A stretch of DNA of 64,000 bases from the NCBI GenBank assembly GCA_002269645.1, contig NIVC01000361.1, forward strand, positions 62,001 to 126,000, read 5' to 3'. Made by a program: the position numbers and the translations under genes. Origin of the DNA: Macrostomum lignano (lineage: Eukaryota). Numbering within the stretch: position 1 is the stretch's first letter; every line of letters starts with the position of its first letter. Under the pieces are notes generated by a model. The model saw only the letters and a list, made by a program, of their open reading frames with translations, was not told where the DNA came from and ran no database searches. Below are positions 1-64,000 of this stretch, piece by piece.

Positions 1-629
1 GCTCCACTCCTTCTAGGAGAGCAGCCCGCTGCAGCTGAAAATTTTCGGCGCTTTTTATGAGTCCGTTTGCTGTACAGATTTGCCTGCGTCTCTGCTGCTA
101 AGCCCGCCTGTTACTTGCGGACCACGTGCTCCTGTATTTTTATATTTCTGCTTCTATTATTATTTATTCATTTATTTTTGCAGTTGTTCAAATTTTAGTG
201 CGTGCTCTTTCTCTCTTTGTGTCCTTTATTAAACAATAGAATCTGCTAAATACACCAGGCAAACACATTTCAGCTACTAACAGTAATATATTATACACTC
301 TGCTTGGGTCTCATTTATCGGAATTCATTATTCATCGCAACGCGCGCCTGTTTTAGAATTCAACAAGATTTGCTTCATTTGATTATAAACTGCAGACAGA
401 CATTTAATAGATGGAGCTAGAGAGGTTCAGGTAAACTGAAGTTCACATTGTTTACCTTCAAAGCTGCTGATTTGTGCGACTCTGATTACTCCTGGCGGGT
501 CCAGTCTTGATTTTATAGGTCCGCATCAAGTGTCCGGCTCTTTCAAGAATGAAAATATTCAAGATGGTCCACCTAAGGCAGGAGGTAAAGCTACCGAGGC
601 TAATGAACCAACGTAAGGTACACGTAAAC

Positions 630-1290
630 ACAGACAGAGACAGACAGACAGACAGACAGACACATAGACAGACAGACAGACACTAAGACAGGCAGACAGA
701 CAGACTGACTGACTGCAGGACAGACAGACAGACAGGCAGACACTAAGACAGACAGACTGACTGACTGCAGGACAGACAGACACATAGACAGACAGACAGA
801 CACTAAGACAGGCAGACAGACAGACTGACTGACTGCAGGACAGACAGACAGACAGGCAGACACTAAGACAGACAGACTGACTGACTGCAGGACAGACAGA
901 CAGACAGACAGACAGACAGGCAGACACTAAGACAGACAGACTGACTGACTGCAGGACAGACAGACAGACAGACAGACAGACAGGCAGACACTAAGACAGA
1001 CTGACTGACTGACTGCAGGACAGACAGACAGACAGGCAGACACTAAGACAGACTGACTGACTGACTGCAGGACAGACAGACAGACAGACAGACAGACAGG
1101 CAGACACTAAGACAGACAGACTGACTGACTGCAGGACAGACAGACAGACAGGCAGACACTAAGACAGACTGACTGACTGACTGCAGGACAGACAGACAGA
1201 CAGGCAGACACTAAGACAGACAGACTGACTGACTGCAGGACAGACAGACAGACAGGCAGACACTAAGACAGACAGACTGACTGACTGCAG

Positions 1291-1326
<36 letters not shown>

Positions 1327-1362
1327 GGCAGACACTAAGACAGACTGACTGACTGACTGCAG

Positions 1363-1394
<32 letters not shown>

Positions 1395-1538
1395 GGCAGA
1401 CACTAAAACAGACAGACTGACTGACTGCAGGACAGACAGACAGACAGGCAGACACTAAGACAGACAGACTGACTGACTGCAGGACAGACAGACAGACAGA
1501 CAGGCAGACACTAAGACAGACAGACTGACTGACTGCAG

Positions 1539-1570
<32 letters not shown>

Positions 1571-1718
1571 GGCAGACACTAAGACAGACAGACTGACTGA
1601 CTGCAGGACAGACAGACAGACAGGCAGACACTAAGACAGACAGACTGACTGACTGCAGGACAGACAGACAGACAGACAGACAGGCAGACACTAAGACAGA
1701 CAGACTGACTGACTGCAG

Positions 1719-1750
<32 letters not shown>

Positions 1751-1838
1751 GGCAGACACTAAGACAGACTGACTGACTGACTGCAGGACAGACAGACAGA
1801 CAGGCAGACACTAAGACAGACTGACTGACTGACTGCAG

Positions 1839-1870
<32 letters not shown>

Positions 1871-2246
1871 GGCAGACACTAAGACAGACAGACTGACTGA
1901 CTGCAGGACAGACAGACAGACAGGCAGACACTAAGACAGACTGACTGACTGACTGCAGGACAGACAGACAGACAGACAGACAGACAGGCAGACACTAAGA
2001 CAGACAGACTGACTGACTGCAGGACAGACAGACAGACAGGCAGACACTAAAACAGACAGACTGACTGACTGCAGGACAGACAGACAGACAGGCAGACACT
2101 AAGACAGACAGACTGACTGACTGCAGGACAGACAGACAGACAGGCAGACACTAAGACAGACAGACTGACTGACTGCAGGACAGGCAGACAGACAGACAGA
2201 CAGACAGGCAGACACTAAGACAGACAGACTGACTGACTGACTGCAG

Positions 2247-2286
<40 letters not shown>

Positions 2287-2503
2287 GGCAGACAGACTGA
2301 CTGACTGACTGCAGGACAGACAGACAGACAGACACTAAGACAGACAGACTGACTGACTGACTGCAGGACAGACAGACAGACAGACAGACAGGCAGACATA
2401 CTGACTGACTGACTGCAGGACAGACAGACAGACAGGCAGACACTAAAACAGACAGACTGACTGACTGCAGGACAGACAGACAGACAGGCAGACACTAAGA
2501 CAG
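630..2503. repeat. Compound GACA/GACT satellite with fixed CACTAA and CTGCAG anchors
   Basis: Tetramer runs of variable length between constant anchors. Confidence 0.95.
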
Positions 2504-3298
2504 CAGAAGCAGAAGCCGCCAACAGGAAGCAGCCGGCTTGTTATTAATATTTCAACACTAATTACTTGCAAATAGGTTATATTTATAACTGATAGTATAA
2601 TTGTTATAAATAAATATAATATGTATTCTTACAAAACAAACAACGGGCAGGACTACAGAGACACGAGAAAAAATAAATCGCTAATGATGAGGGCGGGGCA
2701 GCTCTGAGACCGGGTTAAGCCAGGCGGGGGAAACGGAGCACGCATTGAGGAGACACAGCGCTACTGAAATGTGGCGAATAAAGATAGAAACAGTCTCAAA
2801 CAACATTCGGCGGCGAAAATAAGCGAGTCACCTGCATTGGGGATTTAATAACAGCATTACTAAATTAAAAATAACAGAAAGCATCCACTGAAAGCTTGCG
2901 CCAGAAACTTTACATCAATAGGGTTTCCTGGGAACATAATAACAAAATGACAAAAGTTGATGAAGTCTTATTTATGAATTTCTGAAACTGAAATTTCGAC
3001 TGCCGATATGTTGCGTAAATAACTTCGCGGAGCATAATTTCTCAAGTATATATAATAGGGGTGGATTCGGCGCTTGGTCCAATAGCGACAGTTCGTTTAA
3101 TTAAGTTTGAAACAGCGAAAAAATAATGATCTGCTGGACAAGAGAAGCGGCAACAAAGACTACACTGGGTATTATTGACACAAAGACCACCAGATAAACA
3201 ACCAGAGTGCAGACAGCAGACAACAGCAAATACGCGGCATCCATAAACACAAATACGGGCATTTCTAGTTCGGAATATCAGAGAGTGAATTGAAAATC

Positions 3299-3472
3299 TC
3301 AAACTGTCGATTCAAGCACTGAGACGGCGTCCCTGACGGCTCTGTACAGCAGTCTGCGGAGCGGCAGCCTATTGTGCTGGCGCATCTCCCGGCCCGTGGC
3401 CAGACACTGGCGGCAGCTCTCCTGGCTGACAAAATCCACTGACAGGCTGATGCCGCTGTGCAGGTTGCGCAC
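3299..3472 (-). CDS. KDM3: KDM3-like last coding exon (JmjC end + C-terminal helix)
   Basis: CAG acceptor 3474-3473; VRNLHSGISLSVDFVSQE...LLYRAVRDAVSVLESTV* parallels KDM3 VHNLYSCIKVAEDFVSPE...IIYHAVKDAV; TGA at 3301-3299. Confidence 0.9.
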   Translation of the reverse strand: MRNLHSGISLSVDFVSQESCRQCLATGREMRQHNRLPLRRLLYRAVRDAVSVLESTV

Positions 3473-3483
3473 CTGGGCAAATG

Positions 3484-4290
3484 TTGCAGAATGCAGATGC
3501 AGATTTCAGAACGTGGGGGATTCCTGATTGCAGTGTGGTGGATTCCCGATTGCAGAACGTGGGGGGGGATTCCCGATTACAGAATGTGGGGGTAGGGAAT
3601 TCCCGATTGCAGAATGTGGAGGGGGGAATTCCCGATTGCAGAATGTGGAGGGGAGGATTCCCGATTGCAGAATGTGGGGGATTCCCGATTGCAGAGTGTG
3701 GGGGGAATCCTGATTGCAGAATGTGGGGGGAATCCTGATTGCAGAATGTGGGGGGAATCCCGATTGCAGAGTGTGGGGGGGGGAATCCTGATTTCAGAAT
3801 GTGGTGGGGGGAATCCCGATTGCAGAGTGTGGGGGAATCCCGATTGCAGAATGTGGGGGGAATCCCGATTGCAGAATGTGGGGGGAATCCTGATTGTCGA
3901 ATGTGGGGGGGGGGGGTCCTGATTGCCGAATGTGGGGGGGGATCCTGATTGCAGAATGTGGGGGATTCCCGATTGCAGAATGTGGGAGGATTCCCGATTG
4001 CAGAATGTGGGAGGATTCCCGATTGCAGAATGTGGGAGGATTCCCGATTGCAGAATGTGGGAGGATTCCCGATTGCAGAATATGGGAGGATTCCTGATTG
4101 CAGAATGTGGGAGGATTCCCGATTGCAGAATGTGGGAGGATTCCTGATTGCAGAATGTGGGGGATTCCCGATTGCAGAATGTGGGGGATTCCCGATTGCA
4201 GAATGTGGGAGGATTCCCGATTGCAGAATGTGGGAGGATTCCCGATTTTAAGATGTGAGGGAATTTCCGATTGCAGAATGTGAGGGGGGA
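3484..4290. repeat. 24-25-bp minisatellite filling KDM3 last intron
   Basis: Unit GATTCCCGATTGCAGAATGTGGGAG. Confidence 0.95.
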
Positions 4291-4302
4291 TTTCGGCCCT
4301 AC

Positions 4303-5877
4303 CTGATAAGGCGCCCCGGCGGGCACGAAGACGGTGTCGCCCTGGAACTGCACAATCACGGCGGGGCGCAGGCCGCACTTGAGTCTGAGCCGGTCCAGCT
4401 CCGCAGGTCCCACGTAGGTGCCCGTCTGCTCCGCCAGCGGGTTGCCGCCGCCATTTTCGGCGCCGGCAGCCAGGAAGCGGCGCAGTTTGGCGGCGTCGGC
4501 AGGCCGGAAGACGTGCCAGAGGGCGCCGGGCAGACGGGAGTCCACGGCGATGGAGCGCAGGACGCCGGGGTCAACGCTGGCCCGCTCCAGTGCGGCGAAG
4601 GCGGCGGCCTTCTGCTGCTCCAGCGCGTCCTCCGGAGCGGCCACGTGGGCCAGCAGCACGGCCAGGTCGGCTGGCTGGCAGTGCAGCGCGAATGTGCCGG
4701 CAGTCTCGGTGCGCGACATGCCGTAGGCGCAGGTGAGCCGGGGAGGCGCGCAGCCGGCCGCCAGGTTGCAGCGGCCGCCGGCTCCGGTGTACTCGGCAAA
4801 CGGCACAGCCTTGGCGAGCTCGGACAGCGGCAGGCTGAACGGCTGGCCGGCGGGCGGGCGGAGCCGCAGCGAAAGCGGGTCGCCTGTGGCGGGGTTCTTC
4901 AGCCGGCGCTTCATGCTGTCGAAGCCGTCCCAGAAGTGGCGGGTGGGGCTGGCGGGCAGCTCGGTGCCGGCGTCGCAGTTCAGCACGCTGCATCGGCAGC
5001 CGGTCAGGCCGCGGCTCAGACTGCGCGGATGCCACCAGGCGTCGGCAGCAGCGGCGGCAGCGGCTGGCAGGCAGTTGGCCACCACAACTGGGAGGCCGCG
5101 GCGCCAGTGCCGCTGGAAGGCCAAGCAGCCGGGGCCGTCGGCCTGGCGCGGCGGCTCAGAGAAGCGCAGGATGAGGCTCCGGTTGTACGCGGCCTCCGCG
5201 TCTGGGTCTGCCGGGCTGTCGGCGGCTACTGGCGGCGGCGGCGGCGGCGGCGACTCCGGCGGGGAGAGCGGCGGCACGCGGAGGCTGGCAACGGCGGAGG
5301 CGAGGCGGGCGAAGGCGTCCCCAGGGACGTTGGTGGCCAGCAGCAGGCGGTCGGGCTCGTGCGCCTGCCGACCGACCGTGCAGTCGCCTGCGGCTGCCAC
5401 GCCGCCGCCTGGACGAAGCCGCGTCGCTGGCCGGTCGGAGGAGGAGGCGGCAGCGGCTGCTGCGGCGGCGGCTGGGTCGGAGAGGCGGCAGTCGGGCAGA
5501 GGGCGTAGCCGCACTTGCCGCAGCAGAAGTAGGCGCCGAACAGCGTTGAGTCGCACTGGTCGCAGGCTGTACCGCAGTTGCCCCGTCCGACGCCGCCGAC
5601 GTCTCGACGGCGCCAAAGCGACGCGGCGTTCGTGCCATCGCCCCCGGCTCCGCCGTAGCGGGCGCGCAGCTGGCGCTCCTGGCTGGCGAGTTCCTGGAAG
5701 GCTTCGCCGACAAAACTCAGCAGCCGTCGGGCCTCCGAGGCGACGACGCCAGGGGCGGCGGCTGCGGCGGCTCCGTTTGGCGGCTTGCGCAGCCAGGCGG
5801 CCAGGTCCTCGGGCTCGGCCTCGGTTGACTCGCAGAAGCCGCAGGCGGTCAAGCCGCCTTTCTTGTTGTAGCGCAGC
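4303..5877 (-). CDS. KDM3: KDM3-like coding exon 5 (zinc finger + most of JmjC); 1-nt frameshift at ~5494-5496
   Basis: CDQCDSTLFGAYFCCGKCGYALC/PDC zinc finger; FQRHWRRGLPVVV, FWDGF, GALWHVF, VQFQGDTVFVPAGAPYQ are KDM3 JmjC hallmarks; acceptor 5879-5878, donor 4302. Homology switches frame at TGC-CC-GAC. Confidence 0.92.
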
Positions 5878-5933
5878 CTGCGGTGCAAGATGGCGGAGAG
5901 ATTGGATTCTGGGCTGCCAGATTGGATGTCAGG

Positions 5934-6070
5934 CGGCGCCAAGCTGGGTACTAGTGGCGCCAAGCTGGGTACTAGTGGCGCCAAGCTAGGTACTAGTGGC
6001 GCCAAGCTGGGTACTAGTGGCGCCAAGCTGGGTACTAGTGGCGCCAAGCTGGGTACTAGTGGCGCCAAAC
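5934..6070. repeat. 21-bp minisatellite (GGCGCC core)
   Basis: Unit GGCGCCAAGCTGGGTACTAGT, ~6 copies. Confidence 0.95.
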
Positions 6071-6682
6071 TCTAGTTTTTCATACCTTTGCTCCGATTTA
6101 TTGATAAAAAATGAATTATATTTTTGTTTTCAAGTGATTCTACGCAGGCAAACTACTTAAAGTAGGTGATAATAAATGCCTAATATAAAAGTTTGCATAA
6201 AATTTACGTTTCTAAATATTTTCTAGCTTGTTTCAGCCTCGTGACTCAGACGTGCGCTGTCTCAGACTATTTTTAGTGCATTCGCCTGCCTATATGCAGT
6301 AGATAAGTTCGGAGGCCTCCTAATTAAATTATGCCAGTTTAGGAGGCCAGATTAATAATAGAATAGATGGATCGATAGGAGTACGGATTGTAATAAATTA
6401 AGCCTAATGCTCCGTTCGTGTTAACTCGACTTGTACCGCGCGCGCTCCCTGCCTTGCCAGTTATGCACTTTTATGCACTTTTACGGAGGCCGCTGGGACA
6501 GAACGGTTCTCTCTCCTGAATGCTCTCCACCCCCCCCCCGGGAGGACAGACACGGAGTTGCGTCCTTAGGGAATTCGATTGTAGCATGCAAGTATATGTA
6601 TGGGATTATAAGGAATTGGCTGGGGACACCGCGCTTTCGTGTGAGTCAGTTCTCGAGCGGAATTTCACGAAGCGGAGGCGTT

Positions 6683-6895
6683 TCACATTCCCCAGTGACA
6701 TCCGCCTCAACATTCCCCAGTGACATCCGAATGCACATTCCCCAGTGACATCCGACTGCACATTCCCCAGTGACATCCGACTGCACATTCCCGAGTGACA
6801 TTCGACTGCACATTCCCCAGTGACATCCGACTGCACATTCCCCAGTGACATCCGACTGCACATTCCCCAGTGACATCCGACTGCACATTCCCGAG
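6683..6895. repeat. 25-bp minisatellite
   Basis: Unit CACATTCCCCAGTGACATCCGACTG. Confidence 0.93.
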
Positions 6896-7384
6896 CAGTT
6901 GTTATAAGAGGCCTATCTAGCCTAAATGCTGATGACAAGCACCATAATGTCAGTTTCTAATTGCGTCACTGCACTCCAAGCCGCAGCCTGAGAAACGGTA
7001 CGATAGCGCTGGCTGCAAAATTAATAAATTCGGCTACAGAATAGATGGGGCGCCGTTTCCAATTGCAGACTAACAAACACACAACTAGGATTTTAAAGGG
7101 TTTGCTACAAAAAAATTGTTGCAAACAGATAGAAAGACGGAAGCTTTTCTACTTGACTGGATGAGTGGCTTGCTACTGTTGCAGTCACGATTCTTTAATT
7201 TTAGACTGCGTGCGAAAACTGAGCCTCCCTTCATGCATGCTCCACTGCTTTCATCTTTTCCCAACCTAACGCAGGCTGTCCTTTACCTCACCTGCCCCTA
7301 TTGCTCTCCCTTCTATTCCCTCCCTTTCTCAAATCCTACCTTCTGTGTGCCACAATTAGTGCAGACCTCTCCCACTCTCCTTGT

Positions 7385-7850
7385 GTTACCCTCTCCCTCT
7401 CCTTCACCTTCTCTCCTTCACCTTCTCTCCCTCACATTCTCTCCCTCACCCTCTCTCCCTCACCCTCTCTCCCTCACCCTCTCTCCCTCACCTTCTCTCC
7501 CTCACCTTCTCTCCCTCACCCTCTCTCCCTCACCCTCTCTCCCTCACCCTCTCTCCCTCACCTTCTCTCCCTCACCTTCTCTCCCTCACCTTCTCTCCTT
7601 CACCTTCTCTCCTTCACCTTCTCTCCTTCACCTTCTCTCCCTCACCCTCTCTCCCTCACCCTCTCTTCCTCACCTTCTCTCCTTCACCTTCTCTCCCTCA
7701 CCCTCTCTCCCTCACCTTCTCTCCCTCACCTTCTCTCCTTCACCTTCTCTCCTTCACTTTCTCTCCCTCACATTCTCTCCCTCACCCTCTCTCCCTCACC
7801 TTCTCTTCCTCACATTCTCTCCCTCACCTTCTCTCCGACCCTCTCCCTTC
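7385..7850. repeat. CT-rich polypyrimidine repeat
   Basis: CTCTCCCTCACC(T/C) iterations. Confidence 0.93.
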
Positions 7851-8619
7851 ATTTCTCTACTAGTATCTGCAGTTTTCGCCTCTCCCTCCTGTCTCCTTAC
7901 CTGCCTCTCCCCAGTCTTTCTCTTTGAATTCCCAGTTCTCCCTTCTCTCCCCTTCGCCATTGTTTCTTTCCAGCTTTCTCAAACCCCCTTCCCTTGTAAG
8001 CAACAACAGCAACAGCCCGCAAAGTTTACGTGGCGTTCCCGGCCTCCCCCGCCCTTCGCCATTATCTTTACCTAGCTCACTATTTAACTACTCAAGAATT
8101 TTCTGCTCAGTCTTTCTCAGTTGAACACGAGGCTCCGATTGCAGCCGGTGCGCTCTGTATTATTTTACTGACTATAGTTAGCCAAGCCAGCTAGGCTTGT
8201 CAGACCGGCAACAGGCCGGGCGGAAATGCAGACCCGCGGCACCCGTCCACCTCCCCTCCCCGTCCGCAAGCCCGCCTGTTGTTTGTTGCACTGCTAGTTG
8301 CTAGCTAATTCTGGGCTTTTTCTCTGCTTTGCTTTGGGCATAGCCTGACATTCTGAAAATACAGTTTCTTTCATTTCTTTAAACACCATCCTACAGCAGG
8401 CTTGTCTACGGTGCAATATTCGGCTCAATTCATCAGGGTATGTGTCCGTGCAAGAGCAGAATTAGGGAAATGTGTGACATTTAATGATACCGACTCATAT
8501 CACTTTGACACTATAATACAACTATACCTCTGACTCCTCTACACTCCTCCACTCTGACAACTTTTGTCCTCACCCCGAAACCTATGATTACACACCCATA
8601 CAAGTACAAACAAATACAC

Positions 8620-9360
8620 CCAGACACCTCAAATCTCACACCTAGACACCTCAAATCTCACACCCAGACACCTCAAATCTCACACCCAGACACCTCAAAT
8701 CTCACACCCAGACATCCCAAATCTCGCACCTAGACACCTCAAATCTCACACCCAGACACCTCAAATCTCACACCTAGACACCTCAAATCTCGCACCCAGA
8801 CACCTCAAATCTCACACCTAGACACCTCAAATCTCACACCTAGACACCTCAAATCTCACACTCAGACACCTCAAATCTCACACCTAGACACCTCAAATCT
8901 CACACCTAGACACCTCAAATCTCACACCCAGACACCTCAAATCTCACACCCAGACACCTCAAATCTCACACCCAGACACCTCAAATCTCACACTGACACC
9001 TCAAATCTCACACCCAGACACCTCAAATCTCACACTTAGACACCTCAAGTCTCACACCTAGACACCTCAAATCTCACACCCAGACACCTCAAATCTCACA
9101 CCCAGACATCCTAAATCTCACACTCAGATACCTCAAATCGCACACCTAGACACCTCAAATCGCACACCTAGACACCTCAAATCTCACACTCAGACACCTC
9201 AAATCTCACACCTAGACACCTCAAATCTCACACCTAGACACCTCAAATCTCACACCCAGACACCTCAAATCTCACACCTAGACACGTCAAATTTCACACC
9301 CAGACACCTCAAATCTCACACCCAGACACCTCAAATCTCGCACCCAGACACCTCAAATCC
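8620..9360. repeat. 22-bp minisatellite
   Basis: Unit CACACCCAGACACCTCAAATCT. Confidence 0.95.
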
Positions 9361-9440
9361 ATCCCTGCCAGCCGCCCCCAATCCAGTCCCAGTCCCAAAA
9401 TGCCACCACACAGAGCCCGCAACTCAAAAAACTGTCTCAC

Positions 9441-9666
9441 TTTCTAAATCCAATGAACCGACAGGCTGTCCCGTCAGCGCTGGCCACGACAGCAGCGGTC
9501 GACTTGGCCATGGCGGCGGCGTGCTGCCCGGCTGGCCGGCACTCGCGACACTTCGCCAGCTTGGCGCAGGCGAGCTGAGAGCACGGCGAGTCCTGAACGA
9601 ACTGCTCAAGGCTGCGCTCGTAGTGCTCGCGACCGTGCTTGTTGAGAGGCCGGGCTAGTGCGCCCA
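9441..9666 (-). CDS. KDM3: KDM3-like coding exon 4
   Basis: FVQDSPC..KLAKCRECR..ACRFIGFRK matches the KDM3 motif FLQDGSC..HKCRECR..CRFFHFRR; AG acceptor 9668-9667, GTGAG donor 9440. Confidence 0.88.
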
Positions 9667-9696
9667 CTGCCGATGGGAAAGCAGAGTAGGTGGCAC

Positions 9697-10095
9697 TGCT
9701 AGATGCTGAGTGACTGACTGCTAGATGCTGAGTGACTGACTGCTAGATGCTGACTGACTGACTGCTAGATGCTGAGTGACTGACTGCTAGATGCTGAGTG
9801 ACTGACTGCTAGATGCTGAGTGACTGACTGCTAGATGCTGACTGACTGACTGCTAGATGCTGAGTGACTGACTGCTAGATGCTGAGTGACTGACTGCTAG
9901 ATGCTGAGTGACTGACTGCTAGATGCTGAGTGACTGACTGCTAGATGCTGAGTGACTGATTGCTAGATGCTGATTGACTGACTGCTAGATGCTGAGTGAC
10001 TGACTGCTAGATGCTGACTGACTGACTGCTAGATGCTGAGTGACTGACTGCTAGATGCTGAGTGACTGACTGCTAGATGCTGAGTGACTGACTGC
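9697..10095. repeat. 22-bp minisatellite next to exon 4 acceptor
   Basis: Unit TGCTAGATGCTGAGTGACTGAC. Confidence 0.95.
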
Positions 10096-10671
10096 TGGAA
10101 GCCATGAAAGCTGCCCTTGAGGGGATAATTTTAGAAAACAAGGCATCATCATATTTTGTTAGCTAGTCGAGCAAAATACTCAGGTTGCTGAGCACTCGCC
10201 CTCCCCTGTTTCCCATCGCACACAAGCAAGCATAATTTGGCTAAACACAGACGAGAGCGCAGGAACTATTAAGGCTGTTTGGCCTTATTTTTGTTTGAGT
10301 AATTTTTTTTGCTGAGCAGCTGCCCGCAGGCAAGGGCACTTTGCTAATTAAATAGCAAGGTTTCAACACGCGCAAACGCAGACACGCACACACTGGCCCT
10401 AAAAATTGCTGGTTCAGAGAAAGAGAGAGAGAGCAGGTGTCTCAAAAATGACAGGTGCGGGCCGTTAGCAATCAGACAGAGAATGCAAAGCTAAGTGAAA
10501 GCAAGCTAGAAAATTGCCACGAAAAGCATAGGCATTAAACACAGACCATGATTACAGAGGCCTCGGAATGCTTTAATTACTAGCCTTCCCCTCGCCTGTT
10601 GATATTCCGGTGTACTTTTCTGCTCAGCGCTCTATAATCCTCTGGCCCCGAAACTCAAGCACAGCACTGCG

Positions 10672-11604
10672 CAAGGTCGGCAAATTCCGGCTCTCAGGTG
10701 CTTTGAAACTTCACAATAGCAATCCGGACCGCTCAAGGTTTGTGTCTCTTCTCACCTCTCTTTTCTAATAATCTCCTCTCCTGTTTTCTCTCCTATCCTC
10801 TCTCTCCTTTCATCTCTCCTCTCCTCTCTCCTCTCCTCTCCTCTCTCCTCTCTCCTCTCTCCTCTCCTCTCTCATCTCTCCTGTCCTCTCACCTCTCTCA
10901 TCTCTCCTCTCCTCTCTCATCTCCTCTCTTTCATCTCTCCTCTCCTCTCTCATCTCTCCTGTGCTCTCTCCTATCCTCTCTCATCTCTCATCTCTCCTCT
11001 CCTCTCTCCTCTCTCCCTCTCTCATCTCTCCTCTCTCATCTCCTCTCTCATCTCCTCTCTTTCATCTCTTCTCTCCTCTCTCATCTCTCCTGTGCTCTCT
11101 CCTATCCTCTCTCATCTCTCCTCTCCTCTCTCCTCTCTCCCTCTCTCATCTCTCCTCTCTCATCTCTCCTGTCCTCTCACCTCTCTCATCTCTCCACTAC
11201 TCTCTCATCACCTCTCTTTCATCTCTCCTCTCCTCTCTCATCTCTCCTCTCCTCTCTCTCATCTCTCCACTCTCTCATCTCTCCTCTCTCCTCTCTCCTC
11301 TCTCCTCTCTCCTCTCTCCTCTCCTCTCTCCCTCTCTCATCACCTCTCTCCCTCTCTCATCTCTCCTCTCTCCTCTCTCATCTCTCCTCTCCTCTCTCCT
11401 CTCTCATCTCTCCTCTCTCCTCTCTCCTCTCTCCTCTCTCATCTCTCCTCTCCAATCTCTTCTCTCTGTTCTCCAATCTCCGCTCTTCCGTCGCTTCTCC
11501 TTTCTCCTATCTCTATTCTCTATTTTCCCAGACACTCTCCTCTCTCCCCTCCTCTAGTAGGCATGCGCTAGGTTCTCTAGGTTCACTCTGCGCTAGGTCG
11601 CCTG
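10672..11604. mobile_element. hAT-like MITE with expanded CT-rich interior
   Basis: Left end CAAGGTCGGCAAA, degenerate 8-bp TSD GCACTGCG/GCATAGCG; ~50-bp block (TTTGAAACT..TAGCAATCCGG.CCGCTCAAGGTTTGTGTCTCTT) shared with 42640-42695. Confidence 0.5.
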
Positions 11605-12063
11605 GCATAGCGGCAAGCATTCTGAGCAAAAATACCTTCTTAATTATCGTAGTAGCCCCCGAAAACGTTTGCACTTGCGCCCCCCCCCAGTTGCCCCCCA
11701 TTTTCTGCTGCATAAGCCCGCCAAAAGGCACACGCGCGCTAAAACATATACCATAATAATTTCAAACTCCAACGAGTCCTTAAAATAGTGAGCAGTCCTA
11801 TAACTGCAGACACGCAGAATGTTAAACCAGAATTAGTTTTGAATGGCTTGCCAAGAACAATAAACCTAGAGGACAAAAGCACGAGAGCTGAGAGCAGCTG
11901 ACGAATCCTTCAGTTTAGAAGGCCTTCTCACATTTAATTTCCATTCTTTTCATTTCATACACTATTTATGGAGCGCAAAGGTTAGTTAAGCACACTGAAT
12001 ATGGTGTCTAGTTTAGAAAACTAATAGGACAAGCAAGAGCGAGGCTTGCATGCTACTCAACTC

Positions 12064-12165
12064 GGGCCCGCTGGCGCAGTGGAGTAGCGAGTGACACCAA
12101 GACGGCTGGCCCTTGTAGTTTCGAATCTTAGTTTGTACAATTCTCAACAAAATGGTGATGGGAAC
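12064..12165 (+). mobile_element. tRNA-derived SINE-like head
   Basis: A-box TGGCGCAGTGG (12072) and B-box-like GTTTCGAATC (12118) at tRNA-like spacing; no complete cloverleaf. Confidence 0.5.
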
Positions 12166-12166
12166 A

Positions 12167-13070
12167 CTAAATTGAAGCTAAACTCTTGCCTTCTGGCGCT
12201 AAATTGAAGCTAAACTCTTGTCTTCTGGCGCTAAATTGAAGCTAAATTCTTGTCTTCTGGCGCTAAATTGAAGCTAAACTCTTGCCTTCTAGCGCTAAAT
12301 TGAAGCTAAACTCTTGCCTTCTAGCGCCAAATTGAAGCTAAACTCTTGCCTTCTGGCGCCAAATTGAAGCTAAACTCTTGCCTTCTGGCGCTAAATTGAA
12401 GCTAAACTCTTGTCTTCTGGCGCTAACTTAAAACTAAACTCTTGTCTTCTGGCGCTAAATTGAAACTAAACTCTTGTCTTCTGGCGCTAAATTGAAGCTA
12501 AACTCTTGCCTTCTGGCGCTAAATTGGCGCTAAACTCTTGTCTTCTGGCGCTAAATTGAAGCTAAACTCTTGTCTTCTGGCGCTAACTTGAAACTAAACT
12601 CTTGTCTTCTGGCGCAAATTTGAAGCTAAACTCTTGTCTTCTGGCGCTAACTTGAAACTAAACTCTTGTCTTCTGGCGCTAAATTGAAACTAAACTCTTG
12701 CCTTCTGGCGCTAAATTGGCGCTAAACTCTTGTCTTCTGGCGCTAAATTGAAGCTAAACTCTTGCCTTCTAGCGCTAAATTGGCGCTAAACTCTTGCCTT
12801 CTGGCGCTAAATTGGCGCTAAACTCTTGTCTTCTGGCGCTAAATTGAAACTAAACTCTTGTCTTCTGGCGCTAAATTGGCGCTAAACTCTTGTCTTCTGG
12901 CGCTAAATTGAAGCTAAACTCTTGCCTTCTAGCGCTAAATTGGCGCTAAACTCTTGCCTTCTGGCGCTAAATTGGCGCTAAACTCTTGCTTTCTGGCGCT
13001 AAATTGGCGCTAAACTCTTGCCTTCTGGCGCTAAATTGGCGCTAAACTCTTGCCTTCTGGCGCTAGAAAC
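12167..13070. repeat. 32-bp minisatellite (GGCGCT/GGCGCC core)
   Basis: Unit CTGGCGCTAAATTGAAGCTAAACTCTTGCCTT. Confidence 0.95.
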
Positions 13071-13774
13071 TAGAACTGCCTTGTCCCTCTGGCAATTTTT
13101 TTTTCTTAGTTATGTTATAATAAGGACACTAACTATGGATGCTGCGACTCTGGCTTGTGACCCCTCTGCCACCACGGATGAATATAGCCTGGCTAAGCCA
13201 CTGTCCTAATCAATTACGTTGTGAATGGATTTGTATTGTAGATAAGTCAACAGAAGCAATGTGTGCACTTGAGTGCTGGCATAACATGTAGCATAGCATA
13301 ACATTAACAACACACACGAGCTAGATGAGGTCACAGAAACCTCACAAAGGGGAAATGTGTAGCGCGACAGACACGAGACCGTACATAAAAGTACAAAGGA
13401 GATTAACATCAGTCGGACTGTAGTAGAGAGAAGGGAAAGGGCGAGGCGAGGCGGAAAGGATGTAGATGGGAGGCTGAGAAACCGAAAATAGATGCACGAG
13501 AGAGGCTGAGCATGATCCAACAGCCGCATGAATTATTGATCCATATAGCTCTGATACTTAACCCTGTTCCCTGTCCCAGTGTGTCGTCTGCAAGCAAAAT
13601 TCTGCGGCTTGTGTAGGTCAGCGGGTGCACTTTTGCACGGCTTACATGCGCGCACTCATGCATATTGAATTTACTTCGCCTGCCGAACAACCACTCCCAT
13701 TCTTGCTGATGTAAATCCCGTGCTGCTTCCGTGATAATCTTCAACATACGCATTTGCTGCTATCGGTTCCCGTC

Positions 13775-15030
13775 TATCTACTCTACATCCGATTCCCATC
13801 TATCTACAACAGATTCCCATGTATCTAAATCTGATTCTCATGTACGAGTATCTACATCCGATTCCCATGTATCTACATCTGATTCCCATCTATCTACATC
13901 TGATTCCCAGTCTATCTACATCCGATTCCCAGTCTATCTACATCTGATTCCCATCTATCTACATCCGATTCCCAGTCTATCTACATCTGATTCCCATCTA
14001 TCTACATCTGATTCCCATCTATCTACATCCGATTCCCGTCTATCTACATCTGATTCCCATCTATCTACATCCGATTCCCGTCTATCTACATCTGATTCCC
14101 ATCTATCTACATCTGATTCCCATCTATCTAAATCTGATTCCCATCTATCTACATCAGATTCCCATCTATCTACATCAGATTCCCATCCCATGTATCTAAA
14201 TCTGATTCTCATGTATCTAAATCTGATTCCTATCTATCTACATCAGATTCCCATGTATCTAAATTAGATTCTCATGTATCTACATCTGATTCCCATCTAT
14301 CTACATCAGATTCTCATGTATCTAAATCTGATTCTCATGTATCTACATCCGATTCCCATGTATCTACATCTGATTCCCATCTATCTACATCTGATTCCCA
14401 TCTATCTACATCTGATTCCCGTCTATCTACATCTGATTCCCATCTATCTACATCTGATTCCCATCTATCTACATCTGATTCCCATCTATCTACATCAGAT
14501 TCCCATCTATCTACATCAGATTCCCATCCCATGTATCTAAATCTGATTCTCATGTATCTACATCCGATTCCCATCTATCTACATCAGATTCCCATGTATC
14601 TAAATCTGATTCTCATGTATCTACATCTGATTCCTATCTATCTACATCAGATTCCCATGTATCTAAATCTGATTCTCATGTATCTACATCTGATTCCTAT
14701 CTATCTACATCAGATTCCCATGTATCTAAATCTGATTCTCATGTATCTACATCTGATTCCCATCTATCTACATCAGATTCCCATGTATCTAAATCTGATT
14801 CTCATGTATCTACATCTGATTCCCATCTATCTACATCAGATTCCCATGTATCTAAATCTGATTCTCATGTATCTACATCTGATTCCCATCTATCTACATC
14901 AGATTCTCATGTATCTAAATCTGATTCTCATGTATCTACATCCGATTCCCATGTATCTACATCTGATTCCCATCTATCTACATCCAATTCCCTTCTATCT
15001 ACAATCTACACAAGATTCCCATCTATTGAT
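13775..15030. repeat. 21-bp minisatellite
   Basis: Unit TCTACATCTGATTCCCATCTA and variants. Confidence 0.95.
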
Positions 15031-15787
15031 ATCTACCTATCTCACCTTACTAATTACGAGCGTATGAACTACCTGACCTTAATATCTATCTACCTCACAT
15101 TCCTATATCTATCTAACTCGCATTCTAAACCATCTCAGCCTCACATTAAACTACCTGCTTTAAATGCCTCTCCACCTTACATGCTATACTACACAGTGTT
15201 CTCTCCCCCAATTTGAGCAACCAACACACGCAGGCAAGCAAGCATTACTCTGAGCCCACATCCCACAGCCGCAGACTCCTACTCCCCGCTGTATTATTTC
15301 AGTTAACATTGACTCTCAGTGGTACCAGCTAACACTAACAAACACACGCAGCCGGGTTCCGCATGCCCCCCCCCCCGTCACAAAGCCCGAAGCTATATGC
15401 GATTTAGGTGGTACGCATGTTTGCAGTCATGTCGCAAGCTGCCGCCCGTGCGCTATAAATAAACTAAGAGAGAGGTAGAGAGAGAGGGGGGAACTGCAGT
15501 GCGCAGCTTAGCAATCTTATACTGGCTAATATTGAAAAATGCATTAATGCATATTTTAACAAGGACAATAGAGGCGCGTATGTGGAGTAGCAACCGTTCC
15601 TTAGTCCTTGTGGAAAGCTTTTTATGCCTCCTATTCCTAATATTGATTGATTTCAATATAGCACAGGGTAGGTATTAGGCTGCTTGGGGGGAGCAGCAGG
15701 GGGAGAGAACAATGACAAGCATTGTCAGAAACAAGAGCGCTGAGTATTAAGTAGCCTGTAAAAGTGCACCAATGTGACACAACTCAC

Positions 15788-16055
15788 AATCAAATCTAGA
15801 CGACTCCGAATGATCCTGGGGTTCCAATTTAGTCTCTGCTGCGCTGGCCGAGGGGGCCACCTCCTGCCGTTCCATCTTAATGCGCTTCTTGGCGGGCCCT
15901 TGAAACTCTTTGGTCTCCTTGGAAGCAGAAGACACTGATTGCTCCTGCTCAGCCGAGTCAGCGCTACGGCGTTTGAACGAGCGCTTGGGACTGTAGACCT
16001 CGGAGGCTGGGGTCTGGTGAAGTGAAGAGTCGGGTGCAGAGCCGAGCTCAAGATG
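15788..16055 (-). CDS. KDM3: KDM3-like coding exon 3 (contains PAKKRIK NLS-like motif)
   Basis: CAG acceptor 16057-16056, reads HLELGSAPD...PAKKRIKMERQ...SRFD, GTGAGT donor 15787, phase 1 matches exon 4. Confidence 0.75.
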
Positions 16056-16089
16056 CTGTTAAGGCATTATTCTGTAGGCTGCTTGGGCT

Positions 16090-17600
16090 ATTATTCGGGA
16101 CAATGTTGATGGGCTATTATTTGGAGAAATGTTGATGGCAGATGGGGTATTATTCGGAGCAATGTTGATGGGGTATTATTCGGAGCAATCTTGCTGGGGA
16201 ATTATTCGGATAAATATTAATGGGGTATTATTCGGAGCAATATTAATGGGGTATTATTCGGAGCAATGTTGATGGGGTATTATTCGGGACAATGTTGATG
16301 GGGTATTATTCGGATCAATGTTGATGGCAGATGGGGTATAATTCGGAGCAATATTAATGGGGTATTATTCGGAGCAATGTTGATGGGGTATTATTCGGAG
16401 CAATCTTGCTGGGGAATTATTCGGAGAAATATTAATGGGGTATTATTCGGAGCAATATTAATGGGGTATTATTCGGGACAATGTTGATGGGGTATTATTC
16501 GGATCAATGTTGATGGCAGATGGGGTATAATTCGGAGCAATATTAATGGGGTATTATTCGGAGCAATGTTGATGGGGTATAATTCGGAGCAATATTAATG
16601 TGGTATTATTCGGGGCAATGTTGATGGGGTATTATTCGAGACAATGTTGATGTGGTATTATTCGGAGCAATGTTGATGGGGTATTATTCGGGACAATGTT
16701 GATGGGGTATTATTCGGAGCAATGTTGATGGGGTATTATTCGGGACAATGTTGATGGGGTATTATTCGGGACAATGTTGATGGGGTATTATTCGGAGCAA
16801 TGTTGATGGCAGATGGGGTATTATTCGGAGCAATGTTGATGGGGTATTATTCGGAGCAATGTTGATGGGGTATTATTCGGAGCAATGTTGATGGGGTATT
16901 ATTCGGAGCAATGTTGATGGGGTATTATTCGGAGCAATGTTGATGGGGTATTATTCGGAGCAATGTTAATGGCAGATGGGGTATTATTCGGAGCAATGTT
17001 GATGGGGTATTATTCGGAGCAATGTTGATGGGGTATTATTCGGAGCAATGTTGATGGGGTATTATTCGGAGCAATGTTGATGGCAGATGGGGTATTATTC
17101 GGGACAATGTTGATGGGGTATTATTCGGAGCAATCTTGCTGGGGAATTATTCGGATAAATATTAATGGGGTATTATTCGGGACAATGTTGATGGGGAATT
17201 ATTCGGATAAATATTAATAAGGTATTATTCGGAGCAATGTTGCTGGGGAATTATTCGGATAAATATTAATGGGGTATTATTCGGAGCAATATTAATGGGG
17301 TATTATTCGGAGCAATGTTGATGGGGTATTTTTCGGAGCAATGTTGATGGGGTATTTTTCGGAGCAATGTTGATGGGGTATTTTTCGGAGCAATGTTGAT
17401 GGGGTATTTTTCGGAGCAATGTTGATGGGGTATTTTTCGGAGCAATGTTGATGGGGTATTTTTCGGAGCAATGTTGATGGGGTATTTTTCGGAGCAATGT
17501 TGATGGGGTATTTTTCGGAGCAATGTTGATGGGGTATTTTTCGGAGCAATGTTGATGGGGTATTTTTCGGAGCAATGTTGATGGGGTATTATTCGGGACA
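16090..17600. repeat. 26-bp minisatellite
   Basis: Unit GGGGTATTATTCGGAGCAATGTTGAT. Confidence 0.95.
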
Positions 17601-18260
17601 ATATAGGGATTTATATTGATAAGTCAGATGGCTGGGTTACAATAGAACTGAGTGCAATAGTCCCAGGAAATTGTAAATACAAACTTCACTCAAATTGATC
17701 GCATGGAAGTGTGATGAGCACCTAAGCGAAATAATAATCACTAAGGAAACTGACTAAACTTGTGCACCAGAAGCTCTGCACCTGGGACGCATATACAAAG
17801 GATCTTCCCTTACCCTGAACAGTTTCAGGCATTGACTCAATAGTTGTTTCTGAGCATAGCAGAGCAATTATGCGTGCTATTTGTGCTTAGAATAACTGCC
17901 TCAAGAACTGATTGTGTGCGTTTATTTTCAATTTTTTTCTCACAAAATACCGTTTGGCGCCTTGGGGAATGGAAGCGAAAATCTTTTTACTTTATCTGTT
18001 TTGTTTAATCACCAGCTCAATTATCGCATCTGGCTTGGCTCTCTGTCTATAGCCTGTGATTAAAGGAAACTGCTCGAAAATACGGGAGATAAACCAATTA
18101 CAGGGAAGCAGCTGGTGCACTGACAAAAGAATGTGCGGCTGGAATAATCATCTGTTCAATTAGTCTCGTGCAGCTGTGCTGTAAAACTGCAACAATATTG
18201 CTTTTTAAAAACCACGGTTTCTGAGGATCCTTGTGGGACTAAAAGTAGCTGGTGAACATT

Positions 18261-19160
18261 AGGGGTAGCTGTGGGGACAGGAGGGGTAGCTGTGGGGACA
18301 GGAGGGGTAGCTGTGGGGACAGGAGGGGTAGCTGTGGGGACAGGAGGGGTAGCTGTGGGGACAGGAGGGGTAGCTGTGGGGACAGGAGGGGTAGCTGTGG
18401 GGACAGGAGGGGTAGCTGTGGGGACAGGAGGGGTAGCTGTGGGGACAGGAGGGGTAGCTGTGGGGACAGGAGGGGTAGCTGTGGGGACAGGAGGGGTAGC
18501 TGTGGGGACAGGAGGGGTAGCTGTGGGGACAGGAGGGGTAGCTGTGGGGACAAGAGGGGTAGCTGTGGGGACAGGAGGGGTAGCTGTGGGGACAGGAGGG
18601 GTAGCTGTGGGGACAGGAGGGGTAGCTGTGGGGACACGAGGGGTAGCTGTGGGGACAGGAGGGGTAGCTGTGGGACAGGAGGGGTAGCTGTGGGGACAGG
18701 AGGGGTAGCTGTGGGGACAGGAGGGGTAGCTGTGGGGACAGGAGGGGTAGCTGTGGGGACACGAGGGGTAGCTGTGGGGACAGGAGGGGTAGCTGTGGGG
18801 ACAGGAGGGGTAGCTGTGGGGACAGGAGGGGTAGCTGTGGGGACAGGAGGGGTAGCTGTGGGGACAGGAGGGGTAGCTGTGGGGACAAGAGGGGTAGCTG
18901 TGGGGACAGGAGGGGTAGCTGTGGGGACAGGAGGGGTAGCTGTGGGGACAAGAGGGGTAGCTGTGGGGACAGGAGGGGTAGCTGTGGGGACAGGAGGGGT
19001 AGCTGTGGGGACAGGATGGGTAGCTGGGTGGACAGGAGGGGTAGCAGTGGAAAGGAGGGGTAGCTCGGTGGACAGGAGGGGTAGCTGTGAGGACAAGAGG
19101 GGTAGCTGGTGGACAGGAGGGGTAGCTGTGAGGACAAGAGGGGTAGCTGGTGGACAGTGC
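18261..19160. repeat. 21-bp G-rich minisatellite abutting exon 2 donor
   Basis: Unit GGGGTAGCTGTGGGGACAGGA. Confidence 0.96.
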
Positions 19161-19178
19161 AATAGGCAGTAAACTCAC

Positions 19179-19188
19179 CCCTTTCATC

Positions 19189-19227
<39 letters not shown>

Positions 19228-19459
19228 TCCTGCTGCATCCGTCTGAGCCAAGCCTTCTTCAGTCCCACAGCCGGAGTAGCAGCAACGCAACCCGCAGTGG
19301 CGGGAGCGGACGGCGGCGGACTGCCAGACGGTCCGGGCGTCCCAGCGCTGGCGATTGACCCAGTCGGAGAAGATGTCGAATTGCTAGGTGTAGAACTCTG
19401 CTGAGTTTTCTGCTGGAGCTGTGGCTGCGGCTGGGGCTGGGGCGGCTGCTGTTGCTGCT

Positions 19460-19493
<34 letters not shown>

Positions 19494-20385
19494 CTGTTGC
19501 TGTTGCTGTTGCTCCTGTTTTTGCTTCTGCTGCTGCTGCAACTGCTGTTGCTGCAGCTGCTGCTGTTGCTGCAGCTGCTGCTGTTTCTGATGCTGATGCT
19601 GCTGTTGTTGTGGAGGCGGTGGCGGTAGCGGCGGTGGCGGCGGCGGTGGTGGCGGCTGTTGAATGACAGGCGGTTGCCGAGGCAGCGGCGGAGTGGCTCC
19701 AGCAGCGGGCAAAGAGTTCGGCGTTGCTGGATTAATCGGCCGAGCTTCCTGCGTGAAGGAGGCCGCTCTGCTGCGCGACCGTTGCTGATGGTGATACGAT
19801 AAAGGCGGGAGCGGCAGCGGCGGCAGTGGCGGAGGCAGCGGCTGGTGCTGCTGATGCTGACTACTGCGAGGCATGGGAACGTGTGGGGCTTGCGGCTGCG
19901 GGATCAGGTGACGGCGCAATGGAGCGGCTGCGGCGGCTGCAGCGGCGGCAGCGGAATTGATCCCGCCAATCGATGACATTTGCTGCTGTTGTTGCTGGGG
20001 CTGGGGCTGCTGCTGCTGCTGTTGCTGGCGTTGAAGCTGTTGATGAGCCTGATAGTGCAGCAGGCTGTGCTGGTGCTGCCTGTTCATCTTGTCGATGCTG
20101 AGCTGGAAATGCTGCTCAACTAAGTCGCTGGTTTGATCAGCCACCGCCGCCGCCGCTGCCGCTGCTGACGTTGCTGGCGTCAATGGCGGCGGGGGAGGCG
20201 GCGGGGGAGGCGGCTGCTGCTGTGTCGGTACAGGCAGTGGCACTTGGCCAGATGCTGTGGCGGCGGCTGCGGCTGCGGCAGCGGCGGCGACTGCTGCGGA
20301 GGGTCCACTGTTGCTGCTGCCGCGTGGCGGCGTCTTGCGGCTGCTGCTGCTGCTGCGAGGCTTCGCATCATCGTGCCTGTACATC
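19179..20385 (-). CDS. KDM3: KDM3-like coding exon 2 (poly-Q/P/A low-complexity)
   Basis: CAG acceptor 20387-20386, GTGAGT donor 19178; phases match both neighbouring exons. Confidence 0.78.
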
Positions 20386-22412
20386 CTGGTGAATTGAGGA
20401 TGTGGGCAATTCTTATTCAAACATAAGAAGTTAGAATTAGCCATGACAACCCAAAACTGTCTTGGTCATGTCACAGAAGTATACCATACTATGGATATGG
20501 ACAGATAATAGCTATTGGTAATAAGTGAAGCGAATTGGGGATACTAATCGCTTCCGTTTCTCGGGGATTTATCACCCTTCTCTCTGTGGTTTTATATTTG
20601 ATTCGTTATTTTAGTCTCAGTGTCGTAAAACTACTCGCATATATTAGCGCCTCCCAGTTGTGGAAATAGATCGTAGTCTAAAAAAGCAGACAAGCGAAGC
20701 CATAATGCTGTTGAAGTGAAATCGGGCTCTCGGACAGAAGACGGTGATAAATCATTAGACGGACGGGAGGAAAGGAAGTGGACAGCTTGGAGCGGTCAAG
20801 GCGTCTTGTCCAGATCCAACCCATGTAATGTCACTGCGCAGATGACAAATTTGCGATAATGTTTTGAATATTCGTTATCTTTCATTTCGTATTCATAGTA
20901 ATAGTAAAGCGGTAGGAAATGGTTAGTTAGCATTTGTCCTTCATTGCTATTTAAGAGTGCGCGCGCGAGCAGCAAAACAAATTTTAAACAGAATATATAA
21001 AGTTCCTAACAAACCAACCCTCAACCGGCGCTGTCAAAAGGCCCAACTGAAGACCTGCCGACCGACAAAAATCGCTAATAGAACAAAGACCAACTGGAGT
21101 AAGGCTCAGACTGCTGGCGCCACAACAATCTAAGCCTCTTTATTTTTACGATCTACTAGCGTATATATGATAAATTCTTCTTATATGATAGTATGCAGTA
21201 AAATATTGAGAAGATACGCATCAGTTCAATTCATAGCAGATGTGAAGGCAGGCGGGCTTGATAATAATTAATAATATATATTTACAAACTCTGCACACAG
21301 TGCGCCACGGTTGAACCCCCCAAGGGTACAAGCAATAAAACTTTAGACCCCACCAAGGCATGACATTGGTGTTTTTAACTATTTAGTAAGTTGTGCGTCA
21401 AAGCGGAAAGCACGAGAGACGAGAGGCACACGAGGCCTGCGAGGGAGAGAGAGAGAAGGGGCAATCTAAAGGCCTGGCGGCACAAGGAAGGTCGGAATGC
21501 AATGTATGTGCAATGTTCAACCGTGTACACACAAGTCCGCTCACTTGAGTTTATCTTAACCTATTATTATACGGACTAGATAATATATTCGTTCAACTTT
21601 TATTAAATCGTCAATCAAATTTAAACTTAAAAGGTTGCAACAAATTCCAGCGTTTTGAGAGCTAGTTTAGATAAAAGGAGGGGGGAGCTGGGAGAGGAAT
21701 CTAGAGCAGCGATGCACTTAAAGTTCAAGCGTGCGCGTTAGCTTAAGAAATTGAAAAACACCGCCGGGCGCCGCTTATGTTATACACGAGCTATTATTAG
21801 TGTAGCTTAAATAATTGGATTTGATAAGCTCTTTCCCACCATTGGCTTGACTTGCGGGCCCATTCAACTTATTACTTAGATAAGCGAACAGCCCCAGATT
21901 CACTAGCCTCACTCCCGCCTGTAAATTTCACCAAGCCGAAGATTTTTTAATAGATTAGCCTATTCTGCGCAGTTCTCGCTGGCAAAAATTAAACTTTGAC
22001 CTTTCCCCAAGTGCAGTTTAGCCTATTATTTAGCCTATACCCCAGGGCCCAAGGCAGGCAAGAGTATTCTAATTATCAGAAGCTATAAAATATTTCATTA
22101 AATTGAAGTCACCTTTATGGCTTTATTTGTTTGTTGATAAACGCAGTCGCACGTTCATTATGAAATAAATAATTAATTAACTCCATGTGTACGTTCGATT
22201 GGATGGAAATTTTACTAAAAAACAGCATACGTGCAAGTACACGTAAACACATAATATGCGGACATTATTGGAGGAGTGGAGGACCAAAAACCTTAAAAGG
22301 ACAAAGTGTTGGTTAAAAGGCTGGCTGAGTCTAGCCTAGGATAGAAGTATTCCCTCATTCAAGGTAAATGTTCAGGCCTCAGAGCAGAGCAGTATAAAAA
22401 AGTCGCACTCAC

Positions 22413-23113
22413 CGTTCCATTTGGCTCTGATTTCTGCACAATTCATCCTGATACTGCAGCAGCATCCAGAAGGGCGGCGGAGGCACATCCGGATGCATGT
22501 GCTCCCACATTGATTTCAAATTGCTGTAGTGCGGCTCTTTGGCCGCCGCTGCTGCCGCCGCTGCCGCCGCCTGCGGAAATGCGGCAGCCTGCTGCATTAC
22601 CTGGCACATCTGAGCATGCGCCTGCATTCGCTGGTACTCTTGCTGCAGTCTTTGTTGATGCATCTGTTGTTGCTGCTGTTGAGCCTGTTGTTGCTGTTGT
22701 TGTTGCTGTTGTTGAAGTGCCAGTAGATGCGCGTGGTGCTGTTGATATAACAGCATCTGCTCAGCGTCCGCTTTGCTCATTGACGCCAATGACCCTCCTG
22801 AAGTTGTCGCTGGATACTTCGGAATGGCGTGACCATTTCCGCCGTATATTGAACTTATTAAATAGTTTTTCTCACTAGATGGTAGACTCTGCTGTTGCCG
22901 CTGATGATGATGGCTGCTGCGGCTGTGCTGATGCTGTTGTTGCTGCTGGTGCTGCTGCAACTGCTGCTGCTGATACTGCTGATGATGCTGAGCTAGTTGA
23001 GCAGCAGCTGCAGCGGCCGCCGCAGCTGCAGCAGCCTGGCTATGATTCTGCTGCTGTGCCATCAGCGAGGCTTGCGAAGCACCACTGCTGCTGCTCATTA
23101 GCTTCTTGTGCAT
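22413..23113 (-). CDS. KDM3: KDM3/JMJD1-like protein, coding exon 1 (poly-Q/A/H low-complexity)
   Basis: Pyrimidine tract+AG acceptor at 23127-23126, ATG at 23113, GTGAGT donor at 22412; phase 2 joins exon 2 as QME-R-MYR. The frame is open upstream of the ATG (KAPE), so a further upstream coding exon is possible. Confidence 0.75.
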
Positions 23114-26109
23114 TTCAGGAGCTTTCTACAGGAAAACTGAATGAGGTAAAATTCAAACAGCCAATATATAGGTGTACAATTATATTGGCTTGGACTGGAG
23201 GGTAAGCTCGTTCTTTATTAAGACCGAAGTCTGTCTGTCTGGGTTCCTTTCTGTTAGTCTAAGTGCGTTCCAATTCCGTTCCGACTGAGTGACACATACA
23301 CAGAGATCGGGTCAGAAAGTTCTATTTATATTGGGGGTAGTGCTGCACTTGCCTTGGTTTTTGAACACGAGAGGCGGGGTGAGACAACTGGGCTTATCTT
23401 GCCATATACACAGACGGGGCACGCATTATTATTAAAGCGAAATTTCAAGTCCAGCCGGTTATACTGAAGGGTATTATTATTATGGCAGCCAACCCCCGGG
23501 CGGCCAACCTCATTCCCCGCTAAACCTTTTTAGAGAGTGCAACGCAGGATTGGCCCGCCAAGGGGGGGGGGCGGAGTTGGGGCGGGGTTGTGCAACGTGT
23601 AACGAAAACGGAGTTGGGGTGGTGGGGGCTGGCTTGGACTGCAGAGGCCAGTGGTTTAGTTGGTTGGTTCAGTTATAAAAGACTGAAGAAGCAAGGAAGG
23701 CCCAATAGCAGATCAGTGGCAAATTTTGCATACTCTGCTTTAACAAGCCCGTTATTGGCCTCTTCAATTGAATATTGTCTACCTGTCTTGCCCGGCTCAT
23801 CAATCATCATGATCCGTCGCCTTTAGCTAGCTAGCAAGCTTAGCTCTTCATCTTCACCTCTTCACAAGCTTGCATCTGTCATTTACCGAGATTGAATTAG
23901 AAATTTGAAAGCTTCTTGAAGTCACATCTGATTATTACAATTTATTTCTTGTCGTTAATTAATAGAAAATTCATTTTTTTGAGAAAACGAATTTCTAAAA
24001 TAATAGCTAAAGCCGACAGACACGGTGGAAAATGTAATTTTAAAAAGTGGATTTTTAATTGCATTAAAATTTACTATTTAAGCCCTTGTATCCAGGAAAA
24101 CTAGGATTAGCGGGAAAATCGCCCCCTTTGCGCGCTCATTTTGTAATTAAAATTTGAGTCTCAGTCAGTAGTCACTCACTGCGGACTCACTGCAACTATA
24201 CTGCACCGTGTCCGTGTAACAGAAAGCCTTCTTTTGATTAATTTCCATTTCCAACTAGGGTGGGGCTCAGCAACCAAAAACAAGGTCGCAAGCGCATAAA
24301 GCGCACAAGAAAATCTGCCTAAGCAGCAATAGCGGCACATTGTTCTGTTGTTTGCATTGGCTTTTATTTAGCACAAGTACAGTCGAGCCCAGTGTGACTG
24401 CTGGGTGGAAATCGGAATGCATGCGATAAATATATTACTTTTTGTACTTTGCCCTTCGCTCTTAACATTCATTAACTAAGACTAATAAATGTGACCATTT
24501 TATAGGTTGCTGATAGCAAATAACTAATCAGTATGTTTAAAATTTAACTTGCCTATCTATAAACAAACAAGGCTTATATCCAGATAGAAAAATACGGGGT
24601 TATTTCACTTTCTATTTTGTACTGTGTAGCACACACATCAAGCTATGTACACCCAGACAACACAACTGTTGATAAGATAAGGGGGCTTGGCTTAGCCTTA
24701 GGGCGTTGGGGCTTGGTTAGAAAGATAATATAGCACTACTGGAATTTGGAGAGTAAAATAGCGTGCTGAACATGTGGGGTGGAACGCGCTGGGGTGCTTC
24801 GGAAGGCCTGGCCTGAACCTCACCAACCCCCCCGCCCCAGTGCATACAAAAGGTCAAAGAATGCCCAAGAATTGCGCAGCTAAGCAAAAAAACTTATGCA
24901 TGGCAATATTAGGCATGAAGTGGTGGATAAAAAGTCCTACTTATACAACTAATGTGAAAGGTCATTCCACGCTTACCAAAAAGTAAAACAGGCTTTATAG
25001 CTGATTCGGAAAGGCACTGCTGCACTTTAGCAGCTTAATATCTCCTCCCCCATGCTAGGCGCAGCTGCACATCTGACATCTCCGATACCAACAACCGTGG
25101 CAAAAGAACATGGCGCACTAGCAACAGGAAATAAATTTATAAATTTTCTTTTGCGAAGCAAACAGCTTGGATGGAACATAAAAGGTGAAGGCTGCTAATA
25201 TTACGTTAAAATATTTATAGTACATCAAAATCTGATATTCATAGGCAAAGAGAAAGAGAAAATTATTATCAACGGCTTCGATTTATGAATATTATTTGTA
25301 GAAATTGATACTATTGGATATTAGACAGGCCTAGAAGCCTCCGTCGGCTCGAGAGAAGTCAAAGTACATTATATATCTTATATGTATCCATATTATAGAT
25401 AAGCCAGAGATCGATGCATCGGAATAAGAGACTTTTATCAGCTGCTAGTTGATTGCAAATCGATCCCAAGGGAATATTTGGTTAGGGGTAGAGCATAGAG
25501 GAATGGAATCTGAATTTATAAGCATAGAATTAGTCTATCAAATATCCATCCATCAATATACGAGTACTATAGACGCGTGCTCAAGTTTCAGCACTCTTGA
25601 AAAGTATATACATATATATATTACGAGCGTAGATGCGACATAAATTTCTACGTTTCGTACAATTTCGGTAACCCGGATTTATATATTGTAATGTAAACGA
25701 TATGTACTCGTATACCTTTCGCATAAGCAAGGCAGCGCAGAGTTAAAACCAAGAGAGAGGAAGAGATGGAGATTCTATATTGATAAGAATGATTTGGAGA
25801 ATAAAAATTCTGAAAAAGTGTGCATGGGAAGTTGGAATTGGAAACCGTAACAGAAATATGTTGACTCATATAAAAGTACAAAGCTTCCATTTATTTGAGC
25901 TACTCAAATAGTAATGTTATATCGGGTCGGGCGGTTTGCTCAAACTACGAGTACTTTCTGGCGAATGTCGTAGAGAATGCTTTGAAAAATCCTCCAATCT
26001 TCACATTCCAAAAGTCGTTCGAAATCGGTTGGGGGTTCCGAAGAGTGCCTGGCATGCGTAATACTCGAAAAATTGGGGGGGGGGGGTGAAGAAGCCTAGG
26101 GTGGAAAAA

Positions 26110-27430
26110 GTTAATAAAATTTGGGAATGTGAAGAAGCTTGGAGTTGCAAATAGTGCCTGTATAATAAAATCGGGGGAATGTAAAGAAGCTTGGGGGTTG
26201 AAAATAGTCCCTGTGTAATAAAATCGGGGGAATGTGAAGAAGCTTAGAGTTGCAAATAGTCCCTGTATAATAAAATCGGGGGAATGTGAAGAAGCTTAGA
26301 GTTGCAAATAGTCTCTGTGTAATAAAATCGGGGGAATGTAAAGAAGCTTGGGGGTTGAAAATAGTCCCTGTGTAATAAAATCGGGGGGAATGTGAAGAAG
26401 CTTGGAGTTGCAAATAGTGCCTGTATAATAAAATCGGGGGAATGTAAAGAAGCTTGGGGGTTGAAAATAGTCCCTGTGTAATAAAATCGGGGGAATGTGA
26501 AGAAGCTTAGAGTTGCAAATAGTCCCTGTATAATAAAATCGGGGGAATGTGAAGAAGCTTGGAGTTGCAAATAGTGCCTGTATAATAAAATCGGGGGAAT
26601 GTAAAGAAGCTTGGGGGTTGAAAATAGTCCCTGTGTAATAAAATCGGGGGAATGTGAAGAAGCTTAGAGTTGCAAATAGTCTCTGTGTAATAAAATCGGG
26701 GGAATGTAAAGAAGCTTGGGGGTTGAAAATAGTCCCTGTGTAATAAAATCGGGGGAATGTGAAGAAGCTTAGAGTTGCAAATAGTGCCTGTATAATAAAA
26801 TCGGGGGAATGTAAAGAAGCTTGGGGGTTGAAAATAATCCCTGTATAATAAAATCGGGGGAATGTAAAGAAGCTTGGGGGTTGAAAATAGTCTCTGTGTA
26901 ATAAAATCGGGGGAATGTAAAGAAGCTTGGGGGTTGAAAATAGTCCCTGTGTAATAAAATCGGGGGAATGTGAAGAAGCTTAGAGTTGCAAATAGTGCCT
27001 GTATAATAAAATCGGGGGAATGTAAAGAAGCTTGGGGGTTGAAAATAGTCCCTGTGTAATAAAATCGGGGGAATGTGAAGAAGCTTAGAGTTGCAAATAG
27101 TGCCCGTATAATAAAATCGGGGGAATGTAAAGAAGCTTGGGGGTTGAAAATAATCCCTGTATAATAAAATCGGGGGAATGTAAAGAAGCTTGGGGGTTGA
27201 AAATAGTCCCTGTGTAATAAAATCGGGGGGAATGTGAAGAAGCTTGGGGGTTGAAAATAGTCCCTGTATAATAAAATCGGGGGAATGTAAAGAAGCTTGG
27301 GGGTTGAAAATAGTCTCTGTATAATAAAATCGGGGGAATGTGAAGAAGCTTGGGGGTTGAAAATAGTCCCTGTATAATAAAATCGGGGGAATGTGAAGAA
27401 GCTTGGGTTGAAAATAGTCCCTGTGTAATA
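26110..27430. repeat. 52/53-bp minisatellite with 105-bp dimer structure
   Basis: Alternating GTGAAGAAGCTT(A/G)GAGTTGC.. and GTAAAGAAGCTTGGGGGTTG.. units. Confidence 0.94.
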
Positions 27431-27617
27431 AATTACATGCACCTGGCTATGCTTCAAAAAGGAAAAATTCCTCCCAAAGTTATGTAAGTAGGAAAATTCG
27501 ACCTCAAATTGCAGAACTGGTCGAAGACTGAGAAGAAAGTCAAAGCTTATCATACAAGGGTGGCTAATTCAAGCAGCTCGAATTATCAGGATGTTAGAAT
27601 AGCCTGCACGTTGACGA

Positions 27618-27656
27618 CAAGGACTACTTAAGTATACGTTACTTTAGTCGTCCTTG
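27618..27656. mobile_element. 39-bp excision footprint of the same P-like family
   Basis: CAAGGACTACTTAAGTA + TACGT + TACTTTAGTCGTCCTTG flanked by exact 8-bp TSD GTTGACGA; each 17-mer has one mismatch to the MITE terminus. Confidence 0.85.
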
Positions 27657-28479
27657 GTTGACGACTTGTCTAAGCTCAACCTTGCAATTGTTTCTATAGC
27701 ATTTGGCGGGCAAAATTGCATGTAACATTAGCTGTTCTTTGAGCTTGCTCATCCCCCCCCCCAGAAGATGGGGAGTGAGGCGTTGGTTCATGCAGTGTTT
27801 TCCTTCTTTACCTCCGTATATTGTTAAAAATAGAATATTATTACAACACACAATGCCGACTGAGCATCAATGCATGAGGAGAGATTGTGATTATGAGCAG
27901 ATAATGAAGGAGACTGCTGCATGCTTCAATGAGAATTTACCTATTCAATCAATGTGTTAATGCAGATTAGCATAACTTCCAATAATAATATTACTAACCA
28001 TATATTCCCTTCCAATCAATAGAATCTAAGCCATAAAAAACGACAACAAAGGCTTTTTGATTAATTCTTTATTCTATAGTCACACCAAGAATGGTAAATA
28101 ATGTATAGAGTAAAAATTAATATACAATATGGGCATTGAATTCATTGCTCATTGCATGCTGCTATTGTTGTGCAGACGCAATTGCACTGCTGTTAGATGC
28201 TGGGATTCAATAGGATTTGAGTGCGTTCTCTCGCGCAGTCACATTTTCAACTCGTATTGCTGGGCTATACATTTTATTACTATACATATAGAATGCAATC
28301 GGTCCGAAGTGATGCGGGAAATGCCATCCCTGGGTGCAAATCAATCAACGACTGGATGAGAGTGAGGGGAATGCAGTTGAATTGAGATGAGAGAACACAC
28401 AGATTTGAGGGCATAAAACTGCGAAGGGAAGATAGGCGTCACGTCACAGCTGGTAGGAAGGGCCGGGGCATTAGAAACA

Positions 28480-28745
28480 GAGGGAGGGACAGGGAGAGAG
28501 GGAGAAAGGAGTAGAAGGAGAGAGAGATGGGGAGATTGGGAGAGATGGAGAGGTGGGGAAGAGAGAGGGAGAGGGATAGAAGGAGAGAGGGAGAGAGGGG
28601 GAGAGAGAAGGAGGGAGGGATAGAAGGAGAGAGGGAGAGAGGGGGAGAGAGACAAAGTAGAGCATAAGAAAGATAGGGGAGGAAGACTTCGGGATGAAAG
28701 AGAAGATGAATGGAGGAAGCAAGAGAAGATGCGGGAGAGCTAGGG
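28480..28745. repeat. GA-rich polypurine tract
   Basis: Near-pure purine run. Confidence 0.85.
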
Positions 28746-29679
28746 GCTGGAAGGGGGGATGAACCGATGCAGTGAGCAGTGTAGCGGCTATAGAAGCAAA
28801 ACAGATTCAATGCTCAAAGCAGCGCCTGAGCGGAAAGTAGCAGGATCTCGGGAAAGCAGGATTCTCTCGGGGCAGTAAATCGTTAAATTTTCTAGTGCGA
28901 CAGCGGATATGAGAGCACGGGCATGCAGATTTCAAGGTTTTTTTGAAAATTAGCTTGTCACAAAAACAAGCACGGGGGGCTCAGCTGGACTGGGCGAGGG
29001 CATATTAGTAGAAGCTTCTGAGTCCATCTCCTATAGCTCAAAGCAAAGGGGGGGCAGACTAATTTTGAGGCGCGCAGAGGAAAGAGGCACGGCAAAAAGG
29101 AAATCACGAGTAAGGAGGAGGAGGAGACAGAAACTCGAGAGGCTGCGCAGTCATCATCCCGCTTTGCACTTTTAAGCAGAGCCTGAGCAGTATTATTATT
29201 AGAACAGAGAGCATTGTGAGTAGCCCCCACCCCACCCCACAGCCCCAGTAAACAAGCTCGGCTTCCTGCAGGCAAGACGACTGAAAGCTTTAATCTGCTA
29301 CAGCTCGGAGCATTGGGGCGGATTTCGAGAGAATCCTTATCGATCCGCGGATTGCTGAAGGAGGGGAGGGGGCTTCTTGAAGAGAAAATTGAAACTGCAC
29401 AGCCGGTCACATGATTAACTGTTACTAGGACAAGATCTCCGCGCTTCCCTGTCCCATGGAGCAGGGTACATCCTGTCTACTAGCTCCTCTATACGAGTAT
29501 CTGTCCGCATGCAGCGCTCGCAGTGTTTGGCCCAGCTATTTATGAATATTCACAACATTAAGCTGCTTAAGTCTTCTTACACTGCAAAACTGCTATAGCA
29601 ACAGAAGACATGTGATTTCAATTTCATATCTCAAGTATTTGCTTTAAAAATCTAATATCAGAATCTCAGAAGCTTTCAG

Positions 29680-30870
29680 AATTTCTCATTCCTCTCAGAA
29701 TATCACTGTTTATCTTTCATTTCTCTGAGAATCTCACTGTTTATCTCCCATTTCTCTCAGAATCTCACGGTTATCTTCCATATCTCTCAGAATCTCACTA
29801 TTTATCTCCCATTTCTCTCAGAACCTCACTGTTTATCTTTCATTTCTCTGAGAATCTCACTGTTTATCTCCCATTTCTCTCAGAATCTCACGGTTATCTT
29901 CCATATCTCTCAGAATCTCACTATTTATCTCCCATTTCTCTCAGAACCTCACTGTTTATCTCGAATTTCTCTCAGAATCTCACTGTTTATCTCCCATTTC
30001 TCTCAGAATCTCACTGTTTATCTTCCATGTCTCTCAGAATCTCACTGTTTATCTTGCATTTCTCTCAGAATCTCATTGTTTATCTTCCATGTCTCTCAGA
30101 ATCTCACTGTTTATCTCGCATTTCTCTCAGAATCTCATTGTTTATCTTCCATGTCTCTCAGAATCTCACTGTTTATCTCCCATTTCTCTCAGAATCTCAT
30201 TGTTTATCTTCCATGTCTCTCAGAATCTCACTGTTTATCTTGTATTTCTCTCAGAATCTCATTGTTTATCTTCCATTTCTCTCAGAATCTCACTGTTTAT
30301 CTCGCATTTCTCTCAGAATCTCATTGTTTATCTTCCATTTCTCTCAGAATCTCACTGTTTATCTCGCATTTCTCTCAGAATCTCATTGTTTATCTTCCAT
30401 GTCTCTCAGAATCTCACTGTTTATCTCGCATTTCTCTCAGAATCTCATTGTTTATCTTCCGTCTCTGTTTATCTCCCGTTTCTTTCAGAATCCCACTGTT
30501 TATCTCGCATTTCTCTCAGAATCTCACTGTTTATCTTCCATGTCTCTCAGAATCTCACTGTTTATCTCGCATTTCTCTCAGAATCTCATTGTTTATCTTC
30601 CATGTCTCTCAGAATCTCACTGTTTATCTCACATTTCTCTCAGAATCTCATTGTTTATCTTCCATGTCTCTCAGAATCTCACTGTTTATCTCGCATTTCT
30701 CTCAGAATCTCATTGTTTATCTTCCATTTCTCTCAGAATCTCACTGTTTATCTCGCATTTCTCTCAGAATCTCATTGTTTATCTTCCATGTCTCTCAGAA
30801 TCTCACTGTTTATCTCGCATTTCTCTCAGAATCTCACTGTTTATCTTCCATGTCTCTCAGAATCTCACTT
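29680..30870. repeat. 31-bp minisatellite
   Basis: Unit TCTCTCAGAATCTCACTGTTTATCTCGCATT. Confidence 0.95.
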
Positions 30871-31439
30871 ATTTATCTCAATTGGAGTTCCATCAAAAGC
30901 TCAGCCATTCTACCTTAATTACCCGAACTTTTGGCATCAAACTCCCTTCGCTCATGCTACAGCAAGTTTTCCATGGTCTTATTTTTCGGAAGCTCAGGCA
31001 GTCTGGCTTCAATTATGCAGCTGTTCCTCGGAGTGGCACGCACAATGCACGCCAATACTATATTTATAATACATTTATTTACATGACTGTTTTTTTATAT
31101 TGAAATGCATTGTTTCTCACCGCCGTGTTGTTTCCTGGGGTCGCGCGAGTCGCATTACAGTCGCAATAATAATGTTTTGAGCACAGCAGAGAGATTAAAT
31201 CCGCCACCCCAGCCAAGAAATGTAATGCTCTATGCAATGCTCTAACTGACAATGGCGCAGATTAGGCAGAGAAAAATTCCAAATTCTTTGATTAGAACCC
31301 TGGATTGGGAAAGCTTGAAGAAAATAGAACACGACAGAATGTACTTTTAGTTCTAAACTGTTTTGCCAACTGAATAACTAATAATTTGCGTGTGATATTT
31401 TGTTTAAAAAAGGTGCAGGAGATCGCGAATGCCGATAAA

Positions 31440-31675
31440 TGACCCTCTTGCTATCATGGCGCCCCCTTTTGCTATCATGGCGCCCCTCTTGCTATCATGG
31501 CGCCCCCTCTTGCTATTATGGCGCCCCGTCTTGCTATCATGGCGCCCCGTCTTGCTATCATGGCGCCCCCTCTTGCTATCATGGCGCCCCGTCTTTCTAT
31601 CATGGCGCCCCGTCTTGCTTTCATGGCGCCCCGTCTTGCTATCATGGCGCCCCCTCTTGCTTTCATGGCGCCCCT
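31440..31675. repeat. 21-bp minisatellite (GGCGCC core)
   Basis: Unit ATCATGGCGCCCCGTCTTGCT. Confidence 0.94.
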
Positions 31676-32699
31676 CAGCAGATATCTAGCGCCTCTAAGT
31701 ACATATTTAGCGCCGCTAAGTAGACATGTAGCGCCTGGCTACGCATTTCGAATGAACAAAATCCTTTAATGCTAATAGCATGCCATTTAAAGCAGACGAG
31801 AGGCAGATACTAAAACTAATCAGTAGCAGCCTCTTCTACAGGCAGCACAAGCCGATCAGATGTAGGATCACGAATTCTTAAATATAGAGCAAAAGAGCTG
31901 TTGAAGAGCTTCTTTAGAAATTACCTACGCCCCTTTGCTGTTCCCCCGTCAGCCTTCCCGTTACCCATGCTAATTAGGGGTGCATCTTTGTAACACAGCT
32001 TTTGAGGCTTCGCGAATTTCTCTCCAGTTATCCCCATCATGCCGACCCGCCTGCCCCTGCGCATTGAACTTCGCGTGATGACCTTGCTATGAACCTACTT
32101 GTAGCAGAAAGTGATAGCAGCTTTATCTGCTATCTGCTATTATCGCCCGCACAGTGTCGCACTAGTTCAGAATGATGAAATAGAAACTGTTTATGAAAGC
32201 TATGTATACACATACATTGCGAGTACCAGAAATAGACGACAGGTAGAGAAGACATACTATCAATATTATTAGCCTAAGGACAACCACTCGTATGAAGTAT
32301 CTGGATTGGAAATTATTAGTCCTGTAGCAGGCTGATAGAGCTTTGGAATTAAAAAAATACAATATAGACAAAGGGCACCGACTTCTTGCCATGTGTGTGG
32401 CTTTCCAATCCATATTGGCTAATTCTAGAAATTCATGGCTCAGGCTGACCACCGGACTCCCTCTCACCCCTCCTAGCTATCTCTCTCTCTCTCTCTCTAG
32501 TGCAAAAAATACAATGACGTGACAAGCCTGTGAAGGTTTAGACTCTTATCTATTTATTAGTATTACTCATACTGTTTGGCGAACAAATTGCTAAAAAAAC
32601 AAAAAAACTGCACTTAATTTATGAGCAGGTTTTTTGTGTAGCTCACTAGCTGTTGCTGTGTTTCTCCATGCTACCGTCTGGCGACAGGGCGATTTTCAA

Positions 32700-33110
32700 T
32701 TGGGTTTCATGTCAGGGGGGCGCCAAACTTCTGCAGGGTGTCAGAGGGGCGCCAAACTTCTGCAGGGCGTCAGAGGGGCGCCAAACTTACTTAGGATGTC
32801 AGAGGGGCGCCAAACTTACATAGGATGTCAGAGGGGCGCCAAACTCATATAGGATGTCAGAGGGGCGCCAAACTTACTTAGGATATCAGAGGGACGCCAA
32901 ACTTACATAGGATTTCAGAAGGGCGCCAAACCTACATAGGATGTCAGGGGGCGCCAAACTTACATAGGATGTCAGAGGGGCGCCAAACTCATATAGGATG
33001 TCAGAGGGGCGCCAAACTTACTTAGGATTTCAGAAGGGCGCCAAACCTACATAGGATGTCAGGGGGCGCCAAACTTACATAGGACGTTAGAGGGGCGCCG
33101 AACCTACATT
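32700..33110. repeat. 29-bp minisatellite (GGCGCCAAA core) between GGCGATTTT/AAAATCGCC inverted ends
   Basis: Unit CAGAGGGGCGCCAAACTTACATAGGATGT. Confidence 0.93.
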
Positions 33111-33834
33111 GGATGTAAAAAATCGCCACAAGAGATGCGCCGGCAGAGCGCGGCAGGGCAATCCAGCCTCCTCCACCGTAACTGCATTGCCGCACTCACT
33201 GCCCAGTTGCAAAACAAAAGAAGAGAAGAAAAACAAAAAAGTTTGGAGAGGGTAGCTATAGTATAGCGTGCAAAACAGACTAGATAGATAGCATATTCAC
33301 ATAAAAATAAATAAAGAAGGCCCCGTCTATTGAGATGAACTGCAGTAAAAGTTTGAAAATTTGAAATTGGCATCTGACTAGAAGCTATAGCTATAAATCG
33401 CTTGAAACCGTTCGAAATGCGGAATATAGTTATTTTCTCATCATGTCGGCGCAGATGGACGGACGGACGGACGGGCGGTTGGAGCAATTTTGAATTTTTC
33501 GCTCTATAGATCGAGCCGCCGGGCCTTTAAAGCTGACTGACTAGCTGGGTTTCCAGGGAAAATGACCGGAAATACTAAAATGGAAAATTTTGCAATTTTC
33601 GGATGCATGCTTGTGCAGCAGTATTTGGGTATTAAGGATAGCATAAAGCCGGCTGCAGACTATTTCTATGCGGAATTGGTTTGAACTATTGCCCAAGAAT
33701 GTACAACTTTTATTGGGACTGGGAAATCGAATTTCCGCTTTCAGAATTCGAGATCAAGGATGGGTCGTTTGCAATCCAGGATACATCTTGAACGTAATGT
33801 CTTGGGCATTCCGTTTGAAGGCTTAAGATTCAGT

Positions 33835-34690
33835 GTTGGGATTTTAGGAATCGGGATTTCAGGGTTTGAGATTTCAGGGTTTGGGATTTCAGGCTTTGAG
33901 ATTTCAGGGTTTGGGATTTCAGGCTTTGAGATTTCAGGGTTTGGGATTTCAGGCTTTACAATTTCAGCTTTTGAGATTTCAGGGTTTGAGATTTCAGGGT
34001 TTGGGATTTTCGGGTTCGGGGTTTCAGGGTTTGGGATTTCAGGCTTTAAGATTTCAGGGTTTGGGATTTCAGGGTTTGGGATTTCAGGGTTTGATATTTC
34101 AGGCTTTGGGATTTCAGGCCTTGGGATTTCAGGCTTTGGTATTTCAGGCTTCAAGATTTCAGGGTTTGGGATTTCAGGCTTTGAGATTTCAGGGTTTGGG
34201 ATTTCAGGCTTTAAGATTTCAGGGTTTGGGATTTCAGGCTTTGAGATTTCAGGGTTTGGGATTTCAGGCTTTGAGATTTCAGAGTTTGGGATTTCAGGCT
34301 TTAAGATTTCAGGGTTTGGGATTTCAGGCTTTGAGATTTCAGGGTTTGGGATTTCAGGCTTTAAGATTTCAGGGTTTGGGATTTTCGGGTTTCGAATTTC
34401 AGGCTTTGGGATTTCAGGCCTTGGGATTTCAGGCTTTGGTATTTCAGGCTTCAAGATCTCAGGGTTTGAGATTTCAGGGTTTGGGATTTTCGGGTTTGGA
34501 ATTTCAGGCTTTGGGATTTCAGGCTTTGGGATTTCAGGCTTTGGGATTTCAGGCTTTGGGATTTCAGCCTTCAAGATTTCAGGGTTTGAGATTTCAGGGT
34601 TTGAGATTTCAGGGTTTAAGATTTCAGGGTTTGGGAATTCAGGAAGTTTGGGATTTTAGGAATCGGGATTTCAGGGTTTGGGATTTTAGG
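33835..34690. repeat. 15-bp G/T-rich minisatellite
   Basis: Unit ATTTCAGG(G/C)TTTG(G/A)G. Confidence 0.95.
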
Positions 34691-35524
34691 GTTTTGGTAG
34701 TTTCATTTTTTCGGGAATGTTCTGATGATTTATAATTCAAATGCGCCATCGGGTCCTTAAAAAATTCACTATAGCAATCAAGGAATTGATGTTACTTCTC
34801 AGCCCTCTTCTCTTCTTTCTCTTCTCTCGTCTTCTCTCCTTTATATCTCTCATCTTCTCTCTGATCTCATCTTCGCTTTCCTCTTCTCTGTCTCCTGTAT
34901 TCCCCTCTCCTCTACAGTTAAGCCGACTCCAGATTTAGATCAACGCACAATAGCTGGGGAGCAGGATGCAAACACAGCAGCATTAATCTGGAAACTGTAA
35001 AGCACAGATGGATGGCAGAAGTGCATTGGACAGGAATTTGGGCTAAGCTAACTAAGACCCTTGGACAGATACCCTCTCGCCTAAATGCGAGCCGGGCATT
35101 CCAGTCTGCACCCAGCCCGGTATCAATATTGCATTCCGCATATAGACTTTAGGCAAACAACCAATTCCTCATTTGGAAACCAAGCAAGGGGAAAAGCAAG
35201 CAAGCTGTGTCTTGTTGCACTTTTAGCGATCGGCCACAGTTGCTAGGCTGGGCTAGTCATACATTATAGAAGAAGGCCGACTGAGAGGGGGGTAGAGAGG
35301 GAAAGAGTGGAATTTGCACTGCAACAGCAGCCTTTCGGCACCCAAAAAGGCATTATATTATAACTTTTGTAGAAGACAAAATCCTCCATCCTTTTTAGGT
35401 TCCTAATTTAGCCCAATGCATTGAACTACTGGGCGGCTGCCCTCACACCAAATAGTTAAATAGGGGTCAAATGGGGATAGTGCAGATGCTGAAATGCCAA
35501 CCCTCATTTGGCCGTCCAATAATC

Positions 35525-36415
35525 ACCTCTGTCCAACAATCGCCCATTGGAAAATCGCTCCTGTCCAAGAATCGCCCATTGGAGAATTGCTTCTGTCCAA
35601 GAATCGCCCATTGGAGAATCGCTCCTGTCCAACAATCGCCCATTGGAGAATCGCTCCTGTCTAAGAATCGCCCATTGGAGAATCGCTTCTGTCCAAGAAT
35701 CGCCCATTGGAGAATCGCTCTTGTCCAAGAATCGCCCATTGGAGAATCGCTCCTGTCCAAGAATCGCCCATTGGAGAATCGCTCCTGTCCAAGAATCGCC
35801 CCTGCCAAGAATCGCCCATTGGAGAATCGCTCCTGTCCAAGAATCGCCCATTGGAGAATCGCTCCTGTCCAAGAATCGCTCCTGTCCAAGAATCGCCCAT
35901 TGGAGAATCGCTCCTGTCCAAGAATCGCCCATTGGAGAATCGCTCCTGTCCAAGAATCGCCCATTGGAGAATCGCCCCTGCCAAGAATCGCCCATTGGAG
36001 AATCGCTCCTGTCCAAGAATCGCCCCTGCCAAGAATCGCCCATTGGAGAATCGCCCCTGCCAAGAATCGCTCATTGGAGAATCGCTCCTGTCCAAGAATC
36101 GCCCCTGCCAAGAATCGCCCATTGGAGAATCGCTCCTGTCCAAGAATCGCCCATTGGAGAATCGCTTCTGTCCAACAATCGCCCATTGGAGAATCGCTTC
36201 TGTCCAAGAATCGCCCATTGGAGAATCGCTTCTGTCCAAGAATCGCCCATTGGAGAATCGCTTCTGTCCAAGAATGTCCAAGAATCGCCCATTGGAGAAT
36301 CGCTCCTATCCAAGAATCGCCCATTGGAAAAATCGCCCCTCTCTAAAAATCGTTCCTGTCCAAAATCGACCATTGGAGAATCGCCCACCCAAGAATCTCC
36401 TATTGGAAAAATCGC
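35525..36415. repeat. 32-bp (with 21-bp variant) minisatellite
   Basis: Unit AAGAATCGCCCATTGGAGAATCGCTCCTGTCC. Confidence 0.95.
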
Positions 36416-37451
36416 CCTTTGTTGTTTTCGAGCTAAAAATAGAAAAAAAATACAACTGGCAATATATTTTATAACCGAAATCCTGGGATAAGAACGTTGC
36501 ATGGTTTCATTCCATCTAATCTTATCTTTTTGAAGAAGAGTGAAAAGCGAAATTGAAATGATTATTTAGTGTAGAGAAAGCGGCGAATAAATCATCTACA
36601 AAAACTGAAGCACTTCACTAAATAAGCTGCAGCTTTGTCATGTCAATTTGTGGCAATTATTTTTAAAAAAAATGCATTGCCTATGCAGTGCTCAAGGGGC
36701 AGGGCAGATGGGATGGAAAAAGCAGATATGGCAAAGAAGATTAAGCCTTCTACTCATCCAGTCTGTTTATTGTAGACAGAAAGCAGACTGCAACAGCCTT
36801 TCATCTGCAGCCATCGCGGAGCCCTCCTCCCTCCCTCGAATCGGAATAAATGTATGTTTTTTCATCTGAAAACCAAAATTCCAATTTTAATCTGCAGGAA
36901 ATTCAATAAAATGCTGTCTGTCAGTTTTTTTTAATTAGATGATGAAAGCTCTCCATCATTGGGGGAGGCGGAGGAGTTGAAATAATGAAGAAAAATACGA
37001 GTATTCAATCGTATATACTACTTAGGCCCCTCCAAAGACCCAAATGAGTAGTGCAGTTCGAATATAGCAACTAAAAAAGAAACCAGCAATAAAAATAGCA
37101 AAACTCGGGCATTGATTTTCAATTTGATTTGATTGTAAAAATAGTCAACATTGCCTAGAAATGCGAAAGTTTAACTGCTGCGATACACAGTCTCGTAGAT
37201 CTGGGAGCCTAATATCTTAATATAAGTTGGAATTGTCAGATTCTCCATTCACTACTCTGATTACTCACTGAGAGTCTACAGCAAGTAAATAACAAGTTGA
37301 TGATGCAGTTTTCGATTTGGTGTACAGCTGAAATTTTTAAATAATACCCTAGCAACTGAGTTTGAGTTCATAGTCCTAACAAACGGGTTTGAGTTGATCA
37401 CCCTAGCAACCGGGTTTGAGTTCATCACTTGATTCCCAAGCCGGGGACCTG

Positions 37452-38591
37452 TCAGGCCTCTGTTTGGGGCAGCAGTCCCGCTGAAGCGCACATCAGCACC
37501 GCAGTCTCCAGCCGCTGCAGCGCCGCCGGTTCCCGCAATTCAGCCGCCTTCCAGGTGGCCACCGACACCTGGAGCAGCTCGGCCAGCAGGCGGCGCAACT
37601 CATCGCTGTCGTCCTCCCCGACGTACGGCCGTCTGCCGCATCGCCGCAGCAGGCCAGCAACCCGCGGCTCCAGCAGGAGGCCCAGCCGAAGGCAGTCGAA
37701 ACGCCTTGACGGCAGGCTGCACTTCAGCCAGGCCAAGCAGCGGTTCAGCAGCGCCGGGAACGGCTCGGCGGGCAGGCAGGCGGTGCACAGGAAGGCCAGG
37801 TCGGACACCGAGCCGACTGCCGTCGACGGCAATGGGCCACCAGTCGACACCGGAGCCAGATTGTCTAACAGGTCGCAGAGCAGCCGGCCGATCGCGGCCA
37901 GGGCGGCCGGGCGGAGCCGAAGCAGGTCGGCCAAGCGGCCGAACAGCCGCCGGTCGGGTCCAGGGCCAGCTGGGTCGGCCAGCAGGCGAGCCAGGCGGCC
38001 GGCGGCGACCGGACACTCCGGCCGGGCAAGGAAGGCCAGCCAGGCGGCGCGAGAGAGGCCGGCAGGAAGTCGCCGGCCGCGGAGAGGCGAGGCAAGTTCG
38101 CAGTCGAGGACATCGTCAAGCAGGCGGTCGGCGCCGCTGTCGCCAGCGAGGCGGCGCAGGACGGCGTCAGCGAAGGCGGAGCGGCGAAGCCGGCAGAGGC
38201 CGCGGGCAGCGAATAGCGCGGACTCCGGCTGAGCGGCGCAGGCAGCAACGAATCGGCGGTCGGCTTCGGCGACTTGCCCGACGGTTGCGGCCAGCTGATT
38301 GGCAGCGGAGTGCAGCCTGGACAGCGACAGGCCCGGAGAGGCCTCCAGCAGGTCGGCGGGGTCTCGTCGAAGACGGTCAGCCAAGCAGAGCCAGTAGCCC
38401 AGGCCGGTAAGCGCGGCAAAGAGGCCGAACTCGGCCAGCTTGCTGTCCGGTGCCGGTCGGCCGACGCCACCGAGGACCGTCGGACTGCTGCCGAAGTTGT
38501 CCCAGTTTTCAAACTCGACGTCCTCGAAATGAAACTCATCGCGATCTTCTGCGCCAAGGCCAACTCCGCCGCTGACAACCTCGATAACACC
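37452..38591 (-). CDS. Alpha-solenoid protein exon 5 (last)
   Basis: CAG acceptor 38593-38592; GVIEVVSGG..DEFHFEDVEFENWDNF..ADRLRRDP..LLPQTEA*; TGA 37454-37452. Confidence 0.78.
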   Translation of the reverse strand, partial: GVIEVVSGGVGLGAEDRDEFHFEDVEFENWDNFGSSPTVLGGVGRPAPDSKLAEFGLFAALTGLGYWLCLADRLRRDPADLLEASPGLSLSRLHSAANQLAATVGQVAEADRRFVAACAAQPESALFAARGLCRLRRSAFADAVLRRLAGDSGADRLLDDVLDCELASPLRGRRLPAGLSRAAWLAFLARPECPVAAGRLARLLADPAGPGPDRRLFGRLADLLRLRPAALAAIGRLLCDLLDNLAPVSTGGPLPSTAVGSVSDLAFLCTACLPAEPFPALLNRCLAWLKCSLPSRRFDCLRLGLLLEPRVAGLLRRCGRRPYVGEDDSDELRRLLAELLQVSVATWKAAELREPAALQRLETAVLMCASAGLLPQTEA

Positions 38592-38671
38592 CTGGGAGAG
38601 CAGCCATAGTATTATAATAAGCGGGGCTTGAGATGAAGGGAATGGATATTGTTAGAGTCTGGGATGGGGAC

Positions 38672-39520
38672 CGGCATCAGTGCTTAGGGAGTCCAGTAGG
38701 ATCAGGGATGGCGAGCTGGCATCAGTGCTTAGGGAGTCCAGTAGGATCAGGGATGGGGAGCTGGCATCAGTGCTTAGGGAGTCCAGTAGGATCAGGGATG
38801 GGGAGCTGGCATCAGTGCTTAGGGAGTCCAGTGGGATCAGGGATGGGGAGCTGGCATCAGTGCTTAGGGAGTCCAGTAGGATCAGGGATGGCGAGCTGGC
38901 ATCAGTGCTTAGGGAGTCCAGTAGGATCAGGGATGGCGAGCTGGCATCAGTGCTTAGGGAGTCCAGTAGGATCAGGGATGGGGAGCTGGCATCAGTGCTT
39001 AGGGAGTCCAGTAGGATCAGGGATGGGGAGCTGGCATCAGTGCTTAGGGAGTCCAGTGGGATCAGGGATGGGGAGCTGGCATCAGTGCTTAGGGAGTCCA
39101 GTGGGTTTAGGGATGGGGAGCTGGCATCAGTGCTTAGGGAGTCCAGTGAGATCAGGGATGGGGAGCTGGCATCAGTGCTTAGGGAGTCCAGTGGGTTTAG
39201 GGATGGGGAGCTGGCATCAGTGCTTAGGGAGTCCAGTAGGATCAGGGATGGGGAGCTGGCATCAGTGCTTAGGGAGTCCAGTGGGATCAGGGATGGGGAG
39301 CTGGCATCAGTGCTTAGGGAGTCCAGTGGGATCAGGGATGGGGAGCTGGCATCAGTGCTTAGGGAGTCCAGTGGGTTTAGGGATGGGGAGCTGGCATCAG
39401 TGCTTAGGGAGTCCAGTGGGTTTAGGGATGGGGAGCTGGCATCAGTGCTTAGGGAGTCCAGTGGGATCAGGGATGGGGAGCTGGCATCAGTGCTTAGGGA
39501 GTCCAGTGGGATCAGGGATG
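38672..39520. repeat. 45-bp minisatellite filling intron 4 of the alpha-solenoid gene
   Basis: Unit GGCATCAGTGCTTAGGGAGTCCAGTAGGATCAGGGATGGGGAGCT. Confidence 0.96.
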
Positions 39521-39655
39521 AGTAACTGGAATCTAATGGGTCTAGTATAAGGAAGTGGCAGCTCTCTCTTAGGAATCGAGAAGTTATGGAATCGAGCAGG
39601 AACTGGACTAGGTAGCTAAGAACCCCGGAGAACATAATAAAGTATACAATTTCAC

Positions 39656-40504
39656 CTCATACGCATCGGCAGAGTGAGCACAGAGCCGCTGCCGCAGCTG
39701 CACATCCTCCAGCAGCAAATCCAAGCAGCGCAGTGGCCGTCGCCGGTCGGGATGCCGCGCGCACACGGACTCGAGCAGCAGGCCGGCTGAGAGCAGCAGT
39801 CGCTGAGGCTCCGCTGTCAGCTCCCGCAGGCGGCTCTCGCAGCCAAAGAAAACGTCGAGAGCGCCGGCTCTCGCCGCGTGGCTCAACGCCGCTTTGGCCA
39901 GTCGGACATCGCTGCGGTCCAGCGCCTCGGCCAGCGCGGCAAACGGTTGCAGCCGGAAGTCAAACTCAGTTCGCACCGGCAGCTGCAGCTCCATCAGTTT
40001 CCAGCAGTTGGCAACCAGCGAGTCCTCGTCTACTTGGCCGCTGGCCAGCTCCTCCAGCCAGCCGAGGCAGGCAGCCCGCCTTCGACACTCGGCGTATGCC
40101 AGCCAGACCCGCGCCAGATGGCCGCCGGTAAACTCGGCGACATCCGCCGGGTTTGTCGCGCTCGAGACAGCTTCGGCTGCGTCGGCAGCCGCGTCAACGA
40201 AGCCGCTCAGCGCCAGCCGCAGACGCGGCAGCAGCCGCCTGCCCTGGCAGTGGCCAGGCGCCCAGGCTAGCAGGCGGCAGAGGCAGCTGGTCAGCAGTTC
40301 GGCCTCGCCAGTCCGCTCCGAAGCTGGCGACAGCGGCAGCAGGCGAAGCCGCCCAGTCAGGGAGAGCAGGCTGCAGGCCGGGGACGGACCGCTCGCCGCA
40401 GCGCCCTGCATGTAGAGATGGTTGGGATCTTTTGCCTGTGCATTCGATCGATAGTCCTCATCAGAGCACAAAGCGTCCGAAATCCTACAAAACCACCTGA
40501 GGAT
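39656..40504 (-). CDS. Alpha-solenoid protein exon 4
   Basis: CAG acceptor 40506-40505 after a 143-nt intron, donor GTGAAA 39655; ILRWFCRISD...SADAYE. Confidence 0.75.
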
Positions 40505-40647
40505 CTGGTAGGTTGCGGGTGGCCCAGCAACTGGGGATCCGGCAGGGTGCCAGTGGCCCAGCAACTGAGGATCTGGCATGGTTGGGTTGGACTCAAGTAC
40601 AGAGCTCCACAATGGCAGCAGGTGTCAGTGAGCACAGACCAGCTCAC

Positions 40648-41102
40648 CTCAGCCGCAGCTTGGTTGTCTTCGCAGTCCAGCTGTCTCAGCAGCGTCCTGG
40701 CATCCTTGGCGAACGTAGGCGGCACCGGGGGCTCGGCCAGCTGCAGCAGGCGGTCCAGCAGCGAGATCGCCAGGCAGAGGCGCTCCGGGCAGCGAGACAG
40801 AGCGGCCCGCCTGGCCAGGCACCAGCGCAGCAGCTGAATGCACGAATTGAACACCCAGACAGCGGCGCAGGCGGGCGATTCCGCCTCTAACAGTTTATCG
40901 GCAGTTGTCATGGCAACCAACTGGGCTGAGGCCAGCCCGTCAGCCGAGGCTGCATCGGTGCCTCCACATGTGACAAACTCAATTAGGACAGGTGTTACTT
41001 CGTCGACTCCAGCCAAACGAAGCTGTCCGGAGCAGTCGGACAATCCGGCGGCGGCCAACTCGGCCAGGTCGGCGTCGAGTTGGCCGCGGCGTGGTCGGAG
41101 GC
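40648..41102 (-). CDS. Alpha-solenoid protein exon 3
   Basis: AAG acceptor 41104-41103, GTGAG donor 40647; open frame LRPRRGQLD...NQAAAE. Confidence 0.72.
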
Positions 41103-41149
41103 CTTGCAAAAATATAAAGGGATGGAGAGGATGGAGGAATCTAGGGTGA

Positions 41150-41640
41150 ATGGGGAGGCTACAGGATGGTAATCTGGTGTGGGAAGGCTATGGTATGGTA
41201 TCTGGTGTGGGGAAGCTACAGGATGGTAAGCTGGTGTGGTAAGGCTACGGGATGGTATCTGGTGTGGGGAAGCTACAGGATGGTAATCTGGTGTGGTAAG
41301 GCTACGGGATGGCATCTGGTGTGGGGAGGCTACGGGATGGTATCGTGTGTGGGGAGGCTACGGGATGGCATCTGGTGTGGGGAGGCTACGGGATGGCATC
41401 TGGTATGGTAAGGCTACGGGATGGCATCTGGTGTGGAGGCTACTACGGGATGGTATCGTATCTGGTGTGGGGAGGCTGCGGGATGGTATCTGGTGTGGGG
41501 AGGCTACAAAATTGTATCTGGTGTGGGGAGGCTACGGAATGGTATCTGGTGTGGCGAGGCTACGGGATTGTATCTGGTGTGGGGAGGCTACGGGATGGTA
41601 TCTGGTGTGGGAAGGCTACGGTTTGGTATCTGGTGTGGGC
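41150..41640. repeat. 28-bp minisatellite filling intron 2
   Basis: Unit GGTATCTGGTGTGGGGAGGCTACGGGAT. Confidence 0.93.
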
Positions 41641-41674
41641 AATACTGAACACGGCAAATCAAGCTCGGTCTCAC

Positions 41675-41908
41675 CTTCGCGCAGCACAGGCCAGACTCCT
41701 GAGGCCAGCTGTCGCCGGCTCGCGCCGCGCCGAGCAGAGAGGCTGGCCAGCTCCACAGCGCGCAGGCGCAGGCAGTGCTGAGTGCGCGGCAGCCGAAGCT
41801 GCTCAGCCAAGAAAGCCAGAATGCCGGTCAGCGGGTCGTCAACGTCGTCTGCTCCGGGATCGTCGCCGATGCAGCCACCACTGCCGAAGCCGTGGTTGTC
41901 GATTTGCG
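41675..41908 (-). CDS. Alpha-solenoid protein exon 2
   Basis: CAG acceptor 41910-41909, GTGAG donor 41674, phase 1/1, open frame AQIDNHG...VWPVLREG. Confidence 0.75.
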
Positions 41909-42004
41909 CTGACCATGTGGTAAAATTTTATGAGCTTTTAGCATCTTGGATGCCAATTCAGAATTTCAGGAATGTGAAAAGGGAATTTCGAAATGTAAGG
42001 TGTT

Positions 42005-42370
42005 GATCTGGGATGCCAATTTTGAAATCTGGGATGCCAATTCCGAAATCTGGAATGCTAATTCCGAAATCTGGGATGCCAATTTTGAAATCTGGGATGC
42101 CAATTTTGAAATCTGGGATGCCAATTTTGAAATCTGGGATGCCAATTCCGAAATCTAGAATGCCAATTCTGAAATCTGGGATGCCAATTCTGAAATCTGG
42201 GATGCCAAATCCGAAATCTGGGATGCCAATTCCGAAATCTGGAATGCCGATTCCGAAATCTGGGATGCCAATTCCGAAGTCTGGAATGCCGATTCCGAAA
42301 TCTGAGATGCCAATTCCGAAATCTGGAATGCCGATTCTGAAATCTCGGATGCCAATTCCGAAATCTAGAA
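42005..42370. repeat. 21-bp minisatellite in intron 1
   Basis: Unit GGGATGCCAATTCCGAAATCT. Confidence 0.94.
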
Positions 42371-42614
42371 TGCATGTGGCGTCGGGATTCTCCGTTGCTT
42401 GAGTCCCCAACCCCAGGAACCTGAGAGTTCCACTCACAAAAGCTTTTAAACTGGCAACATTCATCCATTTCTACTGTTCTTTCATCTTTTATGTCTTTTA
42501 ACTCTCAGTTATTAAGTAGCTAATGTTACTAAATATGAGAAATATTCGTTCCCGTAACCATATCCATACCTGTATGTTTGTCTGAAAACCTCCGAATCCG
42601 TAGCTTACAAGCCG

Positions 42615-42871
42615 CGAAGCCTCTCTATCCGGCCCTCGGGTCCTTTGAAACTCACACTAGCAATCCGGTCCGCTCAAGGTTTGTGTCTCTTCCCAGCTCT
42701 CTTCACTCTAAAATAATCTCCTCTTCTCTTCTCCTTTATACCTTCGTCTCTAATTTCTCCTATCTCTCCTCTCTCTTCGCTATTCCGTCTTCTCTCTTCC
42801 CTCCGCTGACCCGCAGTAAGGCGCTAGATTCTCTATCTGGCTCTTGAAGTAATAAAGCTTGCCGACCCCTG
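42615..42871. mobile_element. Second, short copy of the hAT-like MITE
   Basis: Right end TTGCCGACCCCTG (Charlie-like CAGGGGTCGGCAA) plus the shared internal block; left end degenerate. Confidence 0.5.
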
Positions 42872-42938
42872 GCATAGCCGTATCCTTAACTATGGCGGAA
42901 CTCTCTACCAAAATAAGGTTTGGTTAACGAGGCCTCAC

Positions 42939-43563
42939 CATCATCGTCCTCCGCGGAGGTGGCCGCTGCCTCGCAGCCCGCAACTCGGTGGCCACCCAGC
43001 GGCGCAGTAACGGCCGCCTCGGCCAGGGCCAGCAGCTGGATGGCGAACCGGACGCTGGGCGCCGACCTCAGCAGGCGCAGAGCCGCAGTCAGCAGAACTT
43101 GCCGACTACCAAGCGGACAGCGGCGAGCCAAACCCGGCGATTTCAGCAGCCAGGCGGACGCGAATTTCACCGCCATGAGGGCCGCCGGGCCGCCGCCGCC
43201 GGGCAGCGCAGAGGTCCAGTGAAGAAACGCGTGGATGAGGTCCGGATGGCTGGACATGAGGCCGGCCAGGGCTGCGAACAGGCTGCTCTCCAGGTGGCTG
43301 GCCGAGTTGGCCACGGCGTCGACGGCCTGGGTGGCGGCGGCAAGCAGGGCGTCCAGCAGGCCGAGGTCGGCCAGAAAGCAGTCGGCAGTGCCGGGCTGGG
43401 CTGCCAGCTGCTTCAGTTCGAGAGCGGCCTCGAGGCGCTGCTCGGCAGAGGTGCAGGGGTCGGTCAGCTCGCAGCACAGCTGGTGCAGATGGTCGGCTAG
43501 GAGGTCTTTCTGTGCAATGCAGTCTTGCATTGCAGAATCGGGAGAGGCAAACTCCCAGCCCAT
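42939..43563 (-). CDS. Uncharacterised ~1100-aa alpha-helical (ARM/HEAT-like) protein, exon 1
   Basis: Acceptor 43583-43582, ATG 43563, GTGAG donor 42938; Leu/Ala-rich amphipathic helices. The five exons total 3303 nt in one frame. Confidence 0.75.
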
Positions 43564-46500
43564 GGCATAATTTGGGGAATCCTGTAAGGGCAAATTGAAA
43601 AGGGTCTTTCTATTGAAACAGTGGTCTATGGATTGTCAAAATTATTATAAATAAGTTAAATGCTTTCATTGCTACTTGATATATAATCTCTACAAATGGG
43701 TAAGTTAGCTTCTTAGTTAAATAAACCGCTTAAAACAGCTGTTGAAGCAATACTATAAGTGACAAATCTTGATTTTAAACTTAAAGTGGGGCCACTCTGA
43801 CTCCTAAACAACCCTATGCATTTGCTACTGTACTATAATATTTTAACTTTTATTGCTAATTCAAAGTTAATATTTATTGCATAAACTCATTTTTTATTAT
43901 TATAACATAATCGTATTTAATTTAATACACTCCATTTTTAAGGCTCTAAAAACAATAAATAGGTCAGTTATATAAATCTAATATTAAAATTATTTGATAT
44001 ATATCATATATAAGTCAATACTTTTTAAGTTTCTATAAATATAAGGTGGTAGGGCCTTACTGATTAATAAGTAGCCAAACCCAAATATAAACACAAAAAT
44101 AACAAAAATTCCATATGAGACAAGACAAAATATATTCTTATGTATTACTTTTGTGATTTCTTTTATCAATAAAAAATAGCTAAAATAGTTGGCCTTTGAG
44201 ACAGTGCATTAATAATAGTATAATACTGTATGATAGTGCTAATAGTAACTCATTTTCTTAGAAACTTTAGTTCAAATCTGCGCTAAAAAGAAATTACTAG
44301 TATTTTTGTTTAAATGTGGTGAGTTGCAAAACTTCTCTTGCAAAACGAATTTTCGCGATTAATATTTGTTATAAACTATAATGATTTCTACTATAAATAG
44401 AAGCTCTGAGCAGGGCAAGAGGACCAACTTGGACAACTCGCCCAACTCATTTAACTTGTTCGTTTGTGTGCTTTAGCAAAAGCTAAATTCTGACAAGAAA
44501 ATTGTTCAGTGTCTTATTCATTTCTTAGAGTGGAAGCCCCAACTTGGGAGTAATATTAAGATCAGCTAAAAGCGAGAAGTCACCTCAGGGCAGTAATAGT
44601 AAATTCGCCTCAGGGCAGGAGAACCGCCTCAGAGCGAGAGAAAATCGCCTCAGGGCAAGGAAAATATAAAGCTGTGACCCTCTGATCCAGGGAATGCCTA
44701 GGACTGAGAGATATAAGAGTAGACAGTGCCAATAGACCGCTCAGGCAAAAGGTACAGTACATGTACAACCGCTACCATTAGATAAATAGATGCTATCAAT
44801 ATAAGTAGATAAGTAGACGCTACCAATATTATTAGTACATTTATGCAAAAAGTACATTAAGTAGAAAGACAGAATTAACAGGCCTGCAACAACTTTGGTG
44901 GCAGAGAGTAAAGTTAAACAAAAGAATAAATAAGAGCCCTGGGACAGCTTTTGGTGGCATTTAGTGGGATTCTCAGTGTACAGGGAAGAGCACTGTAATA
45001 GCTTGGTAACAGCAGTGGGATATTATTAAGAAGGAAGCAAAACCCCCTGTGACAACTTTGGTGGCATAATGGTGGAATTCTCATAGAGAGCCAAAAGGCC
45101 TGTGACACCTTTTAAATATTTTTTGGATTATGTTTTGTTTCAAAAGAATATAAAAATACACTATATAATATTAAGTAAAGCCATTACTAGGCATTAGCAA
45201 CAATACTAATAATTTAATTTCTAAAATAACTAATAAGTATTATATTTTGAGTGTGCTAATTTGCTATTATTTAGTTGTTTTAAATATTTATTTAGTTTGA
45301 TTATTCCTTTCTGTCTGGAGATAGATTTTTTAACTATACTATACTATACACTACAACATATTTAAATCTTAATATCATTTCAGAGCAAGTGTAACTAGGT
45401 TTTCCAGATAATTTTTACAGATAAACTTCTTAATGTTCATTAAATAGACAACAATCACCTTTCAACACATTTTTAAATAAGTTTTTGTTTTTAACTGTAA
45501 ACTGTTATACTATTGGCTCATATCATATTGGGGCCCTAGATAGATACATGCAAATCATGTAGAGTAAATGTTTTATAAAAATATTAAATTAACTGGATCT
45601 CACACACAACACAACAAATTTTTCCTTAGCTCAACCCAGAGACATTACGTCGTTACCGCTAAACTAAACCAAGCATTCACCGCATTGAAATGCGAGGGAA
45701 AAAGTGAATTGACCGACATTCGGCGATAATTTTGAGTTTGCACAAACAGTACTAAAATATAACAAATGTATTATAAGTACCAGGTACCTTAAAATTTCAA
45801 AGGACTTAAGTCACTTTCTTTCTTAAAGTACTTCACAAATTTATCTCTGAAGAGAAGTTTTAGCCTCAAAAAGTAAATAAATATTATGATTAAAAAGCGA
45901 CTGACAATTTAACAGAATTATCTAAATGATCTTTCAAGATCAGTGTGTACTTACGAGTATGCAAAGGTAGAATTTTTTCATTGGAATGATCAGTTTATTA
46001 AACTTTATATCTTTTTTAAGATAAATTAAATACATCTGAAAGCTGGGACTACATATCACGTGAAGAAGTCCTTGATCATGAGTGAAGAACATGCGAATGC
46101 ACCCGTTTCGAGATTCACTGCAGTTAACAATGAAAGTTGCCGTGTTTTTACGTTCTTTCTCCTATGTGGTCCTTGCCAGCAACGTGTTAGCGCGAAGTTT
46201 ATCAGATTGAGCTAAACACACATTTACAGTACGATTGACACGAATACATGTACCAAAGACCGACTAGTTGCTGGTGGATCAAAGCCAGTCATCATTCAGC
46301 TCGTACAAGGTTTCACGTATATGTAGGCTTCTTTTATTGAACTATTCAGTGAGTAAATTAAGATGTGAATTACGAGCAAATATAGCCGTGGCATCTACGC
46401 GAATCAACGTAGTCTTGCATGTATGAAAGAATCAGTACGGGATATATAATGGATCATTTATATTGAAAGTGCATGCATACGCGAATAAACTCAGCAGCCG

Positions 46501-46971
46501 TTTCAAATTACTGTCGATGTAGTCCAGGCTTCTATAGAAAATTACGAGTTTTAAGCAAATTGCTTGGATGCTATTAAAAAATTGCTGCCTCTCGGTAAGG
46601 CTCGTATAATTTTCGATTTTTGTCTGAATACGTAGCATTTTAATGACCCAAATGAAGTAAGTTCAAAATTGGAATTATTTTACCCTGAAATTGTAAATAA
46701 ATCTGATTAAAAAAAACAAAAAAAAAGATTCCCGCAATTTTTTATCAAGTAATAAATTTTAAGGAATCGTATCGTATATAATATACTGGAATTTATCACA
46801 ATATTAAGATAGAGTACATAAACGTTATCGTTACAAAACATTTAAAAAATACAATACTCGTAGTATTGGAGAACTGTAAATAGAAATCAGCATTGTACGA
46901 GTATTGAAATCTATATGGATATTGAGAAAGTTGTCTTCTAAGACACTGCAAAACAAGGCTAAGCGCAAGCG

Positions 46972-47593
46972 TCACAGGCCCGTGTACCGAGTTCTAGGCC
47001 GCGATTCCATAACGCAGGCAATCTCACGCTGATAGACCAGAAACGCTCTAGTCGCAAAGTCGAGCGGCAGGTACTGGTACACAGAGTGCACGTAATTCAC
47101 TTCGGTCGCTAATAGCGCTCTCCGGACCGCATTACGGCAAGCAAAACGCAACGACTGCGGCGAGTTAATTGCTACTGAACAGCGGGATGAATTAATAGTG
47201 CGGCGCAGTTCATTAACGGCCGACTCCGCGGCAGCCAGTTGCGATTGGCTGGCGCCCCGGCCAATTAGAGCCGCTTGAACACCCGAGTAGTTGTACACGC
47301 CAAGAAGTGCACTAAAAAATGCTTCCGGGCGCATCAGCGAATCCAGCAGGAATGGACTCTCGGCTACATATCGATTGACTATTGGCTCGCGCTCGTGTTC
47401 GTCTGGGAACAGAGCCCGGGTGGGCCGCAGCGGCGGCTCGATGTGCTCCTCGGCCCATACTGTGGTCTCCTTCACCAGACTGGTGTAGCTGACTAGGCAG
47501 CGGCAGGCCACGGCCGGATCGGTGTGGCCCACCGGCTGCATAAGGCCAACAAGCAGGTGCATTGTGAACGATACGTAGCTGTCCATCGCGCGT
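46972..47593 (-). CDS. ASB-like protein exon 2 with C-terminal SOCS box
   Basis: GCAG acceptor 47595-47594 restores the frame (RE-RAMDS); SPQSLRFACRNAVRRAL...YLPLDFATRAFLVY is a SOCS-box pattern (~47032-47163). Confidence 0.78.
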
Positions 47594-47699
47594 CTGCAAA
47601 CCGGTTGGCAAGGGAGAGAATGTACAGGCTTTTATCTAACCACTTCTCCCTGTCACGCTGGAACCACTCACTGCCGTTGCTTGCTGATCATCATTCCTC

Positions 47700-47950
47700 T
47701 TGATTTCTGATCAGATTTCTCCATGTTGCTTTCTAATCAACCTATTTGCTTTCTGATCACTCCTTTTGCCTTCTGATCAACCTATTTGCTTTCTGATCAC
47801 TCCTTTTGCTTTCTGATCAACCTATTTGCTTTCTGATCACTCCGTTTGCTTTCTGATCACTCCCTTTGCTTTCTGATCAACCTATTTGCTTTCTGATCAA
47901 CCTATTTGCTTTCTGATCGCTTGCTTTGCTTTCTGATCACTCTGCTTTTT
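47700..47950. repeat. ~20-bp repeat in ASB-like intron
   Basis: TTGCTTTCTGATCA(C/A) iterations. Confidence 0.85.
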
Positions 47951-48233
47951 ATTACTTTCGGTGACTTTTTTATCACTCTCTTGTTTTGTGCTCACTCCCC
48001 TTTGTGTCTGGTCACTACCACTGGTTTCTGACGGTCACTCCCTTTGATTTCTGGTCTCCCGAGTAGCTTTCTGATTAAACCTGGTGCATTCTCAATATTC
48101 TTATCACTCTCCATGATCCTCACCCTGGAGTAGTTACTACCCACTAACGTCTATAGCAAATCGATGATTGTCACGCTCAATGATAGACTCCCCTCTGATA
48201 AAACGAATCAACATCGCTCTAGAAGTCACTCAC

Positions 48234-48628
48234 TCTCGCGTCATGCTGTCAATGAAAGCGCGCAACACATCGCGCCAAAGAATTGGAGCCCGTCTGGCCA
48301 ACTCAAGCATAGCCCTGGGCGCCCTGGCACTAACGGAACAGTCTAACGGGCTCTGGCCAAGGTTTCTAACTGTAGGATTGGCGCCCAGCTCAATCAAAGC
48401 GCGCACGGAGCCAGCCCGGTCCGATCTGGCGGCCAGGTGCAAGGCGGTTAGCGCAGACTGACTAGTGATCTCATCATTAACACCCAGCCGGCCGCTAGTA
48501 ACTAGATCGCGCATAGCATCGGCGTCCTCGTCTAGGACTGCCGTCTCCATTCGCCGTTTCGGATTGCTGTCCGAATTGGCAGACAAAAACTGCAGTAGAA
48601 CGCTGCCGCCGCCAGGCTGATTGGCCAT
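48234..48628 (-). CDS. Ankyrin-repeat/SOCS-box (ASB-like) protein exon 1: ankyrin repeats
   Basis: TALHLAARSDRAGSVRALIELGANPTVRN-GQSPLD is an ankyrin consensus; GTGAGT donor 48233, phase 2. Confidence 0.8.
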
Positions 48629-49029
48629 GTAATATGCTTTCTTTATTATTACTGCTCACCCAAACTAATTAACTATTGAGAACCGGTAAATACCAAAAGA
48701 CAGGTGAGCCCGGCATCAATAGAGAATATCGATTGGCTACTTTATATTAGATTTTACACAGCAGTAGGGAATGTCATTTAAATCATCCTAACTCAAGCTT
48801 ATTACATACTGGCATAGTACAGGTGAATAAGGTTACTTGGAGGCGATGCGTCCCACCCCAAATGAAACATAACGAGGCCAACAGACTCTGAAATGATAGG
48901 GATTTATATTTTAACGGCCTTAATGACTCCAATAAACAGTGGCGCCAACCAAGGGACAGACACCAGCCTGTTTCTGATATACAGCTGTAGGGGCACTAAC
49001 CAACTGGTGCCCAACCAATAACATGGGAG

Positions 49030-49905
49030 AGCCAACCAAGAGATAGGAGAGCGGCGCCAACCAAGAGATAGGAGAGCGGCGCCAACTAAGAGATAGGAGA
49101 GCGGCGCCAACTAAGAGATAGGAGAGCGGCGCCAACTAAGAGATAGGAGAGCGGCGCCAACCAAGAGATAGGAGAGCGGCGCCAACTAAGAGATAGGAGA
49201 GCGGCGCCAACCAAGAGATAGGAGAGCGGCGCCAACTAAGAGATAGGAGAGCGGCGCCAACTAAGAGATAGGAGAGCGGGGCCAACTAAGAGATAGGAGA
49301 GCGGCGCCAACCAAGAGATAGGAGAGCGGCGCCAACTAAGAGATAGGAGAGCGGCGCCAACTAAGAGATAGGAGAGCGGCGCCAACTAAGAGATAGGAGA
49401 GCGGGGCCAACTAAGAGATAGGAGAGCGGCGCCAACCAAGATATAGGGGAGCGGCGCCAACCAAGATATAGGGAAGGGGCGCCAACCAAGATATAGGGGA
49501 GGGGCGCCAACTAAGAGATAGGGGAGGGGCGCCAACCAAGATATAGGGGAGGGGCGCCAACCAAGAGATAGGAGAGCGGCGCCAACTAGGAGATAGGGAA
49601 GGGGCGCCAACGAAGACAGAAGCGCCAACCAAGAGATGGGGGAGGGGTGCCAACCAAGAGATAGGGGAGGGGCGCCAACGAAGACAGAAGCGCCAACCAA
49701 GAGATGGGGGAGGGGTGCCAACCAAGAGATAGGGGAGGGGCGCCAACGAAGACAGAATCGCCAACCAAGAGATAGGGGAGGGGCGCCAACGAAGACAGAA
49801 GCGCCAACCAAGAAATAGGGTAGGGGTGCCAACTAAGAGTTAGGGGAGGGGCGCCAACCAAGAGATAGGAGAGGGGCGCCAACGAAGACAGAAGCGCCAA
49901 CCAAG
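49030..49905. repeat. 25-bp minisatellite (GGCGCCAAC core) with length variants
   Basis: Unit GAGCGGCGCCAACTAAGAGATAGGA. Confidence 0.94.
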
Positions 49906-51243
49906 AGACAGTGGATCCGTTACTGTAGATAGAATTTTAGGATATAGAAGCATTCAGATTCACCAAATGTGTACCAATGCAGAACATGTTTAAAAAAGCT
50001 TAACTGTAGACAACTGGATTGACAGTTAACTTGATTTTTTAGATATAGAAACTATATCGGAGCAAGTCACTGGCACCAAAGCTGTCCTATAAAACACTAT
50101 ACTGTACTCCACGAAAACTATTATAGTTAAAACCGTAGCCTCTTTACCTAGTTTAGCAAAGTAAGTACAGAGGCTCGGTGTCGTGGAGGTTAAAAGTCTT
50201 GAAAGCGATGCAATAGTCACTGTAGGTAGCTGGATTGACAGTCTATTTGATATACAGCCTTGTTAAAGCTGGCAAATCACTGGCACCAAAGTTACCCTTA
50301 TAGCGTAATATATCCACTGCCAATGCCTGATAGCCGTGACACCTTTGAGAGAAAACTGTGAAGGGTTTCATTTCAAAGGGACACAGGAGTGGAATAAACT
50401 GTAGCAATATTTAACTGATAATAATAATATATAAATAATGTGAACATTAAAACACCAATCGAGTCATTTGATTTTTATTGAAAAAAAATGGTTTAATCGA
50501 AATATATTTTTTACCTAACACAAATAGATGTATAATAAGCTTTAGCCAGTCAGCTTTTCGTCTTCAACAACAACACATTGCAGGCTAATAAACATTAATA
50601 AACAGCTATACGCCAACAAAAGATGGAGAGAGAAATCACTGGGCAAAGCTGAGACGGTGCTTCTATTGTATTAAGGAAATATTCAAGCTGGATATTGAAA
50701 TAAAAAAACACTAGCGACTATCAGTGTTCAGCTAATTGAACCGGTAATTTTGATTAATTATTAATAACGCGTATTAGTTTAACAGAGCATTGCCAGTAAC
50801 ACGATAGCTGTCTCAGTTAATCCGGGGGGGATATTAAATGGCAGCCGGCAGAGCAATAATAATTTCACTTATTTTTCAATAGATGAACAGACTCCTGTAA
50901 ATGCTTGCAGCACGCGTTATAGAGAAAACACACAGGGATGACAGATAGGTAACAAAAGTTACTCAAGATAGCTCCCCATCCCCCAGAAAATGAGACGCAC
51001 GGCCTGTCGCAACGCAAACAGTGATTGCCAAAATACAATAGAGATGTTTAAACTATAGCAAAATTTGAACTAACCAATGATACTACAAATATTTAAACTT
51101 TTTTAAATCATCCAAAAGATGGTAAACAAACCTATGCTAAGCTGACAAGTCTGGTAGAAAAAAACAGCTACAGTTGGTAAAAAATGTGTTCGTCAGAGGT
51201 CCTATTTAAACTCGCGAAGACCCCCAAATAGCAAGCAATGGTT

Positions 51244-51594
51244 TTACATCATGCCGCCCATACCACCCATGCCTCCCATACCTCCGCCCATACCGCCGGC
51301 GCCCATCTCCTTCTCCGGCTTAGGAATCTCGGTGACAACAGCCTCGGCTGTAGTCAGCAGCGAAGCCACACCGGCGGCGTCAACCAGGGCGGTGCGGACA
51401 ACCTTAGTGGGGTCGATGATGCCCTTCTCGATCATGTTCACGTACTGGCCGTTGAGAGCGTCGTAGCCCATATCACCGCCGAGTTCGGTGACCTTCTCAA
51501 CAACTAGATCGCCATTAATGCCGGCGTTGCTAGCGATAGTGTGGCAGGGGATGCGCAGAGCGCGGCGGACAATCTCAATGCCCACTGTCTGGTC
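51244..51594 (-). CDS. HSPD1: HSP60 coding exon 4
   Basis: [14 protein letters not shown]-terminal GGM repeats, TAA at 51246-51244; total CDS 1737 nt = 578 aa. Confidence 0.96.
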
Positions 51595-51894
51595 CTGTGG
51601 GAACGATGATGAATGCACTGAGTAAGTAGCAGTCAAGCAATTGAGAAAATCAACAGACATGGATAAGAGGGGCTACCCCCCCCCCTGACCACATACTAAG
51701 TACACTAGCCAGTGTACTCAACCCATGGATGAATAAAACCATATTTAGCAAAACTATAACTACTCTCTGTTCGGTAGTAAGAGCGTAAAAGCAACATTAG
51801 ATTATTCAAATGGAATTACTAGCTCCACTAGTGTATTTTGATCCACTACCAGACTTGGCCATAGATAAAAGAATTGAAAGCAGCAGTTGGCAGC

Positions 51895-52592
51895 CAAGGA
51901 CGACTTAAGTAGAAGGACGGGAAACCTCGTTTCTTAGAAAATTTTTGAAGGCACTTTTTCCCGAAAAAATACACTACGGAGATAGGAAATTTTTATTTTT
52001 TCAGCACAAAAAATGCTATTACTTTTGATAGGAGGCAGATCCAGTGCTCATCTTTTGATATGTTGTGCCTTTTTTATTGCTCTATCGATATTTATAAAGC
52101 TTTTAGTTCAGAAAATTAGGATTATATGTCAATTTTTTATTCTACGTACATTTCCTGTATCTGAAAATCACAAAAATGCATGACACAGCTCCAATATTTG
52201 CTTTTATGAACCTGTTTTATCATCTCTGTTACGAATATTTGCTAAACAGTCAGTTAAGAATGATAAAATAGACTTCTAAAACCAAAGAGCCGAGCCGTGG
52301 CATTCTAATGTATTTCAATCACAAGACACGTGAAAATATACGGAGAATAAAAAATTGACATAGAATCCTAATTTTCTGAACGAAAAGCTTTATAAATATC
52401 GATAGAGCAATAAAAAAGGCACAACATATCAAAAGATGAGCACTGGATCTGCCTCCTATCAAAAGTAATAGCATTTTTTGTGCTGAAAAAATAAAAATTT
52501 CCTATCTCCGTAGTGTATTTTTTCGGGAAAAAGTGCCTTCAAAAATTTTCTAAGAAACGAGGTTTCCCGTCCTTCTACTTAAGTCGTCCTTG
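51895..52592. mobile_element. 698-bp foldback MITE, P-element-superfamily-like
   Basis: ~259-bp near-perfect TIRs starting CAAGGACGACTTAAGTA, 180-bp spacer, exact 8-bp TSD TTGGCAGC (51887-51894, 52593-52600). CANRG ends with a 7-8-bp TSD are characteristic of the P superfamily. Confidence 0.85.
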
Positions 52593-52677
52593 TTGGCAGC
52601 GTGTGACAAGGAGTTCAAGGAGTTCTATAATTAGCATCTGGAGTGGAAGGACACTTAAAACACTTAACCAATCATAC

Positions 52678-53085
52678 CGGATTGACAGGCTTCAGCGTGT
52701 CCAGAGACGGCCTGCAGCGGAGCAGAGCAACGCCGCCGCCAGGCACGATGCCCTCCTCAACGGCTGCCCGAGTAGCGTTCAGAGCGTCCGTGTAGCGATC
52801 GCGCTTCTCGCTGACCTCAACCTCCGAGGAGCCGCCGACGCGGATGACGGCGACGCCGTTGCTGAGCTTGGCCAGACGCTCCTGCAGCTTCTCCTTCTCG
52901 TAGTCGCTGCTGGTGTCTTCAATCTCGTCCTTGATCTGGTTGACTCGCTTGTCAATGCTGGCCCGCTCGCCTTTGCCCTTCATCAGCAGGGTGTCGTCCT
53001 TGGTGACGATGGCCTCGCCGACCCTGCCGAAATCGCTAGCCTGGATGTCCTCCAGCTTGTACATGTCGGCTTCGTCGCCGAAGAC
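52678..53085 (-). CDS. HSPD1: HSP60 coding exon 3
   Basis: [40 protein letters not shown]; acceptor 53087-53086, donor 52677. Confidence 0.96.
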
Positions 53086-53179
53086 CTGCGGTGTCAAATT
53101 AGGGCAAAATCGGTTCATCTCAACAGTCTCTGAGTTTTTATATTGTTAAAGCTTAAAATCTGTATGGTTTTGCTGTGTA

Positions 53180-54062
53180 TTATGGCGCCTCTCTAGTGTG
53201 TATTATGACACCTCTCTAGTGTGTATTATGGCGCCTCTCTAGTGTGTATTATGACACCTCTCTAGTGTGTATTATGGCGCCTCTCTAATGTGTATTATGA
53301 CACCTCTCTAGTGTGTATTATGGCGCCTCTCTAGTGTGTATTATGACACCTCTCTAATGTGTATTATGGCGCCTCTCTAGTGTGTATTATGGCACCTCTC
53401 TAATGTGTATTATGGCGCCTCTCTAGTGTGTATTATGGCACCTCTCTAATGTGTATTATGGCGCCTCTCTAGTGTGTATTATGACACCTCTCTAGTGTGT
53501 ATTATGGCGCCTCTCTAGTGTGTATTATGGCGCCTCTCTAGTGTGTATTATGGCGCCTCTCTAGTGTGTATTATGACGCCTCTCTAGTGTGTATTATGGC
53601 ACCTCTCTAGTGTGTATTATGGCGCCTCTCTAGTGTGTATTATGGCGCCTCTCTAGTGTGTATTATGGCACCTCTCTAATGTGTATTATGGCGCCTCTCT
53701 AGTGTGTATTATGACACCTCTCTAGTGTGTATTATGGCGCCTCTCTAGTGTCTATTATGGCGCCTCTCTAGTGTGTATTATGGCGCCTCTCTAGTGTGTA
53801 TTATGGCGCCTCTCTAGTGTGTATTATGACACCTCTCTAGTGTGTATTATGGCACCTCTCTAGTGTGTATTATGGCACCTCTCTAATGTGTATTATGGCG
53901 CCTCTCTAATTTGTATTATGGCACCTCTCTAGTGTGTATTATGGCACCTCTCTAGTGTGTATTATGGCGCCTCTCTAGTGTGTATTATGGCACCTCTCTA
54001 GTGTGTATTATGACACCTCTCTAGTGTGTATTATGGCGCCTCTCTAGTGTGTATTATGGCGC
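53180..54062. repeat. 23-bp minisatellite (GGCGCC core) filling HSP60 intron 2
   Basis: Unit TATTATGGCGCCTCTCTAGTGTG. Confidence 0.95.
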
Positions 54063-54148
54063 TCCCACTTTTATGGTTAAAATCCGCACCCCCTTCATTT
54101 TATATCTCTAAACCCGCCTCTGGGAACATACTATAAACCATGGCTAAC

Positions 54149-54417
54149 CTGTCCGCCAGTGGCAATGGCCATATCCAGCATCGTGTTCTTGCGATTATCG
54201 CCAAAACCGGGCGCCTTGACGGCGCAGACCTGCAGGCCAACTTTCAGCCTATTGAGCACCAGAGTAGTCAGGGCCTCGCCGTCAACATCTTCGGCAATAA
54301 TGAGCAGCGGCTTGCGATGCGAGTTAGCCAGCTCAAGAGCCGGGATCAACTGCTGGGCGTTGGAGATTTTCTTCTCGCTAAATAGGACGAGAGCGTCTGA
54401 GAACTCACACTTCGCAC
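54149..54417 (-). CDS. HSPD1: HSP60 coding exon 2
   Basis: [26 protein letters not shown]; acceptor 54419-54418, donor 54148. Confidence 0.96.
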
Positions 54418-54504
54418 CTGAAATGGTGAAGGTTATACTTTCTTTTTTAGCAACAGAAAATAATACTGGCTTTCTTAGTTTTATCTAAATTAAAGGATAT
54501 AAAA

Positions 54505-54990
54505 GTGGGGTAGCAGTGCAATCTGAAAGATCTGAGGGTGGGGGTAGCAGTGCATCTCAAAGATCTGAGGGGGTAGCAGTGCAATCTCAAGGATCTGAGG
54601 GGGGTGGCAGTGCATCTCAAGGATCTGAGGGGGTAGCAGTGCATCTCAAGGATCTGAGGGGGTAGCAGTGCATCTCAAGGATCTGAGGGGGGTAGCAGTG
54701 CATCTCAAGGATCTGAGGGGGTAGCAGTGCAATCTCAAGGATCTGAGGGGGTAGCAGTGCAATCTCAAGGATCTGAGGGTAGCAGTGCAATCTGAAGGAT
54801 CTGAGGGGGGTAGCAGTGCATCTCAAGGATCTGAGGGGGTAGCAGTGCATCTCAAAGATCTGAGGGGGGGGCGTAGCAGTGCATCTCAAGGATCTGAGGG
54901 GGGTAGCAGTGCATCTCAAGGATCTGAGGGGGGGGGGGGTAGCAGTGCATCTCAAGGATCTGAGGGGGTAGCAGTGCAATCTGAAGGATG
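54505..54990. repeat. ~29-bp minisatellite in HSP60 intron 1
   Basis: Unit GGATCTGAGGGGGTAGCAGTGCATCTCAA. Confidence 0.94.
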
Positions 54991-55070
54991 GTTTCACATG
55001 CGTTAATGTGGGGAAGTACTATTACTTTTGAGTTCGCTGGCCAAATAGAAAAATGGAAATTAATCAGCTA

Positions 55071-55799
<729 letters not shown>

Positions 55800-57101
55800 T
55801 TATTTAGGGCAACTAGCTGAAAAATACAAATAACAGAGGCCAGACTGGATATTAAGGCTTATAAGAACAATTTTTAAATAGTGTTTTTGCCTATGAAAGA
55901 GGCCCAATTCAATTTAGCCTATGAGGGCAAAAAAAGAAAAAGGCCAAGTTTTTGCCAAAAAGGCCAAAAATATGAAGCACATATCAGATTTCAGGTTAAG
56001 TTTGCTAGTAATTTTTAATATAAAATTTATTTCTTCTAAAATAATTTTAAGCCAGAGACAACTTACAAAAACAATTGATAAAACAGGATAAAGATGCTAA
56101 TTTATGCTTGTAATGGGTCTGTTTATGAATAGCCAAAGGCAAATGTTGCTTAAACTAAAGCTTTAAAGCCAATTGGAGTGAATAAGGGTCTAATAGAATG
56201 TTAGGTTGATGCAAAAATCAAATAGTGGACCTTTAGGCCTACCTATAAAAGTATTCTTTTGATCTTATGCAGCTATACAAAGTTTGCCTTGAGCATTTTC
56301 ATACTTAGGGTGCATTTGAGTAGCTTAAAATAGGTTAAAATAACTTAAAATGACTTAAAATGATTTCAAGTGCTATTTTAATGTCCTCAGCAAAAAAAAC
56401 AAATGACAAGATTTTATTTCAAAAAAACCGTTAAGTATTTATAAACAAGGTTTTTAGAATTATAAATACCTGTTTTAATACTTTAAGCAAGTAGATAGTC
56501 AGTCTAAACCTGTTTTCTACATTTTGAGACAATAAATTATTACAAAAATTGCTAAGTGAGAAATATTTGTCAATGCTGCTTCAGTAAATTGCTTTCTACT
56601 ATTGTTGTTCTTTTAGTGTGAATAATTTTTTTAATGATAGTAAATATCAGTCTAAATTACTTTATTGATAGGTGTGATCAAGTCTGCGGCAATGCATAAA
56701 TTCTTTGAGCATGGTGCCAAAAGAATAGTGGTAAAATTATCCACACATTATTTTCTATTATAAGTACCCACAGATTGACTAATGTACTATTAGAAGCAGC
56801 TTTACATGTAATTACATGCAAGTAGCTAGCACTGGTAAGGCTGTCTTATCACTTCTATTGACTTATGCCAGAATATGTTTACACAAGGCAGCAATTGAAT
56901 ATTTTCAGGAAAACTAAAAGGAAAAATACTGAACTTCTGAAGATAGTTGCCAGTCTATATGATACTTGTAAAAAGATACCTGGCTTATGCATCAACTCCC
57001 CATATATGCAATGTACTATTTTTACTGTTGATAGTTTTCTGAATTATTTACTAATGATGAGAATGTGCCTTATCTTTATTCCTTTAATTTTTTAATCAAT
57101 A

Positions 57102-57116
57102 TTAACCCTTTCCTCC
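57102..57116. mobile_element. Possible piggyBac terminus TTAA|CCCTTTCCTCC
   Basis: TTAA followed by CCCTT on the downstream side of the transposase; no matching opposite terminus found. Confidence 0.35.
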
Positions 57117-57436
57117 AAACTGTCATTCTCAATTTTTAGTCCTTAAACTTTATTTCTACTTTTACTTATTAACTCATAAATAGAATTGATATTTTGTACA
57201 CACTGCTTAAATTATTGGTATAAAAATCTATCAAAAATAATTTTCAAGTCAATTTTAAACATACTTTGTAGAAAATTAATTACATGTCTCTTTCATATTG
57301 TGATTGCAAGGTGTGAGGAGGAAAGAGAAATTGCTGAAAGGATGCTTTTAATTTTTGTTTTTGTTGGAAACTGCTTATTTTCCTTTAGGTTAGATGGCAC
57401 TGTCTATGGCAATCATCACAGATCAAGAATTATACA

Positions 57437-58463
57437 TGTAGTGATCCGCTAGTTGGTGTTAGGCATCCCACTCTGTTGGTAGCTACCCTTGCCCTCGCCC
57501 TGGGTTGCTGTCTGCCGCTGGGCAGCTTCCCGCTTCCCTCCTCTTGGCTGTCTGTTGCTGCCCCTCCCTTTCTTCTGCCCATGTTGCCCTGCGTTTCTCA
57601 GCCCGCGACTTCTCTGTTGCGGGCTGTCCTTGTTTCGTCATTCTCTGTCTCCCTGTCTTGTGAGCTAGTCACATGACAGTTTCTGCGTTCTCTGAGTCTT
57701 AAAGTGCAGTAAACATGTTTATTGCACTTGCTGGCCCTGTTTACCGGGAGAGTCACATGCTTTCGGCCCCTCCCTTTTCTAAGGAGAGGAGTGACTCATG
57801 TTGCTAAAAATAGCAACTGAGTCACAGCCATGTGCACTCTGCCGGGAGACCCTCAAGTGACGTCAGTTCTAAAAATAGAACAAGTCACGAGGTCTTCCGC
57901 GCGCTTGTACCCTGCCCGAGACTCTCGAGTGACGTCAGTTCTAAAAATAGAACAAGTCATGAGGTCTTGGTCGCGGGTGTTTTCTGGCTATAAATAGGAC
58001 CCCTCTCCCCTTGTTTCCATCAAGGAGTTTTCAGCTTTGTGTCAGCTTCTGCTTAGTGTCTGTTCTGTCCAACCTCGAGTGCCACGTCCGCGTGTGACTA
58101 AGTCCCGAGTGTCCGAGTGTTTGCGTAATTGATTCTGTTCTTATTGATCCGACTGAGACCCGACCAAGCCAACCCAAGCCTACGAGAGGCTAACTCAGCC
58201 CTCCCTCTACCATCCTAGCCCGGCAGGTACTGCTGACGAGACGCCTTGTACGTTGCGCTCTAAAACCTGCACGCTGTGCTGTGTTCATTGACTCCATTAT
58301 TTCGTTCCAACGGGAAGCTCACCTCACCGAAGGCTGAGACCTGAAGGAACTGGTGGTAGCACTACCTACGCTACTGAGATTTGAGAGAACTTCCCTCGGA
58401 AGAGGCACGAGACTTAAGGTAATCTTAAGTGCCTAAACCGGGAAGAAACCCCACTGTACTTCA
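57437..58463. mobile_element. Solo LTR (probably Gypsy-type), 1027 bp
   Basis: TGTAGT...ACTTCA ends, 4-bp TSD TACA on both sides, GC-richer than flanks, TATAAAT at 57989 preceded by enhancer-like repeats. Orientation not certain (+ favoured). Confidence 0.7.
57791..57997. promoter_or_regulatory. LTR enhancer cassette: MEF2-type, CRE and AP-1 consensus sites plus TATA
   Basis: CTAAAAATAG x3, TGACGTCA x2, TGACTCA/TGAGTCA pair, CTATAAATAG. Confidence 0.55.
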
Positions 58464-58789
58464 TACAACTAGGACCAAGTTTACACCTGCATATATTAAA
58501 AACGAATAATAATATTTGAAGTAGCTAGTACATTGTATCTTATATATAGTATAGTATAATACAAACATAGATCATGCTTTCTATATTGATAACACAAACT
58601 AATGCAAAAAAGAATTAGTATTTATGAAGTAATCTTGGTTATTAATAAATAGAATGAGCTGTGTATAACTGAACTGTATTTCAACAGAAAACACAGTAGA
58701 ATAGGTGACAAAAAAAGGAATTCAGATCATGAATAAATAGAAATATGCATTGGGCCGCCAAAACTTCATTGATTTTTTAAACACAAAAG

Positions 58790-59715
58790 CCACTTATCCT
58801 ACCATGGTCAATTAGGATGAACACAAACACAATACAAGAACTCCTCGACAAGTGGCACAAACTGTCACTATTCTTTTCACCATGCCATGCTGATAGCATG
58901 ATTTGAAGAACCACTGGATGCTTTTTTGACTGGCCAAGTATGGGTGTAAAGCAGAATCCATGTGGTCAATACCACCTATGCTATTAAAGCACAAGAGCAT
59001 GCTAGTCAGTTTGGTGATTATCTAAATGCTGCCGCCACAATGAGTGCACTAAGCCTACCTACATTTGGCCAATCCAATAGTGTCTAATACAAAAATAGTC
59101 TTAACACTACTCTGTTTCCTGTCAACAAACTTGCAGGCAAGCACATTTCCAGAGTGTGCAAAGGCAAAAGAAGTTGGTTGCAGATTTACAGCCTACAGCA
59201 GGTTTGGGATGCCACAGTTTTTGTGCATTGTGCCAGTGAGAAGAACATCTTGTTACAGTAGCTACATAGCAAGTCTGCAAAGTGAACCAACTGCCTATGA
59301 AAATATTATAGCCTAGGTAAAGCAAATTGTGGCACAACTCAGCCACAACTCTCTCACTCATGGACAAATTTTGACAGCCCAGTCCATCACCAAACAATTG
59401 GTTGGCTTCAGTTGATGTATAGATTTTAAAATTCCATTTAGGTAGGTCATGTTGGACTCACAGATATAGTACATCTTGATTCTATACTTGCTGCTCTTTG
59501 TTGGGATATACTGCTTGAACAACAAGCTTCCCTTGTATAGCATGAGACTTTTGTAATTAAGAGCCGCTGATAAGGCATGTAGTTGTTGCTGCACAGCTGC
59601 TTAGCCTGTTGCAAGAAAGGTTGCATCTTAGCCAAGGGACCCCCATGCAGAGCCTTAGTACAATCAAAAAAGTGCAAATAGGACAAGATCTTTTTGAACC
59701 TGTCTCTAGGAAGAG
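58790..59715 (-). pseudogene. Decayed piggyBac (PGBD-type) transposase
   Basis: Fragments in several frames: RDRFKKILSYLHF, SLMLYKG..FKQYIP..KY.IKMY..CES, SERVV..L..LGY.IF, GGIDHMD..HPY, Cys-rich tail CATC..LC; stops and frameshifts. Confidence 0.85.
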
Positions 59716-60579
59716 AACAAAAATGCAACTTACCTGTAAAAAAAACCCTAATGCAATTTTGGGTAAACGGCAGGAGTAACTATGACTGTCTTAAAAGGGA
59801 TAAACGCCTTATCATCTAATTACTACTACAACATCTATATTTTTCAGGCTGGGAATTTTTGCAACTTGCTCCTAGTCTACCACAATTTACGGTGGCCAGA
59901 TTGGTTAGCAGTTGTGCATGTATGCATACTTTGGTATTACCAACATTTAATTTCAAAAGAAATTAACTGAGATTTGTTGTAAGCATTTTGACTCAAACAT
60001 TTGTTTTATTTTTGGCACCTCTAAATTGTCCAAGTTTGTGCAAAACCTGAAAGGCAGTATTCCAATCACCTTGTACTCTATATATGTACTCTGTATTCTG
60101 TATATTCGAAGCTTTACATATTAAAGACTGCAAACCTTCTTTTAACATTCAATTAGCAAGGAAAGGTGGCAGTGTACATCTAAGAATTTTTTAGTTATAT
60201 TAACTATATAATTTTAATGTACAATTCTAGCTTTTTGGTAACCATACTCTAATTGATGATATATGTTTTGCATCTTTCTTACTTTGTTGGTCTCACAAAT
60301 ATTTTATTCTGTTTGACAATATTGTATGTTTAGCAAAACATGTTGTACAAAAAAATTTTTAATTTTATTTGCCAGCAATATCCACAAATATTTGTTAGCT
60401 TTGTCTTTCTGATCTTATTAAACTAAAGTAGCTTGCCTAAAAAACAGTGGAAAAAGTTTTTTTCATAGTTTACTAAATTAAAAAAATAGACTAGTTTTTA
60501 TTAATTTTTGTTGCAAAGTTGAAGATTTATATGTTGCAAACTTAAAATTTAGGTTTTTATTTTTTTGGTTTGTCTTGAA

Positions 60580-60805
60580 AAATTTCTTGCGGGAAAATCT
60601 TTCTGCTGGAAAAAGTGTATGCAGGGAAAATTTGTGCAGGAAAATCTTGGTGGTAAAAGCTCGGCAGGAAAATCTCAACGGGGAAATTATCATGCAGGAA
60701 ACTCTTGCTGTGGTAAAAACTCGCTGCGGGAGAATCTTGTGCGGGGAAAGCTCCTGCAGCAAATTTTTGTTGCGGGAAAAACTTGCTGCGGGAAAATCTT
60801 GTGCT
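60580..60805. repeat. Degenerate GCGGGAAAA-type repeat
   Basis: Imperfect iterations of GCRGGAAAAT(C/T)TTG. Confidence 0.7.
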
Positions 60806-62388
60806 CCCCATAGTAAGGATCATGACATGGGTACGCTAGAATAAAAAGATAGCCAATGAAACCCAGTGGAACCCAGTGATACGCCAACGGACCAGAGGGG
60901 GGGGGGGTAGAGATAGCAGTGCACGTAAAGGATTAGAAATTGAAATCAAAATAGAAATTTGCTATTTTCCAAAATCAAAATTGAAATTTTCCAAAATCAA
61001 AATTCAGAAAAACAAATTTTAGTACAATTAACACTTGTTTTCATTTGTGTTGAAATTTCAATGACTTTAACGAAAGAAAATTAATACCAGGATAAACTTT
61101 TTTTCTTCTTTTTCAATTTTAAAAAACAGTTTTTTAAAAATAAACTTTTTGCATCAGGATTCAAGATATTGTAGATAGGCAAGGCCCCATGCCCATGGTG
61201 GCATGACATTAATTGTGTATCGTGGCACACCATTGCATGCCATGGGGTACTTTCTCTAAACCATGGTAAGCCATATATGCTGAAATTGGCCCAAAATTTC
61301 TGTGTATGCCAGAATTTTCCAAGTAAAATGCCATCTTCTTGACTATGGCCCTCTAGATAGTTCCCCCTATTGCAACCTAATTTTCACTTTGTATATGACT
61401 TTTTTTGCCTTTTCTCTTTTCTCCTTCCTTCTTTTTTTTCTTTTTCTTTACCTTTTATTCTTTCTTCCAATTTTTTGTTTTTTTCATTTTTTTGTTACTT
61501 ATCTTGGCTGGTGGCCATTTTACCTATCTAGCCACATTGTGGAAAGTGTAATATATGCCAGAAAATTCTGGCATACAAACACTTTAGCTTGTATACATCT
61601 AGTATACAAATGCTTTAGCTAATGTACATATGGCATACAAGGAGGAAATAAAACTTTTTGGCACAATAATTAGCTTACAATTTATATCTATATATGTTCA
61701 AGCTTGTGTTGCAGTAAACAAAAGTGTTAAAGTATGTATCATAATTGTGTAAATTACATTAAACAATCCTTTACTATAATAAAATTTATTTTAATTTTTT
61801 TAAATAGGCCTAATATCTTAGATAATAATAATAACAATAATATCTAGACTATTATATTATATTATATATCTATTAATATCTTAATAATAATAACATATTA
61901 ATAGATGGTATATATAATAAGTTTACAGTTACTAGTGAAAAATATAAGCCCTACCTAAAACAATAATAATATATCAATAATTTTACTTTGGCTTCTGATT
62001 TAATGAGGTTTAACCTTGCAAAAATAGGCAAAACAGGGCCTAAAATTTTTTTATTTACTTTTTGATTAGACCTTTGGGTGACATTTAGGTTATGTCAAAA
62101 TAGTCAATTTATTAGATGTTGGAAAGTGGGGTCAGAAAAATTAGATCTTAGCTACAGCAAAATAGACTGCTACAATTGAGGCCTAATAATAACTAGGCCT
62201 AAAAAAGCTAAAAAATTAGTGGAGTAGGTCAGATCAGACTAGAACGGTATAAGTAGTTTTTGATTCGCAAAATTTACCTTTCAAGTTCTAGAATTCGGAC
62301 CGCTTCTCGGCCAAAAATCTTTGGCTAGAGGAATTGACAAATCAATATTAGACAAATTCTGGATAATGAAATTAAGTTTCGCAGCGCA

Positions 62389-62401
62389 GAACTTTCTAGA
62401 A
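62389..62401. promoter_or_regulatory. Heat-shock element (3 units) - candidate HSP60 promoter
   Basis: GAActTTCtaGAA is a perfect inverted nGAAn triple; a second TTCtaGAA at 62286-62293; minus-strand AAG|GTAAAT donor at 62277. Confidence 0.55.
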
Positions 62402-63069
62402 CAATCTAATCAACGCAGTGCTTATCAATAATTTTTGGTCAATCCAGTGTAAGCTTCAAGGTTAAAACAAAAAATAACCAAAACATTTTAAATTCGAATA
62501 GGTTTAATAAACTTATGCAGTCCATTTTTATAACTGTAAGTTTTAAAATGCAAAATGCTTGCGTACATGAAATTTTTTGTGGTTAAAAACGAGGTATATT
62601 AGTCCACGGACAATGGGTGCGTTCGCCCACACTATCAGCTACAATATTCAGTGGTCCTTGGTTCAATTAACATGTATATCATCTATGTGTGTGCTATTAT
62701 TAAGCATAAAACTGTACTGTATTGTATTACAATTTTTTTAAAACTAAAGCTTTTTTCATTGCTTAATTTTGTTGTGAAACTCGGTCCAGTTTTCGTGAAA
62801 TTTGTGAAATTCAGTCCATTTTTCATTTTCTGTAGTTACATGTACATGAATACGTAGGTGGCTTAGTAGAAAAAAAATTGTGCACGATAAATTTTCACGA
62901 AAATTTTTGGATTCGACAATCGATAGTAAATCCTAGTTAAAAATAATCCAACGGCAATTTGTATACTATGCTTTAAGTATATGGCTTCTAAAAGTTCTAG
63001 TATTAACTTCTATATAGTGGTCCTTGTGCTTAAATATAGTACATGTACATGAAATTGTTCCTAAATTTT

Positions 63070-63330
63070 TGTAGTGTCTAGAAGAACGTGGTTACTGCAC
63101 ATGCAGTATTATATCCTTGAAGCGGCTTGCGAGTGGAAGCTTGAAAAGCAGCAAGCGAGCAAAAGTTCTTGTGTATATTTGTTTAAGCATAGTCTTTATA
63201 CTTGAGAGAATAGGGAGGTGTGAGTCAGAGCGAACTGGCTGGCTGGGCAAAACTCCCCAGCAGCCAGGCGTGCAGGGGCCTGTGCACAGGCGGGCCCCGC
63301 TCTCAACCGTGCACCAGTCTGGTCGCCACA
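63070..63330 (-). mobile_element. Gypsy 3' LTR (261 bp)
   Basis: On minus: PPT GGGGGGGAGCTC directly followed by TGTGGCG...CACTACA; internal TATAAA. Confidence 0.82.
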
Positions 63331-63351
63331 GAGCTCCCCCCCAGCACCGAG

Positions 63352-64000
63352 CTATTCGGCCAAGGCCGCCGGGCTCGGACGGCACCGGCGGGGTGGCCGT
63401 TGGCGGCTGGGGAAAGCAGCAGTGCGTTGGGCCGCCGGCGGAATGTCGCCAGCTGAAGAGGCGGGGTCGGCGGCAGAGTGCGCTGGGGGCGGCTCAGCGG
63501 GCAGCCGCGGCGGGCGGCCTCTTGGTCGCAGGGCCGGCGTCGGGAATGGGTCGACCGCGTCGATGACGGCTGGCTTCAGTCTGTCCACTGACACTCGGTC
63601 GCGTCGAGTGCCCAGATCCAGCAGGAAAGCTTTGGCGTCCCGCTCGAGGACCTTGAACGGGCCGTCGTAAGGTCGCTGCAGCGGAGGGCGGTGGCCGTCG
63701 CGCCGGACGAAAACGAACTGGCAGGAGTCGAGGGCGGCCGGCCAAGCTGTGGGGCGGCTGCCGTGACGGGACGTCGGCGTCGGCCGGAATGCCTGGACGG
63801 CGCTGCGGAGCCAGGCGAGGAACTGGTCGTGGTCGCCGGCCGGCGGGCTGGGCTGCAGGCACTCGCCAGGCACGCAGAGGGGCGCTCCGTAGACCAGCTC
63901 GGCCGACGATGCCGGCAGGTCCTCCTTGGGGGCCGTCTGGATGCCGAGCAGCACCCAGGGTAGCTCGCTGACCCAGGCTGGTCCGGCCAGTCGCGTCATG
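63352..64000 (-). mobile_element. Gypsy/Ty3 pol C-terminus (integrase, GPY/F region), truncated by window edge
   Basis: W...LPWVLLGIQTAPKEDL..SSAELVYG..L.VPGE, VFVRRD...PLQRPYDGPFKVL, VSVDRLKP; stop at 63352 followed by a polypurine tract. Confidence 0.92.

Follow-up and report, generated by a model that had tools for sequence, protein, structure and literature searches.

KDM3A and KDM3B (JMJD1A/B, JHDM2A/B) are active H3K9me1/2 demethylases combining a Cys-rich motif, a C2HC4-type zinc finger and a C-terminal JmjC domain. Replacement of single metal ligands, as in KDM3A H1120Y/A and KDM3B H1560A/D1562A, abolishes their activity (PMC13149330, PMC3623819), and the zinc finger is likewise needed for activity of KDM3A (PMC3623819). 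In JMJD1C-type proteins, Gln occupies the position of a conserved Lys while the full His-Glu-His triad is kept, and the activity of JMJD1C is disputed (PMC3623819). Hairless (HR, 'KDM3D') is described as a KDM3-family corepressor and scaffold with degenerate cofactor-binding residues (PMC3623819); as H3K9 demethylase activity has been reported for it as well (PMC7280979), the literature on activity of the mammalian protein is divided. JARID2, which belongs to another JmjC subfamily than the protein treated here, is the textbook case of a JmjC protein without cofactor ligands acting as scaffold (PMC3623819). Variant cofactor-binding residues are also found in plant KDM3 clades (AtKDM3A/B of Zhou and Ma 2008; JMJ24-type), which are still expressed and for which the question of new function or pseudogene has been raised as well (PMC2579438). 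These plant proteins carry a RING-type N-terminal region and represent independent events, and they are likened to the present gene by description only.

The KDM3-like gene Mlig018660.g3 of the flatworm Macrostomum lignano, located on the minus strand of scaffold NIVC01000361.1, shares the architecture of KDM3A/KDM3B, while the Asp, the distal His, the Lys and the GTTN Thr/Asn of their JmjC domain as well as the His of their zinc finger are replaced. Positions given below refer to the window, i.e., the 64,000-nucleotide stretch of this scaffold that was analysed, in which the following features were located:

9441..9666, minus strand: upstream coding exon with the Cys-rich KDM3 N-terminal motif (...CSQLACAKLAKCRECR...ACRFIGFRK), GT donor at 9440-9439, 5' boundary tentative
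4303..5877, minus strand: large coding exon with C2HC4-type zinc finger, Ala/Pro-rich linker and the larger part of the JmjC domain (translation, PDB and family alignments)
5488..5564, minus strand: zinc finger CDQCDSTLFGAYFCCGKCGYALC(P)DC, pattern C-x2-C-x7-[H]-x2-C-x2-C-x4-C-x2-C
5494..5495, minus strand: break of the reading frame at the C-P-D-C Pro codon, which has only two bases (TGC CC|GAC TGC; translation)
4303..5130, minus strand: exon-2 part of the JmjC domain, GCLAFQRHW ... PAGAPYQ (phmmer, AlphaFold2, Foldseek)
4675..4698, minus strand: degenerate HxD motif GTFALHCQ (family columns), GTFALHCQPAD spanning 4698-4666
4306..4308, minus strand: Tyr (TAT) instead of the distal Fe-binding His in PAGAPYQV, PAGAPYQ spanning 4323-4303
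3473..4302, minus strand: GT-AG intron, nearly all of it a 25-nt minisatellite (3502-4288, ~31 copies)
3299..3472, minus strand: last coding exon (VRNLHSGISLSVDFVSQESC...VLESTV), stop TGA at 3301-3299
3448-3446, minus strand: Ser (AGC) at the conserved-Lys position of CIKVAEDF, GISLSVDF starting at 3454

A gene model from a transcriptome-based annotation exists at this locus. In its NCBI form, it comprises only a C-terminal ORF of 261 aa starting at an internal Met, and the NCBI protein (PAA84810.1, P0004) matches the spliced translation at 100% identity over the PAGAPYQ|VRNLHSG junction. This model is truncated, the true gene having at least three coding exons. The large exon (~73% GC) is bounded by an AG acceptor at 5879-5878 and by a GT donor at 4302-4301, directly after PAGAPYQ (CAG|GTAGGG), while the last exon is devoid of the conserved LSxTHxNH loop. 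Exon 9666-9441 has the same sequence as the start of gene model P0175 from the ML2 assembly and encodes CAKLAKCRECR...ACRFIGFRKL, fitting the family consensus CxECx13CRFxxFRxL; it is joined to the next exon as RK|LRYNKKGG by donor GTGAGA and acceptor CCGCAG. Both introns are canonical GT-AG introns, and a retrocopy was rejected on these grounds. M. lignano carries at least two near-identical homeologous copies in assembly Mlig_3_7, g3 in the window and g2 (L002, P0174) elsewhere. The region of the upstream exon is identical in g2 at 258/258 bases, and the minisatellite-filled intron is ~214 nt longer there.

Membership in the KDM3/JHDM2 family, as initially proposed, is confirmed by both sequence and fold matches. 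A phmmer search of the PDB returned JMJD1C and KDM3B only, with E-values of 1e-33 to 1e-36 (JMJD1C 2ypd, E=1.7e-36; KDM3B 6rbj, E=2e-35), and among the 95 library proteins matched at E<=1e-30, every name-checked cluster was of KDM3-, JMJD1C- or Hairless-type or unnamed. AlphaFold2 modelling of the JmjC domain with a 28-sequence alignment yielded a pLDDT of 86.2 and a pTM of 0.87, and Foldseek placed this model closest to KDM3B (5r7x/6rbj; TM 0.79-0.83, rmsd 2.6-3.0) and, in the same TM range, JMJD1C, the next family being JMJD6 at ~0.5. A confident KDM3B-like model thus predicts that the JmjC fold is kept, although AlphaFold tends to give back the family fold regardless when active relatives make up its alignment; a model from a 10-sequence alignment, reaching a pLDDT of 54 only, was left out of the conclusions. 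Highest identity (40%) is found to trematode KDM3 proteins. Within the KDM3/JHDM2 (JMJD1) family, the gene is a lineage-specific member that evolves very fast. Word-index protein searches, which were flooded by Ala/Pro-rich words, returned only its own gene models, one trematode KDM3 and one weak ENA match; neither a canonical M. lignano KDM3 nor an orthologue in other Macrostomum species was found by them. The 30 named cluster representatives include no Macrostomum sequence apart from this gene, and a literature search retrieved no paper naming Mlig018660 and none connecting Macrostomum to KDM3.

All three JmjC peptides highlighted in the initial annotation are present on the minus strand where it had placed them, reading GTFALHCQ, PAGAPYQV and GISLSVDF as compared to GTTNLHLD, PAGAPHQV and CIKVAEDF in KDM3B. 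The first Fe-ligand His is kept (CAC, 4683-4681), while the acidic ligand is replaced by Gln (CAG, 4677-4675), and of the GTTN residues, Thr at His-3 has become Phe (4692-4690) and Asn at His-2 Ala (4689-4687). Residue-wise alignment to PDB entries pairs HCQ with HLD/HIE, PYQV with PHQV and GISLSV with CIKVAE, and these columns hold in a family alignment of 150 representatives. Here, the first His is present in 131/150 rows, Asp/Glu in 140/150, Thr in 114/150 and Asn in 123/150; in the distal column, 116/150 rows have His and 14/150 have Tyr, and in the Lys column, 95 of 131 non-gap rows have Lys and 11/150 have Ser. Besides Mlig018660, the exchanges to Tyr in the distal column and to Ser in the Lys column recur in Hairless, a lamprey protein and unnamed metagenomic proteins. 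The alignments therefore bear out the H-Q-Y triad and the Lys-to-Ser exchange claimed at the outset: where active demethylases have His-x-Asp/Glu...His, this protein reads His-Cys-Gln...Tyr, and the GTTN Thr/Asn and the CIKV Lys, which by analogy with other JmjC enzymes would contribute to 2OG binding, are Phe, Ala and Ser. That the catalytic ligands are lost has held, but the loss is not confined to them. It is domain-wide, with altered KLKDWP and DPIHDQ motifs and two deleted loops that are otherwise conserved. Only 68/114 (60%) of the family-conserved columns are kept, where the family median is 95%, and Mlig018660 has the longest terminal branch in a neighbor-joining (NJ) tree of the family. 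Such domain-wide degeneration is also expected under relaxed constraint. With two of three Fe ligands, the Lys and two GTTN residues replaced, catalytic inactivity of the JmjC domain is well supported as a reading of the sequence, and the proposed loss of 2OG/Fe(II)-dependent demethylase activity appears sensible given the inactive single-ligand mutants of KDM3A and KDM3B. The protein would not bind Fe(II) and 2OG productively and, thus, would not demethylate H3K9.

The initial annotation also regarded the zinc finger as kept, which applies to its spacing and to all seven Cys of the C2HC4 pattern (CDQC-x7-Y-x2-C-x2-C-x4-C-x2-C), but not to its His, which is replaced by Tyr (TAC, 5531-5529), and not to its reading frame, which is broken by one base inside the finger. 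His occupies this position in 135/138 family fingers, Tyr being restricted to the M. lignano models and a single chytrid protein. Since the last C-x2-C lies beyond the break, the upstream zinc finger and the downstream JmjC domain are in different reading frames in Mlig_3_7. An intron bridging the break was rejected because the conserved C-x2-C resumes immediately in the other frame (CGYALC|(P)DCR), which fits a one-base indel only; programmed -1 frameshifting was rejected as well, inspection finding no slippery heptamer at CTC TGC CCG ACT. The break is identical in both Mlig_3_7 copies (g3 and homeolog L002), while three ML2 models (P0175, P0001, P0002) are without it and read CPDCRLSDP. The two assemblies share one PacBio data set, and Mlig_3_7 was polished by Pilon with Illumina and RNA-seq reads. 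Indel errors occur in assemblies of the M. lignano genome, and models P0001 and P0002 combine different reading frames in a mosaic. A missing base in a C/G run of GC-rich duplicated DNA is a classic residual error of long-read consensus sequences, and multi-mapping short reads polish duplicated places poorly. If the break is real, no full-length protein can be made. Reads containing TGCCCNGACTGC would identify it as an assembly error and the protein as intact, whereas TGCCCGACTGC in all copies and in cDNA would establish a real frameshift and a probable pseudogene.

Apart from this break, ~580 further codons are without stops. The JmjC frame contains 0 stops in 397 codons, as compared to 7 and 2 in the other two frames; only 34 of 5000 composition-matched shuffles were free of stops, and GC contents by codon position are 0.73/0.60/0.86. 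Between g3 and g2, 4 of 2009 exon sites differ versus 25 of 1756 sites in unique non-coding flanks (Fisher p=1.5e-5), i.e., exons are ~7x less diverged than flanking DNA. This low divergence could alternatively stem from GC-biased gene conversion between the homeologs, as the exons have 73% GC, and a dN/dS check (2 non-synonymous and 2 synonymous changes) has only these four exon differences to draw on. The GT-AG introns, the open JmjC frame, the annotated model and the conserved exons together argue against a processed or long-dead copy.

On balance, we lean towards a KDM3/JHDM2 member which has retained the architecture of the family but lost its chemistry and which, if functional, acts non-catalytically. 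Such a protein would most plausibly serve as a chromatin or transcription scaffold as described for Hairless and JARID2, or else as the dead partner of an active KDM3, as KDM3A reportedly functions as a homodimer. A decaying gene or young pseudogene, in which the finger deletion is real and older than the recent genome duplication, ligand loss and domain-wide divergence reflect relaxed constraint, and the gene is simply still transcribed and spliced, is the strongest competitor, and we regard it as unlikely though far from negligible. It would account for a break shared by both Mlig_3_7 copies despite polishing with Illumina and RNA-seq reads, for metal ligands gone from JmjC domain and zinc finger alike, for the low retention of conserved columns on the longest branch of the family, and for annotators having been able to call the 261-aa ORF only. 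It is less easily reconciled with three ML2 models from the same PacBio reads that read through as CPDCR, with the break being of the kind typical for consensus errors in duplicated sequence of 73% GC, with intact splice sites and the absence of further stops, and with the stronger conservation of exons than of flanks between the copies.

Much less probable is a protein that still works as a metal-dependent oxygenase with an unusual His/Gln/Tyr site, possibly on another substrate or upon activation. In favour of this, the protein retains the first His and has a fold predicted to be intact, and PHF2, which has Tyr at the distal-His position as well, reportedly retains metal in its crystals. In addition, PHF2 shows no in vitro activity until phosphorylated by PKA (PMC9898751), and the report of Hairless as an H3K9 demethylase (PMC7280979) points in the same direction. 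Against such activity stand the combined changes in Mlig018660, which affect the acidic ligand together with the distal His, the Lys and both GTTN residues (Thr/Asn) and come with the deletion of two loops, whereas one ligand mutation already inactivates KDM3A and KDM3B; the zinc finger, which activity requires, no longer has its His. That faulty assembly or annotation of an otherwise normal KDM3 gene explains the substitutions is hardly credible, even though the frame mosaics (P0001, P0002) and the frame break speak for it, and is refuted for the substitutions themselves, as these are in-frame base changes across the whole domain, which indel errors cannot make, and recur identically in two Mlig_3_7 loci (g3 and P0174) and in independent ML2 models (P0002, P0175), thus not being single-locus sequencing errors; only the single frame break stays a candidate artefact.

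For a non-catalytic KDM3 protein, Hairless offers the closest comparison, and the initial annotation held that the substitutions differ between the two. This is correct for the first half of the metal site, since in Hairless the first His is replaced by Thr and the acidic ligand (Asp/Glu) is usually retained (representatives reading GTKNLTVE / PYQV / TISV), whereas Mlig018660 keeps the His and has Gln instead of the acidic residue. It does not extend to the other positions: the distal Tyr is shared with turtle, caecilian and coelacanth Hairless, and the Ser with turtle, coelacanth and sparrow Hairless, while sparrow Hairless retains the distal His and caecilian Hairless has Gly at the Lys position. 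Retention of conserved columns is similar as well (61-68% in Hairless, 60% in Mlig018660). The NJ tree even groups Mlig018660 with Hairless, yet the internal branch of 0.009 lies among long branches, and orthology was rejected as long-branch attraction, identity being higher to trematode KDM3 (40%) than to Hairless (28-33%). Because of this difference, and because Hairless is a vertebrate gene, ligand loss independent of Hairless is likely, as judged by sequence comparison. A further-reaching possibility, which we advance tentatively, is a flatworm Hairless-like dead KDM3 paralogue that arose independently of vertebrates, acquired Tyr and Ser convergently, lost the finger His and is kept under selection in both homeologs.

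Dead JmjC proteins are already textbook knowledge, with Hairless, JARID2 and some plant KDM3s as examples, and Mlig018660 adds to this known phenomenon. The recurrence of Tyr (14/150) and Ser (11/150) at the two cofactor positions is useful when predicting JmjC activity from sequence. As transgenesis and RNAi are established in M. lignano, the function of the gene can be tested. If it is functional, it would represent an invertebrate case of a KDM3-family enzyme turned scaffold, one that apparently came about independently of the vertebrate case. Should the convergent origin hold true, this would point to a recurrent and structurally favoured route from a KDM3 enzyme to a non-catalytic scaffold or a dead dimer partner regulating active KDM3.

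Among all PDB sequences, a phmmer search matched the minus-strand gene Mlig018660.g3 (g3) to JMJD1C and KDM3B only (E 1.7e-36 to 1.4e-33). HMMER, run exhaustively against 1.84 billion representative sequences, yielded 95 proteins at E<=1e-30. The nearest relatives of g3 are the trematode KDM3 proteins of Fasciola and Clonorchis, with 40% identity in the domain. Residues in the functional columns were counted in an alignment of the 150 best domains:

4683-4681, minus strand: first His column; family His 131/150, g3 His
4677-4675, minus strand: acidic ligand column; family Asp/Glu 140/150, g3 Gln
4308-4306, minus strand: distal His column; family His 116/150 and Tyr 14/150, g3 Tyr
3448-3446, minus strand: Lys of the CIKV motif; family Lys in 95 of 131 non-gap rows and Ser in 11, g3 Ser
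Position His-3: family Thr 114/150, g3 Phe
Position His-2: family Asn 123/150, g3 Ala

The three motifs lie where the initial annotation had placed them, and its description of a KDM3-like JmjC domain with an H-Q-Y triad and a Lys-to-Ser exchange is borne out by the phmmer matches and the alignment columns. The CIKV Lys presumably binds 2OG, a role that, like that of the Thr at His-3, is assigned here by analogy with other JmjC enzymes. JMJD1C-type sequences in the alignment carry Gln at the CIKV Lys position. Single iron-ligand changes abolish the activity of KDM3A and KDM3B, inactive variants being KDM3A H1120Y and KDM3B H1560A/D1562A (PMC13149330) as well as KDM3A H1120A and KDM3B H1560A (PMC3623819). 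Hence, it can be strongly inferred from the sequence that g3 is no longer active as an Fe(II)/2OG-dependent demethylase.

Degeneration extends over the whole JmjC domain. Of 114 alignment columns conserved to at least 80%, g3 retains 68 (60%; family median 95%), and comparably low retention is found only in Hairless-like sequences (61-68%). KLKDWP is changed to RLRP-P and DPIHDQ to NPLAEQ, the FVRPDLGP and LSxTHxNH loops are deleted, and the terminal branch of g3 (0.79) is the longest in a neighbor-joining (NJ) tree of 123 domains.

The gene comprises the following elements:

9666-9441, minus strand: upstream exon encoding ...CSQLACAKLAKCRECR...ACRFIGFRK, revealed by gene model P0175 of the older ML2 assembly
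5877-4303, minus strand: GC-rich large exon of 1,575 nt (~73% GC), ending ...VFVPAGAPYQ
5564-5488, minus strand: KDM3 zinc finger, within the large exon
Donor after the large exon, minus strand: CAG/GTAGGG, GT directly adjoining PAGAPYQ
Intron of 830 nt between large and last exon, minus strand: nearly all 25-nt minisatellite (3502-4288, ~31 copies), ending ...TTGCCCAG
3472-3299, minus strand: last coding exon, reading VRNLHSGISLSVDFVSQESC...VLESTV, then stop

The join of large and last exon is borne out by the NCBI protein PAA84810.1 (P0004), whose sequence agrees to 100% over this junction. The genomic record reached through P0004 is 100% identical to window positions 14914..1, which puts the window on scaffold NIVC01000361.1 of Macrostomum lignano assembly Mlig_3_7 (GCA_002269645.1). 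The upstream exon has a GTGAGA donor joined to a CCGCAG acceptor at 5879-5878, and its product fits the KDM3-family N-terminal motif CxECx13CRFxxFRxL. PAA84810.1 itself (261 aa, 4914-3299 on the minus strand, with an internal Met start at 4914) lacks this exon, the zinc finger and the N-terminal JmjC part; since the exon and the finger are encoded upstream of 4914, it represents a truncation. Named BOX15_Mlig018660g3 in assembly Mlig_3_7, the gene is also represented by three ML2 models, A0A1I8IPA5 (P0175), A0A1I8F8Z2 (P0001) and A0A1I8F4Y9 (P0002), and has a second genomic copy, g2 (PAA57837.1, P0174), on NIVC01002441.1 (L002). M. lignano has been described as a recent hidden polyploid.

Minisatellite and microsatellite arrays with periods of 4 to 120 nt are dense in the introns and intergenic DNA around g3 and give numerous long but spurious ORFs on either strand; the intron-2 array differs in length by ~214 nt between g3 and g2. 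Further features of the window are:

630-2507, 3502-4288, 5935-6068, 6684-6892, 7397-7836, 8616-9359, 9695-10096, 10745-11473: repeat arrays
18156-20444 and 22409-23113, minus strand: two long ORFs rich in Gln, Pro and Ala (762 and 234 aa), which lie on the strand of g3, upstream of it, and may be exons of g3 or belong to another gene
37452-43593, minus strand: ORFs of 235-334 aa, high in GC (58-65%) and rich in Ala, Leu and Arg, with minisatellites between them; the ORFs look like exons of one large gene
46972-47586 and 48230-48628, minus strand: ORFs resembling, by eye, ankyrin-repeat/SOCS-box (ASB-like) proteins; no PDB sequence match to the former at E<=0.001
55068-55790, 52672-53118 and 51244-51660, minus strand: mitochondrial HSP60 (chaperonin 60) exons, the first matching structures of human HSP60 (E=7e-110)
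63352-63999, minus strand: ORF of high GC content resembling, by eye, the C-terminal region of an integrase or polyprotein from a retroelement; no sequence in PDB matched it at E<=0.001

KDM3A activity needs its zinc finger, and in g3 this finger, which the initial annotation took to be kept, is not intact. In the pattern C-x2-C-x7-H-x2-C-x2-C-x4-C-x2-C, His occurs in 135 of 138 family fingers, while g3 has Tyr (TAC, 5531-5529, minus strand), otherwise seen only in a chytrid protein. Additionally, a frame break lies within the finger: Cys 5498-5496 is followed by only CC (5495-5494) and then GAC TGC CGC, so that the Pro codon of C-P-D-C is one base short and finger and JmjC domain lie in different frames; the upstream frame, read through the break, stops at 5226. 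Homeolog g2 carries the identical break sequence (L002, about 9419-9432), whereas all three ML2 models read CGYALCPDCRLSDP at this site. Mlig_3_7 is a Canu assembly, polished with Pilon, of the PacBio data set also used for the earlier assembly; the difference from ML2 therefore stems from consensus calling. A base missing from a C/G run in duplicated sequence of 73% GC is a typical residual error of such assemblies, and it is unlikely that an insertion error restored so deeply conserved a motif at three separate loci of ML2. Hence, the break is more probably an assembly artefact, arising systematically at consensus calling in duplicated DNA of high GC content, than a real frameshift.

We lean, with modest confidence, towards g3 encoding a catalytically dead KDM3-family protein that would act without catalysis if translated in full. 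That g3 is instead a decaying gene is possible but rather doubtful. Such decay would agree with the frame break in both copies and the loss of conserved residues across the whole domain, while a maintained gene is indicated by two canonical GT-AG introns, a JmjC frame with 0 stops in 397 codons (the two alternative frames hold 7 and 2 stops, and of 5000 shuffles matched in composition only 34 were stop-free), strong codon-position GC periodicity (0.73/0.60/0.86) and an annotated model from a transcriptome-based annotation. Between g3 and g2, 4 of 2009 exon bases differ versus 25 of 1756 unique bases from the intron and the DNA downstream (odds ratio 0.14, p=1.5e-5), which again speaks against decay; however, the coding changes comprise only 2 non-synonymous and 2 synonymous ones, and gene conversion could reduce divergence of GC-rich exons without selection. 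In line with the suggestion that the JmjC fold is kept, AlphaFold2 with a 28-sequence alignment predicted it confidently (pLDDT 86.2, pTM 0.87; TM 0.79-0.83 and rmsd 2.6-3.0 Å on KDM3B), although AlphaFold given family alignments tends to return the family fold and a 10-sequence run reached only pLDDT 54. A canonical M. lignano KDM3 and orthologue DNA were looked for and not found. An active metal site of unusual type is improbable, and an artefactual origin of the substitutions hardly credible.

The initial annotation had further regarded the substitutions as different from those of vertebrate Hairless, which is true for only part of them. Representatives so named from turtle, sparrow, caecilian and coelacanth read GTKNLTVE / P(Y/H)QV / TISV. 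Three of the four share the distal Tyr with g3 (sparrow retains His) and three the Ser at the Lys site (caecilian has Gly). In contrast, Thr stands in place of the lost first His in Hairless, whose acidic ligand is usually retained, while g3 kept the first His and has Gln as acidic ligand. Ser at the Lys site (11/150 rows) and Tyr at the distal His (14/150) occur in several lineages, namely Hairless, a lamprey protein, unnamed metagenomic proteins and g3, the lamprey and metagenomic proteins being among those with the distal Tyr; judging by these sequences, Tyr is a recurrent replacement here. His to Tyr takes one C-to-T change. Since raw identity is higher to flatworm KDM3 (40%) than to Hairless (28-33%), the proposed independence of the g3 losses from Hairless appears likely, though short of proof. 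The NJ tree joins g3 to Hairless, via a branch of 0.009, a grouping read as long-branch attraction in view of that identity.

Dead JmjC proteins are already well known (JARID2, Hairless, plant KDM3 clades). Reports on Hairless activity conflict (PMC7280979 vs PMC3623819), and for plant KDM3 clades whose cofactor sites are mutated, "new function or pseudogene" was asked in 2008 (PMC2579438). Hairless and JARID2 have been described as scaffolds with cofactor residues lost, and KDM3A reportedly works as a homodimer; by analogy, two concrete modes are conceivable, in which the g3 protein would be either a scaffold for chromatin or transcription, or the dead partner in a dimer with an active KDM3. 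g3 is probably a new dead-JmjC protein, independent of the known ones, and this case sits in a tractable flatworm.

What the first reader, a model, noticed from the sequence alone, without database searches (positions are those of the whole stretch)
27610..27664. P-element-type excision footprint: exactly 17 bp of each TIR retained inside an 8-bp TSD
Seen: GTTGACGA | CAAGGACTACTTAAGTA - TACGT - TACTTTAGTCGTCCTTG | GTTGACGA. Each 17-mer differs at only one base from a terminus of the 698-bp MITE at 51895-52592. Established: Drosophila P transposase makes a staggered cut 17 nt inside the TIR, so end-joining repair leaves ~15-18 bp of each end plus filler between 8-bp TSDs. Inference: a non-Drosophila P/THAP9-type transposase with the same 17-nt cleavage geometry has mobilised this family in this genome, probably fairly recently. 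A donor-site scar and an intact family member in one window give a natural record of the mechanism.
Basis: partly seen in the sequence, partly recalled or inferred. Interest (0 to 1): 0.85.

Follow-up and report, generated by a model that had tools for sequence, protein, structure and literature searches.

The report
Transposon excision scar, superfamily unresolved
A 55-base stretch is very probably the scar left when a small cut-and-paste transposon jumped out; it looks just like laboratory P-element excision scars, but the transposon has a copy of its own end motif exactly at the break point, which gives a second explanation.

Summary
At 27610-27664 there is GTTGACGA | 17 nt | TACGT | 17 nt (inverted) | GTTGACGA. 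Each 17-mer differs by one base from the termini of the 698-bp foldback MITE at 51895-52592, which has an 8-bp TSD (TTGGCAGC) and 259-nt arms. It is the only structure of this kind in the window (about 0.01 expected by chance).

It is very probably a donor-site scar of that family, about 0.8 over all transposase-made routes. Its anatomy matches published Drosophila P{wa} excision junctions: 8-bp TSD + 17 + a 2-12 nt insert + 17 + TSD.

The P/THAP9 assignment is not shown. The TIR repeats its terminal octamer exactly 17 nt inward: CAAGGACG at positions 1-8 and GAAGGACG at 18-25 (p about 8.5e-4 at that offset). A cut at this internal pseudo-end by any transposase would leave the same 17+17. The terminus CAAGG also fits the hAT consensus YARNG.

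No transposase of P, hAT or MULE type lies in the window. No other copy of the family could be found in any collection available here. 'Recent' is not supported (2 mismatches in 34 nt, no population data).

Rough weights: P-type 17-nt stagger 0.4, pseudo-end cut 0.3, transposase-independent deletion 0.15. This is a new member of a known kind and of modest interest.

The parts
27610..27617 (.). left copy of the 8-bp target-site duplication, GTTGACGA
27618..27634 (+). left TIR remnant, 17 nt, CAAGGACTACTTAAGTA (G8>T relative to the MITE terminus)
27635..27639 (.). 5-nt filler TACGT, not part of the TIR; GTA|TAC forms a 6-bp palindrome with the left remnant
   Evidence: compare with junction inserts in PMC2895639
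27640..27656 (-). right TIR remnant, 17 nt; its reverse complement is CAAGGACGACTAAAGTA (T12>A relative to the MITE terminus)
27657..27664 (.). right copy of the 8-bp target-site duplication, GTTGACGA
51887..51894 (.). left TSD of the intact MITE, TTGGCAGC
51895..52592 (.). intact 698-bp non-coding foldback MITE of the same family, in an intron of the mitochondrial HSP60 gene (- strand)
51895..52153 (+). left TIR arm, 259 nt; its first 208 nt pair perfectly with the right arm
52334..52592 (-). right TIR arm, 259 nt
51895..51902 (+). terminal octamer CAAGGACG (mirrored at 52585-52592 on the - strand)
51903..51910 (.). 8-bp palindrome ACTTAAGT at TIR positions 9-16 (also at 52577-52584)
51912..51919 (+). 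internal copy of the terminal octamer, GAAGGACG, at TIR positions 18-25 (mirrored at 52568-52575 on the - strand); it begins exactly where the scar's retained sequence stops
52593..52600 (.). right TSD of the intact MITE, TTGGCAGC

Best explanation
A member of the MITE family seen intact at 51895-52592 once inserted at GTTGACGA and made the 8-bp duplication. It was later cut out by its transposase. The two chromosomal ends each kept the outer 17 nt of a TIR and were joined by end joining, which added 5 nt (TACGT).

The cut geometry I think most likely is the P-element type. The 3' strand is cleaved at the element terminus and the 5' strand 17 nt inside the TIR. This leaves 17-nt 3' overhangs of TIR sequence on the donor flanks. 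The overhangs are then joined and filled in, probably by the polymerase-theta type of end joining.

Shown: the TSD, the two 17-nt remnants, the filler and the family relationship.

Inferred: that a transposase made the breaks, that the other strand was cut at the terminus (stagger) rather than also at 17|18, and that the enzyme belongs to the P/THAP9 superfamily.

The confidence given (0.4) is for the full statement including the P/THAP9-type stagger. That the site is a transposase-made excision scar of this family, by any route, I put at about 0.8.
For: - The anatomy is confirmed and is far from chance.
- Both arms stop at the same position, 17. Two unrelated deletion end points would not be expected to agree.
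- The filler rules out simple replication slippage and calls for joining of two broken ends.
- Published P{wa} excision junctions have the same form, for example acccagacCATGATGAAATAACATA-TGTA-TATGTTATTTCATCATGacccagac and ...ACATA-TATACCG-TATGTT.... The mean insert is 5.5 nt (PMC2895639).
- The 17-nt stagger is established for Drosophila P (PMC7776569).
- hAT, MULE and Transib cleave at the element end with hairpins on the flank, so their ordinary scars hold no TIR bases (PMC5499845).
- An 8-bp TSD and very long foldback TIRs both occur in the P superfamily: Galileo, and TSDs of 7-9 bp (PMC3698922).
- Both substitutions (position 8 on the left, position 12 on the right) lie inside the stretch that would have been single-stranded and filled in by an error-prone polymerase.
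Against: - There is one scar only.
- No P/THAP9 transposase, and no other transposase that makes 8-bp TSDs, is in the window. No further copies were found anywhere.
- The TIR repeats its terminal octamer at offset 17 (p about 8.5e-4 at that offset and 4% at any offset from 9 to 60). The 17|18 boundary therefore has a second, sequence-based explanation that needs no stagger.
- The terminus CAAGG fits the hAT consensus YARNG. The P termini quoted in the papers read here do not (CATGA; CATAC for Pdre2).
- hAT families are far commoner than P families in animals (my own knowledge).
- Outside Drosophila P, a 17-nt stagger has not been demonstrated on native ends in the papers I could read.
- The 8-nt palindrome in the overhangs would favour a 24-bp microhomology product, which is not what is seen.
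Confidence: 0.4

Rival explanations
1. Pseudo-end excision. The transposase, of any superfamily and with hAT the obvious candidate, used the internal copy of the terminal octamer (GAAGGACG, TIR positions 18-25) in both arms as if it were the element end. It excised positions 18-681. The outer 17 bp of each arm stayed behind as double-stranded flank, and an ordinary few-base end-joining scar (TACGT) was left between them.
For: - The internal octamer starts exactly at position 18, where the retained sequence stops. It occurs nowhere else in the element, and this is unlikely by chance.
- CAAGG fits hAT YARNG, and an 8-bp TSD is the hAT norm.
- GTA|TAC at the left junction looks like the palindromic nucleotides produced when a flank hairpin is opened, the hairpin mechanism of hAT and MULE elements (PMC5499845). 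Hairpin-type scars have also been described for Ac/Ds (PMC1978519).
- It needs no assumption that a distant enzyme shares Drosophila's 17-nt geometry.
Against: - The pseudo-end starts with G, not C, which breaks the Y of YARNG. Terminal bases are usually critical for cleavage.
- Both arms would have to be mis-cut in the same event.
- Such events should be rare next to normal excision.
- On the right junction the bases are not palindromic.
- Because the arms are inverted repeats, GTA|TAC can equally be a templated copy of the other arm's start, as seen in P junctions.
- That the pseudo-end offset equals Drosophila's 17 would be a coincidence of about 1 in 50.
Confidence: 0.3
2. Transposase-independent internal deletion of an inserted copy. 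This could be breakage or replication failure at the long hairpin-forming inverted repeat followed by end joining, or abortive gap repair, that happened to leave 17 nt on each side.
For: - The intact relative is an almost perfect 259-nt-arm palindrome (dG -321 kcal/mol as a single strand). Such structures are known to be unstable (my own knowledge).
- Internally deleted copies are the commonest fate of DNA transposons.
Against: - Two independent end points falling at the same position in both arms, and at the internal octamer, is not expected.
- Hairpin tips are cut at the centre and cruciforms at the base (position 0), not 17 nt in.
- There is no discontinuity at 17 in the stem.
- No direct repeat spans the junction, and 5 nt of filler are present, so slippage is excluded.
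Confidence: 0.15
3. The same long staggered-cut geometry, but made by a transposase of another, mechanistically uncharacterised superfamily that makes 8-bp TSDs (for example Merlin, Zisupton or Novosib) rather than P/THAP9.
For: - The scar constrains the geometry only, not the enzyme family.
- Several 8-bp-TSD superfamilies have no biochemistry (my own knowledge).
- No THAP or P-transposase sequence was found.
Against: - P is the only superfamily for which such a stagger is documented.
- These other superfamilies are rare.
Confidence: 0.1
4. A chance palindrome, or a functional hairpin unrelated to transposition.
For: The 55-mer folds as a hairpin better than shuffles (dG -10.4, z -3.4).
Against: - 16 of 17 identity of both arms to the termini of a bona fide TSD-flanked element.
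- A perfect 8-bp flanking direct repeat.
- Expectation about 0.01.
Confidence: 0.02

Closest known systems
End-joining junctions after Drosophila P-element (P{wa}) excision (Beall & Rio 1997 geometry; Chan, Yu & McVey 2010, PMC2895639)
   Same: An 8-bp TSD on both sides, up to 17 nt of each TIR retained, and a short non-templated or templated insert between them (mean 5.5 nt). Junctions of the form 17+4+17 and 17+7+17 are listed in their tables.
   Different: The TIR sequence is unrelated. The host is a non-insect animal (HSP60 is closest to molluscs and flatworms at 74-76%). No transposase is known. Drosophila P has no internal copy of its terminal motif at the cut site. There is one natural fixed example rather than a scored series.
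P-superfamily foldback elements and P-associated MITEs (Galileo, 1360, BuT5; PMC3698922)
   Same: Non-coding, TSD of 7-9 bp, and TIRs that can be very long. [quoted passage not shown]
   Different: There is no sequence similarity and the autonomous partner is unknown. Superfamily membership is untested.
hAT-superfamily MITEs and their excision scars (Ac/Ds, Hermes)
   Same: An 8-bp TSD, a terminus that fits 5'-YARNG (CAAGG), and a subterminal repeat of the terminal motif.
   Different: hAT excision leaves hairpins on the flank and no element bases. A 17+17 scar fits hAT only if internal pseudo-ends were cut. 259-nt TIRs are unusual for hAT.

Membership tests
P superfamily (P element/THAP9, Galileo, 1360) | Autonomous copy encodes a THAP domain plus an RNaseH-like transposase with a GTP-binding insertion | tested here: inconclusive
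   No such domain in any window ORF scanned against Pfam.
P superfamily (P element/THAP9, Galileo, 1360) | TSD of 7-9 bp (8 bp for P proper) | tested here: met
   Two independent insertions with perfect 8-bp TSDs, GTTGACGA and TTGGCAGC. This feature is shared with hAT.
P superfamily (P element/THAP9, Galileo, 1360) | Staggered donor cleavage 17 nt inside the TIR, so scars keep up to 17 nt of each end | tested here: inconclusive
   One scar with 17+17 matches laboratory junctions. The same boundary is also a pseudo-terminus, so the stagger itself is not shown.
P superfamily (P element/THAP9, Galileo, 1360) | GC-rich target preference with a 14-bp palindromic pattern | tested here: inconclusive
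   Only two target sites (50% and 62.5% GC). This is too few to judge.
hAT superfamily | 8-bp TSD | tested here: met
hAT superfamily | TIR terminus 5'-YARNG | tested here: met
   CAAGG at both ends of the MITE and of the scar. The consensus is recalled from my own knowledge, so this is a lead rather than proof.
hAT superfamily | Excision through hairpins on the flank, so scars carry no element bases | tested here: not met
   The scar keeps 17 nt of each TIR. This is compatible with hAT only under the pseudo-end model.
hAT superfamily | Transposase with BED/hAT dimerisation domains | tested here: inconclusive
   None in the window.
Mutator-like elements | TSD usually 9-11 bp; long TIRs; flank-hairpin excision that is mostly precise | tested here: not met
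   The TSD is 8 bp in both insertions and the scar retains TIR bases (PMC5499845). Only the long TIRs fit.
MITE / foldback non-autonomous DNA transposon | Short, non-coding, TIRs, TSD | tested here: met
   698 bp with 259-nt arms and an 8-bp TSD. The only ORFs are 56 aa or shorter, with no homologue.

The most novel reading that the evidence does not exclude
A P/THAP9-type transposase in a non-insect, probably spiralian, animal cuts its own ends with the same 17-nt stagger as Drosophila P. In this family the site of the inner cut is marked by a second copy of the terminal octamer. The window would then hold a natural record, scar plus intact copy, that this unusual geometry is conserved across phyla and may be specified by sequence.
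Probability: 0.35. Interest if true: 0.55.

Novelty: new member of a known kind. Interest (0 to 1): 0.35.

Why it matters
Excision scars are the only natural record of how a transposase cuts. P-type cleavage, a 17-nt stagger, has been mapped biochemically only for the Drosophila enzyme.

If this scar is of P type, it suggests the geometry is conserved in a distant animal lineage. It would also give a family in which that can be tested, with both a scar and an intact copy to hand.

If instead the internal octamer was used as an end, it is a clean natural example of pseudo-end excision. It would also warn against assigning a superfamily from the length of a single scar. Either way it is one small, non-coding relic with no evident effect on a gene.

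Tried and rejected
1. More family copies. TIR 22-mers (with IUPAC codes at the two variable positions) and an inner-TIR 22-mer were scanned against metagenome contigs, viral contigs and prokaryote genome contigs. All gave 0 hits.

2. Protein space as a proxy for DNA. Two ORFs inside the MITE were looked up by exact sequence and one by homology. Nothing was found.

3. Orthologous or allelic site. ORFs next to the scar and HSP60 exon 1 were looked up and are not on record. The ORF next to the scar is only a minisatellite reading frame.

4. Host identification. HSP60 searches gave at best 74-83% identity, so the species is not in the protein collection. Contigs of the two closest partial hits carry no taxon name.

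5. A paralogous empty site in the window: none.

6. Other 7-9-bp-TSD elements or scars in the window: none.

7. A transposase in the window: only a piggyBac-like fragment, which is irrelevant because that superfamily makes TTAA TSDs.

8. Literature search for the TIR string: primer coincidences only.

9. Origin of the filler. There are 5-6-nt matches to the flank (ACGTT) and to the MITE (TATACG, TACGTAC), but matches of that length are expected by chance, so no template is claimed.

10. The reading 'inner element (positions 17-682) inserted into a 24-bp palindrome with TSD ACTTAAGT' was rejected. It is a trivial consequence of a palindrome inside a TIR.

11. Two key P-element papers (PMC3779457 and PMC4399808) are not held.

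Full report
**1. The observation**

| Coordinates | Sequence | Part |
|---|---|---|
| 27610-27617 | GTTGACGA | left TSD |
| 27618-27634 | CAAGGACTACTTAAGTA | left TIR remnant |
| 27635-27639 | TACGT | filler |
| 27640-27656 | TACTTTAGTCGTCCTTG | right TIR remnant |
| 27657-27664 | GTTGACGA | right TSD |

- The reference element at 51895-52592 is 698 bp. It begins CAAGGACGACTTAAGTA, ends with the reverse complement of that, and is flanked by TTGGCAGC on both sides.
- Its arms are 259 nt and 98% complementary, with 180 nt between them. As a single strand, the first 208 nt pair without a mismatch.
- The 17-mer, allowing up to 3 mismatches, occurs only at these four places in 64 kb. The expectation is 0.11, and no shuffle reaches 4. 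blastn finds nothing more.
- A scan for any perfect 8-bp direct repeat enclosing an inverted repeat of at least 12 nt within 80 bp returns this site alone, against 0.01 per shuffled window.
- The inverted symmetry of the scar stops at 17 on its own evidence: the next pairs are T.T and A.G. The length therefore does not depend on which family member is used as the reference.
- The left remnant differs from the MITE terminus at position 8 (G>T) and the right remnant at position 12 (T>A).
The only caveat is that 17 is an upper bound for the retained length.

**2. Surroundings**

- The window is animal DNA. A mitochondrial HSP60 gene lies on the minus strand, with exons at about 55790-55080, 54484-54134, 53145-52675 and 51672-51247.
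- The intact MITE sits in the intron between the last two of these exons.
- The reconstructed HSP60 is at best 74-76% identical to mollusc and flatworm proteins. The species itself is therefore not in the protein collection.
- The scar lies in non-coding DNA. To its left is a minisatellite of about 52 bp period (26077-27432). The long ORF there is only a reading of that repeat.
- I scanned the longer, non-repetitive ORFs of at least 70 aa against Pfam. They gave HSP60 exons, an ankyrin fragment, a weak JmjC match and a piggyBac-like fragment (59450-59779, minus strand).
- No THAP, P-transposase, hAT or MULE domain was found.
- No other element with a 7-9-bp TSD is present, and there is no paralogous empty site.

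**3. What it is**

- The perfect 8-bp duplication shows that something inserted here.
- The two remnants show that it was a member of the MITE family.
- The 5 nt of filler, together with the absence of any direct repeat across the junction, shows that two broken ends were joined. This rules out a slippage deletion.
- Both breaks lie at the same place in the two arms, between TIR positions 17 and 18. Two unrelated deletion end points would not be expected to agree like this.
- Hairpin tips are cut at the centre and cruciforms at the base, so neither explains a break 17 nt in. The stem of the intact copy has no discontinuity at 17.
- I therefore take a transposase-made excision followed by end joining as very likely, about 0.8 over all transposase routes.

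**4. How it was cut: two explanations that both give exactly 17**

*(a) P-type stagger.*
- For Drosophila P, the 3' strand is cut at the terminus and the 5' strand 17 bp inside the 31-bp repeat (PMC7776569).
- The donor flanks are left with 17-nt 3' overhangs of TIR sequence. These are joined mostly by the alternative, polymerase-theta-dependent pathway (PMC2895639).
- The junction tables of that paper list products such as acccagacCATGATGAAATAACATA-TGTA-TATGTTATTTCATCATGacccagac and ...ACATA-TATACCG-TATGTT..., that is, TSD+17+insert+17+TSD. The mean insert is 5.5 nt. The window's scar has this same anatomy.
- hAT, Transib and MULE transposases cut at the element end and make hairpins on the flank (PMC5499845). 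Their normal scars therefore carry no element bases.
- Long foldback TIRs and TSDs of 7-9 bp occur in the P superfamily (PMC3698922).

*(b) Pseudo-end cut.*
Positions 1-8 are CAAGGACG and positions 18-25 are GAAGGACG.
- The heptamer AAGGACG occurs at positions 2-8 and 19-25 of both arms and nowhere else in the element.
- In shuffled arms, a match of at least 7 of 8 at offset 17 has p = 8.5e-4. A match at any offset from 9 to 60 has p = 4%.
- The boundary of the scar is therefore also the start of a second, internal 'end'.
- A transposase of any superfamily that used these internal ends in both arms would excise positions 18-681. It would leave the outer 17 bp as ordinary flank with a small end-joining scar between them.
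- The terminus CAAGG fits the hAT consensus YARNG (my own knowledge). An 8-bp TSD is the hAT norm, and hAT families are much commoner than P families in animals.
- GTA|TAC at the left junction resembles the palindromic bases left by hairpin opening. However, because the arms are inverted repeats, it can equally be a templated copy of the other arm's first bases, as in the P junctions.

*Weighing the two.*
- Each explanation carries one coincidence of about the same size. Under (a), the octamer happens to sit at the cut. Under (b), the pseudo-end happens to sit at Drosophila's number. These roughly cancel.
- Three points favour (a). Every end-joined P-type excision leaves a visible scar. Pseudo-end events should be rare. 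The pseudo-end also begins with G where the true end has C.
- Two points favour (b): the prior abundance of hAT, and the YARNG fit.
- My estimates:

| Explanation | Estimate |
|---|---|
| P/THAP9-type stagger | about 0.4 |
| Same staggered geometry by another superfamily | about 0.1 |
| Pseudo-end cut | about 0.3 |
| Transposase-independent deletion | about 0.15 |

- The two main models partly converge. In both, the inner break is at the second octamer. They differ only in where the other strand was cut, and a repaired scar cannot show that.

**5. Details that do not decide the matter**

- TIR positions 9-16 (ACTTAAGT) are a palindrome. Two 17-nt overhangs could anneal there to give a 24-bp scar, but that product is not what is seen.
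- In that alignment the 3'-terminal A of one overhang faces G8 of the other. This would produce the G8>T change seen in the left remnant.
- Both substitutions lie in the stretch that would have been filled in by a repair polymerase. This fits (a) but is not evidence for it, since the donor copy may simply have differed.
- Two substitutions in 34 nt, against 2% divergence between the arms of the intact copy, have a probability of about 0.15 under equal age. Nothing can be said about recency.

**6. Attempts to get decisive evidence**

The decisive tests are a census of short copies, the autonomous partner, and the orthologous site. All three need the rest of this genome.
- TIR patterns gave no match in metagenome, viral or prokaryote contig collections.
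- ORFs inside the MITE are not on record, either exactly or as homologues.
- ORFs near the scar and HSP60 exon 1 are not on record.
- The closest HSP60 contigs carry no taxon name.
- The literature holds the TIR string only as unrelated primers.
- The zebrafish THAP9 preprint shows excision of Pdre2 but does not map a 17-nt cut on its native ends. Whether the geometry is conserved outside Drosophila therefore seems open in what I could read.

**7. Comparison and verdict**

- The scar works like a P-element donor-site junction and is indistinguishable from one in form.
- Membership of the P superfamily is not established. The TSD criterion is met but is shared with hAT. The scar criterion is met once but is ambiguous. 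The transposase criterion could not be tested.
- hAT membership fails on scar type unless pseudo-ends were used. MULE fails on TSD length and scar type.
- The finding is real and neatly preserved, but it is a single small relic of a known kind of event. I rate it as a new member of a known kind, with interest about 0.35.
- The most novel reading still open is a conserved 17-nt stagger in a distant animal, possibly specified by a repeated end motif. I give it a probability of about 0.35 and it would merit about 0.55.

Noticed in passing
window 51247-55790 (- strand): Mitochondrial HSP60 (Cpn60) gene in at least four exons. The intact 698-bp MITE lies in the intron between the exons at 52675-53145 and 51247-51672. 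The best protein matches are only 74-76% (molluscs, flatworms), so the source species is absent from the protein collection.
   Followed up: partly
window 51895-52592: The two arms of the MITE pair perfectly for their first 208 nt, with all differences further in. This points to very recent formation, or to arm-to-arm correction, of this foldback copy.
   Followed up: no
window 59450-59779 (- strand), neighbouring ORFs 59125-59600: Fragment of a piggyBac-like transposase (Pfam DDE_Tnp_1_7, E = 1.6e-6), apparently broken across frames. It is unrelated to the 8-bp-TSD family.
   Followed up: no
window 26077-27432: Minisatellite of about 52-53 bp period, with roughly 25 copies at 91-95% identity. 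It ends 180 bp to the left of the scar, and its 348-aa 'ORF' is an artefact of the repeat.
   Followed up: partly
window 500-2500, 18200-19200, 30000-31100, 33700-34700, 35450-36500: Many further tandem-repeat arrays that are open in several frames on both strands. The first has an 8/12-nt period with about 200 overlapping copies. GC content and strand skews swing widely along the window (0.30-0.70).
   Followed up: no
window 18156-20444 (-) and 22409-23113 (-): ATG-initiated ORFs of 762 and 234 aa that are very rich in Gln, Ala and Pro, with no Pfam match. They may be exons of low-complexity nuclear proteins.
   Followed up: no
window 48233-48655 (-) and 3580-5928 (-): An ankyrin-repeat ORF (E about 8e-6), and a 783-aa open frame in 70% GC DNA with a weak, sub-threshold JmjC match (E = 1.6e-3).
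   Followed up: no
window 27610-27680 versus TIR positions 5-12: The target site plus its right flank (GTTGACGACTTGT) shares the 8-mer GACGACTT with the TIR (CAAGGACGACTTAAG). This is possibly chance, or possibly a hint of target preference or of microhomology at insertion.
   Followed up: no
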